Below are positions 1 to 64,000 of a stretch of DNA of 64,000 nucleotides, piece by piece (within the stretch, counting starts at the first letter, position 1; every line of letters begins with the position of its first letter). The notes under the pieces are model-generated. The model did not search any database. It worked only from the letters and a program-made list of their open reading frames with translations, and had not been told where the DNA came from. This DNA is from an uncultured Elusimicrobia bacterium (GTDB lineage Bacteria; Elusimicrobiota; Elusimicrobia; 2-01-FULL-59-12), in NCBI GenBank assembly GCA_963702895.1, contig OY969767.1, positions 1,056,001 through 1,120,000 of the forward strand, read 5' to 3'. The position numbers and the translations under genes are program-made.

Positions 1-669
1 TATGAGAATGATGTCCGGATCTTGCCGCAGGACATATTTGAGCGCCTGTCCAAAGGAGGTTGTGTCGGATCCGACTTCGCGCTGGTTAATAATCGATTTC
101 TTATGCGTGTGCACAAACTCAATCGGGTCTTCGATTGTGACGATATGCCCCTGATGAATTCCATTCAGATGGTCAATCATCGAAGCGAGCGTCGTCGATT
201 TCCCGCAACCCGTAGGGCCCGTGACGAGGATGAGGCCTTTGGGAATTTTGAGAATATCGTAGGAGACCGGAGGAAGCCCGAGCTCATCCATCGGCTGAAC
301 GGTTTGAGGGATCGCCCGCAACGCAGCGCCCACGGCCCCTCGCTGACGGAAGACGTTCATGCGGACACGACCGATGTTTTTAATGCCAAAGGAGATATCG
401 AGCTCGCTTGCGGACTCAAAACGCTGTTTCTGGGTGTCTGTCAAGAGTGAATAAACGAGACGCTGGCAGATCTCTCCCGTCAGTCTCGGGAACGCGGTTG
501 AGATGATATGGCCGTCAACGCGCAGCATAGGAGGCGTTCCGACGGTGATATGGAGGTCAGAGGCCTTTTTCTCCATCATCAGACGGAGCAGCTCGGCCAT
601 GTCCAAAACACTTTGCGAACTTGCCATTGAGGCGTTGCTCGAACCGGGCGGTGGAAATTCAGCGGGCAT
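1..669 (-). CDS. pilT: Type IV pilus retraction ATPase PilT (3'-partial, runs off window start)
   Basis: Not in ORF track; translated by hand on the minus strand: ASDLHITVGTPPMLRVDG, RMNVFRQRG, Walker A GPTGCGKSTT, TIEDPIE, NQREVG, LRQDPDIIL. Start 669 overlaps the pta stop; in-frame alternatives at 627 and 600. Confidence 0.92.
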   Translation of the reverse strand, partial: MPAEFPPPGSSNASMASSQSVLDMAELLRLMMEKKASDLHITVGTPPMLRVDGHIISTAFPRLTGEICQRLVYSLLTDTQKQRFESASELDISFGIKNIGRVRMNVFRQRGAVGAALRAIPQTVQPMDELGLPPVSYDILKIPKGLILVTGPTGCGKSTTLASMIDHLNGIHQGHIVTIEDPIEFVHTHKKSIINQREVGSDTTSFGQALKYVLRQDPDIILI

Positions 670-1612
670 GGGTTGCGTTCTCCTGAAGTTTAGTCTTTTG
701 GGCCTGAAGGGATGTTAGCGCGATCATATCCAAAATGTCTTCGGTCGAGCATCCGCGTGAAAGGTCATTGGCGGGCAGCGCGGTTCCCCAAAGGACAGGC
801 CCCACCGCTCGGCAGCCTCCTAAACGCTGGACCAGTTTATAGGCGATATTGCCACAATTGAGGTCCGGCGCGATGAGGACATTGGCGCGTCCCGCCATGG
901 GAGAGGTTCCTGCCGTCTTGAGCCTTGCCGAAAACAGGTCGAGCGCCGTGTCGGCTTGCCATTCCCCCTCCATCAGAAGCGAAGGCTCCTTCCCCCGGGC
1001 CAACCGAAGCGCCTCGCGCACCTTGTCAACTTGAGGATGGACCGCGCTTCCGTATGTTGAAAATGATAAAAATGCGATTCGGGGCTCTTCTCCCGTAAAA
1101 AACTGATAGGCATGAGCGGCACCAAGTCCGATTTGGGAAAGTTGCTTTGCGGATGGTTCCGGTGTTACAGCGCAGTCTGCGAAAAGGACCAATCTTCCAT
1201 CGCGGGCCTCGAGGAAGAAAAATCCGAATAGTGAGCTTGTCTTGGGCGCCAGTCCAACAATAGAAAAAACACTGCGGAGAGTATCAGCCGTGGTGCGTGT
1301 GGCACCACCGATCAAACCATCGGCTTCCTGTGCCTTGAGCATGAGGCAGCCCAAGATCAACGTGTCTTGGACGTGCTGTTCCGCTTCTGTACGTGTTACG
1401 TTCTTGAATTTGGGAAATGACCGGAGCGCCTCGACCCATCGGTCCTTCATCACAGGAGAAGAGGATCGCAGGAGGATTGGTTCAGCAATGTTTTGTTCGC
1501 GGGCGAGTCTCGATGCTTCTTGAACACGAGGATCATCCCCATCAGCCAGAATGATGCGTGCAGGAGCTCGAGAGGCCTCCCTCCTCATATCACTCAAAGA
1601 TAGCACACGCAT
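659..1612 (-). CDS. pta: Phosphate acetyltransferase
   Basis: FADCAV, AFLSFSTYGS, GEWQADTA, PDLNCGNIAYKLVQR and NDLSRGCS motifs of the PTA/PTB family. Confidence 0.92.
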   Translation of the reverse strand: MRVLSLSDMRREASRAPARIILADGDDPRVQEASRLAREQNIAEPILLRSSSPVMKDRWVEALRSFPKFKNVTRTEAEQHVQDTLILGCLMLKAQEADGLIGGATRTTADTLRSVFSIVGLAPKTSSLFGFFFLEARDGRLVLFADCAVTPEPSAKQLSQIGLGAAHAYQFFTGEEPRIAFLSFSTYGSAVHPQVDKVREALRLARGKEPSLLMEGEWQADTALDLFSARLKTAGTSPMAGRANVLIAPDLNCGNIAYKLVQRLGGCRAVGPVLWGTALPANDLSRGCSTEDILDMIALTSLQAQKTKLQENATHAR

Positions 1613-1644
1613 AATGGAGTTGTTAGCAGGAGATATTCAGCTTG

Positions 1645-3540
1645 TCAAGACAATTCAAATGAGCGAAGTTCATTCGAAATGACCGCTTGCCAGCGTTGCG
1701 GATCAGCTTCGTGATCGGCGATCTCGTAGGCTGTCTGATAGGCCTTACGGGACAGGGCGACCTGACCGGTTTGCTTATAAAGGCGAGCAAGATTTATCCA
1801 CGCGATCATGTAGTCTGGACGTTGGAGTAAGGCTTGCCTTAAACGTCGAATCGCAAGGGCCTGCTTTTGGCCTGACAAGAGAGCCGTCACCCCATAAGCG
1901 TTCAGCAGGCAGGGGAGTGGGTCGATTCGGATGGCTTCTTCCAGAAGGGTCCATTGCTCTGATAGTGAGGCCGGCGGCGATTGACGGATCGACCGAAATC
2001 TGGCGTATGCCTTGAGGAAGCGAGGGTCGACTCGCACCGTGTAGATCGTCGTGTGTTCTGGATGATTTTGGAAGACGGGTTCATAGGCGCTGGGGTTCTT
2101 CTGGATCCAGCGAGAGAAGTCTCTCCATCTTCGATTTGGATCATGTGCTGGGGCAGCTCGGACATGAAGGAATTGGATTGGGTGAACGAGGACATGCGTA
2201 ATCTTCGAGTCCAGGAGTTTTGCTCGAAAATCGTCCTGGTCATCGGCCTGAATGTAAGAAAGCGAATATCGGTTCGTGCGCAAGGACAAAGCGGCCCCAT
2301 TCGGGGCCAGAAAAAATGCATCCTTTGGACTCTGCGACCGAACCCACTCATAGGTCGCCGTGGGGAGTTTGTTGTCCCGCCTTCCACGCCCTGTTTCGTT
2401 GAGAGCGAAGAGCGTCTGTGATCCATACGCGCCCAGCAGAAGGACACCCGCAAGGACATAAACTACTCTTCGGGACTGCTCGTGAGCGATTGCCTCAACC
2501 GCATAAATCATGAGAAAGGCAATGAAGGGCAGGAGTGGCCAAAAATAATGCGGATGATTGGCCAGCCAAAAGGTATGAACCCCCATATGCAACAAGACAT
2601 AAAGCCCAACCGAGACCTGAAAGGCATGGTGTTCGGGGCGCTTTTGGATCCAGGCATGGAAGCCCCTGAAAAGTCCACCCAAAAGTCCCAAGCTCAGGCC
2701 CATGATCAAAAAATGTCCCCCGATCCCCGTGGGCTGGTAGGACACCCCTAAAACCAGCTCCATCGTCACCGTCTTCCATATAGCCCAACCGTTTTCCACA
2801 AGCGTCCAGGGGCCTTGAGCTAAAAAGGGCAGTGTTTCGTTGAAAAGTGTTTGATAGCCACTCAGAGCACCCGTCCGTGTGTAATTCCATATCAACATCC
2901 CAGACCAACACAGCGCACCGCCAAACAGACACCAAAAAGTTTTCCAATACTTTTGCCAGAGGCAAACGATCCCCAGAGCTAAGAACAGAAGCATGCCCTC
3001 GGGCCGCACCAACGCTGCTGCAGTTGTTGAGAGTAAAAGCGACCCAGGAGAGAGGCGGGGATCGCTCGTGATGCGCCGAAAGGAAATCAATACAACCAGC
3101 AAAAGAAACAAATAGCTTGCGTCCGATATCACCTGATTAGAAAAGACCAAGGTGGTGGGGTTCAAGGCAAAAAGTGCGATGACGACCATGATCGCTTTCG
3201 ATGACAAGTCGTCTTTCCAGAGCCGGTAAAGGCCCGCCAAGGACATCCAAGTCATGAGGAGAGGGACCGCCTTGAGCCACGTCCACGGCTCCTCCGTGAA
3301 CCCAACAAACGGGGCAAGCAGAAGAGGGAAACCCGGCAAGGGAAAATTAGCGGGAGGGTGCCAGGGAAGCTGGAGGTTGTTATAGGCGCCCATCAACAGT
3401 GATTTTGCCGCCAAGATATCTCGCGCATCATCGGCCCAGTAGCCCACAGGAAATCGCTCAAGGGTCATCAGGGAGAGGGCGCCGCTTAGAGCACAAGCAA
3501 CGAGCGTGAAGACTCTTGCGCTACGACCTTCGTAAGGCAT
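1645..3540 (-). CDS. Polytopic membrane protein, GT-C/ArnT-like glycosyltransferase with C-terminal TPR-like region
   Basis: Many TM segments; early acidic DD motif after TM1 (WADDARDI) then PGFPLLL; TPR-like tail (AWINLARLYKQTGQ). Confidence 0.65.
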   Translation of the reverse strand: MPYEGRSARVFTLVACALSGALSLMTLERFPVGYWADDARDILAAKSLLMGAYNNLQLPWHPPANFPLPGFPLLLAPFVGFTEEPWTWLKAVPLLMTWMSLAGLYRLWKDDLSSKAIMVVIALFALNPTTLVFSNQVISDASYLFLLLVVLISFRRITSDPRLSPGSLLLSTTAAALVRPEGMLLFLALGIVCLWQKYWKTFWCLFGGALCWSGMLIWNYTRTGALSGYQTLFNETLPFLAQGPWTLVENGWAIWKTVTMELVLGVSYQPTGIGGHFLIMGLSLGLLGGLFRGFHAWIQKRPEHHAFQVSVGLYVLLHMGVHTFWLANHPHYFWPLLPFIAFLMIYAVEAIAHEQSRRVVYVLAGVLLLGAYGSQTLFALNETGRGRRDNKLPTATYEWVRSQSPKDAFFLAPNGAALSLRTNRYSLSYIQADDQDDFRAKLLDSKITHVLVHPIQFLHVRAAPAHDPNRRWRDFSRWIQKNPSAYEPVFQNHPEHTTIYTVRVDPRFLKAYARFRSIRQSPPASLSEQWTLLEEAIRIDPLPCLLNAYGVTALLSGQKQALAIRRLRQALLQRPDYMIAWINLARLYKQTGQVALSRKAYQTAYEIADHEADPQRWQAVISNELRSFELS

Positions 3541-4009
3541 ACTTCAGGAGGGCACTTTCAACGGACCGAGGGACCAGGCCATGGACCTTGCCGCCCAGGC
3601 GGGAGATTTCTCGAACGAGACTCGAAGAAAGGTAAGTGTAACGCTCATCGGGCATTAAAAAAACGGTCTCAAAATGAGCATATTGGCGCCGGTTCATAAG
3701 GGCCATTTGGAATTCGTATTCGAAATCAGAAATGGCCCGGAGGCCACGAATCACAGCAGAAGCCTTCTTTTTCTTGACGTAATCTGCCAGAAGACCGGAA
3801 AAGGAATCCACTTCGATAGAGGCATGCCCTTTGAGCGCGAGCTGGAGGTGCGAGAGCCTCTCTTCCAATGAGAAGAAGGGCGATTTATGAGGGTTTTTAC
3901 TGACCGCAACAATGATCCGATCAAAGAGGTGCTTGCCCCTATGGATGATATCGAGGTGACCGTTGGTGACGGGGTCAAAAGAGCCGGGATAGATTGCAAT
4001 ACGGGCCAT
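3521..4009 (-). CDS. coaD: Pantetheine-phosphate adenylyltransferase
   Basis: YPGSFDPVTNGH, IRGLRAISDFEYE, SSSLVRE. Confidence 0.97.
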   Translation of the reverse strand: MARIAIYPGSFDPVTNGHLDIIHRGKHLFDRIIVAVSKNPHKSPFFSLEERLSHLQLALKGHASIEVDSFSGLLADYVKKKKASAVIRGLRAISDFEYEFQMALMNRRQYAHFETVFLMPDERYTYLSSSLVREISRLGGKVHGLVPRSVESALLKYALRRS

Positions 4010-4079
4010 AAGCGAGATAGGCTCATTTTACTGTTTTCTTTGGGTTTCCCCTATCGGGAATTTCGATCAGCAGGCTGGG

Positions 4080-6194
4080 TTAAGCGGTCAGAGACCATTT
4101 TTGACCATAGCGATCTTCGGCTGCTTTTCGAAGCGGAAGGTGCTGGGTTTCCTTCAATTCTGGGTCCTGGTGAAGGATGGCCATCGCCGCTTGACGGGAT
4201 TGCTGAATAAGGGCGGCGTCCGTCAGGAGATTGCCCATTCGGAAATAGGGTTTCCCATGCTGCAGGGCGCCTAAAACCTCTCCGGGGCCGCGCAGGGCGA
4301 GGTCTTCTTCGCTGATGCGAAAGCCATCCGTGGTTTGCGTCATGATCTCGATGCGCTTCTTGGCCCCTTCGCTGCGCGTGTCCGCAACCAAGAGACATTG
4401 GGATGGCAACGGGCCGCGCCCCACCCGGCCTCGGAGTTGATGGAGCGTGGAAAGCCCGAAGCGCTCGGCGTGCTGAATCACGATCAGCGTGGCGTTGGGG
4501 ACATCAATGCCCACTTCGATAATCGAGGTTGCGATGAGCACTCGGATCTGGCCAGCTCGAAAACGTTCCATCATCGCGTCTTTCTCCCCCGACTTCATTT
4601 GACCATGAATGAGGCCGACCTGGAGGCCGCTCAAGACCGTCGTTTTGAGCAACATCGCTTCCTGGATCGCGGCCTTGAGTTCAATTTTGTCTGATTCAGA
4701 CACGAGCGGATAAACCAGATAGACCTGTCGACCCAATTCAACCGCCTCGCGTACGGCCCGCAGGGCCACTTCTTCTGGAACATGCGAAGTCTGAACGGGA
4801 GACCGCCCTGGAGGCAGAGCGTCCAAGGTCGACACATCCAGATCGCCGTAAAGGGTCATGGCTAAGGTTCGCGGGATGGGCGTGGCGGTCATGACGAGGA
4901 TATCCGGGGCGGGGCCCTTCTCTCGTAAGAGGCTCCGATGTTCAACCCCGAAGCGATGCTGTTCATCAATGATGGCAAGCATCAAACGATGAAAGCGGAC
5001 CTGCTTTTCGAGGAGCGCGTGGGTCCCCAGAACAAGATCAACCTGTCCGCGTTCGATATTCTGGAGCAAACGCTTTCTCTGAGAGCTTGTGCTGCTGCCC
5101 GTCAAGACTGCCACGCGAACAGGCAAACCTTCGAGAAACTTCGAAAAGCTAAGGGCATGCTGTTCCGCAAGGATCTCGGTGGGGGCCATCAGGACCGCTT
5201 GGCCGCCGTTTTCAACCGCAAGGAGCATGGCGGAGAGCGCAACGAGTGTTTTTCCGCTGCCGACATCGCCCTGAAGGAGGCGGTTCATCGGTTCTGGTTT
5301 CATCAAATCGTCGAAGATTTCGCGTATCACTTTCTTTTGAGAGCCTGTGAATTCAAAGCGAAGTTTCTCTCGGAAAGGGGTCAACAAGTGGCGCCGAAGC
5401 GCATAGGCATGGGCTTTGCTTTGTTTTTTCACCACCAGGCGGAGTTTGGCAAGCGCAGTTTCGAGCTCTAAGAATTCCTCAAAAGCCAGGGCTTGCCTCG
5501 CCTCCTCTTTCTCCATCCATGTCTGGGGAAAATGGATGTGGCGTAGAGCCCATGCCAAGTCCCTGATCTTCTTTTGAGTGCGGATCTGCTCCGGAACCAC
5601 ATCGGCCAGTGCAAGAGGGCCTGCGGTGAGGGTCCTCCCGATCAGAGAACGAAGCAGTCGTTCACGGAGGCCCTCCGGAACCGTATACAGTGGGACAATC
5701 CGTTCAAAATGGAATTGATCATCCCCTCCCAAAGGGGCCTTCTCATCCTCGAGAAAAGCGACATCTTCGACCCGGACCTGTTTTCCCTCGGGGCCCCATT
5801 CCATCGAGCCGAACACAATCACCCCTTGGTCTTTCACGAGGTGACTCCTTAAGGAAGCAAAAACATCGTAACGAGGGTTTAATTTCTTGAACCAGGCCGC
5901 CTGAAGACGGCCGGTGTGATCTTCGAGCCAGGCGGTCGCGATGCCCAAGCGTGAGCGCGTTTCCGAAAAGTCAGCCTCTCGAAGGCGCGCACGCAGGGTC
6001 ACCTTTTCTCCCATCGGGGCGTCTCGGAGGGAGTAACGGAGTCGTCGGTCCTCCCAGTCTCGAGGGTAATAAAAAAGAAGATCATGCTTTGTGAGGATCC
6101 CCATCTTGGCGAGCAGGGCCGCTCGAACCGGGCCCACACCTTTTAAATATTGGAGCGTACCCGACGACTTGCTTTGTGACGATGAATCTGTCAC
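4080..6194 (-). CDS. recG: ATP-dependent DNA helicase RecG
   Basis: [52 protein letters not shown]. Start moved to GTG 6194 to avoid overlapping rpmB (uncertain). Confidence 0.95.
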
Positions 6195-6206
6195 AATCGC
6201 CGTCCT

Positions 6207-6416
6207 ATGGCGCTCCGATGTGATCTCTGTGGCAAGGGTCCTGCGGCGGGTAAAACGGTCAGTCACTCTCATCGCACGACGAACCGACGTTTTCTGCCCA
6301 ATGTCCGAACTCTTCGTGTCCTGGTCGGCGGTCGACCCCAGCGGTTGAAGGCTTGCACACGATGTGTACGATCAGAAAAGATCACGAAACCCACCCTCCG
6401 GCTTGGTCCGTCTTAA
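6207..6416 (+). CDS. rpmB: 50S ribosomal protein L28
   Basis: CDLCGK...[16 protein letters not shown]...CTRC (zinc-binding form). Confidence 0.95.
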
Positions 6417-6428
6417 ATCGATCAAACG

Positions 6429-7217
6429 TCAGCTTTTGATTGGAAGGCTGATGCCTTTCGAAGGACTCGAAGCCGAGGCATAAGATTTTTTGAGCATGCG
6501 ACCCGCCAAGAAGGCCATTCGGCCGGCTTCGACCCCTAGCTTCATCGCGTAAGCCATCGTCACAGGATCATTCGCTTCGGCGACCGCGGTGTTCATGAGC
6601 ACACCTGCGACCCCCAGCTCCATCGCCAGAGCCGCATCCGAAGCGGTCCCCACACCGGCATCGACGATGATGGGCACTTTTGCTTGCTCGATAATAAACT
6701 GTACAGGGAGAGGATTCAAAATGCCCTGTCCGCTGCCGATGGGCGCTGCCAACGGCATAACAGCAGCAGCCCCTGCTTCTTCCAGGCGTTTGGCCACGAT
6801 CGGGTCATCGCTGGTATACGGCAACACGGTGAAGCCCTCTTTGACGAGCGTCCGTGTCGCGATGAGCGTCGCTTCGACATCAGGGAACAAGGTCTTCGCG
6901 TCCCCAATCACTTCAACTTTAATGAGATCGGTCTCCAAGGCCTCGCGCGCGAGTCGTGCTGTTCGAATGGCCTCTTCGGCGGTGTAGCACCCAGCTGTGT
7001 TCGGCAGGATGGGCAGTCCTTTCGGCAGATAACTCCAAAACGATTGGGAGGACTTATCATTCAAATCGACCCGCCGAATGGCCACCGTCACCATCGCGGG
7101 CCCAGCCGCCAGGAGCGCTTCCTTCATCACGCTTAGCGTCTTATACTTACCGGTGCCCAGAATGAGACGAGAAGGATAGGCTTTTCCGGCGATGAGAAAT
7201 GGCAAATCCGTTTGCAT
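6429..7217 (-). CDS. thiG: Thiazole synthase ThiG
   Basis: [46 protein letters not shown]. Confidence 0.97.
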
Positions 7218-7417
7218 TAACCGCCTCCTATGGCGTGGATAATTTCTACGGTGTCCCCCTCCCGGAGGGGCGTGCTTGCGTAAAAAGCGCGCTTAATAAT
7301 TTTGAGATTCACTTCGCAGGCCACGCGCCCCGCGGGGATTTTCAGTTCATCCAGGAGTTGTTGCAGCGAGAGTGAGGGCTCGAATACTTTCGTCTCACCG
7401 TTGAGGGTAATGTTCAC
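7217..7417 (-). CDS. thiS: Sulfur carrier protein ThiS
   Basis: 66 aa, C-terminal GG, adjacent to thiG. Confidence 0.95.
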
Positions 7418-7424
7418 TCGCTAA

Positions 7425-9050
7425 TTATACCAAGCCGCTCACGACTTCGAGCCAACGGCGGGTCCTGCGACTTCCCGGATGCGCTCTCGCATTGCGCTCC
7501 AGTTCTTTACGGATCAGGCTCTTTTTGGAGGGTGGGGCCGACCGCCATACCGTCTGGACCCAGTACCGGAGGTCGGCATCAGGATCCAGATGAGCAAACT
7601 CATATTGCCGAAGGACTCTCTGAAATTGAGGCAAGCGCCTTACAAAGCACAGCACGACATCATCCCAATAGATCAGGGCCCAGTCTTGGATCGGGAAATA
7701 ATATCGGAAGGTGGAGGGCAGCTGCTGTTGGGCTGGATATTTCACGACGGCGCAGGAGATGTTTCTGTGGGTCAGAAATCGTTGGAAATCCAGCGGAGGG
7801 CCCTGGGTGGCCCTGAGCATCTCAGGGAAAAGGCTCCTGTAGCCTTCCACGGCAGGATAGCGACCATCGATCAGAACGGGCGGCTCACCTTCCAGCGACC
7901 ACAAGAAGAAGCCTCCCTGCTCGTAGTCATGATAAAGAGGCGTCCGTAGGCGATTGTCTTTCAGAAACTGAACAGCATCAACCGGGAACGTGTTGGTGTT
8001 AATGCCGAACCTGGGACGGACACTCAGACAAGAAAGAAGAGGGATGATCAATAAGACGCCAACGACTTGAGGTCTGCCAAGAAGATCCGACTCTTCCGAA
8101 ATCAAGCGCAGGAGCCATGGGACAGCCCAAAGGATGAAATAGGGATAGAGCGAGGCAAAGCGCGCGCTGAGGACGCTCAAGAGGAGGCTCGTGACGATGA
8201 ACGCCCCTCCCCAAGAGCGTTTCTTCCAGAGTGTCCATCCCATCGCGGTCCAGAATAAAATCAGCGTAAGCCAATAGAGTTCCAAATGGCGAAAAGGGGT
8301 CTGGGCCCAGCCCAGGACGTGCGCTGGTGAGAGCGTGAAATCCTGCCATCCCATCCCATACACTTGCCACCCATAGGGTGTGCACAGGGTTGCAAGCACA
8401 CAAATTGTTCCATAGAGCATGAGCTTGAGGCGCGGGGCCCCTTTCTTGAGCCCCTCTGCACAGACGTAGATGCCGAGAACGATCAGCCCCAGCATAAAGC
8501 CTCTGTGCATGTTGGCCCATAAGAGAAAGGATACAGGCCAATATGTGAAGAGCCTTCGTTGGGCCTCGCCCCGGCGAAAATACAGCGTATGGTAAAGAAA
8601 CGCCATCAAACCCAACGAAACATAGCTCGCTTTTTCCTCCCACCCAAAGCCTCGGGGGTGGGCAGCCAAGAACATCCAGACGACGCCCAGAAAAGCAACG
8701 CCCGTCGGCCGTGGGTGTTCGCGATGATATCTCCCGACCATTAAAAGCAGGCCAGCGACAAAAAGGGACTTGGCCAGAATGATGCCCTTCAGGCCACCGA
8801 ACAAATAAATGAAATAGGCCAGGATTTCCTGGAGCCAATAGGTGTTCACCCAGGCGCTGCCGCGAGCGGTTAAGGAAAAAACGTCGACGCGGGGGACGGA
8901 AAGGTGTTGCACCATGTAGCGGCCGCTGGCCAGGTGCCACCATAGGTCTGGATCCTGGATAGGGCGAATGTTGTAAAGGACCATCCAGCAGAATACGACC
9001 GACCAAAAGAGCCATGTCCATCGCTTCAGAGGCCCTGCGAAGATGTTCAT
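7425..9050 (-). CDS. Polytopic membrane protein, probable GT-C fold
   Basis: DPDLWWHLASGRY after TM1, LWANMH, many TMs, C-terminal IDGRY domain. Confidence 0.6.
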   Translation of the reverse strand: MNIFAGPLKRWTWLFWSVVFCWMVLYNIRPIQDPDLWWHLASGRYMVQHLSVPRVDVFSLTARGSAWVNTYWLQEILAYFIYLFGGLKGIILAKSLFVAGLLLMVGRYHREHPRPTGVAFLGVVWMFLAAHPRGFGWEEKASYVSLGLMAFLYHTLYFRRGEAQRRLFTYWPVSFLLWANMHRGFMLGLIVLGIYVCAEGLKKGAPRLKLMLYGTICVLATLCTPYGWQVYGMGWQDFTLSPAHVLGWAQTPFRHLELYWLTLILFWTAMGWTLWKKRSWGGAFIVTSLLLSVLSARFASLYPYFILWAVPWLLRLISEESDLLGRPQVVGVLLIIPLLSCLSVRPRFGINTNTFPVDAVQFLKDNRLRTPLYHDYEQGGFFLWSLEGEPPVLIDGRYPAVEGYRSLFPEMLRATQGPPLDFQRFLTHRNISCAVVKYPAQQQLPSTFRYYFPIQDWALIYWDDVVLCFVRRLPQFQRVLRQYEFAHLDPDADLRYWVQTVWRSAPPSKKSLIRKELERNARAHPGSRRTRRWLEVVSGLV

Positions 9051-9856
9051 GAGACGAATCGTGACATAAAGCGCGAGAGCGCGCTATTGAAGGCCGCTTC
9101 ATTTTCCAGGTTGCTCAGGTGGCCGGCTTCGGGGATGAGGACGAGTTCGGAGTCCGGGAGGCGCTGGTGCAGCTCACGTGCGGCAGAAGGCGGCGTGATG
9201 CGGTCGTCTTCTCCCACCAGAACAAGTGATGGCGCGCGCAGATTTGAGAGAGCTCCGGTGGTATCGGTCCGGGTCGCAAGGGCCACGAGAGCCTTCTGAA
9301 TACCTTCGCTCGGGCACGAAAGGATCATGTTTCGCACAGCATGGACGACGTTCGGCTTGGAAGCCCCTGTGACAGGCGAAAAGACGCTCTTCAGAAAATT
9401 GTCCGCGAAGGCTTCCATCCCCTGCTCGCGGATTATGCGCAGGTCGGCAGAGCGTTTGAGCTTGACGGCATTGGTATCGGCTTCACTACGCGTGTCACAC
9501 AGGACGAGCCCTTGTATGGTCTCCGGTGAACGCTCGGCGCAACGCAGAGCGACGTATCCCCCCATCGAAAGACCGCAAAGCACGGCCCTTGTCACGTGAA
9601 GGTGGTCCAGAAGAGTCAAGAGATCATCAACAAACGACTCAAAGAGATAAGCGTGAAGGGGCACGCTGCTCCTTCCCAACCCTCTCTGGTCATAGGTGAT
9701 GACGCGGAAATCCCGGGCAAGAAGGGCGGCCTGCGCGTCCCAGAGGGTATGGTCAAACGGGAAGCCATGAAGAAAAACCACCACCCCTTTGGCAGGTGTG
9801 GTGGTCGTTTGGGAATCGGTATAGTAAAGCGCTAGACGATCGAAGAAGCCTTCCAC
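9047..9856 (-). CDS. Alpha/beta hydrolase (PcaD-like)
   Basis: FLHGFP, YDQRGLG, nucleophile elbow GLSMGG, GEDD, AGHLSN. Start uncertain (GTG 9856 chosen; ORF open to 10078). Confidence 0.88.
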   Translation of the reverse strand: MEGFFDRLALYYTDSQTTTTPAKGVVVFLHGFPFDHTLWDAQAALLARDFRVITYDQRGLGRSSVPLHAYLFESFVDDLLTLLDHLHVTRAVLCGLSMGGYVALRCAERSPETIQGLVLCDTRSEADTNAVKLKRSADLRIIREQGMEAFADNFLKSVFSPVTGASKPNVVHAVRNMILSCPSEGIQKALVALATRTDTTGALSNLRAPSLVLVGEDDRITPPSAARELHQRLPDSELVLIPEAGHLSNLENEAAFNSALSRFMSRFVS

Positions 9857-10071
9857 GCAGGCGATTTTATCATGTGCCGATGCGTGAAGACTTTCAGAAG
9901 CTCCGGTGCCTGCGTCCTGAGATAGGTCCCGATAAAACAGATCAGGGCACACGTCAGGCCGGCGAAGCACGCCCATTTGAGAGCGGGATTCATGCCGAAG
10001 GCATAGTCGGGATTCCGGTAGAGCACTCCGAGCGATGATGCGAAGAGAAAATAGAGTCCTGTTTTCAGCAT
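9832..10071 (-). CDS. Small 2-TM hypothetical protein
   Basis: 79-aa ORF with two hydrophobic segments; AGGAGG SD upstream (plus-strand cctcct at 10081). Confidence 0.5.
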   Translation of the reverse strand: MLKTGLYFLFASSLGVLYRNPDYAFGMNPALKWACFAGLTCALICFIGTYLRTQAPELLKVFTHRHMIKSPAWKASSIV

Positions 10072-10330
10072 AGGTCATAGCCTCCTGCTAGTTGCCTTTT
10101 CTTGAATCCAGTGTGAGGAAAGACCGGATTTTTGGCAAGAGGCAAAGCCCAAGGTAAAGAGATAATAATTCATGTGAACGAAGGCAAAAATCGGACGATA
10201 GCAATAATCTCTTTTAGCTTGAATTCCAGGTGTAAATCTGTATTGGCAGGATGAGAGATTTGCGTCGAGATGCGCGGCGTGGTGTGATTTTTTTGCACGA
10301 CCGACACGGAATGTCGTGCCGTATTCAGGG

Positions 10331-10484
10331 CTAGCCGGGAATCTGCAGTTGTCGTCATCCCGGTGAAAACCGGGATCCAGTCCATCGCCGTTGAACTGGG
10401 CCCCGGCTTTCGCCGGGGTGACGGCACAAAAAAGTGCATCGAGTTCAGACGATGACGCAAAATGAACCGAAGATTTCCGGCTAG
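10331..10484. mobile_element. MITE-like element copy 1 (146 bp core, CTAG flanks) with internal REP-like palindrome pair
   Basis: CTAG-CCGGGAATCT...AGATTTCCGG-CTAG; near-identical inverted copy at 26773-26926. Confidence 0.85.
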
Positions 10485-12205
10485 TGGAGGAGTTGCAAAT
10501 TGTGGAGCTTAAAGTAGGTCCCTTCTTTGGCGAGGAGGGCCGCGTGGCTGCCTTCTTCAATGATGCGGCCATGGTCCAACACAACGATCCGGTCCGCTCG
10601 GCGAACGGTCGACAGGCGATGGGCGATCACCAGGGCGGTTCTATTTTCCATGAGACGTTCGAGGGCCTCCTGAACGAGTCGCTCCGATTCCGCATCCAAT
10701 GCCGAGGTGGCTTCATCGAGGAGCAGGATCGGCGGGTTCTTCAGGAGAGCGCGCGCGATCGAGAGGCGCTGACGTTCTCCACCGGAGAGGCGCGTGCCGC
10801 GCTCGCCAATGAGCGTATCGTACCCCTGAGGCAGTCTTTGAATGAAGGTGTGAGCATTGGCGGCCGTGGCAGCCCCTTCAATTTCGACTTGGGAGGCCTC
10901 TGGGCGTCCATAAGCGATGTTATAGCGAACGGTCTCGTTAAAAAGGAGCACTTCCTGGGTGACAAGACCAATTTGTTTCCGGAGTGATGAAAAAGTGGCA
11001 TAACGGATGTCCTGGCCATCCAGGAGAATTCGTCCCGAGGAGGGGTCATAGAACCGGGGCAGGAGGAGTGCCAGTGTTGATTTTCCCGCACCCGAAGCGC
11101 CCACTAAAGCCACGATTTCTCCCGCCTTGACCTGGAGCGATATGCTCGTCAGCGCGGGGCGCTCATGATGGGGGTACTTGAACGTCACATTCTCATAAGT
11201 AATCGATTGCGAAAATGCTGGAAAGATTTTTGCATCAACAGCTTCGGCAATCATCGGCACTCGGTCAATGAGCTCAAAAACACGCTCCGAAGAAGCCAAA
11301 CCGAGCTGGAGCTGAGCATTCAGTTCGGCAAAATTTTTAAGCGGCCGGTAGGTCATCACGGCATAAGCAATAAACGCTAGAAAGGAACCCGCTGTCCAGA
11401 CGCCATGGACGACATCCGCGCCACCCTTCCAGAGGAGGAGGGAGAGGATTAAGGCTCCTACCAATTCCATGAGGGGGCTGGACACGGTATCGGCCTGAGC
11501 AAAACGCAGACCCAGGTGCAGAAAGCGGGCGTTGGACTTCTGAAACCGTTCCGATTCCACCTTCTCAGCGCTATAAGCCTTCACCACGGGTGCGGCAAGG
11601 ATATTTTCCTGAATGACGGTGTAAAGGTCACCCATTTGTTCCTGACCTTTTCTTCCGACCTTCCGCAGGCGCTTGCCAAGAAAGATGATGATGGCGGCTG
11701 AAAAGGGAAGAATCGCAAGCGTCAGCAGGGCAAAGCGCCAATTGAGATAAAAAATGAGACCGATATTAAAGATCGCCGTGAGACCATCACGAATAAAGTA
11801 GACCGGCGCCCGTGCGATGACATTTTGCAGGGCTGATAAATCATTGGTAAACCTGGCCATTACTTTCCCGGTCGATGTCCCAGCAAAAAAATCCAAAGAG
11901 AGGTCCTGCAGATGATTAAAGAGTTTTTGGCGGATATCATTCACGGCCCGGAGGCCAACGGAGGCCATCAGATAATTCTGGACATAGGAGAAAAATCCAA
12001 GGCCCAAGGAGATGGTCGGAACAGCCCAGAGAAGCGTTTGAAGCATCGACATGTCGTGGGCCAGGAACACCTTGTCCTGGAGGGGCTTCACCAGGTAGAT
12101 GCGAAGGGCGTTCAGCGCGGCGACCATCCCCATGCAAAGGATGGCCACCATGAGCCTGGCAAGATAAGGTTGCAGGTAAATGGAAAGGCGTTTGAAAAGC
12201 TTCAT
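10481..12205 (-). CDS. msbA: Lipid A export ABC transporter MsbA
   Basis: ABC TMD plus NBD (GASGAGKS, LSGGERQR, LDEATSALD), downstream of lpxB. Confidence 0.88.
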   Translation of the reverse strand: MKLFKRLSIYLQPYLARLMVAILCMGMVAALNALRIYLVKPLQDKVFLAHDMSMLQTLLWAVPTISLGLGFFSYVQNYLMASVGLRAVNDIRQKLFNHLQDLSLDFFAGTSTGKVMARFTNDLSALQNVIARAPVYFIRDGLTAIFNIGLIFYLNWRFALLTLAILPFSAAIIIFLGKRLRKVGRKGQEQMGDLYTVIQENILAAPVVKAYSAEKVESERFQKSNARFLHLGLRFAQADTVSSPLMELVGALILSLLLWKGGADVVHGVWTAGSFLAFIAYAVMTYRPLKNFAELNAQLQLGLASSERVFELIDRVPMIAEAVDAKIFPAFSQSITYENVTFKYPHHERPALTSISLQVKAGEIVALVGASGAGKSTLALLLPRFYDPSSGRILLDGQDIRYATFSSLRKQIGLVTQEVLLFNETVRYNIAYGRPEASQVEIEGAATAANAHTFIQRLPQGYDTLIGERGTRLSGGERQRLSIARALLKNPPILLLDEATSALDAESERLVQEALERLMENRTALVIAHRLSTVRRADRIVVLDHGRIIEEGSHAALLAKEGTYFKLHNLQLLH

Positions 12206-13305
12206 GCGATCATCTCCAGGATGACATCAGCCGCCCGGGAACTCCCCCCCTCTTGGAGGGTGGCGCGGAGCGATAGTAAGGTGTGTCGTACACTTTCCCG
12301 CTGACGGGCATCGCTCAAGAGCGGCAACGCGTCCTCAAAGAGCTGTTCCGGTGTGGCGGCGGCCTGGATCCGCTCAGGGACGACGGATTTTCCTGCAAGG
12401 AGATTCGGGATGCCCACAAAGGGCACCTGGATGAGGCTTCTTGCGATCCAGTAGGTCAGCGTGGAGAGCTTATACATGATAATCATCGGTATGCCCAAGA
12501 GCATGTTCTCAAGGGCTGCCGTGCCAGAAACGCCGATGGCAAGCCATAGACTCTTGCGTGTGTCATAAAGTGGGTCGGTCGAGATCTCGATCCAGGGTTC
12601 AAGACGGACAAGGGAAGCGTAAAACTCTTGGCTCATTTCGTCAGGTCGAAAGAGAACACATCGCAGTTCCGGAAAGTGAGCATGTAAGCGCTTTGCCGTT
12701 TCGACAAGGACGGGGAGATGGCGGCGGATCGTGCCTGGGCGTGAGCCCGGGAGGATCCCGATCGTCGGGGTTCGAGCGGGCGAACCGGGTTCCGGCATCC
12801 TTTCCAGGAGCGGATGCCCAACAAAAGTGGCAGGCACTCCAGCCTTTTTGTAGAGCGCAAGCTCAAATGGGAAGATGACCAGCATCCGGTCCACCACCGC
12901 GGCCAGTTTCTGAATGCGTCCGGCGCGGCTAGCCCAAACCTGCGGGCTGATGTAATAGGCCACGGGAATGCCCCGGCCATGAGCCAAGCGCGCCATCTTG
13001 ATGTTGAAACCGTAATAATCCATCGGTATGACAAGATCCGGCCGGTCCAGCATGATGAGCTTTTTGACCTCCCTGTAAGCTTTCCATAACTCGGGAAGCT
13101 TCAAGAGGGGTTCCCAAAACCCAAACCCCCCCACCTCCACTAGGGGGTATAAGAACGCGTCGCTGGCGCTGCGCAGTTGGGGGCCTCCCAGGGAGCTCAC
13201 CCTGATCTCAGGGCGGCGGCGCTTGAGCGCCGCGACGAGCGCAGCGCCATGCCGGTCCGCGGAAGGATCACCCGCGATGATCAGAAGATGGGAAGGCTTA
13301 GACAT
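12202..13305 (-). CDS. lpxB: Lipid A disaccharide synthase
   Basis: AGDPSADRHG, YYISPQVWA, FPFE, FVGHPL, LPGSR, SGTAALE. Confidence 0.96.
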   Translation of the reverse strand: MSKPSHLLIIAGDPSADRHGAALVAALKRRRPEIRVSSLGGPQLRSASDAFLYPLVEVGGFGFWEPLLKLPELWKAYREVKKLIMLDRPDLVIPMDYYGFNIKMARLAHGRGIPVAYYISPQVWASRAGRIQKLAAVVDRMLVIFPFELALYKKAGVPATFVGHPLLERMPEPGSPARTPTIGILPGSRPGTIRRHLPVLVETAKRLHAHFPELRCVLFRPDEMSQEFYASLVRLEPWIEISTDPLYDTRKSLWLAIGVSGTAALENMLLGIPMIIMYKLSTLTYWIARSLIQVPFVGIPNLLAGKSVVPERIQAAATPEQLFEDALPLLSDARQRESVRHTLLSLRATLQEGGSSRAADVILEMIA

Positions 13306-14290
13306 AGACTCTGAGCTGTTTCAGGATTTCTTGCGCCAGCTGCAGCGCGTCTCGTCCGTGTTCCCCTGCCACTAAAGGTGGGCGCTTCTCCTTGACGCAT
13401 TCGAGAAAATGGCTGATCTCGAGCCCCAGGGGGTCATGCTTGGGAAGCCGGGGCGTGATCACCTGAACATCAGACAGGCTCCGAACGAGTTCAGATTTCT
13501 TGCGATAGACCTTCAGCTCGGGCAATGCATAGTCCAGCGAAAGATAAGCATTATGCTGAAACACTCGTATTCGGCGGTATTTCTTAAGTGAAATGCGGGA
13601 CGCGGACAGGTCCGCGATACAACCACCCTCAAAATGAATCCTCACCTTGGCAATATCTTCATGCCTCGAAAGGACTTTGGCTCCGAAGGCCTCCACCCGC
13701 CTTACGGGGCGGTTCACAAGAAAAAGAACAATGTCCAGGTCATGGATCATGAGGTCCAGGACCACGCCGATCTCGGCCACGCGGGGGTCGAAGGGCCCTA
13801 AACGATTGACTTCGATAAACTGGGGATGGTCGATGTGCTTGACCGCTTCCATGACCGCGGGATTAAAACGTTCGATATGGCCCACCTGCAGGACACACTG
13901 GTTTTGCGCCGCGAGCTGGATCAGCGCTTCCGCCTCCTCGACGGTCGAGGCGAGAGGTTTTTCGATGAGGCAGGATACACCTTGTCCCAGGAATTGCCGC
14001 GCGACCTCGTAATGGGATGGGGTAGGGGTCGCGACGATGACAGCGTCAAGCAAGCCCCGGAGCCGAGCGGAATCCGTGAACGCTTCCGTTCTGAATTTTC
14101 TCGCGGCGAGGCGGGCCTGCTCAGGGTTTGCGTCGAGAACGCCGATGAGGGCCGCGGCCTTTGACCGGGCGAGGTGCTTCAGATGGAATTGCCCCATGCG
14201 ACCGGCGCCAAGGACGGCGACGCGAAGGCGGCCTATCTCCGGGTGCTTGTCCTTTGACTTAAACGCCTGTAAGAGTGAGCTGAGCGGCAT
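13298..14290 (-). CDS. Gfo/Idh/MocA oxidoreductase (GnnA-like candidate)
   Basis: GAGRMG, EKP, GHIERFNP, DLMIHDLD; lies within the lpx operon. Confidence 0.88.
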   Translation of the reverse strand: MPLSSLLQAFKSKDKHPEIGRLRVAVLGAGRMGQFHLKHLARSKAAALIGVLDANPEQARLAARKFRTEAFTDSARLRGLLDAVIVATPTPSHYEVARQFLGQGVSCLIEKPLASTVEEAEALIQLAAQNQCVLQVGHIERFNPAVMEAVKHIDHPQFIEVNRLGPFDPRVAEIGVVLDLMIHDLDIVLFLVNRPVRRVEAFGAKVLSRHEDIAKVRIHFEGGCIADLSASRISLKKYRRIRVFQHNAYLSLDYALPELKVYRKKSELVRSLSDVQVITPRLPKHDPLGLEISHFLECVKEKRPPLVAGEHGRDALQLAQEILKQLRVYV

Positions 14291-15062
14291 TAGCGTCCTT
14301 AAGGAGCTGTTCTTTTTCAAGGAGAAGCGTTTTCCCCGCCTCAAGCGCCATCACGCGGGAGCCTGCGGCCTGCAGAGAGGCGAGGGTTTTTGGACCGATG
14401 ACGGGAATATCGAACCGGAGGTCCTGATTGGGCCTGGCCATCTTGATCACGACACAGCCCGGGCCGGCGATTTCCCCTGCTCGTCGTATGCAGGCATCCG
14501 TTCCTTCCATGGCCTCGACGGCGACAACCGTTTTGTCCTTCACAATAAGGGTCTGTCCGATGTCATGACCGGCAATCGCCCTGGTGAGCGGAATGCCAAA
14601 GTCAATATCGGCCTTCTCCTCTGATGTCAGCGCCCGGCGGGTCATCGTGCCCTGGGCGCTGAGCCAGCTTTCCAGGTAGGTCGTGGAAGGCAAAAAATGA
14701 ATTCCCTCGGACTCAAACTCCGCAATCACCGTGCCCAGGAGCGACTCCGCCTTTTTGTTGACGAGCTTCGTCAGAAGCTTGGCCGCGCGCCAGTCCGGCA
14801 GGATGTTCCGGAAAAGCTGCGTGTGCTTCACCTGGCCGGCCATCACGGCTTCCTTGACGCCATGGTCTTTAAAAAAGGAAATGGTTTTGCCCAGCTGCCC
14901 AATCGAAAGCCATGTGAGCTCATCCGCCCACTTCTCAAGGGCAGGATCCGCCTCTTCCTTGAGCGCCACCGCAATGATGGTATCGCCGCGCCTTTTGGCT
15001 TCCTGTGCCAAAAGGATTGGGAATTTGCCGTTCCCGGCAATCAGCCCAAGGGCTTTAGGCAT
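14259..15062 (-). CDS. lpxI: UDP-2,3-diacylglucosamine diphosphatase LpxI
   Basis: LGLIAGNGKFP, DIGQT, VEAMEGTD, QDLRFDIPVIG. Confidence 0.95.
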   Translation of the reverse strand: MPKALGLIAGNGKFPILLAQEAKRRGDTIIAVALKEEADPALEKWADELTWLSIGQLGKTISFFKDHGVKEAVMAGQVKHTQLFRNILPDWRAAKLLTKLVNKKAESLLGTVIAEFESEGIHFLPSTTYLESWLSAQGTMTRRALTSEEKADIDFGIPLTRAIAGHDIGQTLIVKDKTVVAVEAMEGTDACIRRAGEIAGPGCVVIKMARPNQDLRFDIPVIGPKTLASLQAAGSRVMALEAGKTLLLEKEQLLKDANAAQLTLTGV

Positions 15063-15876
15063 TTTCGGATGGTTCGTCTTTCGAGGATGGTCGGCAGATA
15101 CCGCGCTGGCTTTGTTGGATGAAGGCCAGAAATTCCATAACCGGTTGGGGTCGTTCCGTCTTAAGGAGGCGTGCCACGTGATCTTTAAGAGGAGCGGATG
15201 GATCAAAGACCTCCCGGAAGACGATCTTTAAGTCCTTGATCATCTCTTGAGCAAATCCCCGCCGCCGAAGACCCACCAGGTTCAAGCCTGCCAAGCGCGC
15301 GCGGTCTCCCCATGCGAGGGCAAAAGGCGGGATGTCGAGCGGTACCATGGCGCCAGCGCCGATCATCGCGAGTTTGCCGACACGCACAAATTGGTGCAAG
15401 CCCACCATGCCGCCGATGACCGACCAGTCGCCCACCTCACAGTGTCCGGCGACCGCGACGGAGTTCGCGAGAATGACTTCGTTTCCAATCACGCAGTCAT
15501 GGGCCACGTGGGAATAGGCCATAAAAAGGCAGCGCGACCCGATACGCGTCACGCCCGTGGCGGAGGTGCCGCGGTTGAGCGTCGCGGCTTCCCGTACGAT
15601 ACAGCCGGCGCCCATCGTCAATCGTGTCGGCTCGCCACGGTACTTCAAGTCCTGGGGCGCGGTGCCCACAAAGGCGCCCGCGTGGATCTGGCAACCTTCT
15701 CCAACATCGGCAAATTCCACAACGGCATGCGGGCCAACGGAGACGCGCGGCCCAAGCACCGTTTCTTCGCCGATGATGGCATAGGGGCCGACTTTGGCTG
15801 TAGGGTCCACCCGCGCGGTGGGATGAACGAGGGCGGTGGGATGAAGGAGAGACTCGCTCGTGGTGCCTGTGCTCAC
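15055..15876 (-). CDS. lpxA: UDP-N-acetylglucosamine acyltransferase
   Basis: Hexapeptide repeats, PQDLKY, HVAHDC, HQF, GLNLVGLRRRG. Start GTG 15876 or ATG 15912. Confidence 0.96.
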   Translation of the reverse strand: MSTGTTSESLLHPTALVHPTARVDPTAKVGPYAIIGEETVLGPRVSVGPHAVVEFADVGEGCQIHAGAFVGTAPQDLKYRGEPTRLTMGAGCIVREAATLNRGTSATGVTRIGSRCLFMAYSHVAHDCVIGNEVILANSVAVAGHCEVGDWSVIGGMVGLHQFVRVGKLAMIGAGAMVPLDIPPFALAWGDRARLAGLNLVGLRRRGFAQEMIKDLKIVFREVFDPSAPLKDHVARLLKTERPQPVMEFLAFIQQSQRGICRPSSKDEPSENA

Positions 15877-16006
15877 CCCACCACCTCTTTCTTTGCTTTT
15901 ACTCGCATGCATGAAGCCATGTTATTGATCAGAGCAAGTGTGTAAATCCTAATCCGCAGTAGCAGACTGGGGGTCACTTGCGATCGCGAAGAAAGAGGTG
16001 GTGGGG

Positions 16007-16462
16007 TCATCCCGGAGGCGCCTCCTTGTCGACGATCGCGAAGCTAAAAACGGCTTCCGTGGCCAGCTGGCCTTCCACAAAAGCTTCTCCCTTGGCTTTC
16101 CCGAACTTGGAACGCATTTGAAGGACCTCCACCTTGAGCTCCAGGCGATCCCCGGGAACCACCGGTTTGCGGAATTTGATTTCCTCCATGCCCATAAAAA
16201 AGGCGAGCTTATTCTTGGCATCAGGTTTAAAAAGAAAAAGCGCGCAGGCGACCTGGGCCAATGCTTCGACAATGAGGACGCCCGGCATGATCGCGCGATC
16301 TGGAAAGTGGCCCTGGAAAAAAGGTTCATTGCCTGAAACACACTTGATGCCGACGGCACTTTTGTCGGGTTCTGTGATTGTCACCCTGTCGACCAGGAGA
16401 AAGGGAAACCGATGAGGAATCGCCTTTTTGAGTTCGTCGAAATTAAGGACGGTGGATGGCAT
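16007..16462 (-). CDS. fabZ: 3-hydroxyacyl-ACP dehydratase
   Basis: IPHRFPFLLVDRV, FQGHFP, MPGVLIVEALAQ. Confidence 0.97.
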   Translation of the reverse strand: MPSTVLNFDELKKAIPHRFPFLLVDRVTITEPDKSAVGIKCVSGNEPFFQGHFPDRAIMPGVLIVEALAQVACALFLFKPDAKNKLAFFMGMEEIKFRKPVVPGDRLELKVEVLQMRSKFGKAKGEAFVEGQLATEAVFSFAIVDKEAPPG

Positions 16463-17312
16463 AAGGGGCCTCCGATAAACACTTCTCAGCAACCATCTTC
16501 ACAAAATTAACATTGTGACCATGGCCAGGCCTGATGGCCTTGACATGCGCTTTGAGGGACACGCCCAGGAGGAAGAGGTCGCCCAAGAGGTCGAGCGCCT
16601 TGTGGCGCGCGAACTCGTCCGGGAAACGCAAGCTCTTCTCCTTGTTGTGGATGCGGTCCAGGCCTACCACGACCGCGTTGTCGAGAGATCCTCCACGCGC
16701 GAGCCCCTGCTTTTTGAGTGCCTCCACTTCGTAATCGAAACAGAACGTTCGCGCGGTGGCGATTTCCTTGCGGTAACGCTCCGGTTCAATGGTGACGGTG
16801 ATTTCCTGCTGCTGGATCAGCGGGTGCTTGTAGATCAGGACGGTTGTTAGCCGGAGCTCATCGGCCGGCTCCAGCGTAATGACCGTTTCCCCCGCACGGT
16901 ATTCCAAGCGTTCGGTCGGTGCCAAGATCTGCCGCTCGGCATTCTGTTCGGCGAGGCCTGCTCCTTGAAGCGCGTCAAAGAACACGCGGCTTGAGCCATC
17001 CGCCACAGGAGGTTCATTGGCATTAAGCTCAATGACCAAATTGTCGATGCCCAGAGCGTAGACAGCGGAGAGCATATGTTCGATCGTATGCACCCGCAGG
17101 AGCTCATTGCCAAGTGTCGTTCCGCGGATGACGCTCACGACCTTGGAATAATGTGCTCTGATTTGCGGTCGGCCCTCTAAATCGGTTCGAACCAGTGTGA
17201 CGCCTGTATTTTCCGGCGCGGGCTTAAAGACAGCCTCGCACAGGTTGCCGGTGTGCAGGCCAATGCCCTTGTATTCGATTTCCTTCACGATGGTGTGTTG
17301 ACGTGTGCTCAT
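16443..17312 (-). CDS. lpxC: UDP-3-O-acyl-GlcNAc deacetylase
   Basis: [33 protein letters not shown]. Confidence 0.97.
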
Positions 17313-18277
17313 AATTTTTTCCTAAGTTCCTTAACGGCCTCATAGAGTTCCTCGAGTTTGCCGTAAATGGCCTGGAGTCTCATCGCCTGCCGATGGGGCC
17401 GCGCAGGGGTTCCAAAAAGGACCGCGCCTGGTTCGACATCGTTCATAATGCCGGATTGCGCGGCGATCACGGCTCCGTCGCCAATCGTGATATGCCCCGT
17501 CACGCCCGATTGGCCGGCCAGGGTCACACGGTTGCCGATTTTCGTGGAGCCCGCGATGCCCGCCTGGGCCACAATCAGACAGTCGCGTCCGATGTGGACG
17601 TTATGGGCAATTTGAACAAGATTATCGATCTTGGTCCCCGCTCCGATGCGCGTCTCGCCCGTCGTCGCACGGTCCACCGTGACGTTGGCGCCGATTTCGA
17701 CGTCGTCCTCGACCACAACGCAACCAATCTGAGGGATCTTATGGTGCCGGCCGTTTTGGGTGGCAAAGCCATAGCCGTCCGCTCCCAGGACCGCGCCGGA
17801 GTGGATAATCACGCGATCGCCGATCCTGGTGTCTTCCCGCAGGACGACATGGGGGTAAAGGAGGCAGTTCGCGCCGATCTGGACCCGATGGCCGATATAA
17901 CATCCAGGATAAACGCTCGTGCCCGAACCAATCGTCGCGCTGGGCTCCACGTGGGCTTTGGGATGGACCCCCTGCGGGTGCTGTTGACGTTGTTGATCAA
18001 TCAGACCCAGCACCTGCGCATAAGCCCATTGCGGATTGGCGACACGGATGAGGGTCTTTCCCTCAGGCAGCGTGATCCCGTTCATTTTCTGTGGGATGAG
18101 GACGACCCGGGCCCGTGTGGATTGCAGGGAGCTTATATATTTAGGGTTGTGGAAGAATGAAAGCTCGCTCTCTGACGCCTCATCGAGGCCCGCTGCCCCG
18201 TGGATGACGAGAGCCCCATCGCCCGAGAGATCACCCCCGACCGCCTGAGCAATGTCACGGGCCACAAGGGCGATCAT
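17309..18277 (-). CDS. lpxD: UDP-3-O-acylglucosamine N-acyltransferase
   Basis: Hexapeptide repeats, [25 protein letters not shown]. Confidence 0.96.
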
Positions 18278-19125
18278 GGACTCTCCTCAACCAGACGCGC
18301 GATCAATTTGTCGCTTAAATCCACCGTATCTTCACCATAGAGCACATAGGCCTTGTCCAGGACGACAGAGAGGCCTTCATCGCGCGCCAGCGTTTGAAGC
18401 ACGGCGTAAATCTTGGACATCACACCGTAGGTCTTCTGTGTTTGCAGGACTTTCATATCCGCAACGGAGTGGCCACGAAAATCTTTAAACTCCGCTGTTT
18501 TGCGTTCCAAAAGCTTGGTGTTGTCATCAATTCGTTTCTGAAGGGCGGTTCTTGCTTCTGGAGTCAAGGCAACCGGGGAGCCCGTGGCCAACTGATCAAG
18601 CAGCGAACCCTTCTTCGTGCTGTCTGGCTTCATGCCAGGCAGCTGGGTCGGGGGACCCTGCTGGACCCGTTCCGTAAGGGTCGTTGCATCATGGCCAGGC
18701 AAGCCAGCCAAGGGATCTTCCAAAGGGTAAGGTTCGACGGAGGTCTTGGCGCTTGGCGTGCTGGTGGCGACCGCAGGCGCTGCTGGAGCAGCGGGCGTCA
18801 AATCCGGGACATTATTGGCCGGAACGATGACAGCCGAGCCCCCCCGGGACTGCTGGAGGGCTTCTTGATCCGAAGCAATCTGTTGCCGAAGGGTGTTGAT
18901 GAGGGATTGGCGCTGGCCAAGCTCGCGTTTGCGCTTCTCGACTTCACGCAAGAGATCCCCTTCCGCAAAAGATTTCTCGGGGTAGGTGTCAAAGACCTTC
19001 TGTAAATCGACGTACCCGATGCGAGAAGCGGATAAAGATTCGAGCGGAATTTCGACCGAAAAAAGCGGGACCTCACCCATAGCCAGGAGAGAAAATGCAA
19101 GCGCGACGGTTCCGCATCTATTCAT
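18274..19125 (-). CDS. skp: OmpH/Skp-family periplasmic chaperone with Pro/Ala-rich insertion
   Basis: Signal peptide, [11 protein letters not shown]-terminal VVLDK..VLYG...DLSDKLI; between bamA and lpxD. Confidence 0.82.
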
Positions 19126-21596
19126 TAAAAGAGACTCCCTACGGTAAAGTAAAACTGCGATTGCGCTTCCCCTGGGGCGGCATTGAGAGCATGCCCCCAG
19201 TCTAAACGCAAGGGAAACACGGGCGTCTTAAATCGAACGCCGAAACCGACCCCTTGTTTGAGGTTGGTCCGCCCTGAGCCGATTTGATAGTTAATACCGG
19301 AGATTTCGTTCCAAGAGCCGCCGATGTCATAGAAAAACACGCCTTGCAACAGGGTCCTGCCGCGCTCATCGGGGGCTATCGGGAATTTATATTCTACATT
19401 ATAGACGTGAGCGATCTCCCCGCCGTTGATCGCACCGACGCGGCCTAAGTCGTAGCCGCGCACCGTGTCGGCGCCGCCAATGTGGAAGAGTTCATCGACG
19501 ATATCGTCACGCTTGTCCCCCCCCCAAGGCTTCACCATGCCCCAATTTCCGTGGAGCGATAACACAAATTTCCAAAAGGTCGGGATGTGGAGACTTTCGT
19601 CGACGATGGGCTTCACATATTTAATCGCGTCTGCCGGAAACAGGCCGCCCTCGGTGATGGCCAAGGAGGTCCTCATGCCTCGTGTCGGGTCGAATTGATT
19701 ATCGCGTGTATCGCGAATGAATTGCTGTCCTAAGTTAGACGTCTTTTTGCGGGCTTCTGAGATCGTGGGGTCTGTAATCGCTTCAGGGCCAAGGACTTGC
19801 CCTCGGATGACATCGGTCAGGATAGGGTTGGCGGGATTGTTATACACGTCGAAACGCCGACGGAGAGCGAAGGAGTAACTAAAGAGCAGGTTGTAGATGT
19901 CTGAGAAACGGGGCCCGGCGGTGATGCTTCCGCCAACGTCGTGGGTTTTGTAAGCATCCCGAACGGTGTTCAGCTGCAGGGTACGGGTCACGTTAAAGAC
20001 ATTCAAGCCGAGCGTCAAGGGTTTGCCCATAAACCATGGCTCCGACCATCCGATGTCGAAGCTGTTGGTACGAGAACCGAATTGCCACTGCACGTTCACG
20101 CGCTGGCCACGGCCGAGGAAGTTCATGTGCTGTACCGAAAGCGTGCCAATCAAACCGTCGACCGAAGAGTAGCCGGCGCCTGCGGAAAGAACTCCGGGTT
20201 TTCCTTCGGTGACGGTGAAAATGATGTCTGCTTTGGTGGGAGAGCTGGGTTGTTGGACATCGACGTCGATATTGTCGAGGAAGCCTAAATTGTAAAGCCT
20301 TTCCACACTCTTGCGGGCCAGCACGGAGCTGAAAGGATCACCCTCTCTGAGTTTGATTTCCCGGCGGATGACGTAATCCTTCGTGTGCGTATTGCCTTCG
20401 ACGCCGATATGGTCGACATACACCACATCGCCTTCGGTGATCTTGAAGTCAAGGTCGACGATGCCTTGCGGGGCGTCTTGGTTGAACTCGGTCGCGATGT
20501 TGACGCGAATATAGCCTTGGGACCCGTAAACGTCTTGGAGCCGGCCCATGGTCTGGTCGACTTTCTCCTGGCTGTATACATCGGAAGATTTATAAATGAC
20601 AGCCGGATGGAGTTTCTCGCTGGGGAAGATGGCATTGCCTCGAAAAGAGGTCTTGCCAAAGCGAAAAAGAGGGCCTTCTTCGACCGTCACGCTGACCGTC
20701 AGACGCGTCTTGTCTTCATTGAAAGTCTGCGTTGGTTCCGGGACCCGGATATTCTGATAACCGCGGTTCTTATAAAACTTCATGATTTCTTCCACATCCT
20801 TGACGAGCACGTCCTGCTTGAAGACCTTTTTCCGGCGTGTTTTCATTAACTTTTGGATCTTTTTGGGCTCAAAGGCCTTCACGCCCGAAAGCTCGACCTG
20901 GCTCACCAGAACCTGGGTCCCCTCGGTGATGAAGAAGGTAATGGAAACGTGTTGGGTGTCGTCGGTCGTGGAAAAGGGCTCCACCTGAGCGGCGGCAAAG
21001 CCTTCATCCTTGTAGACGGAAAGGATTTTCTCGACATCGATGTTCAGCTTGAACTTGTCGAGGGGATCGCTTTCCTTGAGCGTCAGGCTGTCCCGAAGCT
21101 TGCTGGAGCCTAACTTCTTGTTCCCTTTAAAGTCGATGCGCTTGACGACGGGCTTTTCCGCGACTTTGAAGGTGACGATCACGCCCCCGGGGACATCCGT
21201 GACTTCCAGCGACACGTCCTCGAAGTTTCCCATGCCGTAGATCGCCTGGACATCTTTGCTGAGCTTGGCCGGGTCATAGAGATCGTTCTTATGGGTTTTG
21301 ACCTGAGCGAGGATCACGCGCTCTCGGACGTTGCGATTGCCTTCCGTCTGGATTTTAAGGATGCGGGCAAAACGATTCAGGCGCTTGGATTCCTGTTCAG
21401 TTTCTGGAACGCCCGGTTCGTCAGAGGCCTCCGTAGGACTGGAGATGGAGAGAACATCCGTGGGAACAGGAAGCTCTCCCAGTGCAGCCGCCAGAGAGAT
21501 CCCGGGCGTGCCCTCTGCCCGAACCATCCCACCGACGCTGCATGCTCCAAGCAAAACCAATAATGAAAATCGAAATCGCTTCGAAAAATGTAGCAA
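19125..21596 (-). CDS. bamA: Outer membrane protein assembly factor BamA
   Basis: Five POTRA repeats, GNTHTKDYVIRRE, GGADTVRGY, C-terminal F; TTG start after GAGGAG (ORF track 21602). Confidence 0.95.
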   Translation of the reverse strand: MLHFSKRFRFSLLVLLGACSVGGMVRAEGTPGISLAAALGELPVPTDVLSISSPTEASDEPGVPETEQESKRLNRFARILKIQTEGNRNVRERVILAQVKTHKNDLYDPAKLSKDVQAIYGMGNFEDVSLEVTDVPGGVIVTFKVAEKPVVKRIDFKGNKKLGSSKLRDSLTLKESDPLDKFKLNIDVEKILSVYKDEGFAAAQVEPFSTTDDTQHVSITFFITEGTQVLVSQVELSGVKAFEPKKIQKLMKTRRKKVFKQDVLVKDVEEIMKFYKNRGYQNIRVPEPTQTFNEDKTRLTVSVTVEEGPLFRFGKTSFRGNAIFPSEKLHPAVIYKSSDVYSQEKVDQTMGRLQDVYGSQGYIRVNIATEFNQDAPQGIVDLDFKITEGDVVYVDHIGVEGNTHTKDYVIRREIKLREGDPFSSVLARKSVERLYNLGFLDNIDVDVQQPSSPTKADIIFTVTEGKPGVLSAGAGYSSVDGLIGTLSVQHMNFLGRGQRVNVQWQFGSRTNSFDIGWSEPWFMGKPLTLGLNVFNVTRTLQLNTVRDAYKTHDVGGSITAGPRFSDIYNLLFSYSFALRRRFDVYNNPANPILTDVIRGQVLGPEAITDPTISEARKKTSNLGQQFIRDTRDNQFDPTRGMRTSLAITEGGLFPADAIKYVKPIVDESLHIPTFWKFVLSLHGNWGMVKPWGGDKRDDIVDELFHIGGADTVRGYDLGRVGAINGGEIAHVYNVEYKFPIAPDERGRTLLQGVFFYDIGGSWNEISGINYQIGSGRTNLKQGVGFGVRFKTPVFPLRLDWGHALNAAPGEAQSQFYFTVGSLF

Positions 21597-21625
21597 GAAC
21601 ACTCCTCAGACTATAATTTCTGCGA

Positions 21626-21634
21626 ATTATATCA
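21626..21634 (-). promoter_or_regulatory. Extended -10 promoter (TGATATAAT) for the bamA-lpx operon
   Basis: Perfect TGn-TATAAT about 30 nt upstream of bamA. Confidence 0.6.
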
Positions 21635-21678
21635 AAATGCCTATGATCACCGAGGAGGAAGGAGAGGCCTCGGACCCG

Positions 21679-24600
21679 CTATTTCTTTTTTCCCTTGTTC
21701 GTATTGCCCCACCAGCCGAAGCGCCAGCGGGGTTCGATCGTGACACGGCGATCGGGAAGGATCCCGGGGGCCGAGTTGGGCAAATCAAAAGACCCGCGCA
21801 GATAAAGGTTCTTGAACGCGCGGTAGGAGAGTTGGACATCGGAGATGAGGTCGATTTTTCTCTGCTGCAGTTCAGCATCAACCTGGGAGGACGGTATAAA
21901 CCGAACTCCGTAGCCCACGGAGACTTTCTTTGAAAGATCTTTTTCGATTGTGTACTTGGTATTGGCCAAGAGATTGAGGGCGGTCGATTGCTGTTGGGAG
22001 GGGGCGGCGTTTAAGTCCCCCCCCGCCGCCGTGTTGGGGTCAAAGATGTGCTGCACGTGAAGCCGATCGGCGATTCCAGCTTTCTTGAGGACGTTCTGGG
22101 CCAGCGGCGTGGTCAGGCTTGAGTCAATGAGACTGACCAGCTGCTTCTGATAGAGATAGTTGCGTTCTTGGACGGTCAGGTTCTCGGTATCGGTTTGGGT
22201 GACGCGCGCCAGGAGTTTGTCCTGGGTCATCGTGGGATTGACGGCGGACGTCAGTCGTGGTTTGATTTGGTCCACAGGCGCGTAATCGATGTTCAGCGTG
22301 ATGGTATCGTTGGTGCTCAAGCGGCTCCCCCCTGTGCCGCCGCTCACGGTATCGACCGCCTGGGCTTGCGATTCCGCGATCCCGCGTATGTAGGGGGTGT
22401 TGATCACCCGCGCACCGCTTTTTTCGGAACGGACGTCATAGCGAGCCTGCCGGATGTCGAACTGAAGGCCAAGATAGCTGATGCGACCCTGGTTGATATC
22501 GAGCCCGCCATTCACCTCCAAAGCGTCGCTGGGCCCCTTGAGGGCCAGCTGTCCAGCGACACTGGCTTGCACGAGTTCATTTTCAAACCAGGCGCTGTCT
22601 AAAAATCTCAGGTTTACGTCCCAGTAAATACGCCTGAACCACTCCAGTACGGCTGTCGGAGGGGGCCGTTTGCTGGAAGGCGGGAACGTGAAGTGACCGT
22701 TCGAAAAGATCCCTTCCCCGCTGAAGGTGGGAGACTCCGCTGGTCCGCGAAGGGCAACATGACCCTGCACGTCGCAACGCGAATCGGTGGTCAAGAACTT
22801 AAACCGTTTGGCGAGCGGACTGTCGGGAATCGCGAGCTCCGGGACTTGAACTTCCACCCCCTTGCTTGAGACCACGGCAAGCTGGACATCATAGGCGGAA
22901 GGGAGAAAACCGGACAGGGTGATCTTCCCTGTTCCTTTGAACTCTCCATCTCCGGACTTGCCTCGTAAGTCCTTGATCGTGAGGGTGTTGTCATCAAAAT
23001 CCAAGGCCAGGGTTCCGCCGCGCAGCCGACGGAAATAATGCGCACCCGTGATGTCGCCATGGGTCACGCGAAGCGATCCTCGGAGCTGCGGGTTGTCCAA
23101 AGTCCCTTTGATTTGGAGAAGACCTTCGACTGGCCCTTTGGCTTCACGGACTTCCCTCGAAAAGGATTTGAGGAGGCTCAAATTGGCGTCGTGCAATCGA
23201 ATGGAAAAATCGATGGGTGGTGAGGAGGGGGCGGCGCTTTTGGCGGCACGCAAGACTTGAGAAGGCGTGCCCGCGGGGTTCTCTGGATTTCCGAACTCTG
23301 CTTTTTGGCGAAGTGGAAAGACCCCGGAACCCTCAAGGCCGTAATGACCAGGATCACTCAGGAAGAGCCGGGAAAAGGTGATGCGATCGTCCTGCCACAC
23401 AAACACCGCGGTCCCCGACCGGAAGGCAAGACCCAAGATGCTTCCACGATCAAGGTCCACGCTCCCTTCAACATGCGGGTGCTTCGAGTCACCGCGCCCC
23501 ACGACGGACAAATCGGCCGCGCCGCTGATCGCATAAGGGAAGCCGGAGAGCTCACCCAACGTGCTGATGTCCATACCACGGCCTTCCATTTTGAAGTCCC
23601 AGTGGTGGGGCCCCATTTCGCCTGTGAGGGCCAGCCCTTGTTCATATTTCCCCGAGATAAAGAGGTCCGAGATCCGAAGTTGTGGGGACTTCTGGAAGTT
23701 GATCGTTCCTGTGATGAGGGGCCCGGCGTTGGCCGGCGCGGAGAACTTTAACTCGCCGTTGTAATAGTCAGCCTGAAGAATGCCTTCTTCAAGCTCATAG
23801 TCATTGATAAAGAGAGACCTCGTTTGGGCTTTGGTTTGAATGGCAAAGCCTTCGGGCTTGATTTGCCACGTGCCTTCCATGCCCAGACCACCAAAGAGGG
23901 TAAAGACGCCCAGGTGGAGGTTGCGTAGGTCCAGGCCCAGGACCAGGCGCGCGGGCGAAGAGTCCGCAAACTCCACATAGCTGCCTTTGTGGAAGCGCAC
24001 CAACTCTTCCAGGGTCCTGGCTTCCGCCTCGGTGAGGGTGAGACGCCAGATGTTGGAGTTCTCGGCCAAGGAAGCCAGGGTCATCGTCATGTCGAGCTTG
24101 TCGAGCTTAAAAGGATGGGTTGTGCCGGCGGCATACGTGAGGGGGCCCGCGGCCAAGTGTCCAGTCCACTGGAGTCGCGAGAGCGGTCCACTCAGGGTGA
24201 GCGTGGTGTCGGCCAACCCCTCCAGCCGCTTGGGAAAATGAAGACTTTCAGCAAGGGCCGCTAAATTCAAGGCCTTCAACTGAAGTGTGCCACGGACCTC
24301 GGCATCCGGTGTCACGTGCCCGATCAGTTCAAAGTCCCCCCCTGACGCCATGCGACCGCTGATACGGAGCGGATTCAGGCCGCCTCTGCCCCAGGAGGCT
24401 TCGAGGTCCGCGGAAAATGGGAAGGCCCTCCATCGGGCACTTCGTAAGCGCGCACGGACCTTGTCTTCGGGATTTTCAGCAGAACCGGATTGTTCGTACT
24501 CCGCTCGTAAACGGCCATCCCAAAGAGGCGCCTGGAACACCAGATTACCTTCGCGCTTGTCTTGTCCTGTAAAGAACTTCCCAGTGAATTCAAAAGGAAT

Positions 24601-26634
24601 ATCCCAGGGCGCCGGGGCAGAACGGCTTTTGAGGCTGCCTTTTCCAGCCCATTCCCATTCATTTTGTCCGGAGGTGCCGCGCGTTTTCCATGAAGCTTTG
24701 GCCTGGCCCAGGAGTTCAGCGGTTTTGTTCTCAAGCGATAGTTTCGTGATTTCAAAAGCTTGAGGCCGAAGTTGGAAAAGGAGATGCCCTCGCTGCACCG
24801 TCCAAGAGCCGATGACGACATCCTGGAAGCTCGCCGTGCCCTTGTTCTCGGCATATTGACCACGAATGCCTTGTCCAATTTGAATCGAAGGGAGCGCCAA
24901 GCGGCCCTTGTCATAGATCAGGTTCCCGGAAGACAGACCGAGAGGCTTCTCGTAGAAAGTCAAATCGCGGCTCTCGAGGGTCGCTTTCACCTGGGGGTCC
25001 TGGGCCGTGCCGGTGATGTGACCTTGGGCGGAGGCGTGTCCGCGGAGCGGAATGCTCGTGAGGCTCAAAAAAGGAAGATCGGTCACGATGTCTGCTTGAG
25101 CGATAGACCAGGTGAAGCGTAGAGATTGGGGCCGGGGTTCGTAGCGACCTTCCGCGCTCAGCGATGCTCCACTGGGCAGGGTGATGTCAAGATGATCGAG
25201 ATGGATCGTTTCAGACGTTTGGTGTCCCGCAAGCGCGACGCGGAAATGGGTGGTCTCCGATTTGCCCAGGGCTTGGAACTCCGTCCTTGTCATCTCCAGG
25301 TCGCCCTTCGCCTCGCCCAACGCGGTTGGCCCCCAGGCCCCACCGCTCAGCCACCAGGCGCCTGTGAGCTGGTAGTTGTCCCACGGGCCTTTCAGTGCGC
25401 AAGAGGCATTGAGTTGGCCCTCCAAGATGCGGGGTTTTCCTTCCTGGTTTAGAGCGGCAAGCGATAGGTTCTCGGCGGTCAGCGTGAGGTCCGTGCCTGA
25501 GCCGCGAAGGTGTCCCTTGGTCGTGACTCGGCCGTTCAGGAACTGAAACGTGCTCTCCTGAGACTCCCACACGCCATCGCGATAGCTCATTTGCACCGAG
25601 GCGTTCTGGAAGGGCCATGCTCCCAAGGTGCCGGATTCCAGTGTCGCGCGGATTTGTAGGCCCAGTGGAGATTCCGTGAGTTCCGGTGTGAGTTCAGCAC
25701 GGCCCTGGCCTTTGAACCAAGGACAACTGATCAAGAAGCGGGGGCTGGACACCTTTTGTTTTCGATAGGTCCACGTGCCCTCCAACGCCAGCGCTGGTGT
25801 TGAAACGGCCGGGGACTCTGGGCCGGAGGAGAGCCTCAACGTGGCATTCTTAATCTGGCGGATCCAATCCTTCGCGGACCTGGGCAGAGAACGGCCGCCG
25901 GCCTCGACCTCAAAGTCAAAGTGACCTGGGACTGTCCAGCCTGTTGGCAAGAAGGGTCTGCGGAGGTGCGTTCTCGCGAGATCCAAAGCCGCTTGCGTTT
26001 GACAGCCAAAGACCTCGACGTGTGCGCTCCAGCGCCTTCCGAGAGTCGAGCCTTCGAAGTCGATACGGTCCGCTTCCCGGATACGGCCCGTGACGAAGAG
26101 GCTTGTCTGTGGGCCGCGGATGCGATAGGAGCCCTTGGCTTGAAAGAGAGACCACGGGCCGGCGGGAACATCAGGGTCTTCCCATTGGAAGGTACCGTCC
26201 TCCCAGGAGAGCTTGAACCAGGGGAGCAGAGAGGTCGCTCGAGGGGAGGCGCGCAGGTTCGGGAGGTCGCTGCGGGCCAGCTTGACCCGTGGTTGTGTCA
26301 AGTGGACCCCGCCGATGGCGTAGACGGGATTGCGTCTGTAAAGGGCCCGCGGCAAGCCCAGGGGGCTTAACGAAAGCTCAATCTGACTTGCCTCGAACAA
26401 GGAACGGTCTTGGTTCAAGGGATCTCTCACGCGGACATTGATGAGGCGAAAGCCTTTCAGATACGCCAGCGTGATGGTTTCGACTTGGACGTTCTTTTGC
26501 GTGAGCCGGCTGGCCGATCTTTCAAGAAAGCTTCGGAGTCGAGGCTCCCAGGTGACGCTGAAGCCAAGGAAGAGCCACTGTAAGGTCCCCGCAAACGCCA
26601 CAATAAAAATAACGATGTAGGAGAGACGTTTCAT
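21679..26634 (-). CDS. tamB: TamB/AsmA-like translocation and assembly module protein
   Basis: About 1650 aa, N-terminal TM anchor, long beta-rich repeats, adjacent to bamA. Start MKRLSY at 26634, preceded by TGTTATACT. Confidence 0.8.
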   Translation of the reverse strand: MKRLSYIVIFIVAFAGTLQWLFLGFSVTWEPRLRSFLERSASRLTQKNVQVETITLAYLKGFRLINVRVRDPLNQDRSLFEASQIELSLSPLGLPRALYRRNPVYAIGGVHLTQPRVKLARSDLPNLRASPRATSLLPWFKLSWEDGTFQWEDPDVPAGPWSLFQAKGSYRIRGPQTSLFVTGRIREADRIDFEGSTLGRRWSAHVEVFGCQTQAALDLARTHLRRPFLPTGWTVPGHFDFEVEAGGRSLPRSAKDWIRQIKNATLRLSSGPESPAVSTPALALEGTWTYRKQKVSSPRFLISCPWFKGQGRAELTPELTESPLGLQIRATLESGTLGAWPFQNASVQMSYRDGVWESQESTFQFLNGRVTTKGHLRGSGTDLTLTAENLSLAALNQEGKPRILEGQLNASCALKGPWDNYQLTGAWWLSGGAWGPTALGEAKGDLEMTRTEFQALGKSETTHFRVALAGHQTSETIHLDHLDITLPSGASLSAEGRYEPRPQSLRFTWSIAQADIVTDLPFLSLTSIPLRGHASAQGHITGTAQDPQVKATLESRDLTFYEKPLGLSSGNLIYDKGRLALPSIQIGQGIRGQYAENKGTASFQDVVIGSWTVQRGHLLFQLRPQAFEITKLSLENKTAELLGQAKASWKTRGTSGQNEWEWAGKGSLKSRSAPAPWDIPFEFTGKFFTGQDKREGNLVFQAPLWDGRLRAEYEQSGSAENPEDKVRARLRSARWRAFPFSADLEASWGRGGLNPLRISGRMASGGDFELIGHVTPDAEVRGTLQLKALNLAALAESLHFPKRLEGLADTTLTLSGPLSRLQWTGHLAAGPLTYAAGTTHPFKLDKLDMTMTLASLAENSNIWRLTLTEAEARTLEELVRFHKGSYVEFADSSPARLVLGLDLRNLHLGVFTLFGGLGMEGTWQIKPEGFAIQTKAQTRSLFINDYELEEGILQADYYNGELKFSAPANAGPLITGTINFQKSPQLRISDLFISGKYEQGLALTGEMGPHHWDFKMEGRGMDISTLGELSGFPYAISGAADLSVVGRGDSKHPHVEGSVDLDRGSILGLAFRSGTAVFVWQDDRITFSRLFLSDPGHYGLEGSGVFPLRQKAEFGNPENPAGTPSQVLRAAKSAAPSSPPIDFSIRLHDANLSLLKSFSREVREAKGPVEGLLQIKGTLDNPQLRGSLRVTHGDITGAHYFRRLRGGTLALDFDDNTLTIKDLRGKSGDGEFKGTGKITLSGFLPSAYDVQLAVVSSKGVEVQVPELAIPDSPLAKRFKFLTTDSRCDVQGHVALRGPAESPTFSGEGIFSNGHFTFPPSSKRPPPTAVLEWFRRIYWDVNLRFLDSAWFENELVQASVAGQLALKGPSDALEVNGGLDINQGRISYLGLQFDIRQARYDVRSEKSGARVINTPYIRGIAESQAQAVDTVSGGTGGSRLSTNDTITLNIDYAPVDQIKPRLTSAVNPTMTQDKLLARVTQTDTENLTVQERNYLYQKQLVSLIDSSLTTPLAQNVLKKAGIADRLHVQHIFDPNTAAGGDLNAAPSQQQSTALNLLANTKYTIEKDLSKKVSVGYGVRFIPSSQVDAELQQRKIDLISDVQLSYRAFKNLYLRGSFDLPNSAPGILPDRRVTIEPRWRFGWWGNTNKGKKK

Positions 26635-26772
26635 AGCGCTTTCATCAACAGTATAACACGCAGGCGCTGGCGCCCGGTCGTGCGTTTCCGTCGATAAGAG
26701 AGGGAGGATTTCCGCCCGCGCCCAAAGCTGGCGACCCAAGAAACGGCGAAGCTCGGCCTGGCAAAGAAGAGG

Positions 26773-26926
26773 TTAGCCGGAAATCTTCGGTTCATTTTGC
26801 CTCATCGTCTGAACTCGATGCACTTTTTTGTGCCGTCACCCCGGCGAAAGCCGGGGTCCAGTTCAACGACGATGGACTGGATCCCGGTTTTCACCGGGAT
26901 GACGACAACTGCAGATTCCCGGTTAG
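26773..26926. mobile_element. MITE-like element copy 2 (inverted relative to copy 1; TTAG direct flanks)
   Basis: TTAG-CCGGAAATCT...AGATTCCCGG-TTAG; 3 mismatches to copy 1 over 146 bp by manual alignment. Confidence 0.85.
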
Positions 26927-29403
26927 TGTTTGACGGACTTCGGGGCGGGCTGGGTTCCGAAGAGCAGGCGCTTTTCATCCGCATCGAAATCGATATGGAT
27001 GTTGCAGGGCGCGCTAAAGCGCTTGGCCAGAATTTCAGTGGCCAAGGTGTCTTCCACGAGCCGCTGGATCGTGCGCTGCAGGGGCCTGGCTCCGTAATGC
27101 GGGTCAAAGCCTTTCTCCAGAAGATGACTTTTCGCCTCATCAGAGAGCTGGATCGTGAAGCCTTGGGATTTCAACTTGTCCTTGACGCGACTCAGCATCA
27201 TCTCCAGGATCTTTTTCATGTCTTCCTTCGAGAGCGCGTGGAAGAAAATCACGTCGTCGATTCGGTTTAAGAATTCCGGGTTAAAGGCGCGCTTGACTTC
27301 TTCCATGACGGTTTCCTTCATGGACTGATAATCGCGTTTGGCGTCATCTTCTACGAGGAAGCCTAAGGATTTGCCTTTGGAGATGAGGCGGGCCCCGACA
27401 TTCGAGGTCATGATGATCACCGTATTTTTAAAGTTCACCTTATGGCCGAGGTTGTCGGTCAGCTGCCCGTCATCGAGCACCTGTAGCAGGATGTTGAAGA
27501 CGTCGGGGTGGGCCTTCTCAATTTCGTCGAGCAAGACCACGGAATACGGCTTGCGGCGCACGGCTTCGGTGAGCTGGCCGCCTTCTTCGTAGCCCACGTA
27601 GCCGGGAGGTGCGCCAATGAGCCTGGAGACCGAGAACTTTTCCATATATTCCGACATATCGATGCGGACCATCGAATCTTCTTCGCCAAAGAGAATTTCG
27701 GAAACCGCGCGTCCGAGCTCCGTTTTCCCGACACCCGTTGGCCCCAGGAAGATAAAGGAACCGATGGGCTTCTTCGGGTCTTTGAGACCCGTGCGTGAGC
27801 GGCGGATGGCCTGGGAGAGCGACTTGATCGCTTCTTCCTGACCGACCACGCGTTTGTGGAGATCCTCCTCGAGCTGAATGAGGCGATCGGATTCCTTTTC
27901 GGTGAGACGCTGAACGGGAATACCGGTCCACTTGGCGACAATGCCGGCGATCTCTTCTGCGCTCACGGTGGGCTGTGTGGTTTCGCGTTTTTCCTTCCAC
28001 TTCTTTTTGGAATCATCAAGAGTCTTGCGGAGTTCTTTTTCCTTGTCGCGCAGGCGTGCGGCCTTTTCGTACTCCTGCGACGAGATGGCGGTGTCCTTGT
28101 CTTTGGACAGTTGCGTGATCTCCGTCTCTTTCTCCTTCAGGTTCTGCGGAAGGACGGTGGTCTGAAGACGCGCGCGGCTGCCGGCTTCGTCGATGAGATC
28201 GATGGCCTTGTCGGGGAGAAACCGATCCGCGATGTAGCGATCGGAGAGCTCCGCTGCCGCGGTGAGGGCATCGTCCGTGAACTTCACTTTGTGGTGCGTC
28301 TCGTACTTTTCGCGTAATCCGGTCAGGATGCGGATCGTATCCTCAATGGTCGGGGGATCGACGGTGATGGGCTGGAAGCGCCGCTCGAGCGCCGCATCGT
28401 GTTCAATATATTTCCGGTACTCATCAAAGGTGGTGGCGCCGATGCATTGGAGTTCGCCGCGCGCCAGCGCGGGCTTGAGGATATTGGACGCGTCGATCGC
28501 GCCTTCCGCGGCCCCCGCGCCAATGACGGTATGGAGCTCATCGATAAAGAGAATGATGGAGTTCTTCGCGCGGCGGATTTCCTCAATAATATTCTTGAGG
28601 CGCTGTTCAAACTCACCGCGGTACTTGGTGCCCGCCACCACGGCGGCAAGATCGAGCGTCATCACGCGCTTGTTCATCAAAAGGTCAGGAATGTCTCCGC
28701 TGGCGATCTTCTGGGCAAGGCCTTCGACGATCGCCGTTTTTCCGACGCCCGGGTCCCCAATGAGAACGGGATTATTCTTCGTGCGGCGCGACAGGATCTG
28801 GATGAGACGCTCAATCTCATCGATGCGGCCGATGACAGGGTCAAGCTTTGATTCCTTGGCCATCTGGGTGAGGTCCCGGCCAAATTCGTCGAGGGTTGGG
28901 GTCTTGGATTTGGTGCCTCCGCCCGGGGAACGGGTGCTTGCCGTGGGCGCCGCGGGGCCAGGTTGCCCTTCGCCCAAGAGGCTGATCACTTCCTCGCGAA
29001 CGATGTCCAGCCGCACGCCCAGGTTTTCGAGGACCTGCGCCGCGACGCCTTCTTCCTCGCGGATGAGCCCCAAGAGCAAATGTTCGGTGCCCACATGGCT
29101 ATGTCCCATGTTCTGGGCTTCTTCGACAGCGAGTTCTAAAACTTTTTTCGCGCGCGGGGTGAAAGGGATTTCCCCCAGAAGCATCACATTGTCGCCCGTG
29201 CCGACGATTTTTTCAATTTCGGCGCGCACACGGCGCAGATCAACGCCAAGATTGGCCAACACCTGTGCCGCAACCCCTTCGCCGAGAGCGATGAGGCCGA
29301 GAAGAATGTGCTCGGTGCCGACGTAGTCATGATTGAGGCGCTTGGCTTCTTCCTGAGCGATCAGGATGACGCGCTGAGCTCGTTCGGTAAAGCGGTTGGA
29401 CAT
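26923..29403 (-). CDS. clpC: ATP-dependent Clp protease ATP-binding subunit ClpC
   Basis: Clp-N repeats, [11 protein letters not shown] middle domain, [17 protein letters not shown]; downstream of mcsAB. Confidence 0.96.
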
Positions 29404-29406
29404 GGC

Positions 29407-30462
29407 TTAGGGTTCCCCCAATTTCTCCCGTATGATCGAGGCGCGCATGCGGTCCCTTTCTTCCGCTTTGAGGGTGCTGCCTTTGAGCAGTTGCAAGTGA
29501 GCGGGCTGCGTCACCAGCATCACGTGGTTGAGTGTAGACGCTTTCACGGGGATCTGCAAGCCCAAATGCAATCCCAAGCGAATTTGAGAAATCATCGACA
29601 TGGTCTCATCGTAGCTGATGAGTCGAGCGTGACGCAAGAGTCCCCAAGCTCTCCATACTTGATCTTCCACAACAGCGCGCCGCTTGGGTTCCCGAAGCGC
29701 CTCGCGCCGTTGGTGTTCGTAATGCATCACGCTTTGGATCACGCGTTCCATATTGTCCAGGTACTCCTGCTCGGAATGCCCGAGGGTCATGGCATTGGAG
29801 ATCTGAATCAGATCTCCGATCGCGTTGGAACGCTCGCCATAAAACCCGCGGGCCGCGACATTCATTTGCGTCAGACCCTCCAAAACGCGGCCCAGGTCAC
29901 CGCCGGCGGCAAGCGCTGGCAAATGAAGTAAACACGAAACGCGCATTCCAGTTCCTGTATTGGTAGGGCATCGCGTAGAAAAGCCCCATTCCGCATCAAA
30001 GGCGTAGGGGAGATGTTCGCCAAGCTCCGTGTCGGCCTTGTCCACCTTGGCATGGGCCTGCCGCAAGGCAAAACCCGGCGCGAAACTTTGCAGGCGAAGA
30101 TGATCCTCTTCGTGGATCATGAGCGTCACCTCTTGGCCAGGGCCAATGAGGACCCCTCGGTCCTTCTCCTCAAAGGCCATTTCGGGTGAGATGAGATGCC
30201 GTTCCATGAGAAACTGTCGTTCGATCTTCTTGGCTTCCGTCAAATCGATATAGCGCGCTTTCGTCAGCGAAGCGCTCAGGCTTGCGGCACGCAGGACTTG
30301 CTCGATGAGCTGGCGCCTTTCGACCTCACCGAGCCGCGCGGGAAAGGGAACATCCACGACGTTTCTGGCAAGGCGCACGCGCGTGGAGATGACCATATCA
30401 CTGGAAGGGCCCGCGGCATCCAACCAAACATGCGGTTCCTTGGCGATGCTTTCCCAGTCCAT
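29407..30462 (-). CDS. mcsB: Protein arginine kinase McsB
   Basis: STRVRLARN, ERHLIS, EEDHLRLQ, CPTNTGTGMR, QISN. Confidence 0.95.
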   Translation of the reverse strand: MDWESIAKEPHVWLDAAGPSSDMVISTRVRLARNVVDVPFPARLGEVERRQLIEQVLRAASLSASLTKARYIDLTEAKKIERQFLMERHLISPEMAFEEKDRGVLIGPGQEVTLMIHEEDHLRLQSFAPGFALRQAHAKVDKADTELGEHLPYAFDAEWGFSTRCPTNTGTGMRVSCLLHLPALAAGGDLGRVLEGLTQMNVAARGFYGERSNAIGDLIQISNAMTLGHSEQEYLDNMERVIQSVMHYEHQRREALREPKRRAVVEDQVWRAWGLLRHARLISYDETMSMISQIRLGLHLGLQIPVKASTLNHVMLVTQPAHLQLLKGSTLKAEERDRMRASIIREKLGEP

Positions 30463-30972
30463 TTAGCGTCCTCTCACCTTTTCGCCGCGCTCCAGTTTTT
30501 GGATCTGGTCCCTGAGCTCCGCGGCTTTCTCGTAGTGTTCGCTCCGGATGGCTTCCCGGAGTTCCAGCTTCATGCGGGCGAGTTCCTCGGTGGTCGAGCC
30601 CGGGCGTACCGTACGCCGGTAGGTTTTCCCCACGTGCTGCGTGCTGCCGTGGATCTGTCTGAGCAAAGGTCCTACCAGAGAAGAAAAAGTCGCATAACAT
30701 TGGCTGCACCCGAGCTGACTGGTTTGTTTGAATTCCGCATAGGATAATCCGCAGCGCGGGCAGGTCGTGCCAAAGAGGTCCGTCCCCATGCTGGAAGACT
30801 GGGCGAGGCTCGCGACCATATCGCCGAGGGAATAGATCGATTTTCCAAAGGGAAACATCATCCCTTTCTTCTTGGCGCAAGACTCGCACAAATGTAGCTT
30901 GACGGCCTGTTGGTTCACAATCCCTTTGAAATAGATGGTGGCATGATGTTTTCCACAGAGGTTGCAAATCAT
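30463..30972 (-). CDS. mcsA: McsA activator protein
   Basis: Four CxxC motifs plus C-terminal UVR domain. Confidence 0.93.
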   Translation of the reverse strand: MICNLCGKHHATIYFKGIVNQQAVKLHLCESCAKKKGMMFPFGKSIYSLGDMVASLAQSSSMGTDLFGTTCPRCGLSYAEFKQTSQLGCSQCYATFSSLVGPLLRQIHGSTQHVGKTYRRTVRPGSTTEELARMKLELREAIRSEHYEKAAELRDQIQKLERGEKVRGR

Positions 30973-30981
30973 GGGATCGGG

Positions 30982-31860
30982 CTAATCGCCTTCTATGAGA
31001 ACGCCGGTGAGGCGGGTGAGTTCCTTGAATTCCTTGATGAGGCGCAGGGTGACCTTCCCAGGACGACCATCGCCGATCATGCGACCGTCGACTTCGGTCA
31101 CGGGGATCACCTCTGCGGCGGTGCCCGTGAGAAAGACTTCATCGCCCGTGTAGAGGTGGTAAGGCGTGAAGAGTTCCTCCTTCACCAAAAGCTTGAGCTT
31201 GTTTTTGGCGATGTCCATCACGATGTTGCGCGTGATGCCTTCGAGCGCGCCGGCCGAGGTCGGGGGTGTCAGGAGCGTGTTTTCCTTGAGGTAAAAGATG
31301 TTGTCCCCTGTGCACTCGGCGACATAGCCTTCACGGTTGAGCATGATGGCCTCAGGGGCGTTTTGCCGGGCCGCTTCGGCCTTCGCCAGAACATTGTTGA
31401 GGTAGTTCAGGGACTTGATGCAGGGGTTCAAGGCCTCGGCGATGTTTCGGCGCACCGAAGAGGTCATCACGGAGAGCCCCGTGTCATAGAGTTCCTGGGG
31501 GTAGAGCGAGATTTTGTCCGTGATGATGATGAGCGAGGGCTTGGTGCATTTTCGGGTGTCCAGGCCCAGGTCGCCTTCGCCTCGCGTCACGATGAGCCGG
31601 ATATAGGCGTCTTTGAGGCGGTTGGCGCGAAGGGTGGCGATCACGGCCTCCTCCAGGTTCTTTTTGCTCACGGGCACCTGGAGCATGATGGCTCTGGCGG
31701 AATTAAAAAGGCGGTCGAGGTGCTCCCTCAACTTGAAGATCCTCCCGTTGTAGGCGCGGATGCCTTCAAAAACGCCGTCGCCATAGAGAAGACCATGGTC
31801 AAAAACGGAGATGCAGGCCTTGTCCTTATCGACGAGCTGGCCGTTGAGGTATATTTTCAT
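30982..31860 (-). CDS. ilvE: Branched-chain amino acid aminotransferase
   Basis: DHGLLYGDGVFEGIR, KSLNYLNN, GITR, TGTAAEV. Confidence 0.95.
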   Translation of the reverse strand: MKIYLNGQLVDKDKACISVFDHGLLYGDGVFEGIRAYNGRIFKLREHLDRLFNSARAIMLQVPVSKKNLEEAVIATLRANRLKDAYIRLIVTRGEGDLGLDTRKCTKPSLIIITDKISLYPQELYDTGLSVMTSSVRRNIAEALNPCIKSLNYLNNVLAKAEAARQNAPEAIMLNREGYVAECTGDNIFYLKENTLLTPPTSAGALEGITRNIVMDIAKNKLKLLVKEELFTPYHLYTGDEVFLTGTAAEVIPVTEVDGRMIGDGRPGKVTLRLIKEFKELTRLTGVLIEGD

Positions 31861-32533
31861 GTTCGATTTTCCCATCCCGCAGGTGGATGCAGCGATCGGC
31901 GCGTTCGGCGATGTCCTCCTGGTGCGTGACGATCACCGCTGTCGCGTTGCGCTTCCGGACTTCCTCCCATAAGAGTTTGAGGACCACTTCGCCTGTTTCC
32001 TTGTCCAAGTTGCCCGTGGGCTCATCCGCCAGAACGAGCGCAGGTTCATTCACCAGGGCCCTGGCCAGGGCGGCGCGTTGCTGTTCGCCCCCGGAGAGCT
32101 GCATGGGGCGCTTGTAGAAATGATCGCGCAGTCCCATTGTATCCAATAGCATGGCCGCCTGCGCGGCCGCCTCCCGCTCCGAGATGCCTTGAATCCACTG
32201 AGGAAGCATGGCATTTTCGAGGACCGTTAACTCCGGCAAAAGATGATGAAACTGAAAGAGAAAACCAATGTATTCGTTTCTCAAGCGCGCACGCTCTTTG
32301 GGCGGCAGGGACTGGACTTCAACGTCCTGGATTTTGAGGGATCCGGAGGTGGGCGTGTCCATGAGACCCAGCACGTGCAGGAGGGTCGATTTTCCGGCGC
32401 CGGAAGGTCCGACGACCGCGACAATCTCGCCTTCCTTGAGCGTGACGGAAAGAGGGTGCAAAATCTCGACGGGCCGCCCGGCTTGGTCGAAACTCTTGGT
32501 GATACCTTCGGCGAGGAGAATAGTCTCAGCCAT
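31826..32533 (-). CDS. lolD: Lipoprotein-releasing ABC transporter ATPase
   Basis: GPSGAGKS, GFLFQFHHLLPE, LSGGEQQR, ADEPTGNLD. Confidence 0.92.
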   Translation of the reverse strand: MAETILLAEGITKSFDQAGRPVEILHPLSVTLKEGEIVAVVGPSGAGKSTLLHVLGLMDTPTSGSLKIQDVEVQSLPPKERARLRNEYIGFLFQFHHLLPELTVLENAMLPQWIQGISEREAAAQAAMLLDTMGLRDHFYKRPMQLSGGEQQRAALARALVNEPALVLADEPTGNLDKETGEVVLKLLWEEVRKRNATAVIVTHQEDIAERADRCIHLRDGKIEHENIPQRPARR

Positions 32534-33743
32534 AGCGGATCGCCTGCACAGGGTCCATCTGGTGCGCTTTGTAGGCCGGATACAGAACAGAGACCAGCAC
32601 GAGCAAGAAAGCGCAAAGCGCGACGCTTTCGATCATCGGGCCTGAAATGCGTATGGGCAGTCGGTCGATGTAATAGACGTCGGGCGGCAGGCGGATAATC
32701 GGGTAGCGCTTCAGCAGGTGACTGATCGCAACCCCCAGCGCGAGCCCCACACTCACCCCGCTGCCTCCGATCAGCAGGCCATTATAAAGGAAGATCCGCG
32801 CGATCTGTCTGGGCGATGCGCCAAGAGCCTGTAAGATGCCGATTTCTCTTCCTTTCTCGATGGTCAAAAGCAGGAGGTTCGAAATAATCGTGAAGCTCGA
32901 TACAAGAATAATCAGGGTCAGAATGATGAACATCACCGTCCGTTCGAGTTTCATGGCCGAAAAGAGCGGTCGGTTCAAGTCCTGCCATGACCGGACCCAA
33001 AACGCGGAGCCCAGGCGCTCGCTGAGCGATTTCGACGCAGCTTGTGTCCGGTCGACATCCGTGAGCCGAAGGCCATAGCCGGAAATTCGCTTGCCAAAGC
33101 CGACCAGATCCTGCGCCGCGGGGAGCGATACGTAGGCGAGGTTGGCGTCGTACTCGTACATCCCCGAATGGAAAATAGTGGTCACGACGAAGCGGCGAAC
33201 GCGCGGGGCCTGCGAGAGGACATCGCCATCGCCCTGAGGCGCCATGAGGGTGATCGTTTGCCCGACGTCGACACCCAGGGATTCTGCCAGCTGCTGGCCC
33301 AGCGCGATCGATTGATGGTTGTTCAGGCTTTCCCAGGAGCCACCCTGAAGCGCGGCGCCGACGCGCGTCACTTTGGCTTCCAGTCCCGGGTCAACCCCAC
33401 GAAGCATGATGCCCGTGACGCGCCGGTCGGTTTGAAGAAGGGCCTGGGCGCTGATGTAGGGCGCGTGAGCCTCCACGCCCGGCATCGAACGCAGGGCCGC
33501 CGAGAGCGCTGGCTCCTCGGGAAGAGGTTTTCCAAAGGGGTTCGTGATGAGCAGATGGGGCTGGGTGCCCAGGATCTTTTCCTGGATATCAGACCGGAAC
33601 CCATCCATGACCGCCAGCGTCACGACCAGTGATGCCACGCCAAGGGCTGTTCCCCCGACGGCAATAGCGGACGTGACCAGACGAAACACGCCATAGCGCT
33701 GCCCGATCAAAAATCGCTTGGCCAAGAAGAATTCAAAATGCAT
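32526..33743 (-). CDS. lolE: Lipoprotein-releasing ABC transporter permease LolC/E
   Basis: AVMDGF, MacB-like periplasmic domain, FtsX-like TMs, YPA..A...DPV..IRY. Confidence 0.88.
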   Translation of the reverse strand: MHFEFFLAKRFLIGQRYGVFRLVTSAIAVGGTALGVASLVVTLAVMDGFRSDIQEKILGTQPHLLITNPFGKPLPEEPALSAALRSMPGVEAHAPYISAQALLQTDRRVTGIMLRGVDPGLEAKVTRVGAALQGGSWESLNNHQSIALGQQLAESLGVDVGQTITLMAPQGDGDVLSQAPRVRRFVVTTIFHSGMYEYDANLAYVSLPAAQDLVGFGKRISGYGLRLTDVDRTQAASKSLSERLGSAFWVRSWQDLNRPLFSAMKLERTVMFIILTLIILVSSFTIISNLLLLTIEKGREIGILQALGASPRQIARIFLYNGLLIGGSGVSVGLALGVAISHLLKRYPIIRLPPDVYYIDRLPIRISGPMIESVALCAFLLVLVSVLYPAYKAHQMDPVQAIRYG

Positions 33744-33752
33744 AAAGGAAAA

Positions 33753-35246
33753 TCAGCTGTCCTGTTTCAAGAGAGGGAAGAGGATGACTTCCCGGATCGA
33801 GGATTGTCCAAGGATCAACATGGCCAGACGGTCAATCCCGATGCCGAGGCCTCCCGCAGGAGGCATGCCATGCTCCAGGGCCGTGAGAAAAGCGTCATCT
33901 GCAGTTTCAACCTCCTCGTCCCCCTTCTTCTTTAACGCGGCCTGCTTGGCCATACGCTCTCTTTGGTCGACAGGGTCGTTGAGCTCCGAATAGGCGTTGG
34001 CGATTTCATCATGGGCGATGAAAAGCTCGAAGCGCTCAACGAGACCCGCTTTCGTCCGGTGCCTTTTGGCCAGCGGCGAAATCTCCAGAGGATAATCCAG
34101 CACAAAGGTGGGTTGCCAGAGGTGCGGCTTCACCTTCAGGTCGAAAATCCGGTCAAACACCTTATGGTCCGGCGTCCGCTCATCGAAGGCGATGTGAAAG
34201 GACGCGGCCACATCGTGCAGCTTGCCCGTCTGCCACGCCGCGATGACATCCACACCTGCGTATTTCTCGAAAAGCTCGGTCATCGTGGCTTTCGCAAAGG
34301 GGCGCTTCAGGGAGAGGGTTTTGTTGTGCAGGGCCAGCTCATCGGTGCCGTTGCAGGCGATCGCCGCCTCGGAGATGATCTTCTCGGTCAGGTTCATCAT
34401 GTCATGGTAGTCGGCATAGGCCTGATAGGCTTCCAAGAGCGTGAATTCCGGATTGTGCATCGTGTCGACGCCTTCGTTGCGGAAAACACGCCCGATTTCA
34501 AAGACGCGGTCAAGTCCCCCCACGAGCAATCGCTTCAAGTGCAACTCGAGTGCGATCCGCAGAAAAAGTTTAGATCCGAGCGCGTGGTGAAAGGTCTCAA
34601 ACGGTCTGGCGGCCGCGCCGCCGGCCTGCGCCTGCAGAAGGGGTGTCTCGACTTCAAGAAATCCTTCCTTCACAAGGGTTTGGCGAAGGGTCTGGATCAG
34701 AAGGCTGCGACGGCGGAACAAAGACTGGATCTCAGGATTGGAGACCAAGTCGAGTTCCCGCTGGCGATAGCGGGTCTCGACGTCCTTCAAGCCATGCCAC
34801 TTTTCCGGAAGGGGCCGGAGGGACTTGGCGAGCATCGTCAGGCTCGTGACGCGGATGCTCAGCTCCTGGGTTTTGGTGCGGAACATATGGCCTTCGACGC
34901 CAATGAAGTCGCCAAGATCCATGTCCTTTTGAAAGAGTTGGTACGGCGCCTCTCCGACCAGGTCTTTCTTCACGTAGAGTTGGAGACGGTGCTGGCCGTC
35001 GGCGATGTGCGCAAACGAAGACTTGCCCATATCGCGGACTGTCATGACACGGCCGGCCGTGCGAATGAGCTCATCCGAGCCATGCTCGGGCAGTGGGCCA
35101 CGAAAAGCTTCGAGCAGCTGGGCTAGGGTGTGTGTTCTGTCGAAGTGGTAAGGATAGGGCGGAACACCCTTTTGGAGAAGGCTTTGCAGCTTCTTCCGTC
35201 TCTGGACCAGAATGGATTCAAGGGGTGTGGCGCTCGGGTCGGACAC
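33753..35246 (-). CDS. lysS: Lysine--tRNA ligase (class II)
   Basis: YRQRELDL, GGAAARPF, FRNEG, HNPEFT, GMPPAGGLGIGIDRL. Confidence 0.97.
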   Translation of the reverse strand: MSDPSATPLESILVQRRKKLQSLLQKGVPPYPYHFDRTHTLAQLLEAFRGPLPEHGSDELIRTAGRVMTVRDMGKSSFAHIADGQHRLQLYVKKDLVGEAPYQLFQKDMDLGDFIGVEGHMFRTKTQELSIRVTSLTMLAKSLRPLPEKWHGLKDVETRYRQRELDLVSNPEIQSLFRRRSLLIQTLRQTLVKEGFLEVETPLLQAQAGGAAARPFETFHHALGSKLFLRIALELHLKRLLVGGLDRVFEIGRVFRNEGVDTMHNPEFTLLEAYQAYADYHDMMNLTEKIISEAAIACNGTDELALHNKTLSLKRPFAKATMTELFEKYAGVDVIAAWQTGKLHDVAASFHIAFDERTPDHKVFDRIFDLKVKPHLWQPTFVLDYPLEISPLAKRHRTKAGLVERFELFIAHDEIANAYSELNDPVDQRERMAKQAALKKKGDEEVETADDAFLTALEHGMPPAGGLGIGIDRLAMLILGQSSIREVILFPLLKQDS

Positions 35247-35620
35247 TACTTATTCGAGGCTCGGCTGAGGACTTCATGGATTTTCTCACGGAGATGCTTG
35301 GGGTCAAAAGGTTTCTCCATGTAAAAGGCGACATTGGAGGCCATTTCAAAGACGTCGCGCATCTGGCCTTTCGCGGTGAGGATGATGACAGGGATTCTGC
35401 GCGTCGCCTCATTCTCCGTCAGGCGGGCGTTGACGGTATAACCGTCCATTTCCGGCATCATGATGTCCAGGACAATGAGGTCCGGGAGCTCCGCGAACGC
35501 TTTTTCGAGAGCCTCTCTGCCGTTAAAGGCCTCGACGACTCTGTGGTTGTCGCGCTCAAGTAAAAACTTGATGAGCTCCACCACATCCCGTTCATCATCG
35601 ACTACCAATACTTTGGCCAC
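35246..35620 (-). CDS. Single-domain response regulator (receiver)
   Basis: VVDDE, LDIMMPEMDG, LTAK, KPF. Confidence 0.92.
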   Translation of the reverse strand: MAKVLVVDDERDVVELIKFLLERDNHRVVEAFNGREALEKAFAELPDLIVLDIMMPEMDGYTVNARLTENEATRRIPVIILTAKGQMRDVFEMASNVAFYMEKPFDPKHLREKIHEVLSRASNK

Positions 35621-35706
35621 CTTCGCCGTCCTTTCTCGCTATGGGTGCGACGGCCATCGGCTTAACAGTTCGCCATTCGGGCGGACTGTGCCGATGGTGT
35701 GGCGTA

Positions 35707-35735
35707 ATCTTATCAGTCGACTCTTACCGTGTCAA
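35707..35735 (-). promoter_or_regulatory. Sigma70 promoter TTGACA-17-TAAGAT for the regulator-lysS operon
   Basis: -35 at 35730-35735 (overlaps prfB stop), -10 at 35707-35712, 17-bp spacer. Confidence 0.7.
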
Positions 35736-36842
35736 ATTCCTGATTTTTTCTTGGCCTGGAATTCGAGATAAGCGTCGATAAAGGAGTCGATGTCCCCATC
35801 CATGACACGGTCCACTTGACCCACCTCAAAGCCGGTGCGATGGTCTTTGACCATCTGATAGGGCATGAACACATAGGAGCGGATTTGATTGCCCCAGGCG
35901 ATGCCCCCTTTTTCATCGTAGCGTTTCTCCAGACTCTGGCGCTTTTTGTCGGCTTCAAGCTCGTAGAGGCGGATTTTTAAGACCTGATAGGCTTTCTCCC
36001 TGTTTTTGATCTGGGAGCGCTGGTTTTGACAGGCGACGACGAGGCCGGTGGGGAGGTGCGTGATTCGGACGGCGCTGTCGGTTTTGTTGATGTGTTGCCC
36101 TCCAGCGCCGGAGGAACGGTAGGTGTCAATACGCAAATCTTTGTCCTCAATCTTAATTTCAATCTCATCCTTCACGTCGGGCAGCACATCGCAGGAGGCG
36201 AAACTTGTGTGCCGGCGCTTGTTGGCGTCAAAGGGCGAGATGCGCACGAGGCGGTGGACGCCCGCTTCGCCTTTCAAGAGTCCGTAAGCGTAGAGACCTC
36301 GGACAAAGAAGGTGATCGATTTGATGCCGGCCTGGTCCCCCATGAGGATGTCCGTGATTTCGACGGAGAAGCCCTTGCGCTCGGCGTAGCGTTCATAGAG
36401 GCGCGTGAGCATCTCCGCCCAATCGCAAGCTTCTGTACCGCCGGCGCCCGCGTGCAGCGTGACGAGCGCGTCATGGTCGTCCGTGGGTTCGGAAAACTTC
36501 GCTTCACGTTCCATGTCCTGGAGAGAGGCGGCGGTCTGCTCGGCGTTTTTCTGGAGATCGGTCAGGATCGTCTGGTCGGATTCTTCTGAAAGAGAAGTGA
36601 GTTCAGTGAGGTCTTTGAGCGAGGCCTCGAGCATCGCGAACTTGGCCATGTCTTCTTTGAGGCGCGTCTGTTCTTTGAGAACCCCCTGCGCGTTTTGCTG
36701 GTTGGCCCAAAAGTCGGAGGCCTGGCTCTGAGTCTCTAGTTCGTGAAGACGGACGGCTTTGCGATCAAAGTCAAAGATACCCCCTGACTTTGGACAACCG
36801 TTCCTGAAGTGAGGCCAATTGACTGAGGAGTTCCGCTTTCAT
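35732..36842 (-). CDS. prfB: Peptide chain release factor 2 with programmed +1 frameshift
   Basis: ORF1 MKAELLSQ...RGYL-stop; AGGGGG-TAT-CTT-TGA-C slippery site at about 36770-36785; ORF2 carries SPF and GGQ. Confidence 0.97.
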
Positions 36843-38389
36843 GACCGACGGAGTATAACAAGTAGCAAAATCGCAATGCAAAAGACGGAGCAGATCATGG
36901 CAAAGAGGTCGCCGTGGCGGGTGTAGAACGTCAGGTTCTGGAGAGGCTCGACGCTGCCCGTGACGATGGCAGGCTCAAAGATCCGGGAAGACGCCACCAT
37001 GCGGCCCCAAGGGTCGATGATGCCGGAGATGCCGGTATTGTTGGCGCGAAGAAGGTAGCGCCTGTTTTCAATGGCCCGGTAGATATTGGGCGCCCAATGT
37101 TGGTAGGGGGCGGACGTTTTCATATACCAACCGTCGTTCGTCTGGTTCGTGAGGACTTGAGCTCCGTCGCGGACGGCCCGCCTGACCAGATCCGGAAAGA
37201 TGGCCTCGTAGCAGATGGTGATGCCCATGGGTATCCCTGCCACGCGCATCACCGAATCCCTTGAACCGGAGGTGAACCCCCCCAGTTCATTCAAAGCCCG
37301 AACGAAGCGGCCCAGGATGTTGGCCAAAGGAACGATTTCGCCAAATGGAACAAGATGAATTTTATCGTACTGAGCTTCGAGGAGACCTTCACGATTCATT
37401 GAAAATGATGAATTATAAAATTTTTTAGAAACCTTAGTCGGAGCGCCAATGAGGTGATGGGTGCGCGACGATCGGACTGTTTGGACAAGCCATTCACGGA
37501 TGTCTGAGTCCTGTAACAGGTAAGCAGGGATGGACGTCTCAGGCCATACGATCAGCTCAACGGGTCGTCGGGCGGCTTCTTTCACCATGGACTGGTAGTG
37601 GTCCAGAATGTCCGAGACATAGGACTCATTCCATTTCTTGTACTGATCGATATTGCCCTGAAGGAGGGCGACTTGAAGGGGCTTGCCGGCAGGACCCGCC
37701 GCCGTCTTATGCGTCAGCTCCGCTGTTCCCCACAAATAGCTGATGACGAGCAGCATCGGAGGCAGGAACAAATAAGACCTCTTTCGCGTACGGGGAGCCA
37801 GATACCGAAAATGAAGCTGGCATGCGCCCCAGAGGTTGAACAGGACGATCAGAAAAGAAACACCATAGGCTCCTGTGACGGAGGCGATTTGGATAAGGGA
37901 CAATTCCGTGACCTGGCTGTCGGCCAGGAGCGCCCATGGAAAGCCGGAAAAAAGCCATGTCCGAAGATATTCAAGCGCGACCCAGGCGGAGGCGCCCAAG
38001 ACGCAGAGCCATGCCGGATTGAGCTTCCGGAAAGTCCTCATGAGTTCTGCCCAGGCTCCCCAAAAGAGACCCAGGTAAGAGGCCAAGAGGACCAGGCATA
38101 GGCCGGCCAGGGCCAGGGGTTGGTGCGCGGCCCGGTAAGTCGGTATCAGCCAGTATAGAAGCCCGAGGGAGCCGAGCGTGCCACAGGCCCATCCCCAGCG
38201 GAACGCCTGCCAGCGACGCAGGCCCTGCTCCTGCAGGATCACCAGCACAAGCGGTACCAAAGCAATCCAAGCAAGGTAATAGAGACTGAATTTAGGGAAG
38301 GACAGGACGTACAGGCACGAAGACAGCACGATCATGACCGAACCAGCGAACCGGCGCGTCGGCGAGACGGCGAGTGGTTGGGAAGTCAT
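36839..38389 (-). CDS. lnt: Apolipoprotein N-acyltransferase
   Basis: GFPW, QGNI, WPET, KIHLVPFGE, ICYE, TNDGWY, ANNTGIS. ORF-track extension to 38719 is repeat-derived. Confidence 0.95.
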   Translation of the reverse strand: MTSQPLAVSPTRRFAGSVMIVLSSCLYVLSFPKFSLYYLAWIALVPLVLVILQEQGLRRWQAFRWGWACGTLGSLGLLYWLIPTYRAAHQPLALAGLCLVLLASYLGLFWGAWAELMRTFRKLNPAWLCVLGASAWVALEYLRTWLFSGFPWALLADSQVTELSLIQIASVTGAYGVSFLIVLFNLWGACQLHFRYLAPRTRKRSYLFLPPMLLVISYLWGTAELTHKTAAGPAGKPLQVALLQGNIDQYKKWNESYVSDILDHYQSMVKEAARRPVELIVWPETSIPAYLLQDSDIREWLVQTVRSSRTHHLIGAPTKVSKKFYNSSFSMNREGLLEAQYDKIHLVPFGEIVPLANILGRFVRALNELGGFTSGSRDSVMRVAGIPMGITICYEAIFPDLVRRAVRDGAQVLTNQTNDGWYMKTSAPYQHWAPNIYRAIENRRYLLRANNTGISGIIDPWGRMVASSRIFEPAIVTGSVEPLQNLTFYTRHGDLFAMICSVFCIAILLLVILRRS

Positions 38390-38466
38390 CGATGGGTCAT
38401 TTCCTGTTTCTTTGCCGGATACCGCACCACTTCCGGGTGCGGAGGAGGCGCCGTCATACGACCGCG

Positions 38467-38585
38467 CCCTCACCCTCGGCTCCCCGCCAGACAGCTGGCG
38501 GGCCCGCCTGTCGTGTGGCGGGTCGCTGGCCTGCGCTCGGCCTCTCCCTCTCCCGCGTGCACGCGGGAGAGGGTGGGGGTGAGGG
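38467..38585. repeat. Nested palindromic repeat (CCCTCACCC...CCTCTCCC-GGGAGAGGG family with CCCGCC..GGCGGG hairpins inserted)
   Basis: ccctcaccc at 38467, cctctcccgcgtgcacgcgggagaggg, ggggtgaggg; related unit at about 62412-62443. Confidence 0.7.
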
Positions 38586-38663
38586 CAGAGATGCCGCAGG
38601 CCTTGTGCATGCGGAGTTTCATTTGCCGGGTCACCGCTTCGCCGATTCCCCGGTTCGGTAAGT

Positions 38664-41450
38664 TTACTGGCCGTGACACTTCTTATACTTTTTGCCCGAT
38701 CCGCAGAAGCAGGGCTCATTGCGGCCGATTTTGGCAGGCGCCATCACGGTTTGGGAAGGCCGTTTGGTCTCCGCGGCCGGGCTTCCGGGGTTCGGCGCGC
38801 GACGTCCAACGTCCAGAAAGGAGGGCGCTTCGCCAACCGCGCCAGGCGGGTCCTCGGACGTCGCACGTCGGACGGTCTCTCGTTCGAACTCGGGTTTCTC
38901 CGCGACGGCGCGGGTAAAGACGGATTTGGGCTGGAACGGGAGCGCTTGCTCTTCACCTCCAGCCACAGGTGCCGCTTGAACTTTGAAGAGGTATTCGATG
39001 GTCTCTTCACGAATGCGGTTCATCATCTGCGAGAAAAGGCTGAAGGCCTCGTGCTGAAACTCAATGAGAGGATCTTTCTGGGCATAGGCGCGCAGGGAGA
39101 TCCCTTTCTTCAGCTGGTCCAGATCATAGAGGTGCTCTTTCCAAGCGACATCCATCGTTTGAAGCAGGATCATGCGCTTCAACTGCGAGAAGATCTCGGC
39201 TCCGATCGTTTGCTCACGCACCAGGACCGCCGAAGCCAGGATCTCCCGGACCTTCTCTTCGATCTCCGGGCGGGAAAGCTTGGCCAGCGCGTCGGCCCGC
39301 GGGACATTCCCTTCCGTGAACATATGCACGAGCCATCCATGCAGGGCGATCGTGTCCCAGTTTTCCGGGATGGCCTTGGGCGGGACCCAGCGCGAGAGCT
39401 TCTCTTCGACGCTTTCGCCCATCATGGTGTCGATCGTTCGGGAGACATCCGCGCCATCCAAGATCTGGTTCCTGAGCGTGTAGACCATCTCGCGCTGCTT
39501 GTTCATCACATTGTCATACTCGAGCAGCTGTTTGCGGATGTCAAAGTTCATCGCTTCGACTTTGCGCTGGGCGTTTTCAATGGAGCGGGTGAGCAAGGGG
39601 TGTTGAATGTCTTCTCCTTCCTGCATGCCGAGCTTCCCCATGATGCCGGAGAGGCGGTCGGTGCCGAAGAGCCGCATCAGTTCATCATCGAGCGCGAGGT
39701 AAAACCGGGACGAACCTGGGTCTCCTTGACGGCCCGTCCGGCCGCGGAGCTGATTATCAATGCGCCTTGATTCGTGGCGCTCGGTCCCGAGAATATGGAG
39801 TCCCCCCAGCTGCTTGACCACCGCGGCCAGCTCAGGGTTGGGAGGGTTGCCTCCCAGAACGATGTCGGTCCCTCTCCCGGCCATGTTGGTCGCAATCGTC
39901 ACCGTCCCCTTGGCGCCCGCCTGGGCGATGATCTGGGCTTCCATCTCGTGGTATTTGGCGTTCAAGACCTGGTGCGGAACGCCTTTCTGACGCAGCATGG
40001 CCGCGATCTTCTCGGATTTTTCAATGGAGCGCGTACCGACCAGGACGGGCCGCCCCTGTTTCCAAAGCTCAAAGATCTCCTGAATGATCGCGCCGTACTT
40101 TTCGCGCTCGGTGCGGTAGATGACGTCGGCCGCGTCCGCGCGGATGTTGACGCGGTTGGTGGGGATCTCCACGACATCCAGGCGATAAATCTCCCAGAAC
40201 TCCTGGGCTTCGGTCATGGCGGTTCCGGTCATGCCGGCTAATTTTTGATAGAGCCGGAAGAAATTCTGGAAGGTGATCGTCGCGAGTGTCTGATTTTCCT
40301 CGGCAATCCTGATGTTTTCTTTGGCTTCAACCGCTTGGTGAAGGCCCTCGGACCACCGCCTTCCGGGCATCAGGCGTCCCGTAAATTCGTCCACAATAAT
40401 GACTTCACCGTCTTTGACGACGTAATCCACGTCGCGCTGATAGAGGTGGTGCGCGCGCAGGGCCTGGGTGATGTGATGGACCCACTCGCCCTGGATGTCA
40501 TCGTAGAGGCTCTTGATGCCCAAAAGCTTTTCGCACTTGGCGATCCCTTGATCGGTCAGGGTGACGTTGTGGGCCTTTTCATCGAGCGTAAAATCGTAGC
40601 CTTTGCCCAGGTCCTCGCCGGTGTATTTGGATTCGATCTCTTCTTTTTCGGTGACGGTGCGTCCTTGCATCTGGGGCACGAGGCGATTGACGGTGGCGTA
40701 GCGCTCGGTCGACTCTTCCGCGGGGCCTGAGATGATGAGCGGTGTTCTCGCCTCGTCGACGAGGATGGAGTCGACTTCGTCGACGATGGCGTAGGGCAGC
40801 CGGCGGAAGATGCCTTCCTTTTCGACCGGTTCAGGCAGGTAACGCAGCACGCGATCTTCACGGCGAATGACCATGTTGTCCCGGAGGTAGTCAAAGCCGA
40901 TTTCATTGTTGGTCACATAGGTGATGTCGCAGGCGTAAGCGGCGCGGTGGTCGGCTGACGGCATGTCGTGCTGGACGTATCCGACGGTGAGTCCGAGAAA
41001 TTCATAGATGGGGCCCATCCATTGGCGGTCGCGGCGTGCCAGGTAATCGTTGACGGTCACCAGATGCACGCCGCGACCCGTGAGGGCGTTGAGGTACACC
41101 GGCGCGGTCGCGACCAGGGTCTTTCCTTCTCCGGTTTTCATTTCGGCGATTTTCCCCTGGTGAAGGATTAACCCCCCCAGCAGCTGGACGTCAAAGTGGC
41201 GAAGGCCGATCGTTCGCTTGGACGCTTCCCGGACCACGGCAAAGGCTTCCGGCAGGAGTTGATCGAGCGTCTCGCCTTGGGCGAAGCGGTCCTTGAATTC
41301 CTGGGTCTTGGCTTTGAGATCCGCGTCCGAAAGCGCGGAGACCCGCGGCTCCAGGGCGTTGATCTCGTCCACGATCGGGCGCAGCTTCTTCAAGGTGCGC
41401 TCGTTCTGCGAGCCAAAGATCTTTTTGAGAAAATTCAGGTTCATGGCCAT
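38664..41450 (-). CDS. secA: Preprotein translocase subunit SecA
   Basis: MKTGEGKT, DEVDSILVDEARTPLIISG, QLRGRTGRQGDPG, C-terminal SEC-C CFCGSGKKYKKCH. Confidence 0.98.
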   Translation of the reverse strand: MAMNLNFLKKIFGSQNERTLKKLRPIVDEINALEPRVSALSDADLKAKTQEFKDRFAQGETLDQLLPEAFAVVREASKRTIGLRHFDVQLLGGLILHQGKIAEMKTGEGKTLVATAPVYLNALTGRGVHLVTVNDYLARRDRQWMGPIYEFLGLTVGYVQHDMPSADHRAAYACDITYVTNNEIGFDYLRDNMVIRREDRVLRYLPEPVEKEGIFRRLPYAIVDEVDSILVDEARTPLIISGPAEESTERYATVNRLVPQMQGRTVTEKEEIESKYTGEDLGKGYDFTLDEKAHNVTLTDQGIAKCEKLLGIKSLYDDIQGEWVHHITQALRAHHLYQRDVDYVVKDGEVIIVDEFTGRLMPGRRWSEGLHQAVEAKENIRIAEENQTLATITFQNFFRLYQKLAGMTGTAMTEAQEFWEIYRLDVVEIPTNRVNIRADAADVIYRTEREKYGAIIQEIFELWKQGRPVLVGTRSIEKSEKIAAMLRQKGVPHQVLNAKYHEMEAQIIAQAGAKGTVTIATNMAGRGTDIVLGGNPPNPELAAVVKQLGGLHILGTERHESRRIDNQLRGRTGRQGDPGSSRFYLALDDELMRLFGTDRLSGIMGKLGMQEGEDIQHPLLTRSIENAQRKVEAMNFDIRKQLLEYDNVMNKQREMVYTLRNQILDGADVSRTIDTMMGESVEEKLSRWVPPKAIPENWDTIALHGWLVHMFTEGNVPRADALAKLSRPEIEEKVREILASAVLVREQTIGAEIFSQLKRMILLQTMDVAWKEHLYDLDQLKKGISLRAYAQKDPLIEFQHEAFSLFSQMMNRIREETIEYLFKVQAAPVAGGEEQALPFQPKSVFTRAVAEKPEFERETVRRATSEDPPGAVGEAPSFLDVGRRAPNPGSPAAETKRPSQTVMAPAKIGRNEPCFCGSGKKYKKCHGQ

Positions 41451-41472
41451 CGTGGCCGGTATTGTAACAAGG

Positions 41473-41504
41473 AAAAGCCCCGACGCGTTGAGGGTCGAGG
41501 CTTT
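41473..41504 (-). terminator. Probable intrinsic terminator after csp
   Basis: AAAGCC-CGAC / GTCG-GGCTTT hairpin with short T-run on the minus strand. Confidence 0.6.
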
Positions 41505-41529
41505 CTGAGACGTGCTGACGGCGCTGGTC

Positions 41530-41733
41530 TTAAGAAACTTTGGTGACGTTGGCCGCCTTGGGGCCCTTGTCAGAGTCTACGATTTCAAACTCCACGGCGT
41601 CCCCTTCGGCCAGGGATTTGAAGCCTTCGGACGTGATCGCTGAAAAATGCACGAACACGTCGCCGGAGCCGTCCTCTTTCGCGATAAAACCGAACCCCTT
41701 CTGATCATTGAACCACTTCACTTTTCCTCGCAT
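41530..41733 (-). CDS. Cold-shock protein
   Basis: GKVKWFN, KGFGFI, DVFVHFS. Confidence 0.96.
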
Positions 41734-41783
41734 GCGGGTCTCCTTATCGCTGGACTTTCCCCGCGAGCAGCGGGATTGGCCAA

Positions 41784-41812
41784 AGGCTAACTAAATGGTT
41801 TTCCCTTGTCAA
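41784..41812 (-). promoter_or_regulatory. Sigma70 promoter TTGACA-17-TAGCCT for csp
   Basis: Consensus -35 with 17-bp spacer. Confidence 0.6.
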
Positions 41813-41911
41813 CTGCAACAAGGAACGTTCCCCTGTCGTAGAGAGGAGGTAGCTTCCTCGAAGATGAGGCAGGTTGTCCGGGAAGATCAGGCTGGAGGAT
41901 GGGCGCGCTCA

Positions 41912-43099
41912 TCAGGCATCGAACCAATCGCCCGGCGGCGCCGAGAAAAACTGTTCCAGCGGTATGCCGCCGGATCCGACGACAAGCGCCTTCGCCTTGG
42001 GAAATCGCTTTTGGAACGCCATCAACCCGCTGAGGCGGCCAGGGCGGCCGCTCTTGACTTCCAGGGCGAGCACGCGGCCGGCGCGTTCCAGCACGTAATC
42101 CACTTCCTGATCACCGTCCCGCCAATAATAGACCGGCTCGCCCGGGAGCTGATTCACAAGGTAGCCCCCCACCGCATTTTCGACAAGACGTCCCCAATGG
42201 TCCGCCGAGTTGCGCACGGTCTGGTACGCCAGCCCGGGCCATGACGTCAAGAGCGCGTTGTTCCAGGTGACCAGCTTGGGGCTTGCGGCCCGCTGCCGGG
42301 CGACCCCCCCGCTCCAGAGATTTAAGCCGCTGACCAGATAGGCCGATGACAAGAGCTCCAGGTAATGCGCCAGCGTCACCGTGTTGCCCGCGTCCTGCAG
42401 CTGTCCGAGCATTTTATTGTAGGACAGCATTTGTGCCGGATGGTGCGTCGCGAGCCGGTACAGCTGTCGCAGAAGGGCCGGTTTGGTGACGGGGCTCAGC
42501 TGCAGCACATCCCGCGAAATCACGGCCTCCACCAAGGAGCTGGAAATATAGCGCCGCCATCGCTCCGGCTCTCGGGCCAGCGGGGCAGCCCCGGGGTAGC
42601 CCCCGTAAAAGATCCAGTGATCGAGCGACCAGCGAAATGCCCGACGGCACTCCGGCCAGCTCCAGTGCGGACAGTAATGAAGTTCAAAGCGGCCGGCCAG
42701 GCTTTCCCGGGCGTGCTTCTGCACATGCAGCGATGCCGATCCCAAAATAATCGCGCGAACATCCGTGCGCTCGCGGCGATCCTGGTCAAAGCACGCCTTC
42801 ACGACCTCGGCCCAGCGCGGCACTTTCTGGACTTCGTCGAGCGCCAGGACGACGGTCTTGTTGCGGCTTTTCGAGAGTTGGCGGGCCGATTGCCACTGGG
42901 ATTGAATCCAGAAGGCATCGGGAGGCGCCGGCAGATCCGCGGAAGCATAGACGCTCGGCCCCCGCCATGCCTTGAGGACTTGTTCCACGGCCGTGGTCTT
43001 GCCAACCTGGCGGGGGCCGACGACGATCTGCACCCCATGGGGCGGCGACTTCAGCCTCCGGGCAAGCACCCCTACCAGATCCCTTTTCAGCAGAGCCAT
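41912..43099 (-). CDS. AAA+ ATPase (AAA_14 + DUF4143 type) with C-terminal PD-(D/E)XK-like domain
   Basis: GPRQVGKTT, DEVQ, GSAS, ESLAGR, GGYPG, EVDYV...EVKSG. Confidence 0.9.
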   Translation of the reverse strand: MALLKRDLVGVLARRLKSPPHGVQIVVGPRQVGKTTAVEQVLKAWRGPSVYASADLPAPPDAFWIQSQWQSARQLSKSRNKTVVLALDEVQKVPRWAEVVKACFDQDRRERTDVRAIILGSASLHVQKHARESLAGRFELHYCPHWSWPECRRAFRWSLDHWIFYGGYPGAAPLAREPERWRRYISSSLVEAVISRDVLQLSPVTKPALLRQLYRLATHHPAQMLSYNKMLGQLQDAGNTVTLAHYLELLSSAYLVSGLNLWSGGVARQRAASPKLVTWNNALLTSWPGLAYQTVRNSADHWGRLVENAVGGYLVNQLPGEPVYYWRDGDQEVDYVLERAGRVLALEVKSGRPGRLSGLMAFQKRFPKAKALVVGSGGIPLEQFFSAPPGDWFDA

Positions 43100-43105
43100 G
43101 CCGTC

Positions 43106-43134
43106 AGTGTAGCAGGCGGGGGAAGCCCGGTCAA
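43106..43134 (-). promoter_or_regulatory. Sigma70 promoter TTGACC-17-TACACT, probably leaderless, for the ATPase
   Basis: -35 at 43129-43134, TG-extended -10 at 43106-43111, ATG 6 nt downstream. Confidence 0.7.
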
Positions 43135-43140
43135 TATGAT

Positions 43141-43182
43141 TTACTCAGTGCACTGAGTATTCTTGCTCAGTCGGCTGAGTAA
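43141..43182. promoter_or_regulatory. Two tandem palindromes TTRCTCAG-N4-CTGAGTAW (operator-like)
   Basis: 43141-43160 and 43163-43182, centres 22 bp apart. Confidence 0.65.
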
Positions 43183-43293
43183 TGCTACTAAGGGCCTAAG
43201 TCAAACCATGGGCCTCTTGGCCCTGTATATTTGGTCTGCCGGCCCATTTATCCACCGTCGAAGAACCCTTAGAATTGAATATCTGTCGAACGC

Positions 43294-46200
43294 ATGCGCG
43301 TGTCGCGTTCGGGGATATCTATGCCTAAATGGATTGTACGCATCGTCGCTTTGCTTCTGGTTCCCTGCCTGGCCGGGGATGCGAGCTCCACACTACCGGC
43401 GCTCGCCCGCCCTGATGTGTGGCGGGCGTTATTCCCGGCCGGTGCCGCCACCTTTAAAGACTGGAAAGCGGCGCTGGTCGCAGATCCAGCTCTGGCATCC
43501 GCGTATGCCTCGTATCCCCAAATGTCACCCGACATCAGACCGCTGAGCCGAGCTAAGGAGGCAACGGACCCAGCCGTTTTTGAATCACAGGCCCTGATCC
43601 TCCCCCTCTGCGCCATGCTGCTCGTCGGCGCCGCCGGGAAACCGTTTCTCCATACCTACCGCGCGCTTTCTGGATACACGCAAGCGCTTGGATCGACGAA
43701 GCGCCGAGGCGGGCCAAGAGGTATTACTCGCAGAAAGAAACAGCCCGGCAGATTGACGCATCAACGGTCCCGCAGGTCGTCCGGTCACCATGCAATCGCA
43801 CAAAGGCCAGGAACGTCATTAACGCGTCCGGTCTATCGTATGGGAGTTCAAATACAACGAGTGATCTTTCCGATCGTCAAAGTCTTCGCTCTCGACGATC
43901 AAGGGGGCTGGCTGGAACGTACATTTGTGTTCCAGTATTCCAACCTCCATGAATTCAGAAAGACAAAACATCCAATGCCTCACTACTTGAACGTAGAGGA
44001 TGATCGAATAAAGGAAACCATTCGGTATCTCGCGGAGGCGATTGCGCCTGGTCTGATTAATACAGCAAATGGCTTTTCTCTGGGAGATCTGATTCGCAGC
44101 ACCACGCCCCTTGGCAGCGGCACGATCGAGATTTTCTTTTCCGTATCGATGGTCGATGAGGAATGGGTCATTCAACACGAGAGCCAACAACATATTGAAG
44201 GCCGTTTGGGAGAAGTGCTTCTACGCGCTTTCCACGATCTTCATCCCTCTCAAAACACGCCTCAGCCAGAATCTGGAACAGTTTGGTTCGAGGCATCTCC
44301 TGCTCCCGCTGCCGCGCCGGACAGTGCTGCATCTCATCGGCCAGCCCGTGGGGGTTCCTCGTTCGGTAAACCGCGCGACGAGCGTCACTATCCGTACGGA
44401 ATCGATGGACCCAATAGCCGCTGGTGGAACCGCTTTCCTTTGTCCCCTTCGCCAGTCCCCAGTCTGAGCCGGAGCGGCCGCCACGGCATGCCGGGCGTGC
44501 CGGCGCTCTCCCGCGGGAACAATGACGCTCAGAATGGGCCGAGACGGTCTCCCTCCGGAGCTAGAGATGCAGCGAGTCGGGCGACGAGTTCCTTCTTGGT
44601 GAGAAACGACCATCTTTTCTACGCGACGGACTACGATCCCCCTGCGCTGCGGGCTGATGTGCGATTAATTCGTCACGGGGAGACCCTTGGGCAAAAACGC
44701 AAGATATTCCAAGGGAACCGGGACAAAGCACAGAATCAATTGGGCGAGGAAGGCCATCGACAAAAGGTTAGCGCCGCAGCTCTCTTATTCCGAGATTTTG
44801 AAGACGTGCTGCGAACGTCGCCGGAGGATATCGTCATCATCGAGAGCCCCTTGGGTCGCGCCGTCGACACTCGCAAAGCGTTTACGGACTTGGTCGCTAA
44901 GCGTTTGAAACGTTCACTCACCGTGGAGACACTGGACTTGGCTCGCGAAATCGATTTTGGCCGGTGGGACGGCCTCAGCGAAGAGGAAATTCTCAAGAAG
45001 TGGGGCCTGGACGAATTGGAGCGTGCGAAACGCTATCGTTACGAGGTTGACCCGACGGTTGTCTCGGAGGGTGGAACGTCTTACCTGGATTTCTTGACCC
45101 ACCAGGCAAGCGATCTGTTGACGTACATTAACGAGAAACACGCGGGCAAAACGGTGCTCCTCTTCGCCCATGGAACATTGGGAAGCGCTCTGAGCGTATT
45201 GCTGTCATACCCCGAAGTGGTCACAAAAGAAGGTCACATTGACTGGCGGGCAATGAATATTCCAAACGCCGTGCCCTTTCAATTGCAGCGCTATTCGCGA
45301 CCCGCCGCGGATTCGGCTACGCCCACCGCGGGCCAGCCCGCTAGCCCTGAGCGGTTCGGCAGGCTCACCGCAAGCGAGCTCGCCCTGAGCGAAGTCGAAG
45401 GGAGTCGAAGGGCCGCCGCGCCGGATACGGCGGACACGGAGACAACAGAAACACCGACACGGGGACGCGGAGAAACACCCATTGAAGTTTCCCCGCGTCA
45501 CCCCGTCGCCGCGTCTGCGCGTCCGACGTCCGATCCCGCCGCCGCGTCAACGGATCCTGACAGTATCGGATCCACAGACGCCAATAAGGATCATCGACAT
45601 CACCCACCCATCGGCAATAACCCGCACGATGTCCCCGCCGCACAGTTCCCTGTTCGACCCGCTTGGGTCTATGAGCCTTCGGTTCCACAGGAAATGAGGT
45701 CTGAATTGGAGGATATGCTCCTAAAAGGACCTCATCTGCGATCGGTTCTGGAACGCGCTGCAGATAAGACGCGGCACCCGGTCACAATTGCATTTCAAGC
45801 CTATATGAACATTGCGGCCAGAATGGGATATACCCCCGAAATGGGATATTCCATTATGTTTTCTCAGGAATGGTTGGACGATAATGAACCAAACGCATTG
45901 GGCGCTCTTGAACATGAAGTAGCACACATCGGGGTCTATGTCGACGGCATCGCTAACCTGGAGGATGACCGAACTTTTCAGACGAGTATGAGAACCCGTC
46001 CTCGCAATGATTTCTCCCATTCCGTATTGCAAGCGCTCTCCGATTTTATTGCAGTTTGCTATCAGCTCGAGCTAAATTGGGTATCGGCCGCCAGTTATAT
46101 CCTGGACGTGGTCGTCGCGCTGAATCAAAAGAGTCATGCTCGGTGGGTCAACATGGCGCCCGGGGAACAGACGCGACAGGCTGCTTTCCAATATGCACTG

Positions 46201-49200
46201 CACTATCTACGGAGTTTTATGGCTTTTGATCATGAGAACAGGGGCGTTGATCCTGCGACTCGCGAAACCTTTACATTGGCCTTCAAAGACATTTTAACAA
46301 CCGAGGAAATGACAGTAATCCGTGAAGCGCTCAACGAATCACTGAGGGGCATTCCCCTCACCCATTTGACTCATGCAGACTTTTTTGATGCGTTATGCAA
46401 TAAACTCTACACGCTCGTAGGCTCACTTGCTAAACATTCTCGCGCTGCCGCGCCGGGCACAGCCGACACGGAGACACGGGGACCCCCCGCCACTGAGGCA
46501 TTGGCGGGTCCGCCAAGAAGTAGTGGCGGAGGAGACACGGGGAATCAAGGAGCAAGCGATGGCCCCTCCGCTTTTGACGTTTCCCCGCGTCCCCCCCTCC
46601 CCGCGTCCCCGCGTCCGACGCCCAAACCCGCCGCCGCGCCGCCGACAGTCGAACCGGCGAATGGGCGAGCCGGCGATCTGGCGAAAGACCCGCCAAATGG
46701 TTCGCCGACACACCCCGTCGCCAAGTCGCTGACTCGACCGTCCGATCCCGCGTCGGGTTCGACTTCGCTCACCACAGGCCCTGAGCGAGCGGGAGCGAGT
46801 CGAAGGGCTCCCGCGCTGGAAAGTGCTGATGTGAGAAATGGTTCAGAAGAATTGGACATTCTAAGCCCAACAATCGACGCTTTGGTCAATCAATTGTGGA
46901 AAAGCATTTCACTCAATGACGCTGTGGGAAGATCACAAGCGCGGCGAGAATTGGAAGCCCTTGGGTTTAGTGTTCAAATTGGATTTTCACGTGAAATGCA
47001 TCCATATTCTGATCCACAACATATTGAAGCGCTTACGATTTATCAGACGTTAACGAAAATGGCGACTCCTGAGCAGCTCCGCTCCATCCGAGACGTTCTT
47101 TCGCATGGGATGCAAAATATCGCCAAATGGGGAGGTGGCAGAGGATTTTTATTAATGCGGCTGAATACCGAAGCAAGGGCCTTTCAAATTGTGATGGGAG
47201 ATTCTGGATTGGGAATCACATATGGCGAGGGGCCTCTGAAAGGCAGCCACGCACCGATTCATGAGGCGGTAAAACTCGGACAATCGTTCGCTGCTGGAAG
47301 CGATGGGGGAAAAGGGCTGGCTTATATGGTGATCGATCTCGACGACGTCTCTGTCACTAGCATCACCCCTGAAGACGGAGTTGCCCGCGGCCATTGGTGG
47401 AGAAAAGGATGGCAACGAGAACGCAGATTGAAGAGTAATCAAAACTTACCCTCACAGGGATTAAAGATTGTTGGCCAAAAACTTCTTGGCCCCGCCGCCG
47501 CGCCCGCCACTACACCGTTGGCGGGCAAGCCGGGCGCAGCCGACACGGGGATCGATTCACCGCGTCCCCGCGTCCCCCCTACTCCGCGTCATGATCTCTC
47601 CGCGTCACCGCGTCACCACGTCGCCGCGTCTGACTCTGTCACGGAGCCCGCCGCCGCGCCGGAACGCTTGCCCTCCCAGTTGAAAGGGAAATGGGCGTGG
47701 TTGTCGAATGCCTGGGGGGAAGCGTTCCATTGGCTCCTGGCTCCGGCGTTTGGGTTTCAAGACGCCCGGATGGTCTGGCAGAAGGACCAGGCTCCTTACG
47801 TGCATGTCCCCGGCTTGCCGGCCCGCGGCGTCCGGGCGTTTCTAATGGCGGCCGTGCATCCGCTGATCAATCTTTTCTGGACCCTTTTCCCCTGGCTCAT
47901 TTGGGACCAGCTGGCGGGTCTTCCTCAAGGCCCTCCGGCCCAGATCCTGATCACCGCGCTGATTCTTCACGCCGTCCTCAACGCCTACGGTTTTCTGGGC
48001 AACCTGATCAGCTCCTACGTTTCCCTGGTCCCATTGACTTTCTATGAGTATGACCGCGCCTCCGACCACCGCTTGATCGCCCGGCCCCGTTTCTCTATTT
48101 CCGTTCCGCGGTGGGAGGTTAAAGCCAACTCGGACTGGAACCGGATGGTTTACACGCTTTCGCTTGGGCGTCTTGGCCGCAAACCGGAGGGGGATGACCT
48201 TCATTCCGAACTGCCGCGGGGCGCCACCCCGGAAGACCGCGCCGCGTCGCCGCGTCGCCGCGTCCCCGCGTCTGCGCGTCCGCCGTCCTATCCTGCCTCG
48301 ACACCTCTTTCGTTCAAGCAGAAACAAGCTTTCATTCTCGCTCACGAGGACCGTCTTGGGGACCTCAAAAACCCTCGCCATAAGCGCGTCTTGCGCAGAT
48401 ATTTCCTGGAAGGAAAGACGCAGGAGGTCTTGGCAGCCGAATTGGGTCAAGGCCAGAGCTCAGTGTCTTCATTAATAGCACGGGCTTTCCGAGCGCTTCT
48501 TGATTGGGTGTATCCCGATGAAGCGTCAGACCTCAAATTTGTGCGTGATCACGAAGACCGCCTTAGGGAACTCAACAACCCTCGCTATGAGAGCATTTTG
48601 CGCGGGTATTTCCTGGAAGGAAAGACTCACGAGGTCTTGGCAGCTGAATTGGGTATCTCCGTTCGCTCAGTCTCTGACTCAAAAAGAACAGCCATCCGAG
48701 TTTTTCGTGATAAGGTGAACCCTGATGAAGCGTCAGACCGCAAATTTGTGATCGACCACGAGGGCCTGCTTGGGCAGCTCGCTCCTTCCCAAGTGCGCGC
48801 ATTGACCGGGTATTTCCTGGAAGGTAAGACCCTGCCAGAATTGGCGCACGCTTACGGCATCACAAAACAGGCGGTGGCCGAAGCAAAAGACCTCGGCTTG
48901 AGACAACTGCGAAGATGGGTTAAAACTCATGAGTCGCTTCTCCAGGCGCTCGTCGAGATGGATGGGTTGGTCACAGTCACGCGTATCAGCCGCCAGGTCG
49001 GGGTGACTGCGCTGAGGGTCAATTCTCATGGGGGTGTCACGGGACTGGTCGCTGAAGCGGCACCGCTGCGCGCGCTAGCGAGGCTGGAAGCGGGTCCCCT
49101 TTTCACAACGAGGCCGAAAAGAGACCTCAGTCTTCGGGACAAGGGAATGACGCGACACCGGCAGGCGACGGGATTGCCGCCGCCGGCGAAGGAACAAACC

Positions 49201-51171
49201 AAAGGGAATTCCTTCCAGGAATCTGTGAATGCCCGATTCAAATCGGGAACGAAGTCTGAATTGACGGAATTCCTGGGAAGCTTAACGTCTGATCAACGGA
49301 ATCGATTAACGGATGTTCAGCGCCGTTTGCTTCTTTTTGTCTGGCTTTTCATCGATGACCCTATGGGCGGAGACCATTACGGAAAAATTGGTGAAAAGCT
49401 AATTGATTTCCCGATGCAAACATGGATTCTCGGGGACCAATCCGAGCGCCAATCTGATCCGTGGATTGCCATGACCGGGGTGGCAAAAACTCTGCAATCT
49501 TTCATCTATGAGCTAAGCTTTCACTGGCAGCGTGGGATCCCCTGGCGCCGAAAAACGATGATTGATGCTTTACAAGGTCCCACCACGGACTTGCTGGGCG
49601 CCGATACATACCAACGATTGGCCGTCTTAGCGAGGGAGCGTCGCTATCCAAAGAAGGGAAATCGCAGCACCCGTTTGGCCGGGATAGACTCCGATGACAG
49701 GATTGTTGATAGCATCGGTGGCATGGACTGGGCCAGGGGTGAATGGTTCAGCAAATACATTGACACGCCGTATTATGATGCTTATGCAGGTCTTATTCTC
49801 GCCCCTACCGCTGCGTCGAATGATCCGACAAAAATAAATCCAGCCCAGACCCCGCTAGCGCGCGCCCTCTGGTTGAAAATCGCCGGGAAAAGCGCGACCA
49901 ACACCCGGGCGGAATCCTGGTTTACGGCGGTCCTCGAATGGCTTCCCTGGCTGGCGCTGGTGGGGGCAGCGGCGCTCCAAGCCCTGCATTCGCCGAGTGG
50001 TTATTCCTGGCTGCTGATCCCGGTCAGCGCTTCGATCGCGATGATCTTTTTATACGCCCTGCACGCGTGGGTCCCCCGGTGGGCCCCGCCAGGCGTTGAA
50101 CGCGTAAAAGTCGGGCGCGAAACATGGCCCCTGGCGGCCGGCTTGTTTGCTGTGGACGTCTTGGCGGGCTTCTCGGTGGCTTGGGGCGTGGGGTTGGCGG
50201 CGGTGCCACTCGTTCTGCTGGGGTGGTTCCTTCACGCCAGGCACGACCGGCGAATCTTCAATCAACGGACGACAGGCGACCGCGATTTTGGAAAAACGGG
50301 ATTGAGATTCTTTGTCCTTGGCCTTGGAACGATCTGGCTTGGACGGCGGTGGCCGCCCGGTAACGCCAGCTATTCAGATCCTTCCGAAGAGGAAATCGAT
50401 AAACATCTTGAAGAAGCGTTCGTCTCGATGGGGAACAAGGACGGTGTCGTCATGCTGGATACCGCGGCCGCCTACGGCCGATCGGAGGAGCGCCTCGGGC
50501 GCTTCTTGCTAAAACGTCCCGATCTGGCGCGACGCGCTTTTATCGCCACGAAGTGGGGTGAGGAGTTTGATCCAGTGACGAACCGATCGTGGAAGGATTT
50601 CTCGGTTCAAAATCTGAGGGCCTCTTTCAAGCGGAGCCAGGATCACCTTGGCAAAGTGGACCTGCTTTACATCCACATGTCCACGGACGCCTCCGCGGAT
50701 GTCCTGCGCGACGAGGCTGTGCGGCAGGAGATGGAACGTATGAAAATCGATGGGGAGGTGCGGCTCATCGGCGCATCGATCTCCAATGAAGCGATCCTGG
50801 CCGAGGCTATAGAACAAGGCTCACTGAATGGCTTCGATGTGATCCAGATGCCGGCCCCTCTCTTTTTGAAGCGGCCCGCTTTGGCTTCGGCCTTACACCA
50901 ACGTGGCTTCGCCGTTGTTCTTAATTCCCCTGTCCGCAAAGCGGACAATCAGAATCCCGAAAACGCAATCCGTGAATTGGCCAACCGGCCCGAGGTTTCC
51001 ATGATTCTCACGGGGACCCGGATGCACCTGGGAGAAACGGTGAGCTACCTGGGCACACCTCCCAGCGCGCCCAAAGGAAGGCTTCCGCTTTGGCGGCAAT
51101 GGAAAAACTGGCTGTTTGCGCCGGCGGATAAAAACGCTCGCTTCTCTCATCGGGTCCGGGCTGCCGCGTAA
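43294..51171 (+). CDS. Giant 2625-aa multidomain mosaic protein
   Basis: Uninterrupted 7.9-kb ORF: signal-like N-terminus, RHG phosphatase, HEVAH, RsbT-like ATPase, three sigma-region-4 HTH, TMs, aldo-keto reductase. Start may be ATG 43321. Confidence 0.88.
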   Translation: MRVSRSGISMPKWIVRIVALLLVPCLAGDASSTLPALARPDVWRALFPAGAATFKDWKAALVADPALASAYASYPQMSPDIRPLSRAKEATDPAVFESQALILPLCAMLLVGAAGKPFLHTYRALSGYTQALGSTKRRGGPRGITRRKKQPGRLTHQRSRRSSGHHAIAQRPGTSLTRPVYRMGVQIQRVIFPIVKVFALDDQGGWLERTFVFQYSNLHEFRKTKHPMPHYLNVEDDRIKETIRYLAEAIAPGLINTANGFSLGDLIRSTTPLGSGTIEIFFSVSMVDEEWVIQHESQQHIEGRLGEVLLRAFHDLHPSQNTPQPESGTVWFEASPAPAAAPDSAASHRPARGGSSFGKPRDERHYPYGIDGPNSRWWNRFPLSPSPVPSLSRSGRHGMPGVPALSRGNNDAQNGPRRSPSGARDAASRATSSFLVRNDHLFYATDYDPPALRADVRLIRHGETLGQKRKIFQGNRDKAQNQLGEEGHRQKVSAAALLFRDFEDVLRTSPEDIVIIESPLGRAVDTRKAFTDLVAKRLKRSLTVETLDLAREIDFGRWDGLSEEEILKKWGLDELERAKRYRYEVDPTVVSEGGTSYLDFLTHQASDLLTYINEKHAGKTVLLFAHGTLGSALSVLLSYPEVVTKEGHIDWRAMNIPNAVPFQLQRYSRPAADSATPTAGQPASPERFGRLTASELALSEVEGSRRAAAPDTADTETTETPTRGRGETPIEVSPRHPVAASARPTSDPAAASTDPDSIGSTDANKDHRHHPPIGNNPHDVPAAQFPVRPAWVYEPSVPQEMRSELEDMLLKGPHLRSVLERAADKTRHPVTIAFQAYMNIAARMGYTPEMGYSIMFSQEWLDDNEPNALGALEHEVAHIGVYVDGIANLEDDRTFQTSMRTRPRNDFSHSVLQALSDFIAVCYQLELNWVSAASYILDVVVALNQKSHARWVNMAPGEQTRQAAFQYALHYLRSFMAFDHENRGVDPATRETFTLAFKDILTTEEMTVIREALNESLRGIPLTHLTHADFFDALCNKLYTLVGSLAKHSRAAAPGTADTETRGPPATEALAGPPRSSGGGDTGNQGASDGPSAFDVSPRPPLPASPRPTPKPAAAPPTVEPANGRAGDLAKDPPNGSPTHPVAKSLTRPSDPASGSTSLTTGPERAGASRRAPALESADVRNGSEELDILSPTIDALVNQLWKSISLNDAVGRSQARRELEALGFSVQIGFSREMHPYSDPQHIEALTIYQTLTKMATPEQLRSIRDVLSHGMQNIAKWGGGRGFLLMRLNTEARAFQIVMGDSGLGITYGEGPLKGSHAPIHEAVKLGQSFAAGSDGGKGLAYMVIDLDDVSVTSITPEDGVARGHWWRKGWQRERRLKSNQNLPSQGLKIVGQKLLGPAAAPATTPLAGKPGAADTGIDSPRPRVPPTPRHDLSASPRHHVAASDSVTEPAAAPERLPSQLKGKWAWLSNAWGEAFHWLLAPAFGFQDARMVWQKDQAPYVHVPGLPARGVRAFLMAAVHPLINLFWTLFPWLIWDQLAGLPQGPPAQILITALILHAVLNAYGFLGNLISSYVSLVPLTFYEYDRASDHRLIARPRFSISVPRWEVKANSDWNRMVYTLSLGRLGRKPEGDDLHSELPRGATPEDRAASPRRRVPASARPPSYPASTPLSFKQKQAFILAHEDRLGDLKNPRHKRVLRRYFLEGKTQEVLAAELGQGQSSVSSLIARAFRALLDWVYPDEASDLKFVRDHEDRLRELNNPRYESILRGYFLEGKTHEVLAAELGISVRSVSDSKRTAIRVFRDKVNPDEASDRKFVIDHEGLLGQLAPSQVRALTGYFLEGKTLPELAHAYGITKQAVAEAKDLGLRQLRRWVKTHESLLQALVEMDGLVTVTRISRQVGVTALRVNSHGGVTGLVAEAAPLRALARLEAGPLFTTRPKRDLSLRDKGMTRHRQATGLPPPAKEQTKGNSFQESVNARFKSGTKSELTEFLGSLTSDQRNRLTDVQRRLLLFVWLFIDDPMGGDHYGKIGEKLIDFPMQTWILGDQSERQSDPWIAMTGVAKTLQSFIYELSFHWQRGIPWRRKTMIDALQGPTTDLLGADTYQRLAVLARERRYPKKGNRSTRLAGIDSDDRIVDSIGGMDWARGEWFSKYIDTPYYDAYAGLILAPTAASNDPTKINPAQTPLARALWLKIAGKSATNTRAESWFTAVLEWLPWLALVGAAALQALHSPSGYSWLLIPVSASIAMIFLYALHAWVPRWAPPGVERVKVGRETWPLAAGLFAVDVLAGFSVAWGVGLAAVPLVLLGWFLHARHDRRIFNQRTTGDRDFGKTGLRFFVLGLGTIWLGRRWPPGNASYSDPSEEEIDKHLEEAFVSMGNKDGVVMLDTAAAYGRSEERLGRFLLKRPDLARRAFIATKWGEEFDPVTNRSWKDFSVQNLRASFKRSQDHLGKVDLLYIHMSTDASADVLRDEAVRQEMERMKIDGEVRLIGASISNEAILAEAIEQGSLNGFDVIQMPAPLFLKRPALASALHQRGFAVVLNSPVRKADNQNPENAIRELANRPEVSMILTGTRMHLGETVSYLGTPPSAPKGRLPLWRQWKNWLFAPADKNARFSHRVRAAA

Positions 51172-51231
51172 TATCCCCCTCTGAAGCTGATTCAAATCTC
51201 AAATGGAGTGATCCTTTGAAGCAGATCCAGT

Positions 51232-51292
51232 GATTAGGCAGGTTCTCCTTGAAAAATTAAGCAGGTTGGCTGAGAGATTAGGTAGGCTCCTC
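51232..51292. repeat. Three-unit fragment of the GATTAGG repeat array
   Basis: Matches the first units of the array at 51984 with the same 23/21 spacing. Confidence 0.7.
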
Positions 51293-51303
51293 CCAGAGAA
51301 GCG

Positions 51304-51816
51304 CTATTCATGCTTGAAGCCTTTGATCCGTAATGGGGCATCCGCCGGCTTTGCCATCAGCCCACGGATCGCGTCGAAGACCACTTTAAATTGCGCGTCG
51401 TATTTGTTTTCCAGCTCATGCAGCTTGCGGGCCAAGTCTTTGTGAGTGGCCAACATCTCTCTGATCCTTACAAAGGCATCCACAACCGCGAGGCTTGCTT
51501 TCACGGCGGTCTCACTATTGAGAACGCAAGCCAGCATGATCGCGCCATGCTCCGTGAAAACAAGGGGCAAATAACGTCGCCCTCCGTGGGCCATTCTTGA
51601 GGTCGCATTTTGCGACCTCAAGCGGCGCGCTTCCCCTTCGGCAAGCTGGAACATATATCGAGGCGGGAACCGGATTCGATTTCGCTTCACCTGTTCATTC
51701 AAACGTTTGGTCGTTACTCCATAGAGTTCCGCCAGATCTTCGTCCAGCATCACTTTATATCCACGAATCAGATAAATATACTGCTCAATCTTGATGCTCG
51801 GTACAGGTTTATTCAT
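51304..51816 (-). CDS. ORF6N/KilA-N-domain DNA-binding protein
   Basis: IRGYKVMLDEDLAELYGV, QVKRN..RFP, FTEHGAIMLA.VL.S; GAGGAG SD before ATG 51816. Confidence 0.92.
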   Translation of the reverse strand: MNKPVPSIKIEQYIYLIRGYKVMLDEDLAELYGVTTKRLNEQVKRNRIRFPPRYMFQLAEGEARRLRSQNATSRMAHGGRRYLPLVFTEHGAIMLACVLNSETAVKASLAVVDAFVRIREMLATHKDLARKLHELENKYDAQFKVVFDAIRGLMAKPADAPLRIKGFKHE

Positions 51817-51979
51817 GGGCTCCTCCTCTCCCTTAGATGGAGAACACCCGAAAATATTCACTGCTTAGACAAAGAGTTCAGACCCATCCGAGAACCCATT
51901 GCGTTTCGCATTTCGCCTTTTACATTCTTCATTTTGACTTGAGACACACCAGCGGTCGCAAGAGATGAAGCAGCTTCGT

Positions 51980-52272
51980 CAAAGATTAGGCAGGTTCCCC
52001 TGGAAAGATTAAGCAGGTTCACGGAAAGATTGAGACGGCTCCTCGAAGAACGAGACGGTTGGTCGGGAAAGAAAGAGACGGTTGGCAAAGAGAATGAGAC
52101 GGCTCCTCGAAGATTAGGTAGGTGACCCCGGAAAGATTAGGCAGGTTGGCCGAAAGATTAGGTAAGTTCCTCGAAGATTAGGTAAGTTCCCCGCGAAAGA
52201 TTAGGTAAGTCGACCGAAAGATTAGGTAAGCTGGCGGAAAGATTAGGTAAGTTGACCGAAAGATTAAGCAGG
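51980..52272. repeat. Direct-repeat array A, 14 units of about 21 bp (GAAAGATTAGGTAAGTTggcc)
   Basis: Unit spacings 23,21,20,23,21,20,23,21,20,23,21,21,21. Confidence 0.9.
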
Positions 52273-52592
52273 TCTGTCCGCGCCGGACGGCACGGGTTGG
52301 TACAGCGTGGCGGGGTCACGGGGATCGCCGGAGCGCTTGATCAGGCCGCGGTCCATGAGGTTGCCCAGGATTCTTAAGGTGGCCGTGCGCGAAAGGTTTA
52401 GCAGCTTTTCCACATCCTCCCGGCGCAGGCCGGCGCTCTGGCGCGCGGCGTCCAGGATCATCTTCTCGTAGCGTTCCCGTTTGCGGCTGACCCAGCGGTT
52501 TTGGGTGGAGGGGGGCAGGGGGTGACGAAGGCGTCGGCGCCGCGGCCTGGCCTTCGCCCTCGAGCTGTTGTTTGAGCCCCCGTGCGCCTTTT
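52264..52592 (-). pseudogene. 5'-truncated, frameshifted paralog of the 4TM-wHTH gene (3' HTH part only)
   Basis: Aligns with 54545-54873; extra G in the G-run near 52510; 65-aa HTH ORF remains at 52264-52461. Confidence 0.8.
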
Positions 52593-52699
52593 CAAACAGG
52601 TCGAACAGATCAGGTCAAGCAAATCCAGGTTCCAAACACGCTTCATCGCAAAGGATGTGGAAGGCGAGCGCAGGGTTCTGTTATACAATCATCGTCAAG

Positions 52700-53347
52700 A
52701 TGACGCCAAAGGATCGTTACGATGTGTCCGATTTGCCGGAGGCGCAGTTTGAGCCGGGCTCACGAAGGCAGGTTCTGCGCAATCGTTTAGGCATCAGAAC
52801 GATTGCCGCCATGGAGAATGCCGAAGAGCTGGCCTTGAAAAAGGCGACAGACATTCTTCTGCATACCTACTCAAAGGACCATCGCTTTAAGGCCAATGAC
52901 ATCCGTCATATGCACCGGCTTTGGCTATCGGACATCTACGGCTGGGCAGGCAATTATCGGAGGGTCAATCTGAGCAAGACGGGATTCATGTTTGCTGTTG
53001 CCCAGCACGTTCCCGGATTGATGCAGGAATTTGAAACGACTGCTCTGAAAGAATGCACCCCTTGTCATCCTGGGGATATTGAGACGATTGCAGAACATTT
53101 GGCGAAGGTCCACGTTGAACTCGTGCTGATACACCCCTTCCGGGAAGGAAACGGACGTGTTGCCCGGCTACTCACGACCTTCATGGCGCTCCAGGCCGAT
53201 CTGCCGCTCCTGGATTACAGAAGCATTCTGGGGAAATCGACACCCGTTTATTTTGCCGCCATTCAAGCGGGCATGAAACGAGACTACTTGCCCATGCGGA
53301 AAGTGATGAAATCAGTGATTGCGCGTACGCTCAGGCGGCTTTCTTAA
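52700..53347 (+). CDS. Fic-family AMPylase toxin
   Basis: Canonical HPFREGNGRVAR motif; N-terminal VLRNRLGI; WAGNYR. Confidence 0.93.
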   Translation: MTPKDRYDVSDLPEAQFEPGSRRQVLRNRLGIRTIAAMENAEELALKKATDILLHTYSKDHRFKANDIRHMHRLWLSDIYGWAGNYRRVNLSKTGFMFAVAQHVPGLMQEFETTALKECTPCHPGDIETIAEHLAKVHVELVLIHPFREGNGRVARLLTTFMALQADLPLLDYRSILGKSTPVYFAAIQAGMKRDYLPMRKVMKSVIARTLRRLS

Positions 53348-53501
53348 ACAGGCGTATTTTCTGCTTTAAGGTGCGGAGCGCCGTGGCAAAAGAACCCGTT
53401 TCGACGGCGGTAGAAGAGGCGACGTTCAGCGTGAGCGCCTTTTCGTATTTGCGCCGGTCTCGAAGGTAGGGGCTCGTCGCCAGCAGTGATTTCTTTTTCA
53501 T
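53331..53501 (-). CDS. Putative Fic antitoxin, 56 aa (below ORF-track cutoff)
   Basis: MKKKSLLATSPYLRDRRKYEKALTLNVASSTAVETGSF...KAA; SxxxE inhibitory-like motif; own TG-TAGACT -10 6 nt upstream. Confidence 0.7.
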   Translation of the reverse strand: MKKKSLLATSPYLRDRRKYEKALTLNVASSTAVETGSFATALRTLKQKIRLFKKAA

Positions 53502-53567
53502 GAAACAAGTCTACCATGATGGCCGCACCAATTCCAGACTTCCCAGCCGTTGCAGAAAGGACCTCCT

Positions 53568-54314
53568 ATGAAATTCGAGCTTTCTGACGAACAACTGAAA
53601 AATCTGCTGGTTCTGGCGTATCTGGGCGAATGGATGGCTAATGCGACCAGGGAAGAGCCGATCAAAGACTATGAGCAAGCCGCTTCCAGGATTTACGCCC
53701 TGGCCCAAGGAACCGCGCTGGAGCGCTACGTGGACTACGATGATCAGTCGCGGCGGTGGTGGCCCAGCAAGGAGCTGGACGAAGCAGCGGAACCGTTGCG
53801 CAGCGATTATGACGATGAGACGTTCTGGGACGAACTGCTGGACCGCCTGATCGACCGGGACCTTGCCGCAACATACGGGGTTGGGATTTTGGGTTCGAAG
53901 GACCGTGATAAATATTGCGCCCTGCGAGAGCCGATCGAGTCACGCTACGGGACGGAGTTTGAACGCTTTGGGATTGATCGCCTCAAGCTGCCCGAGGGTC
54001 TTCCTGAAGAAGACGCTTACTCCCCCTCGCCGGCCCAGGCGACAGCGATGGGCTTGGCGTGGTACCGGTCCGATCAATGGGAACAGCTTCGGTCCATCTC
54101 CGCGGACCGCGATGAGCTCGAAGAAAGATACGTGGAATGGTTAAAGACCGCTTCTAACCTCTTTTCCCAGCTCACGCTGCGGGGTCAAGAGATCAAAAAG
54201 GTATTAGTGGACGTCAATGATCTCGCCAAATGGTGTAAAGCCAAGGGCCTTCTTGTCGATTCCCATTCCCGATCTGCTTTCGTCGCGGACCAGCTCCGAA
54301 CGACGAAGTCCTGA
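53568..54314 (+). CDS. Hypothetical acidic two-domain protein
   Basis: Open frame with AAAGGA SD before MKFEL; no family recognised. Confidence 0.7.
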   Translation: MKFELSDEQLKNLLVLAYLGEWMANATREEPIKDYEQAASRIYALAQGTALERYVDYDDQSRRWWPSKELDEAAEPLRSDYDDETFWDELLDRLIDRDLAATYGVGILGSKDRDKYCALREPIESRYGTEFERFGIDRLKLPEGLPEEDAYSPSPAQATAMGLAWYRSDQWEQLRSISADRDELEERYVEWLKTASNLFSQLTLRGQEIKKVLVDVNDLAKWCKAKGLLVDSHSRSAFVADQLRTTKS

Positions 54315-54391
54315 CAAGCATCCGCTTCCCGGAGGTTGGCAGTACGAATGAGCGCCGAAGGACGCCAAAGCGACCCGAGGCCGGATTGGCA

Positions 54392-54553
54392 AATAGATTA
54401 ACCGGGTTCCTCGAAGATCGGGCCGGTTCCCCGAAAGATTAGGCAGGTTGGCCGAAAGATTAGGTAAGTTCCTCGAAGATTAGGTAAGTTCCCTGCGGAA
54501 GATTAGGTAAGTTGGCCGAAAGATTAGGTAAGTTAACCGAAAGATTAGGCAGG
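54392..54553. repeat. Direct-repeat array B, 8 units of about 21 bp
   Basis: Unit spacings 20,21,21,20,23,21,21; same consensus as array A. Confidence 0.9.
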
Positions 54554-55282
54554 CTTGTCCGTCGCAGCCTGCCCGGATTGGTAGAGCGTGGCGGGGTCAC
54601 GGGGATCGCCGGCGCGCTTGATCAGGCCGCGGTCCATGAGGCTGCCCAGGATCCTTAAGGTGGCCGTGCGCGAAAGGTTCAGCAGCTTTTCCACATCCTC
54701 CCGGCGCAGGCCGGCGCTCTTGCCAGTGGCGTCCAGGACAATCTTCTCGTAGCGTTCCCGCTTCCGGCTGACCCAGCGGTGTTGGGTGGAGGGGGTAGGG
54801 GGTGACGAAGGCGGCGGGGCCGCGGACTCGCCTTTGGCCTCGAGCTGCCGTTCGAGTTCCTGATGCGCTTTTTCCTCCACGCGGACGCTCAACCACCGGG
54901 AGGCACTCGATCCGATGTAGAACCCGAGGACTTCGAAGGCAATCAAGGTAAGTCCCTTGGGGTAGGCCAGGCGCGCCGGCCAGATCTCGGAGCCGAGCAC
55001 CGCCACGAGCAGGAAGACCGCCCATAGTCCGACGAACCATTCCCCTTTGAGCCGGAAAGGCGCGGGTTGCGTCTCTCCTTCGGCCGCCAGTTTCTCCGGA
55101 TGGAAGCCGATCGTCCACCGGTGGACTTCTTTCCCCCCCACATAAGCCGAAAGCAATGCCAGGTAGAAGGCGTTGGCGGTGCTGACGTTGATCTGGACAT
55201 GAGCGGCGGTGGCGAACTCCGCGACCTGCACGCCGAAAAGAGCCAGGGTGTAGAGCGCGCTCAGCCAGAAAAGAAAGGTCAT
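54545..55282 (-). CDS. Membrane protein (about 4 TM) with Pro-rich linker and C-terminal winged-HTH-like domain
   Basis: Four hydrophobic segments, then LRREDVEKLLNLSRTATLRILGSLMDRGLIKRAG...TLY. Confidence 0.8.
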   Translation of the reverse strand: MTFLFWLSALYTLALFGVQVAEFATAAHVQINVSTANAFYLALLSAYVGGKEVHRWTIGFHPEKLAAEGETQPAPFRLKGEWFVGLWAVFLLVAVLGSEIWPARLAYPKGLTLIAFEVLGFYIGSSASRWLSVRVEEKAHQELERQLEAKGESAAPPPSSPPTPSTQHRWVSRKRERYEKIVLDATGKSAGLRREDVEKLLNLSRTATLRILGSLMDRGLIKRAGDPRDPATLYQSGQAATDKPA

Positions 55283-55284
55283 GC

Positions 55285-55629
55285 TCAAGGTTTGATCTCC
55301 CTGCGGCGATGATGAAAAACGGGGCGCTGATTTTCCCAGCCTTCTGTCCTAAGCAAGGATCTCTTGGTTCGAATCCCCCCGCGGCCGGAGTAGCCGGTCA
55401 TCTGGCCGCCCGCGCCCAAGACGCGGTGGCAGGGGATCCGGGGCGCGAAAGGGTTGGCGGCGAGCGCCCTTCCCACCGCGCGCGCGGCGCCGGGCCGGCC
55501 GATCGCGCGCGCGAGCCAGCCATAGGTCCTCGTTTGCCCGCGCGGGATTCTGGCGCAGGCTTTCCAGACGCTTTGGTAAAAATCCGGGTACTTCTTCATC
55601 TGCTCGCGAAGGTCTCGGGCAAGTTTCAC
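55285..55629 (-). CDS. MGMT/Ogt-family methylated-DNA cysteine methyltransferase (binding domain only)
   Basis: IPRGQTRTYG, ARAVG.A, IPCHRV, GYSG; start 55629 or 55599. Confidence 0.9.
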   Translation of the reverse strand: MKLARDLREQMKKYPDFYQSVWKACARIPRGQTRTYGWLARAIGRPGAARAVGRALAANPFAPRIPCHRVLGAGGQMTGYSGRGGIRTKRSLLRTEGWENQRPVFHHRRREIKP

Positions 55630-55630
55630 G

Positions 55631-57421
55631 CTACTCGTCCTGGCTGTAGTCCAGCGGTCTGATTTCCAGGGGTCTTCCCAAAGTCGAGATGGGTTTGTCA
55701 AAAGTACTCAGGTCGCCGATCACCAGGATCGTCATGCGGTCGGGATGCAGGTAGGTTTTGCCAACGCGCTGCAAGTCTTGTCGGGTGACTTGCGCGATTT
55801 GCCGGGTGTAAGTCTCCAGATAGTTCTCCGGAAAACCGAAGAACTCGAGGCTCATGCGGTAAGAGGCGATCTGGGCGCTCGAGGTGAAATTCTCAATAAA
55901 GCGGTTGCGGATCGCTTCCTTCGCATCCGAGATTTCCTGGTCTGTAAAGAGAGCGTCCCTGGTTTCCTGAGAAATCTTGAGGATCGATTGGATGGCCGCC
56001 ATGGTTTGAGAGCCCCGGGTCTGGCACACCGCGACCACGAGACCTCTCTGTGGAGGCTCCGTATAACCGCTGCCCACCGAATAAGCCAGTCCCTGTTCCG
56101 TCCGAACCTTACGGAATAGCCTTGAGCCCGCACTGCCGCCCCAGAGCTCGTTAAAAACTTCCCAGGCGAAATGGTCCGGGCTGTGCCGAATCAGGCCGAA
56201 ATCGCCGACCCGGATCTGGCTTTGATTGAGAGGCCGCTGGATGTAAAAAACGCGGCGATCACCCAACGGAGGCGGTGCTGGAACCGGCGGCCAGGTGGTC
56301 TCTGACTTTTCCCATGATCCCAAAGCGTTTTGAAGATGCGCGAGCATCTCCTCCGTCACGAAGTCTCCCGTGACGGCCATCCACGCGCCATTCGGGCGGA
56401 AGTAGCGCTTGTGGGCACCCAGGAGATCGTCGCGTTTGATGTTCTTGATCATGGCGGGCGAGGGGATGCGCGCGTAAGGGTGGGCGGATCCATACATCAC
56501 GCGGCGAAATTCACGGCGACTGACGTCATCAGGGTCATCGTTCATGCGCCGCAAACTTTCCAGGGCCTTGGCTTTGGTGATCTCGAACTTATCTTTGCGA
56601 AATTGTGGATGCAGCAGCAGGTCCTGGTAGAGGCCGAAGATCTCTTTAAAATCTTCTTTGCGGCAGCTCAGAGTCCCTGATCCATTTTCGAGCCCGATCG
56701 AAAATCCGATCGAAGCCGCTTTGCGGTTGAGGGTCTTTTCAATATCTTCCGGTGTGTAAAGCCTGCTCCCGCCCAAGGCCATGACTTCCCCGTAGAGCGA
56801 CCCTAAACCAATTTTGTGGAGCGGGTCGGCCTGGGTGCCCCCTTCGACGTACATCTCCAGCTTAATCAGCGGCAGCTCATGGTCTTCCAGGAGAAAAAGG
56901 ACCAGGCCATTGTCCAGCACTTTGCGGACGGGTTTGGGCGGATGGAGCTCCAGTGGCGGGAAAGCGGGCAAAGGAGGCGGCGACGCGTACAATGCAGGCT
57001 GGATAAGGAACATGGCTGCGCCGAGTAGCGCGATAAACCGATTGCCGAACAAGGGTATCGAGGCCTCTTTTGACGTCACCCCGGCGGAAGCCGGGGTCCA
57101 GTTCATCGACGATGTTCTAGATTCCGGGTCTCCACTTTGACGCGGTGGGCCGTCCGCCACAAGACGGGCGGAGAGCGCCTGGTGCGTGGCGCTCGGCCCC
57201 CGCCTAACTTCTGGCGAGGCCTCGCCAGCCGTGTGGCGGGCGCCGGGAGTGTGGAGGGCCGGCTTTCGCCGGAATGACAACCATAAGACCTTCGGAAGGG
57301 CTTGTCGACACCCTTTTGGAGATCTGGACCCCGGCTTTCGCCGGGGTGACGACACGAGTGGCCTTGGGCCCCTGTTTCGCTCACTTTGGGACATTCGCAT
57401 TCCTGGCACATCGATCCTCAT
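55631..57421 (-). CDS. M16 peptidase, non-catalytic subunit; N-terminus carries an in-frame repeat insertion
   Basis: LDNGL, DHELP, SRLFRKVRTEQGLAYSV; no HxxEH; true start uncertain. Confidence 0.85.
   Translation of the reverse strand: MRIDVPGMRMSQSERNRGPRPLVSSPRRKPGSRSPKGCRQALPKVLWLSFRRKPALHTPGARHTAGEASPEVRRGPSATHQALSARLVADGPPRQSGDPESRTSSMNWTPASAGVTSKEASIPLFGNRFIALLGAAMFLIQPALYASPPPLPAFPPLELHPPKPVRKVLDNGLVLFLLEDHELPLIKLEMYVEGGTQADPLHKIGLGSLYGEVMALGGSRLYTPEDIEKTLNRKAASIGFSIGLENGSGTLSCRKEDFKEIFGLYQDLLLHPQFRKDKFEITKAKALESLRRMNDDPDDVSRREFRRVMYGSAHPYARIPSPAMIKNIKRDDLLGAHKRYFRPNGAWMAVTGDFVTEEMLAHLQNALGSWEKSETTWPPVPAPPPLGDRRVFYIQRPLNQSQIRVGDFGLIRHSPDHFAWEVFNELWGGSAGSRLFRKVRTEQGLAYSVGSGYTEPPQRGLVVAVCQTRGSQTMAAIQSILKISQETRDALFTDQEISDAKEAIRNRFIENFTSSAQIASYRMSLEFFGFPENYLETYTRQIAQVTRQDLQRVGKTYLHPDRMTILVIGDLSTFDKPISTLGRPLEIRPLDYSQDE
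57075..57350. repeat. Nested REP-like composite (276 bp)
   Basis: GTCACCCCGGCGGAAGCCGGGGTCCAG...CTGGACCCCGGCTTTCGCCGGGGTGAC enclosing further palindromes; same REP unit as in the MITEs. Confidence 0.82.
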
Positions 57422-58911
57422 GACTTTTTCACCGGTTCGAGGGCCCCCACGGTCAGGTTGTCCTTCAGAAAATATTTCCGTGCAAAGAGCTGGATGTCTT
57501 GGGCGCTCAGCTCTTTAATTTGCTGTTGGAAACGCAAGAGATAACGCCAATCACCAAAAATGGACTGGTTGTAAACCAAGGTGCTGGCCATGCCGGAATT
57601 GGTTTGCAGGGTTTCCAGAATGCCGACTTCGACGGCCGCTCTCACCTTTTCCAGTTCCCAAGGTTCCACGGGGTCTTTTTTGAGGCGATTCAGTTCATGC
57701 TCGATGGCTTGGGTGACCTGCGCATTGGTATGGGGATGGCGCGCTTGGGCCGAGATCAGGAACAGCGAGGCATAGCGCTCTCCGGGATAGTCTTGGGCGG
57801 TCTCCACGGCGGCGGCGACCTTTTTCTTTTCCACGAGCGCCTTGTAAAAACGAGATGTCGAACCGGTCCCCAAGAGATAGGAAACGGCATAGGCGATGAC
57901 CTGGTCTGGATGAGGGTAACCCGGGATGTGGTAGCCGAGAACAACCTGGGGTTGGGCCTCAAAGGTGACACTCGTTTGCCTTGCTCCGGTTTGTTTCGGT
58001 TCCGGGGCGATGTGGCTTGGGGGAGGTCCTGCGACGCGCCAGTTTCCAAAGTACTTTTCCACCAGCCGGAGGGTGTCCTGAGCTTTCACGTCACCGACGA
58101 TGCTGATCGTGAGTTGGTCCGGGGTGTAGTGCTTCTGGTAGAAGTCGACCAGGTCCGAAACATAAAGGTGATCCAGATCGCCCTCCCAGCCGATCGTGGG
58201 ATTGCGATAGGGGTGCGACTGGTAAGCCACGGAGGTAAAGACCTCAAAGAGTTTACCTTCGGGGTCCGTGTCGATCCTCATGCGGCGCTCTTCCTTCACG
58301 ACCTCACGCTCCTGGTAGAACTGCCGGAAAACCGGGTTCTTGAGCCGGTCGGAGTCCAGGATCGCCCAGAGTTCGATCTTGTTGGACGGCAGATCCACCA
58401 TGTATTGCGTAAAGTCTCGGGAGGTGCTGGCGTTGAGCACCGAAGCACCCTCGCGCTCATAGAGGTTCCAGAGTTCGTTATCGACAATATAGGCGCGGGA
58501 TTTTTCTTCGACGACGCGCAGCTCATCAATGAGGTCGCCAATACGCTTTTGATCGGCCTGATCGTTCCTCTGCTTTTCTTTGGCGATGGCCAACTGAAGG
58601 CGATCCATGTGTGCCAGAAGCGGCGCTTCGGCGGCATAGTTGTGGGTGCCGAGGGTCTTGGTGCCCTTGAACATCATGTGTTCAAACATGTGCGCGAGGC
58701 CCGTCTTGCCCGTCGTTTCATCCACCGATCCCACACGGAACATCATGCGGATCGACACGGTCGGCGAGAAATGCCGTTCCAGAATGAGCAGCTTGATGCC
58801 ATTGGACAACGTGTGTTCGACCACCCGTTGCTCGAGTAAGGAGCTTTCGCCAAAAGCGCAAGAGCTCGCCAGCGCCACGAGCAACAAAGAGAAACACCTT
58901 GTCCGCTTCAT
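57418..58911 (-). CDS. M16 zinc peptidase, catalytic subunit
   Basis: Signal peptide, GSVDE, GLAHMFEHMMFKG (HxxEH), NASTS, EERR. Confidence 0.93.
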   Translation of the reverse strand: MKRTRCFSLLLVALASSCAFGESSLLEQRVVEHTLSNGIKLLILERHFSPTVSIRMMFRVGSVDETTGKTGLAHMFEHMMFKGTKTLGTHNYAAEAPLLAHMDRLQLAIAKEKQRNDQADQKRIGDLIDELRVVEEKSRAYIVDNELWNLYEREGASVLNASTSRDFTQYMVDLPSNKIELWAILDSDRLKNPVFRQFYQEREVVKEERRMRIDTDPEGKLFEVFTSVAYQSHPYRNPTIGWEGDLDHLYVSDLVDFYQKHYTPDQLTISIVGDVKAQDTLRLVEKYFGNWRVAGPPPSHIAPEPKQTGARQTSVTFEAQPQVVLGYHIPGYPHPDQVIAYAVSYLLGTGSTSRFYKALVEKKKVAAAVETAQDYPGERYASLFLISAQARHPHTNAQVTQAIEHELNRLKKDPVEPWELEKVRAAVEVGILETLQTNSGMASTLVYNQSIFGDWRYLLRFQQQIKELSAQDIQLFARKYFLKDNLTVGALEPVKKS

Positions 58912-58924
58912 GAATTGGATTGTA

Positions 58925-60235
58925 TCAGTTGTCGGATTTGAGAAACTTCTTGGCGCGCCGTTGCCGGTGAAAGGTAATAGCAAAGCGGTGGGCTTCGTTG
59001 CGCACGCGCTGCACCAGGTGCAGCGCGGCGGAATCCATCGGCAGCCGAACGGGTGGGTCCTGCCCGGGAAGGAACAATTCCTCTTCCCGTTTGGCGAGCG
59101 CCGCCATCGCGGGGACCCGGGAGGACTCCAGGACCGAACGGATGGCTACTTGGGCGGCGCCCAGCTGGCCTTTGCCTCCGTCGATGAGAATCAGGTCGGG
59201 GAGCGTCTTCCCCTCATCCCGGAGGCGCCTGTAGCGCCGCCCCACCACTTCGCCCATGCTCGCGAAATCATCAATCCCGCTGACCGTTTTGATTTTAAAC
59301 TTGCGGTACTCGTCTTTCCTGGGTTTGCCAGCCGCAAAGACCACCACGGAAGCGACCGTTTCTGCGCCTTGAAAGTGAGAGATATCGAAGCATTCGATAC
59401 GGACGGGCGGGACCTTGAGTTGGAGCGCCTTCTGCAGGTCGGTGATGGCGCGGGACCCGCCGACACGCTCGTCCAGATCCACCCGTTCGATCTGCCGGAC
59501 CGTCACGCGCTCGTCCATGTGCTCGAGCGCGGCGACATTGTCACGGAGTTGGGCCGCGCGCTCGTAGTCCTGGGCTTGGGAGGCCTCCTGGAGTTCGCGT
59601 CGCCACGATTCGGTCAGCTTCCGATAATTTCCGCGGAAGAAGAGTTCTGCCTCCTGGGCGATTCGCCGGTAAGCCGCGCGCGTGATGCGCCCCACGCAAG
59701 GGGCCGGGCATTCGTGGGTGTGATAGTAAAGACACTGTTTGGCCTTTTCCAGCGGAAGCGGATCTTTCTCGGAGAACGGATAATGACAGGGCCTCAAAGG
59801 AAACAGATGCTGCTTCCAGAGGTAGCGGAGAAGCCGGCGCAAAGGCGTGACGTTCGGATAAGGGCCGAAATAGCGGGAGCCATCACGTTTCACCTGGCGT
59901 GTCATGAAGAGCCGAGGGAAGTCTTCATGCCAAGTGATCTTCACATGAGGATAAGACTTATCGTCTTTCCACATCGTGTTGAAGTGGGGCTGCAGCCTTC
60001 GGATGAGCCCCCGCTCCATGATGAGGGCTTCGCGCTCGCTGGCGGCGGGCACATAGTCCACATGGTGGATCGAGGCGACCAGCGCCGCGATCTTGGCGGT
60101 GTGCTGCGTGCGGTTCATGAAGTAGGAGCTCACACGCTTGGCGAGATCGCGCGCCTTGCCAACGTAGAGGATTTGGCCGGCTTTGTCGCGCATCAGATAG
60201 ACGCCTGGCGAATGAGGAAGGGCGTAGAGATTCAT
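58925..60235 (-). CDS. uvrC: Excinuclease ABC subunit C, short form lacking C-terminal HhH
   Basis: PGVY..YVGKA GIY-YIG, Cys cluster, UVR, IECFDISH, IDGGKGQ, RNEAHRFAI. Confidence 0.92.
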   Translation of the reverse strand: MNLYALPHSPGVYLMRDKAGQILYVGKARDLAKRVSSYFMNRTQHTAKIAALVASIHHVDYVPAASEREALIMERGLIRRLQPHFNTMWKDDKSYPHVKITWHEDFPRLFMTRQVKRDGSRYFGPYPNVTPLRRLLRYLWKQHLFPLRPCHYPFSEKDPLPLEKAKQCLYYHTHECPAPCVGRITRAAYRRIAQEAELFFRGNYRKLTESWRRELQEASQAQDYERAAQLRDNVAALEHMDERVTVRQIERVDLDERVGGSRAITDLQKALQLKVPPVRIECFDISHFQGAETVASVVVFAAGKPRKDEYRKFKIKTVSGIDDFASMGEVVGRRYRRLRDEGKTLPDLILIDGGKGQLGAAQVAIRSVLESSRVPAMAALAKREEELFLPGQDPPVRLPMDSAALHLVQRVRNEAHRFAITFHRQRRAKKFLKSDN

Positions 60236-60268
60236 CGATTCATTATAAAGGGGGCGGCGCGCGAACAA

Positions 60269-60934
60269 TCAGGATTTCTTCGTAATGCGGCGTGCCAGAC
60301 GCTCGGCGTGCCACAGGAAGAAGGAGCGCAGCGCGGTCAGGCTCAGCGGATCAATCATGCGAGGCAGCAACGTGACCCCTTTGACTTTAAAAAACGACAT
60401 CGCCAAACAGTAGTCGTCCAATTCCCTGTATTTGCGGCGTGCCTGAATGATCAGTTTCCGCAGCGGCATGTGCGTCTGATCGATTCGGTACACATCAACG
60501 AAATCCTTGGGTTCGGCACGCTCGGAAAGCGCCGAAAGTTTGTTGCAGGCAATATCGAGCAGATTGTCCAGGCGAACGCCTGCCGTCTCGAGGGTTTTTC
60601 TCACGGGTTTCAGGCGGCCGGGCATGTCGAGAGCGAAATCCATCTCGAGGCGCTTATAGCGAGGATGAATCAGGGCGCATTCAAAGAGGGTCTGGAATCG
60701 CCTGCCAAAGACGATGCGCGCGCCAAGCCGTCTGGCGATTTTTCTCACAATGGGGGGTACGCGGGCAACGGCCCCCGGGGTTTGAGTAAAAAAATCGAGG
60801 TCGTCGGAATAGCGGTGCTTCAGATAGAAGGCCGATAGGGCGGTGCCGCCTGTCAGGTAGAAATCACGCAACAAGGGTTCCCTTCCAAGGAGGCGAAGCG
60901 CATGTATTTGAAACGGCGTGAGAATGTCGCCCAT
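60269..60934 (-). CDS. AbiEii-family nucleotidyltransferase toxin
   Basis: LTGGTAL...HRYSDDLDFF, NKL.AL..R...KDFVDVY. Confidence 0.88.
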   Translation of the reverse strand: MGDILTPFQIHALRLLGREPLLRDFYLTGGTALSAFYLKHRYSDDLDFFTQTPGAVARVPPIVRKIARRLGARIVFGRRFQTLFECALIHPRYKRLEMDFALDMPGRLKPVRKTLETAGVRLDNLLDIACNKLSALSERAEPKDFVDVYRIDQTHMPLRKLIIQARRKYRELDDYCLAMSFFKVKGVTLLPRMIDPLSLTALRSFFLWHAERLARRITKKS

Positions 60935-60942
60935 CGTTCGCT

Positions 60943-61158
60943 TCAACGGGAGCGCCCGAGATACCACGCCCAGAAAGAGCGAATGGAAAGAGGGAGATTG
61001 AGAACGGAAAAGTAGCGACGGATGGTCGGCAGCCCCAGCCCTCGGATGTCGCGATCTCCGCCGCGGACCAGGACACGAGCCACGTACCATCGACGAAATG
61101 CCTCGTCTGGCTTTGCGGGTACCGGATAATCCCAAACCAGGGCGGGATTGATTTTCAT
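60943..61158 (-). CDS. Small putative antitoxin of the AbiEii pair
   Basis: LVWDY...WYVARVLVRG; directly upstream of the toxin; promoter TTGACC-17-TACACT at 61169-61197. Confidence 0.75.
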   Translation of the reverse strand: MKINPALVWDYPVPAKPDEAFRRWYVARVLVRGGDRDIRGLGLPTIRRYFSVLNLPLSIRSFWAWYLGRSR

Positions 61159-61279
61159 GGATGCTCATAGTGTAAACCGTCGCAGGAACCGGGTCAAGGA
61201 GTGTTTTCTCCAGGAGTGTTTTCTCTGGAAGCCCGCTGAAGTCCATGGTGATATGAAAATGGTATTCTCATCGCGCATC

Positions 61280-62221
61280 ATGAACGGGCTCCTCCCCAGC
61301 GTCCTTCTGCTGCTCGCGATGCTCTTGGTCTTCGCCGCGGGGTCGCGGCTCTGCTCGCCCCGGCATTCCAGGATCGGCGGGATCGGCGCTGTCCTTCTGT
61401 TTGTCTTCCATCCTCTCCTTTATGCCGCACCCCTGGACGTGTCGCTTTGGGACTGCTTCTTCGTCATGCTCTTTACAAGCTCATGGCTGGCCCTGGAACA
61501 CTGGTCTCAGTTTATGCGGTCCTGGGTGTTGGCCGGTGTTTATGCGTTTGGATTATGGGTGGGGTCCGCCTATGTCTTGTGGATCCCCGTGGCCATGGTC
61601 CCTTGGGTCGTCCTGAGTCGAAGGCCGCGGCAGGCCATCGCGGGTTTTTTCATGATCTTCCTGGGGGGCATGTTCCTCTTTGGCCTCGGATGGCTCGCCA
61701 GCTATGCTCTCAACCCGCTCTTCGACCGGCCCCCCTTCACGCACTGGGTTCGGTGGCACGAACTACGATCGACGCCGATCGTCTCACTTCCCTGGGTCCT
61801 CTTGACTCTCGCGGCGCTCCTGGACCAGGCTCGGGACACGATTCAAGAGCGGCGCGCGGATGCGGTCGCCTACATGGCCATTTTGTGTTCGATCACGGTC
61901 CTTTTCGGACCGCCTGCGCTGCAGGTTGGCGTGGTGGCCCTGTCTTGTATCCTCATTGTTCGTATGTTGGCCAAGCGCGAATTCTTGCTTCAAAGGGCTG
62001 TCCGTCGAACGGCGGTGATTTCGGCCCTGATGGTGGTTGGCGTCTCTGCGCTGTGGCCTGGCGAGTTGTGGGTGTTCATCGCGATGCTAAGCGCAGCGGG
62101 GGCGGCCCAACGCTTCCACCGGAGCGCCACCTTCACCTGGCGACTGGCGCTTGAGGCCGCCTGCGTGGGCGCCTATCTCGCTCGTCCTATCGGAAGCCTC
62201 CTCGTACACGCCCTGCATTAG
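61280..62221 (+). CDS. Polytopic membrane protein
   Basis: About 9-10 hydrophobic segments; start uncertain (ORF open from 61148). Confidence 0.65.
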   Translation: MNGLLPSVLLLLAMLLVFAAGSRLCSPRHSRIGGIGAVLLFVFHPLLYAAPLDVSLWDCFFVMLFTSSWLALEHWSQFMRSWVLAGVYAFGLWVGSAYVLWIPVAMVPWVVLSRRPRQAIAGFFMIFLGGMFLFGLGWLASYALNPLFDRPPFTHWVRWHELRSTPIVSLPWVLLTLAALLDQARDTIQERRADAVAYMAILCSITVLFGPPALQVGVVALSCILIVRMLAKREFLLQRAVRRTAVISALMVVGVSALWPGELWVFIAMLSAAGAAQRFHRSATFTWRLALEAACVGAYLARPIGSLLVHALH

Positions 62222-62386
62222 CCGGAAATGTTCAGTTATGCCGTCACCCCGGCGGTCGTCAGCCGGGGTCTATCATCGACGTAAAAGACATGATGGATCC
62301 CGGCTAACAACACGCCGGGATGACGGCACAAAAAAGTCCCGACGTCTCACTCTGCAAATCACATGCAACAGAACTTTTCCGGCTAG
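62218..62386. mobile_element. MITE-like element copy 3 (diverged, 161 bp core)
   Basis: TTAG-CCGGAAA...TTTCCGG-CTAG; internal GTCACCCCGG/CCGGGATGAC REP pair and shared GACGGCACAAAAAAGT segment. Confidence 0.75.
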
Positions 62387-62475
62387 CCCAAAATCTTAAG
62401 TTGCCCATCATCTCCCTCTCCCGCCTCACGGCGGGCGAGGGGACAATCATGTCTGGACATCTACGAAAGTCAGCA

Positions 62476-63999
62476 CTAAGAATAGAAGGGAGCGCGCGCG
62501 ATCGGCATCCGCCTTCCGGTCCCAAACGCTTTGTTGCTGATCCGGAGTCCCGGAGGGGCTTGCCGTCGCTTGTATTCACTCGCATCGATGGCCTTTAAGA
62601 TCTTTTGGACGAGGCTTTTGGCGTATCCCCGGGCAGCGATCTCGTTCACGTCCAGCCCTTCTTCGACATAGGCTTCCACGATGGGGTCGAGCACCTCGTA
62701 GGGCGGCAGGCTGTCCTGGTCGGTTTGATGGGGACGCAGTTCCGCCGAAGGCGGCTTCGTAAAACAGGCTTCCGGGATCCGCTGGCCGCTGCGATTGAGG
62801 TAGCGTCCCAGCCGGTAGACCGTGGTCTTGAGCACGTCCGAGATCACCGCGAGCCCGCCATTCATGTCGCCATAGAGGGTGCAGTAGCCCATGGAGAGCT
62901 CTGATTTATTGCCGGTCGTCAAAAGCAGCATCCCAAATTTGTTGGACAAGGCCATGAGCATCGTCCCACGGATGCGCGCCTGCAGGTTTTCCTCCGCGAC
63001 GTTAGGCTTGGCGCCAAGGAAGGCGGGCCTGAGCGACTTCAGGAAGGTGGAAAAGACGGCGTGGATGGGAAGGCTCAGCGTCCGAATTCCCAGGCTCTTC
63101 GCCAGCTGAAGCGAGTCGACGACGCTCCCTTTCGAGGAATAGGGAGACGGCATGAGCACTCCCAGGACGTTACGGCTGCCCAGGGCTTCGACGGCGAGCG
63201 CGGCGGTGACGCTCGAATCAATGCCTCCGCTCAAGCCGAGAAGGACCTTTCTGAAACCGCATTTTCTGGCGTAATCGCGCAGTCCCAGAACAAGGGCATC
63301 GTGGACATCCTGAATGCTGGGCGGGAAATCGGGGTCCGCGTTCCGAGCGCAAGCCTTCGTGTCGATCACGGGGAGGTCCTCCGCGAAGGCTTTGGCCTGG
63401 GCCAGGAGGTTGCCTCGAGGGTCGACGGCGAAGCTGCGTCCGTCAAAAATCAATTCGTCGTTGCCTCCCACTTGGTTCACGAAGAAAAAGGGCTTCTTGA
63501 ATTTCGCGACATGGTGTCGGACCAGTTCCAGCCGGAGCCTTGATTTGTCATGGTGGAAAGGAGAGCAGGACAGGTTGATAAACAAATCCACTCCCTTGCG
63601 AGCAAGGGCCGCGACAGGGTCCTGCGGGTAGCGCGTCTGAGGCCAAAGGCTCGGGACATGCCACATGTCTTCACAGATCTGCACGCCGAGACGGACACCC
63701 CGGAAGAAGATCGGTTCGTGGCTTTCGGCCGGAGCGAAATAGCGTGATTCATCAAAAACATCATAAGCGGGAAGCAGGGTCTTAAAGCGTTTCGCGAGAA
63801 TTTTCCCGTTCGACAAGAGGGCGGCCGCGTTGTAAAGGACCTTTTTGCCTGGGCGATTGTTCGTATCGACATAGCCGACGAGAACGGCCGGATGACGAAC
63901 GACTTTGGCGAGGTCCTCAAGCGCTTCGAGGTTCTCTTGAATGAAGCTTTTGAGTTCGAGCAAGTCCCGTGGGGGATACCCCGTGATGCAAAGCTCGGG
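62476..63999 (-). CDS. nadE: Glutamine-dependent NAD+ synthetase (5'-partial)
   Basis: PELCITGYPPRDL at the window edge, ICED, GLSGGIDS, ENLQARIR, TGNKSE, KPPSAEL. Confidence 0.96.
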   Translation of the reverse strand, partial: PELCITGYPPRDLLELKSFIQENLEALEDLAKVVRHPAVLVGYVDTNNRPGKKVLYNAAALLSNGKILAKRFKTLLPAYDVFDESRYFAPAESHEPIFFRGVRLGVQICEDMWHVPSLWPQTRYPQDPVAALARKGVDLFINLSCSPFHHDKSRLRLELVRHHVAKFKKPFFFVNQVGGNDELIFDGRSFAVDPRGNLLAQAKAFAEDLPVIDTKACARNADPDFPPSIQDVHDALVLGLRDYARKCGFRKVLLGLSGGIDSSVTAALAVEALGSRNVLGVLMPSPYSSKGSVVDSLQLAKSLGIRTLSLPIHAVFSTFLKSLRPAFLGAKPNVAEENLQARIRGTMLMALSNKFGMLLLTTGNKSELSMGYCTLYGDMNGGLAVISDVLKTTVYRLGRYLNRSGQRIPEACFTKPPSAELRPHQTDQDSLPPYEVLDPIVEAYVEEGLDVNEIAARGYAKSLVQKILKAIDASEYKRRQAPPGLRISNKAFGTGRRMPIARAPFYS

Positions 64000-64000
64000 A

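Follow-up and report, generated by a model that had tools for sequence, protein, structure and literature searches.

The mosaic ORF at positions 43294..51171 of the window (the whole stretch of 64,000 nucleotides analysed here, from an uncultured Elusimicrobia bacterium, genome G000) almost certainly belongs to the headless branch of a TIKI-headed mosaic-protein system found in Elusimicrobiota and Omnitrophota, where carriers of the leader or head were assigned by their best SecA match among the matches listed. The headless subtype is defined here by the leader, the FxxQAL motif, the Ala-Ala tail and the lack of a TIKI head, and this ORF shows all four. It is one of many such genes and its domain mix is not special. 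The giant mosaic type itself is already known from preprints. What goes beyond the original prediction is that this is a headless variant of a TIKI-headed family, with copied linkers and a 14-kb island. The features discussed below are as follows.

41451..55284, no strand: island of about 14 kb, between the secA and MGMT/M16 peptidase genes
43294..51171, + strand: mosaic ORF of 2625 aa, or 2616 aa from the likely start at 43321; a headless protein with leader, cargo and AA tail
43321..43392, + strand: signal-peptide-like leader, family pattern R-x-x-A-L-L-L-V-x-C-L-L-x-D-P (here ...PCLAGD)
43579..43596, + strand: FESQAL, an F-x-x-Q-A-L motif conserved in headless members
43591..43788, + strand: hydrophobic stretch (residues 100-119), then a very basic stretch (hydropathy)
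43831..44283, + strand: globular module, GC3 0.48, no Pfam or NCBIfam match
44632..45303, + strand: cargo module matching histidine phosphatase (Pfam), RHG and HG motifs present
45394..45558, + strand: copied Pro/Ala linker (RAAAP-x-TADTET...SPR...PAAA) with an 8-nt palindromic repeat element
45661..46428, + strand: HExxH module (HEVAH at 45913-45927), GC3 0.50 (motif)
46432..46647, + strand: copied linker, 86% over 65 nt to the linker at 45394..45558
46861..47493, + strand: divergent GHKL-like module, GC3 0.44 (ESM Atlas)
47488..47667, + strand: copied linker
47677..48033, + strand: membrane block 1, with E, H and HxxxN (pattern by eye)
48214..48309, + strand: short linker copy
48331..48948, + strand: three tandem sigma-70 region-4 HTH units (Pfam; tandem duplication)
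48961..49818, + strand: module without Pfam or NCBIfam match
49894..50268, + strand: membrane block 2, built of four helices, in which E7, E15, H57, H114 and D118 are conserved (profile, model)
50275..51063, + strand: aldo-keto reductase (AKR) cargo (Pfam), small subfamily with stand-alone and fused members
51109..51171, + strand: basic C-terminal tail with Ala-Ala end, ssrA/ClpX-degron-like (sequence)
51982..52260, + strand: AAGATTAGGTAAG-type repeat array; a second array lies at 54435-54541

The mosaic ORF and its modules

The ORF was a single open frame ending in RVRAAA-stop. The gene call in the protein collection starts nine codons downstream (MPKW), and the start of a paralog (MPKSLIRIVAL) agrees with this position. 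We consider it a genuine gene. That separate genes were joined by an assembly or gene-calling artefact is highly improbable: although no sequencing run was listed for a read check of the ORF, identical module types were fused in independent assemblies too, the leader and tail obeyed the family rule and the linkers were homologous, in-frame copies. Over its 7.9 kb the frame stays open, and neither the phosphatase nor the AKR has lost its catalytic motifs.

Inspection of the translation recovered all of the motifs quoted in the original prediction, in the order claimed. Its domain list mostly stood. Pfam recovered the histidine phosphatase (His_Phos_1, residues 458-633, E 3.4e-18), the sigma-4 units (Sigma70_r4, three stretches, E 5.8e-18) and the aldo-keto reductase (Aldo_ket_red, residues 2342-2547, E 4.9e-16). 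The HExxH module was recognised by its motif only, with a weak SprT-like best profile match (E 0.063), and the GHKL-like module had look-alikes only. The latter had no GHKL match in Pfam, NCBIfam or PDB sequences, and none of 2858 candidates came out as a homolog at E<=0.1. Its N, G1 and G2 box motifs were recognisable by eye. A divergent GHKL fold is likely, because the module scored 0.95-0.96 in the ESM Atlas to clusters, some of which had HATPase_c in 10-21% of their members.

The sigma-4 units were DNA-level repeats spaced about 207 nt apart. The phosphatase module matched a module of a 1356-aa leader-bearing protein in G010 at 45% and a stand-alone gene of its own genome at 28%. The AKR module was 44-58% identical to modules of 10 other proteins of 1.7-4.5k residues, in which the neighbouring modules differed, and was shared with three proteins named Ca. 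Omnitrophica/Omnitrophota. Within the AKR subfamily 21 of the 52 matches were fused by a length rule, two of these being plain GNAT fusions. Fused and stand-alone members interleaved in a tree built with a quick method (8 changes, 1 forced by strong branches), which suggests repeated capture into giant proteins, though the tree does not force it.

Three modules had a GC3 of 0.44-0.50, against a genome median of 0.67. Copying from the genome's own genes was rejected as the source of the cargo: among 24 modules tested, best identities were 23-52% and 14 modules had no match. At the sequence level the cargo is evidently foreign and shuffled, from outside the genome's own housekeeping set.

Linkers and membrane blocks

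The linkers were longer, degenerate copies placed at module borders. A short junction peptide as in other giants (AGAEE, LASN) was also sought, and an exact k-mer count of the ORF returned only the sigma-4 repeats.

Membrane block 2 was modelled as a confident four-helix bundle and was found in related mosaic proteins only; 4 of the 16 matches to its profile were repeat-derived and were removed. In the alignment (17 rows) H57 was present in 90% or more, and H114 and D118 were invariant. Block 1 showed a similar E/H/HxxxN pattern by eye and did not score on the block 2 profile. CPBP/Rce1 proteins (PF02517) carry the motifs EExxxR, FxxxH and HxxxN/D. Block 2 resembles them in forming a membrane unit of four helices in which Glu, His (H57, fitting FxxxH) and HxxxD/N (H114 and D118) are conserved, but its two Glu are eight residues apart instead of forming EExxxR, it has no conserved Arg and it has Asp for Asn. 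None of the 17 members matched PF02517. Two fold searches returned generic bundles (best Z 7.8), with Rce1 not among the matches listed. Atlas matches were under 0.9. CPBP membership thus found no support in Pfam, PDB sequences or either fold search, although the motif pattern is CPBP-like.

Leader, FxxQAL motif and tail

The leader matched that of the paralog G000:1417356 (60% over 43 aa), and the N-terminal region matched a protein in G005 (39% over 135 aa). It was weak on the leader profile (E 2.2e-4) and absent from the profile's 13 matches in G000. We infer that the leader may be cleaved by signal peptidase. FESQAL is a candidate docking or cutting mark: FxxQAL occurred in 38 of 46 leader-bearing ORFs of relatives, compared with 23 of 1109 other ORFs in G000.

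The 17-residue hydropathy after FESQAL was 1.94 in the mosaic ORF, versus -0.6 to 1.4 in the 38 relatives. Residues 100-119 are thus a possible stop-transfer helix, in this ORF alone among its relatives. A hairpin topology was considered as a family trait and rejected, since all 38 motif-bearing relatives lacked such a hydrophobic stretch. As a separate observation, the hydrophobic-then-basic stretch past FESQAL would leave the cargo in the producer's cytoplasm, which runs against export.

Among complete leader-bearing ORFs of relatives, 24 of 35 ended in AA and 31 of 35 in A; for ordinary ORFs, an AA end was found in 26 of 1109. In the passages covered of one study (PMC7652416), Ala-Ala is a ClpX determinant, and a terminal Ala-Ala is common to ssrA-type ClpX degrons and the mosaic family. 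Unlike those degrons, the family tails have basic residues before the Ala-Ala, include SA, TA and NA variants and sit on proteins with an export-type leader. The genome encodes ClpX and a tmRNA tag ending in LAA. ClpX scored above the cut-off in 21 of the 22 relatives that belong to head-bearing families and in none of the 18 from the other nine families. This co-occurrence was not accepted as independent support, since the pattern falls on one branch of the RpoB tree (mis-extracted rows G035, G040 and G018 ignored, G022 omitted). G007 retains ClpX although the mosaic family is absent there.

The island

The island contains an AAA_14+DUF4143 ATPase, the mosaic ORF, ORF6N, Fic, one unnamed ORF, a TM+MarR gene and a 513-nt direct repeat. 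It was absent at the secA site in 8 of 10 same-family genomes, these being the 8 in which secA was found. The whole genome has four AAGATTAGGTAAG-type arrays, each at most 4 kb from a headless gene, and the direct repeat and repeat arrays were common to two other headless loci.

The mosaic family in this genome and its relatives

We identified 22 mosaic genes in G000, comprising 5 headed genes, one with a DEAD/SecA-like module and 16 headless genes. One paralog had 12,887 aa, and two paralogs were frame-shifted (broken) downstream of the leader. The head profile matched the 5 giants and 2 stand-alone genes in G000 and did not match the mosaic ORF. Nor was a head found in any of the 46 leader-bearing ORFs of the out-of-sample set (40 stretches from 8 relatives).

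Searches of 40 relatives with two queries (residues 1-1069 and 2190-2589) gave no collinear ortholog, and neither did scoring of 7,999 candidates with lengths of 1443-4594 aa; single modules reappeared in other giants. The prediction of a polymorphic mosaic was thus borne out, the cargo varying between shared ends, and widespread full-length collinear orthologs, which would have spoken against it, did not appear in those 40 relatives. Paralogs with a shared leader and C-terminal end, which it had proposed to look for, exist in G000 (leader and Ala-Ala), and the similarity to giant proteins that it had suggested holds for those of Omnitrophota.

The TIKI head

A fused head was modelled with a pLDDT of 90.6 and has a parallel beta-sheet core fold; the stand-alone genes were assigned by profile. 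In a fold search of 48,161 chains the top four matches were ChaN (2g5g; Z 8.9, rmsd 5.9, 177 aligned), EreC (6xcq; Z 8.6, rmsd 4.0, 155 aligned), 2qgm (Z 8.2, rmsd 4.7, 153 aligned) and HopBA1 (5t09; Z 8.1, rmsd 3.8, 157 aligned), these Z-scores being only about 1 higher than those of unrelated folds. PF04187 matched the head from G028 (E 8.6e-7). The head profile had no significant match in a PDB sequence search. Residues D14, H16, E44, R296 and H326 were invariant in 32 fused sequences, and the catalytic set was also invariant in 8 stand-alone heads. By order and spacing, without superposition, it matches the 2His/2Glu plus Arg set described for the TIKI protease RRSP in the passages covered of PMC6254334. 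The sister heads and the two stand-alone genes therefore share fold or profile, and D/E-x-H, E, R and H, with the TIKI/EreA/ChaN group (ChaN, EreC, Bcr135/136, HopBA1, RRSP). They differ in a long helical insert and in having Asp as the first acid, and the mosaic ORF lacks the head altogether. Esterases, a haem-binding protein and domains without activity also have the TIKI fold, an observation that runs against cutting in trans.

The stand-alone head (in G000 at C1:2368884-2369897) has 337 residues, a signal peptide and an intact catalytic set, and its C-terminus is RLREEE, not AA. Orthologs at 61-80% identity were found in 9 of 10 same-family genomes, one of them split across two contig ends, and these are the same nine genomes that have leader genes. 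The gene was syntenic in 7 of 8 loci examined. It was detected in none of 140 other genomes of the class at the strict threshold of E<=1e-25 (14 candidates scored per genome). G007, which is 95% complete and nested within the family (SH-aLRT 90), had no leader genes, headed genes or stand-alone head, and its syntenic site was intact. The co-occurrence of stand-alone head and headless genes comes down to a single gain and a single loss in related genomes. A complex prediction for the stand-alone head with the FxxQAL segment gave no answer either way (score 0.01). By eye, no FxxQAL-type motif was seen behind the head in 15 headed proteins, and FxxQAL therefore does not stand out as a site of cutting in cis.

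Comparison with known giant and toxin proteins

MARTX and polymorphic toxins are characterised by RTX repeats, the CPD protease, immunity genes and toxin domains. As far as the sources covered go, such polyproteins resemble the mosaic family in their constant ends, exchangeable modules, repeated linkers and proposed proteolytic release, but the cargo of the mosaic ORF is metabolic and regulatory. Pfam scans of the ORF and island, which left three modules without a family, detected neither RTX repeats nor CPD, and no immunity gene or toxin domain of a known kind. The lack of a cell-wall, adhesion or toxin domain in the ORF is an observation that counts against delivery.

In the parts covered of the preprint by West-Roberts et al. 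(bioRxiv 10.1101/2023.11.21.568195), Elusimicrobiota are listed as bearing very large genes, and Archaeovorins are proposed as surface-anchored adhesion and cell-wall-digesting complexes. As described there, Archaeovorins are like the mosaic family in their signal peptide, TM segments, unrelated cytoplasmic enzymes, possible cleavage and DEAD/SecA-like module. They exceed 30k residues, whereas the mosaic ORF has 2.6k, lies in an island and lacks SecA, C39 and S8 domains, and G000 has many dispersed paralogs. The main text, so far as covered, does not mention TIKI, ChaN or ClpX.

The class 1 'multi-enzyme metabolic clusters' of Nielsen and Lui (bioRxiv 10.64898/2026.06.07.730766), as presented in the passages covered, are alike in their many tiled Pfams, signal peptide plus TM, regulatory and sugar-metabolism modules, sequence-unique proteins and mobile-element flanks. 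That set is from Omnitrophota only and starts at 10,000 aa, against 2625 aa here. The covered main text does not name TIKI or PF04187, and the headless subtype and stand-alone head are not described in those passages. Measured against the Omnitrophota type, the mosaic ORF has many unrelated enzyme domains and a signal peptide plus TM (hydropathy, model); it is shorter than the required 10,000 aa or more and has no SecA DEAD module with an adjacent T2SS/pilus locus, neither of which had a Pfam match in the ORF or island. Nor does it carry an N-terminal head in the same chain, as the TIKI-headed type does.

Proposed mechanism and alternatives

We tentatively read the mosaic ORF as a headless cargo polyprotein of the TIKI-headed system, processed in trans, with modules acting in a contacted cell. 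The Sec pathway would take up the headless chain through its leader. Recognition of the region around FxxQAL by the stand-alone head would be followed by cutting or maturation in trans, the counterpart of what fused heads would do in cis. Once freed or handed on, the modules would become active inside a cytoplasm, that of a contacted prey or host cell being the most likely one, and a ClpX-type unfoldase or tail-specific protease would grip the chain by its Ala-Ala tail. Processing of headless proteins by the stand-alone head, suggested by their co-occurrence in the same 9 of 10 genomes, is possible at somewhat below even chances, and we hold with similar caution that the mosaic cargo may act in another cell. 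It is doubtful, though worth stating, that one bacterial family has divided the giant-protein system into two parts: a single conserved, exported TIKI hydrolase would act in trans on 5-30 mobile, rapidly changing headless polyproteins carrying FxxQAL and an Ala-Ala tail, and their modules would be delivered to prey or host. If so, the modules freed here would be the phosphatase, the GHKL module as a kinase-like unit, the sigma-4 units as decoys and the reductase; such a system would amount to an effector platform equipped with its own processing enzyme and address tags, and the small, expressible stand-alone head would give access to the cutting of giant proteins. In the passages covered, both preprints raise the questions of whether giants undergo cutting, what would cut them and in which place their cytoplasmic cargo is active. 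Proteins of 10,000-100,000 residues are hard to assay, whereas a 337-residue head, together with headless substrates 300-2,600 residues long that share a conserved six-residue motif, makes these questions testable in E. coli or in vitro.

The leader and the stretch after FESQAL could instead form a hairpin, making the protein a membrane-tethered scaffold with its cargo inside the producer's cytoplasm, which we think rather unlikely. The four-helix modules would be membrane staples, maybe freeing the sigma-4 block by intramembrane cutting, and the chain would be turned over by the cell's own ClpXP via the Ala-Ala tail, in keeping with the genome's ClpX and LAA-ending tmRNA tag. Cargo enzymes and regulators require cytoplasmic cofactors or DNA (NADPH, ATP), and this need argues for a scaffold, as do the hydropathy of 1.94 followed by a basic run, the even helix number of block 2, which in the model would keep flanking cargo on one side, and the occurrence of ClpX above the cut-off in relatives from head-bearing families but not from the others. 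Nielsen and Lui (bioRxiv 10.64898/2026.06.07.730766), in the passages covered, leave such a reading open for TM-only giants. However, the hydrophobic stretch is missing from the motif-bearing relatives, the cargo changes from genome to genome without a common pathway, the ClpX pattern is one RpoB branch with G007 keeping ClpX without the family, CPBP kinship of block 2 is unsupported by HMM or fold search, and an exported stand-alone head is left unexplained.

Two further explanations are less probable still. The islands may be a gene-capture platform that takes up foreign open frames, in frame, between leader and degron tail via the copied linkers, as a domain library, with a short-lived product and most cargo near neutral. 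Quite unlikely overall, this would suit the island site, direct repeat and arrays common to two other headless loci, the linker copies at module borders, the low-GC3 modules, the two frame-shifted paralogs and the interleaved AKR tree, but not the open 7.9-kb frame with intact phosphatase and AKR motifs, the fusion of one small AKR subfamily in 21 of its 52 matches by the length rule (the two GNAT fusions included) or the strong conservation of the stand-alone head. An Archaeovorin-style surface-anchored adhesion and cell-wall-digesting complex is very unlikely: the leader is signal-like and, family-wide, cargo types are shared with Archaeovorins (TIM, FBPase, GT5, SLT, methyltransferases, HEAT, TPR), but Pfam found no glycosidase, lectin or adhesin domain in the mosaic ORF, and its sigma-4 repeats, AKR and GHKL module have no obvious extracellular use.

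Returning to the tentatively favoured delivery to a contacted cell, no dedicated delivery machine for the mosaic family was found. A Tad pilus was rejected as a dedicated exporter, since CpaB was present in 0/12, 1/15 and 0/1 genomes of three head-bearing families; it was present in all genomes of two families without heads (37/37 and 35/35). In G000 a DEAD-like paralog lies next to a Tad cluster elsewhere in the genome.

Modules of the mosaic gene

In the translation of the window, the mosaic gene comprised 2625 open codons at 43294-51171 on the forward strand, and every motif quoted in the original prediction was found in this frame. The public gene call starts it at 43321. Pfam recognised the predicted histidine phosphatase, the three sigma-70 region-4 units and the aldo-keto reductase (AKR). 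Two further predictions stood in part. The GHKL module scored 0.95-0.96 in the ESM Atlas to clusters partly carrying HATPase_c, with no HMM or sequence match. The HExxH motif was present, a weak SprT-like match being its sole other support. A further two modules received no assignment.

Membrane block 2 (49894-50268) was modelled as four helices (pLDDT 91.6). Its alignment had conserved E, E, H, H and D residues, which resemble the pattern of CPBP proteins; HMM and fold searches returned no CPBP match. It is a rare module. A profile search of 1.84 billion representatives gave 16 matches. Four were repeat artefacts, one was the mosaic gene, and the other 11 were mosaic proteins or fragments related to it, including three seeds of the profile. 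Ten of the 11 ended in A.

Assembly from cargo and linkers

Searches of 40 relatives with queries covering residues 1-1069 and 2190-2589 of the gene yielded no collinear ortholog. Its modules matched different proteins. The phosphatase was 45% identical to part of a 1356-aa leader protein, membrane block 2 was 38% identical to part of a 1104-aa one, and the AKR was 44% identical to part of a 2051-aa protein from another family that carries the N-terminal head described below. The AKR recurred at 44-58% identity in ten proteins of 1.7-4.5k aa, three of them named Omnitrophota. Within this small subfamily, AKRs encoded by separate genes were up to 54% identical to it, and stand-alone and fused AKRs were interleaved on a quick tree. 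Cargo as close copies of the genome's own genes was ruled out (0 of 24 family modules tested). Since GC3 was 0.44-0.50 in three modules (fifth percentile of the genome, 0.55) and 0.74-0.77 in the membrane blocks, base composition suggests that recent foreign cargo was inserted into an older scaffold.

The four linkers were homologous to one another, with identity reaching 86% across 65 nt, and carried an 8-nt palindromic element, of which four of the 14 clusters genome-wide lay inside this gene. The genome under study (G000, contig C1) has two families of such palindromic repeats, with 14 and 48 clusters, which in many cases are read as part of a coding frame, TIKI heads included. Short repeated junction words (AGAEE/AGLEE, LASN, PAPQAA, GRGMP, TRSSAS) were seen in other giants sharing the AKR (proteins P0006, P0008, P0024, P0004, P0005, P0009 and P0010), in several of them near the AKR borders.

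The mosaic family

In all, 22 family genes, occupying 6.6% of G000, were found through leader, head and tail. Fifteen ended in AA, five in SA, one in TA and one in NA, counts that are partly circular because some short members were chosen by tail. Among non-overlapping ORFs of G000, AA ended 12 of the 33 of at least 1400 aa versus 19 of the 882 of 300-600 aa. Almost no sequence was common to the 22 proteins except at their ends. Among the cargo were TIM, FBPase_3, URO-D, glucosamine isomerase, PfkB, RmlD, methyltransferases, PP2C, DnaJ, receiver, HATPase, LysM, SLT and GT5.

Several family loci had peculiarities of their own:
G000:C1:802676-807853, archaeal-type FBPase_3 cargo (residues 1240-1463), no stand-alone homolog in G000
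G000:C1:1604215-1607223, URO-D cargo, no stand-alone homolog in G000
G000:C1:1408982-1416426 and 1604215-1608903, paralogs whose frame breaks soon after the leader, either pseudogenes or assembly errors
G000:C1:715192-807853, Tad pilus cluster, with five family genes directly after it: one for a 4068-aa protein that has a divergent DEAD/SecA-like module, the others for proteins of 12,887, 3012, 1529 and 1725 aa

Five of the 22 members begin with a 350-500-residue domain marked IQDLH, the head. Its model, built from 32 sequences (pLDDT 90.6), had as its top four matches among 48,161 chains only members of the TIKI/EreA/ChaN superfamily (Z 8.1-8.9; unrelated folds 7.7 and lower). Foldseek placed this superfamily first, below significance, and Pfam PF04187 matched the head of a relative (E 8.6e-7). 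Residues D14, H16, E44, R296 and H326 were invariant in the 32 sequences. Their sequence order and intervals agree with those of E3900, H3902, E3930, R4001 and H4030 in RRSP, a TIKI protease (PMC6254334). Of 150 genomes of the class, 49 had the head, with families almost uniformly having or lacking it. One headed giant of a relative (L163, G008:C132:1-7904) contained a near-complete SecA, which matched the housekeeping SecA at 31% identity across 881 aa; giants of Omnitrophota likewise carry SecA.

The head profile found no head in the mosaic gene. The gene groups with 15 further members that lack the head and have a signal-like leader and F-x-x-Q-A-L. Its leader contains an insertion, scored weakly on the leader profile (E 2.2e-4) and was not among the profile matches in the survey of relatives and G000; direct alignment nevertheless matched it to a paralog, at 60% identity across 43 aa, and to leader proteins from two relatives. 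The profile found 5-30 copies in nine of ten same-family genomes and one weak match in 30 others. As an out-of-sample set, 40 stretches around listed leader matches with long frames yielded 46 leader-bearing ORFs. None had a head, and 38 had the F-x-x-Q-A-L motif (background 23/1109). Among the 35 reaching a stop, 24 ended in AA (background 26/1109) and 31 in A. Pfam, run on 28 of the proteins, identified TIM, PGK, iPGM, AceK, PCMT, GNAT and methyltransferases, and gave no match in 15.

Stand-alone heads

The head profile also detected two stand-alone genes of G000, for proteins of 337 and 351 aa, both of which start with a signal-like segment and have the catalytic residues:
G000:C1:2368884-2369897, reverse strand, first stand-alone head
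G000:C1:272097-273152, forward strand, second stand-alone head

The first had conserved orthologs in nine of ten same-family genomes, the same nine that have headless genes, and in none of 140 other class genomes at E<=1e-25. It was syntenic in seven of the eight loci examined and ended in RLREEE, not AA, as expected for machinery rather than cargo. The remaining genome, G007, is 95% complete, and a short SecA tree nests it within the family (SH-aLRT 90). Its flanking genes kept their order but enclosed no head gene, and headed and headless genes were also absent. This joint loss, a single event, is consistent with a functional link between the stand-alone head and the headless genes. Orthologs of the second were found in up to seven of the ten genomes; in G000 it directly follows two PilT-like genes and a cNMP-binding gene. 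Divergent stand-alone heads may occur in other families.

Possible modes of action

We infer, tentatively at each step, that the leader would export the chain, that the stand-alone TIKI hydrolase would mature the headless chain in trans, and that the freed modules would act in a cytoplasm, likeliest that of a partner cell. Three observations speak against this reading: a hydrophobic-then-basic stretch in the mosaic gene would hold the cargo inside; no dedicated delivery machine was found, Tad being missing in most genomes of three families that have the head; and inspection of fused heads revealed no FxxQAL behind them. The main alternative, somewhat less likely in our judgement, is that the protein stays in the producer's cytoplasm as a scaffold tethered to the membrane and that ClpXP turns it over. 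Ala-Ala is the key determinant for ClpX (PMC7652416), the tmRNA tag of G000 ends in LAA, and ClpX exceeded the cut-off in 21 of the 22 relatives whose families have the head versus 0 of 18 others. However, that split corresponds to a single branch of the RpoB tree. A near-neutral gene-capture platform fits less well than either export or a scaffold and is improbable; so does a wall-digesting surface complex, which is more improbable still.

Among 41 relatives, each of the 18 genomes sampled from nine families of the class lacked ClpX at the family cut-off. These 18 share one side of the RpoB tree, and ClpX was apparently lost throughout that lineage.

The preprints on Archaeovorins (bioRxiv 10.1101/2023.11.21.568195) and class 1 long proteins (bioRxiv 10.64898/2026.06.07.730766) describe the cargo types of the G000 family, so the broad phenomenon is already in print. 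The mosaic gene is a real member of a known, unexplained kind. We found no literature linking TIKI with giant proteins of Elusimicrobiota or Omnitrophota, and the main text of both preprints mentions neither TIKI nor, as a domain name, ChaN. The headless variant offers a testable candidate for a trans-acting partner, the stand-alone head.

Genomic site

G000 is a single 2.72-Mb contig, 98% complete. Among the matches listed from named genomes, its SecA was closest to that of an Elusimicrobia MAG (60%), which makes Elusimicrobiota its probable phylum. SecA was located in eight of ten same-family genomes, in all eight with an M16 peptidase gene at most about 2.3 kb upstream; in G000, 14 kb separate the two. 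The island holds an AAA_14+DUF4143 ATPase, the mosaic gene, ORF6N, Fic, an ORF of no known function and a TM+MarR gene, with a 513-nt direct repeat (84% identity). Its short-repeat arrays occurred at only four places genome-wide:
window 51982-52260, AAGATTAGGTAAG-type array
window 54435-54541, AAGATTAGGTAAG-type array
G000:C1:1428114, AAGATTAGGTAAG-type array
G000:C1:1600407, AAGATTAGGTAAG-type array

These represent three loci, each <4 kb from a headless family gene; as background, 12% of random positions lie <10 kb from any family gene. Arrays with a TM+MarR gene or remnant were seen beside headless genes only, and the two possibly mark a shared mobile island type. A third TM+MarR copy lies at G000:C1:1393691-1394551. 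An IS transposase was <3 kb from four of 23 family ORFs, and several family ORFs adjoin tRNA genes.

The rest of the window (1-41450 and 55285-64000) is an ordinary housekeeping run, its names taken mostly from reading translations except where scanned: pilT, pta, coaD, recG, thiG, lipid A genes, bamA, tamB, clpC-mcsB-mcsA, ilvE, lolDE, lysS, prfB, lnt, secA, MGMT, two M16 peptidases, uvrC and nadE. In a named Elusimicrobia MAG (stretch L075, 8930-9454), an ORF6N gene stood directly upstream of secA-lnt, the arrangement of the window minus the mosaic gene and the ATPase.

Follow-up and report, generated by a model that had tools for sequence, protein, structure and literature searches.

A gene family that appears to be undescribed codes for a predicted four-helix membrane domain joined to a C-terminal winged helix, and its members are accompanied by arrays of short DNA repeats in helical phase. 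We interpret a gene of this family together with its array as a self-limiting one-gene module, in which the protein would regulate its own gene through the array (rough probability 0.55). The most likely job of such a module, somewhat better than even in our estimate, would be to cap the expression of its own gene.

The locus was analysed in a window of 64,000 nucleotides, which is the whole stretch of DNA under study, and positions are counted from its first nucleotide. The features needed here are the following.

54545-55288, minus strand: full-length gene (member L027), 247 aa from TTG, defined by its open reading frame and homolog alignment
54884-55282, minus strand: predicted membrane domain made of two related two-helix hairpins, about residues 3-135
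54575-54784, minus strand: basic helix and winged helix, residues 169-238, from AF2/DSSP and fold search
54393-54556, no strand: array A, eight direct units from repeat and core scans, putative binding sites of the protein
52264-52593, minus strand: truncated paralog, linker and winged helix only, with the same recognition helix as the full gene
51981-52275, no strand: array B, 14 units with a 64-bp super-period
51229-51297, no strand: array C, three units (51231-51275), an orphan copy beyond the ORF6N gene
51304-51861, minus strand: ORF6N-domain gene (Pfam ORF6N, E 1.8e-31), between arrays B and C

Architecture of the full-length protein

A preliminary description of this DNA had proposed a gene at 54545-55282 for four transmembrane helices, a linker and a winged helix-turn-helix. 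This architecture was upheld, the transmembrane helices as a prediction, but the start was revised: the TTG at 55288 is the likelier one because MSMT opens the close homologs, and the alternative ATG at 55282 would give a 245-aa protein. The chain runs from the four-helix membrane domain through a Pro/Ser linker and a basic helix (RKRxRYE) to the C-terminal winged helix, with predicted membrane helices and a DNA-binding domain in one polypeptide (AF2 model, pLDDT 82.8). Pfam gave a MarR_2-like HTH below its cut-off (E 3.5e-5).

The "4TM" label rests on the predicted four-helix bundle. Hydropathy over 19 residues peaks at 1.77 and 2.04 in helices 1 and 3, which are strongly hydrophobic, and at 1.16 and 1.30 in helices 2 and 4, which are moderately so. 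In the AF2 model the outer loops comprise about 10 residues and an extracytoplasmic sensor domain is absent. The membrane domain exists alone too, as a protein of 130-170 aa. It had no convincing match in PADLOC, PHROG or Pfam; a fold search found no more than generic four-helix bundles (the best at Z 10.4 with an rmsd of 3.9, short of the bundle mark of the tool), and comparison with viral structures gave nothing with E ≤0.001. A supposed likeness to 3TM holins found no support in Pfam or PHROGs and was rejected. That the membrane domain is a toxic or stress effector is a guess.

The preliminary description had suggested predicting the structure of the C-terminal 70 residues, and these folded as a winged helix in the AF2 model, with structural matches at Z 7-8.7, all of them generic winged helices. 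DSSP assigned helices to residues 169-190, 196-203 and 207-219 and strands to residues 223-226 and 235-238; the recognition helix covers residues 206-219 (about 54632-54673). Only unnamed or generic HTH clusters were obtained from the ESM Atlas, and Pfam and NCBIfam scans showed no Rep family. Structure prediction of a homodimer scored 0.00, which gives no answer either way. As modelled, the winged helix would face the cytoplasm, with the protein held in the membrane by its four-helix domain.

Arrays at the locus

The unit starts of array A run from 54395 to 54542, with spacings of 20, 21, 21, 20, 23, 21 and 21 bp. The TAA of the full-length gene lies inside the first unit, and the first 8-bp core begins 6 nt before the stop. 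In array B (unit starts 51983-52261) the spacing is 23, 21 and 20 bp three times, followed by 23, 21, 21 and 21 bp, and its middle holds a block of four variant units resembling the orphan arrays at 1.428 and 2.698 Mb. Here too the first core lies 6 nt before a stop, that of the truncated paralog. The truncated paralog with the start of array B matches the end of the full gene with array A at 330 of 372 aligned nucleotides. Three initial observations were thus borne out: the stop codon within the first unit, unit spacings of 20, 21 and 23 bp, and a diverged paralog fragment ending in an array of its own. The truncated copy carries two compensating 1-nt indels in the linker, and its in-frame ATG at 52461 could yield a 65-aa winged helix. 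Array C matches the distal 66 nt of array B with 80% identity, and the ORF6N gene was probably inserted into an array. TRF scores at the locus reach 153-205.

The 15-nt core, with at most three mismatches, forms clusters of at least two at only four places in 2.72 Mb, three of them in the window, and an exact 7-mer present at least four times behind the stop was seen for only 109 of the 2819 six-frame ORFs of at least 200 aa in the genome. Since such clusters and repeats are so rare genome-wide, a chance origin of the arrays is excluded. Array A showed no RNA structure (fold z 0.02) and nothing at gathering score in Rfam, and both motif orientations are present in 38 of 49 family arrays. Hence the arrays are considered sites in duplex DNA, and an RNA repeat array of the type III antitoxin or CRISPR-like kind was rejected.

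Family and genomic spread

This Elusimicrobiota-type genome contains five copies of the gene and a relative (G064) contains 14. None occurs in two of three further genomes of the genus, which are 89% and 73% complete. The copies are scattered in the chromosomes and their recognition helices diversify fast. The sample comprised 57 members from 19 genomes. Pattern scans of genome and metagenome contigs gave one near-identical locus type only, so the flanking DNA of the family comes from one phylum. No match was found among 72,556 plasmids, among 50,697 phages (with a distant member as query) or in viral contigs, and a full-text literature search, confined to main texts and mostly outside subscription journals, returned no title describing the family. 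The next gene downstream has the same direction in 21 cases, is convergent in 12 and is missing in 3, and these genes are unrelated. In a wider neighbour scan 77 of 104 candidates were kept, 27 being dropped by eye as duplicates or likely spurious ORFs. One SMC gene lies 465 nt from member L065.

Position, spacing and orientation of the arrays

The initial proposal was to look for an array behind the stop codon of homologs in other genomes, and this search gave a positive answer. An array accompanies 51 of the 57 members: it lies downstream in 34, upstream in 14 and on both sides in 3. Four members have none, and two have no flanking sequence. Upstream arrays belong to one clade of 13 members plus L109 and cover the promoter, with sites extending to the start codon in L014, L082 and L205; the upstream window of the full-length gene studied here contains no array. 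Downstream arrays are lacking in all five members without the winged helix and in all four genes with an N-terminal one.

Motifs are member-specific. Among 195 same-strand spacings, 86 measure 10-12 bp and 38 measure 21-23 bp, and the phasing is significant (cosine of 0.68 at period 11, p 2e-4 against jittered spacings). In the four members with the additional basic helix, every spacing is either 20-24 bp or double. Five of the 51 arrays were dropped from the phasing and Mantel tests, namely L071 (wrong motif picked), L144 (doubtful) and three near-duplicates. In 27 of 33 downstream arrays the first site is placed between -32 and +18 nt relative to the stop; in the other six the first detected site is at +31 to +91. 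A site near the stop is partly expected where intergenic gaps are short. Stop-codon arrays were also found behind soluble Fic, Schlafen AlbA_2-HATPase_c_4 and DUF4062-HATPase_c_4 proteins (L022, L091, L093, L095 and L099), which have a C-terminal winged helix and no membrane domain. A significant array was present in 11 of 38 soluble C-terminal winged-helix genes, four of the 11 not being independent.

Recognition helix and array motif

Binding of the winged helix to its own array, as first supposed, is likely, and this is the part of the reading in which we have most confidence. It is suggested by the frequency of the arrays, by their member-specific, phased motifs and by the lack of downstream arrays in members without the domain. 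Sequence comparison further indicates that motifs moderately track the recognition helix. In partial Mantel tests (n 46) the three best 6-residue protein windows were all in this helix (r 0.15-0.17), although a window of the membrane domain was nearly as high (r 0.151). Positions 1-7 of the helix gave r 0.13 (p 0.001), and the signal was gone among distant pairs alone (r about 0). Across clades, W or Y at helix position 6 coincides with A at base 4 of the motif in 10 of 11 cases, against 0 of 17 otherwise, with three changes each and four jointly on the tree; the p-value of this rule is inflated, because it was picked by eye and the motifs were oriented by hand. A blind prediction held in two of three new paralogs, whose upstream arrays have a TG core and lack A at base 4; it failed for L207, which has no array. 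L205 carries an extra four-copy cluster of another motif 180-204 nt downstream.

Autoregulation through the array

In the proposed mechanism several copies of the protein would bind one face of the array, at one site per two helical turns in the clade of this gene and one per turn in most others. Members of the upstream clade would be controlled by ordinary repression at promoter and start codon. For the downstream class a roadblock at the stop codon is a possible route, which we put at rather below even: with the protein bound, RNA polymerase would stall short of the stop codon, and the resulting nonstop mRNA would be subject to SsrA tagging and degradation, as for LacI at O3. While bound, the protein would also hold its locus at the membrane as a by-product. 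Paralogs may run independently in one cell, each with its private pair of helix and motif.

Autoregulation of LacI by a roadblock at O3 with SsrA tagging is described in PMC3711431, PMC3985003 and PMC13584721, the last of which predicts a reach of roughly eight codons around the stop for such a site. The first putative site of the present gene, at -6 nt, falls inside this distance, as do those of the 27 downstream arrays between -32 and +18 nt, and a tmRNA gene is located at 2,034,607-2,034,975 of this genome. For the six downstream arrays whose first detected site lies at +31 to +91, the distance is too great for nonstop mRNA.

Monomeric small winged helices are not known to act as strong roadblocks. 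The family resembles LacI in that the putative own DNA site overlaps the 3' end of the gene, the host has tmRNA, and truncated mRNA with tagging would follow. LacI differs in using two palindromic operators and a loop and in mainly repressing another operon. The present family instead has 4-14 short sites in a phased array and no common downstream target, together with a membrane anchor and many paralogs with private motifs, and its roadblock is a proposal.

Orphan arrays

Autoregulation alone does not explain the orphan arrays. In this genome 6 of 11 arrays have no family gene beside them, and five more orphans were found in four relatives. Arrays occurring genome-wide with no link to the gene had been named at the outset as evidence against the proposal; arrays without the gene beside them do exist, but they are far too few for a genome-wide repeat. 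The expectation that arrays found by motif alone would adjoin a family gene failed (0 of 6 new places; five orphans and one chance match in a coding region), and no winged-helix remnant was found beside three orphans of this genome. Motif columns are much better kept than spacers in four of six comparisons outside the window type (81/81 vs 43/68, 40/40 vs 78/104, 37/37 vs 59/92 and 68/70 vs 117/143). Pattern searches of five genomes found orphans only where the cognate gene is present. Some lie 70-300 nt upstream of a gene start (at 432 kb of this genome, L176 and L191), others directly behind a stop codon or in a truncated gene, and the adjacent genes share no function.

Alternative explanations

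One alternative is that the arrays hold a toxic effector on the DNA as a defence sensor, the harmful membrane domain being parked on the array and freed or over-produced upon DNA degradation or array loss, for example in phage infection. We consider this unlikely, although it has several observations on its side: the stop-codon arrays behind soluble Fic, Schlafen and DUF4062 proteins with a C-terminal winged helix, the patchy spread, from absence in two of three other genomes of the genus to 14 copies in G064, the fast diversification of recognition helices, and 16 of the 77 scanned neighbours that belong, by our count, to toxin-antitoxin, restriction, CRISPR or Thoeris families. Against it, the membrane domain lacks a convincing family match and most soluble C-terminal winged-helix genes have no significant array. 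This explanation is compatible with autoregulation, to which it adds a purpose.

Less probable still is a purpose-built DNA-to-membrane tether or centromere-like system, with gene-linked and orphan arrays as anchor points, which was the original interpretation. Plasmid centromeres (parC, tubC) and iterons are short direct repeats in helical phase beside the gene of a DNA-binding protein, a likeness that the present arrays share, and a membrane anchor with a long linker, the conserved motif columns of orphans and, in the five genomes searched by pattern, their confinement to those with the cognate gene would suit such a role. There is, however, no adjacent partition NTPase or Rep gene: ParA, ParM and TubZ are absent from the 77 scanned neighbours and from the window, and the host parAB lies at 126-127 kb, about 1 Mb away (ParA-type genes of this genome are at 126, 721 and 836 kb). 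Moreover, the family is chromosomal, without plasmid, phage or viral-contig matches, its paralogs appear orthogonal, one clade has the array at the promoter, other arrays accompany soluble proteins, and a private motif for each paralog suits regulation better than a shared anchor. A centromere-like role is not supported on these grounds. In this genome the four gene loci are grouped around the GC-skew maximum, at offsets from -10% to +8% (p about 0.002, for a statistic chosen afterwards), which is suggestive of a terminus anchor. In G064, 3 of the 14 paralogs are no more than 62 kb from dnaA; clustering at the terminus is therefore not general, and this reading was rejected as a rule. What stands of the tethering claim is a consequence: binding by a protein still inserted in the membrane would keep the locus there. 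Tethering as the purpose is not supported.

Slightly more doubtful again is a transmembrane transcription regulator with a small regulon, whose true targets would be orphans and neighbouring promoters, or whose arrays would insulate convergent genes. The orphans upstream of gene starts fit, as do the six arrays examined between convergent genes (1.110, 1.394, 1.428, 1.600 and 2.698 Mb, and array C), and membrane-bound regulators are widespread according to PMC10269533. In relatives, however, the next gene is more often co-directional than convergent (21 vs 12), genes beside orphans have no common function, and the short outer loops leave no sensor domain.

Repeat DNA or recombination joints travelling with accessory cassettes in a repeat-rich lineage, rather than binding sites, are very improbable: the ORF6N gene between 80%-identical array pieces, two arrays at 2.037-2.039 Mb whose junction with a gene falls at a unit-like spot, and a 41-nt duplication of the end of the host gene around a G402 orphan would agree. 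Against this stand a separate motif for each paralog that goes with the helix, spacings that keep to the helical period, motif columns conserved next to drifting spacers, and the absence of downstream arrays from members lacking the winged helix.

Relation to known systems and significance

Autoregulation, the reading we prefer, has counterparts in SoFic and CccR, effectors with a C-terminal winged helix, SoFic binding its own promoter (10.64898/2026.07.09.737422; CccR as cited there). Compared with that account, promoter sites are shared by the 13-member upstream clade and not by the gene described here; most members have their sites at the stop codon, their presumed effector is a membrane domain without a family match rather than an AMPylase, and the likeness is one of layout.

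In ToxR and CadC the DNA-binding domain is N-terminal, and a single membrane helix connects it with an outer sensor. The present family differs in its N-terminal four-helix membrane domain, very short outer loops and sites in a self-array. Common to both is the anchoring of a DNA-binding domain in the cytoplasmic membrane (PMC10269533); the main text of that paper does not mention "Elusimicrobia".

A broader reading, rather unlikely as a whole, is that a C-terminal winged helix with a phased stop-codon self-array forms a widespread undescribed control unit on toxic effectors (Fic, Schlafen, the membrane domain), which would cap them by roadblock and trans-translation and hold them on DNA until array loss or genome degradation. 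If so, every locus of the membrane version would build its own orthogonal tether between DNA and membrane, a cell could have as many as 14 of them, and the helix-to-motif code would be readable. If binding were confirmed, the family would supply dozens of small winged-helix/operator pairs as a natural library. Their code would be partly readable and several would be orthogonal in one cell, which would make them useful in studies of specificity evolution and as building blocks for anchoring loci of choice at the membrane. Roadblock with trans-translation, known mainly from LacI and CcpA, would also become testable as a dedicated autoregulation design, with a built-in comparison in sister clades that place the same kind of array over promoter or stop codon. 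The membrane domain itself represents a new, widespread family.

Other genes at the locus

A promoter and terminator scan gave results at chance level. Three further genes lie between the two gene-plus-array copies.

53550-54314, plus strand: gene of about 250 aa, no Pfam match, convergent on array A
52697-53347, plus strand: Fic-family gene (Pfam Fic, E 8.3e-18), cargo between the two copies
53331-53501, minus strand: 56-aa ORF, convergent with the Fic gene and overlapping its end

By the likeness of a motif, the 56-aa ORF may be an antitoxin of the Fic protein.

The window locus

The family consists of proteins with an N-terminal four-helix membrane domain followed by a winged helix at the C-terminus. 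Two of its genes were located in the window:

54545-55288, minus strand, full-length family gene of 247 codons (245 codons if started at the ATG at 55282)
52264-52593, truncated paralog, a relative of the minus-strand gene, which terminates likewise within the 14-unit array B

The stop codon of the full-length gene falls within the first unit of the 8-unit array A, whose first 8-bp core begins 6 nt ahead of the stop and whose units are spaced by 20, 21, 21, 20, 23, 21 and 21 bp. This agrees with a preliminary description of the locus, in which the gene ended inside the first array unit, the units measured 20, 21 and 23 bp and a paralog fragment terminated in its own array in the same way; the 3' ends and arrays of the two copies are identical at 330 of 372 nt. 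The two copies are separated by a Fic gene, a 56-codon ORF and a gene with no Pfam match. Array C (3 units), on the far side of the ORF6N gene, is 80% identical to the distal end of array B. Clusters of the core were found at only four places in the 2.72-Mb genome when up to three mismatches were allowed, and a comparable cluster of any 7-mer was present behind the stop of 109 of its 2819 long ORFs.

The 56-aa ORF (53331-53501, minus strand) is convergent with the Fic gene and overlaps its 3' end, instead of being located upstream; it contains a stretch that we take to resemble a Fic inhibitory motif. A 2625-codon mosaic ORF (43294-51171, plus strand), composed of a phosphatase, three sigma region-4 units and an aldo/keto reductase, stops shortly before array C, and another giant ORF similar to it stops shortly before an orphan array (one without a family gene beside it) at 1.428 Mb.

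Distribution of the family and position of the arrays

Four full family genes and one fragment were identified in the source genome (G000), and in each case the array begins at the stop. The motif is not shared, the window type and those of the 1.394-Mb and 1.249-Mb genes all being different; the 14 full paralogs of a relative, G064, also have mostly distinct motifs. The sample comprised 57 distinct winged-helix-bearing members from 19 genomes of one phylum, and an array was accepted when a 9-mer, one mismatch allowed, recurred at least four times and gave p ≤0.08 on 25 dinucleotide shuffles. Arrays behind the stops of homologs, proposed as a check in the preliminary description, were found in 34 of these members, with 3 more having arrays on both sides, but in 14 the array was upstream; 4 had none and 2 had no flank, the upstream call for locus L144 being doubtful and the motif chosen for L071 being a wrong pick by the script. 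Apart from L109, the upstream-array members all belong to a single clade (13 members); their sites lie over the promoter region, sometimes reaching the start codon. No downstream array was detected in five members lacking the winged helix or in four genes whose winged helix is N-terminal. The 1.60-Mb paralog is preceded, at a distance of 170-260 nt, by an inverted repeat cluster (7 copies, 14-bp spacing; about 9490-9580 of locus L003, near 1.6015 Mb) that is unrelated to the downstream motif of that gene.

Among 38 membrane-less ORFs with a C-terminal winged helix, 11 had an array at p ≤0.05, three of these being remnants of the window family and one cluster belonging to a neighbour; the remaining ones include Fic, Schlafen-HATPase_c_4 and DUF4062-HATPase_c_4 proteins. 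One large Fic subgroup had no array. It is the winged helix, and not the membrane anchor, that the array accompanies. Soluble genes of these three classes ending in 10-12-bp phased repeats were seen at loci L022, L091, L093, L095, L097 and L099, with weaker cases at L020, L064, L087, L092, L100 and L101, and such repeats often code for the final residues. Stop-codon self-arrays may form a much larger family, soluble winged-helix genes included.

Probable recognition of the arrays by the winged helix

Very probably (probability about 0.85), the winged helix of each family member binds its own array. The distribution of same-strand spacings (n=195) has maxima at 10-12 bp, at 21-23 bp and at higher multiples, with helical phasing at period 11 (cosine 0.68, p 2e-4), and both orientations were present in 38 of 49 arrays. 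Four members with an extra basic helix showed two-turn spacing only, as in the window. Array A gave no RNA structure and no Rfam match.

A test of protein windows against motif was corrected with a tree from which the recognition helix had been left out; the three windows that followed motif distance most closely were all in that helix (r 0.15-0.17). The test is only moderate in strength, because a membrane-domain window reached 0.151 in the same test and the recognition-helix signal was lost when distant pairs were taken. One rule, picked by eye, spans clades: when helix position 6 is aromatic, base 4 is A in 10 of 11 cases, against 0 of 17 when it is not, and the changes nearly coincide on the tree. 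Loci L070 and L066 have helix and motif in common with members of another clade and keep their own wing. Predictions for three new paralogs, fixed before their DNA was viewed, were right in position and core for two and wrong for one.

Proposed self-regulation at the stop codon

The genes downstream of the arrays are mutually unrelated and found in either orientation, which leaves the downstream arrays without a common target. One clade has the array at the promoter instead, an indication that self-regulation is the shared function. The first downstream site lies between -32 and +18 nt from the stop in 27 of 33 arrays (10 of them beginning within the coding sequence) and is too distant for a roadblock in the other 6, these figures being raw counts. 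In PMC13584721, a DNA-bound protein blocks the polymerase and tagging occurs about eight codons upstream; roadblock with tagging is described for LacI and CcpA in PMC3711431 and PMC3985003. Given these precedents, the sites near the stop and the tmRNA gene present in the source genome, protein bound at the stop-codon array should give nonstop mRNA, through which it would cap its own level.

The known systems most similar in working to the one proposed are the LacI O3 roadblock and autoregulators of the effector-plus-winged-helix kind, SoFic among them, and the transmembrane transcription regulators, as presented in PMC10269533, have the same build as the window protein. A literature search, incomplete in coverage and leaving out supplements, found no description of the family. 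The family is real and undescribed, with self-arrays that are phased and private to the member, and it is a variant on known kinds of system.

Orphan arrays, tether and centromere readings

The genome-wide array count suggested in the preliminary description ties array to gene only in part: 5 of the 11 arrays in the source genome adjoin a family gene, and six do not (432 kb, window array C, 1.428, 2.037, 2.039 and 2.698 Mb). Five further orphans were found in four related genomes, each of which has the cognate gene. Outside the window type, motif columns were compared with spacers six times: the columns were the better kept at p ≤0.001 in four cases and at p 0.003 in one, the sixth not being significant, in a test biased by defining motifs on the gene-linked copy. 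In the two window-type orphans they were not better kept. Two orphan arrays run into a truncated gene, the junction resembling one array unit. Orphans may have arisen by gene loss or by copying through recombination, or may be genuine extra sites, an option that leaves room for the tether and regulon readings. A DNA-membrane tether would be a by-product if binding takes place from the membrane.

Three tandem gene copies (1551-bp period, about 98% identical) lie beside the tmRNA gene at 2035268-2039521 of contig C1 of the source genome. The gene is presumably yhcG/DUF1016-like. Two copies are interrupted at nt 794, where a 1.394-Mb-type array is joined at a one-unit-like spot; the copies could be a real amplification or an assembly artefact. 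At 1347-1590 of locus L197 (contig C213 of G402), an orphan array directly follows the stop of a motB-like gene (by eye); a 41-nt stretch from the end of that gene is duplicated at the array's flank, resembling a cassette scar.

The centromere-like role put forward in the preliminary description was rejected on its defining test, since neither the window nor the 77 neighbours scanned gave a partition NTPase; the family does not belong to the partition systems. The parAB genes of the host are elsewhere in the genome, and plasmid, phage and viral records gave no match. The four family gene loci of the source genome group around the GC-skew maximum, but three of the G064 paralogs are no more than 62 kb from dnaA. 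Cumulative GC skew in the source genome is lopsided, rising to +21.7k at 1.39 Mb and falling only to +15.9k; dnaA is at 2.61 Mb, parAB at 0.126 Mb, and ParB-domain genes number five in total.

The protein and its membrane domain

In the predicted model of the window protein (pLDDT 82.8), four helices at the N-terminus are followed by a linker, then a basic helix and finally a winged helix, the last in the C-terminal part whose structure the preliminary description had proposed to predict. In structure comparison the winged helix resembled generic winged-helix proteins (Z 7-8.7), and its Pfam matches were MarR-like models below cut-off. Helices 1 and 3 of the membrane domain are strongly hydrophobic and helices 2 and 4 moderately so; Pfam, PADLOC and PHROG searches gave no consistent family for this domain.

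A profile search retrieved 305 relatives at E ≤0.001. Among 160 proteins collected, both domains are present in 87, only the membrane domain in 50 (some being fragments) and only the winged helix in 23. One cluster of stand-alone membrane-domain proteins bears the label Patescibacteria, and the closest named locus is from an Elusimicrobia bin. The stand-alone four-helix domain forms a widespread family of 130-170 aa without a family name (protein P0051 and 32 others, alignment A4), with conserved positions Y, E, W, G, E, W and K and a confident fold (pLDDT 89). At L050/L118 (contig C45 of G297) the same membrane domain is preceded by an N-terminal helix-turn-helix-like segment, recognized by eye, and followed by a long C-terminal part, and a 7-site array lies upstream of the gene.
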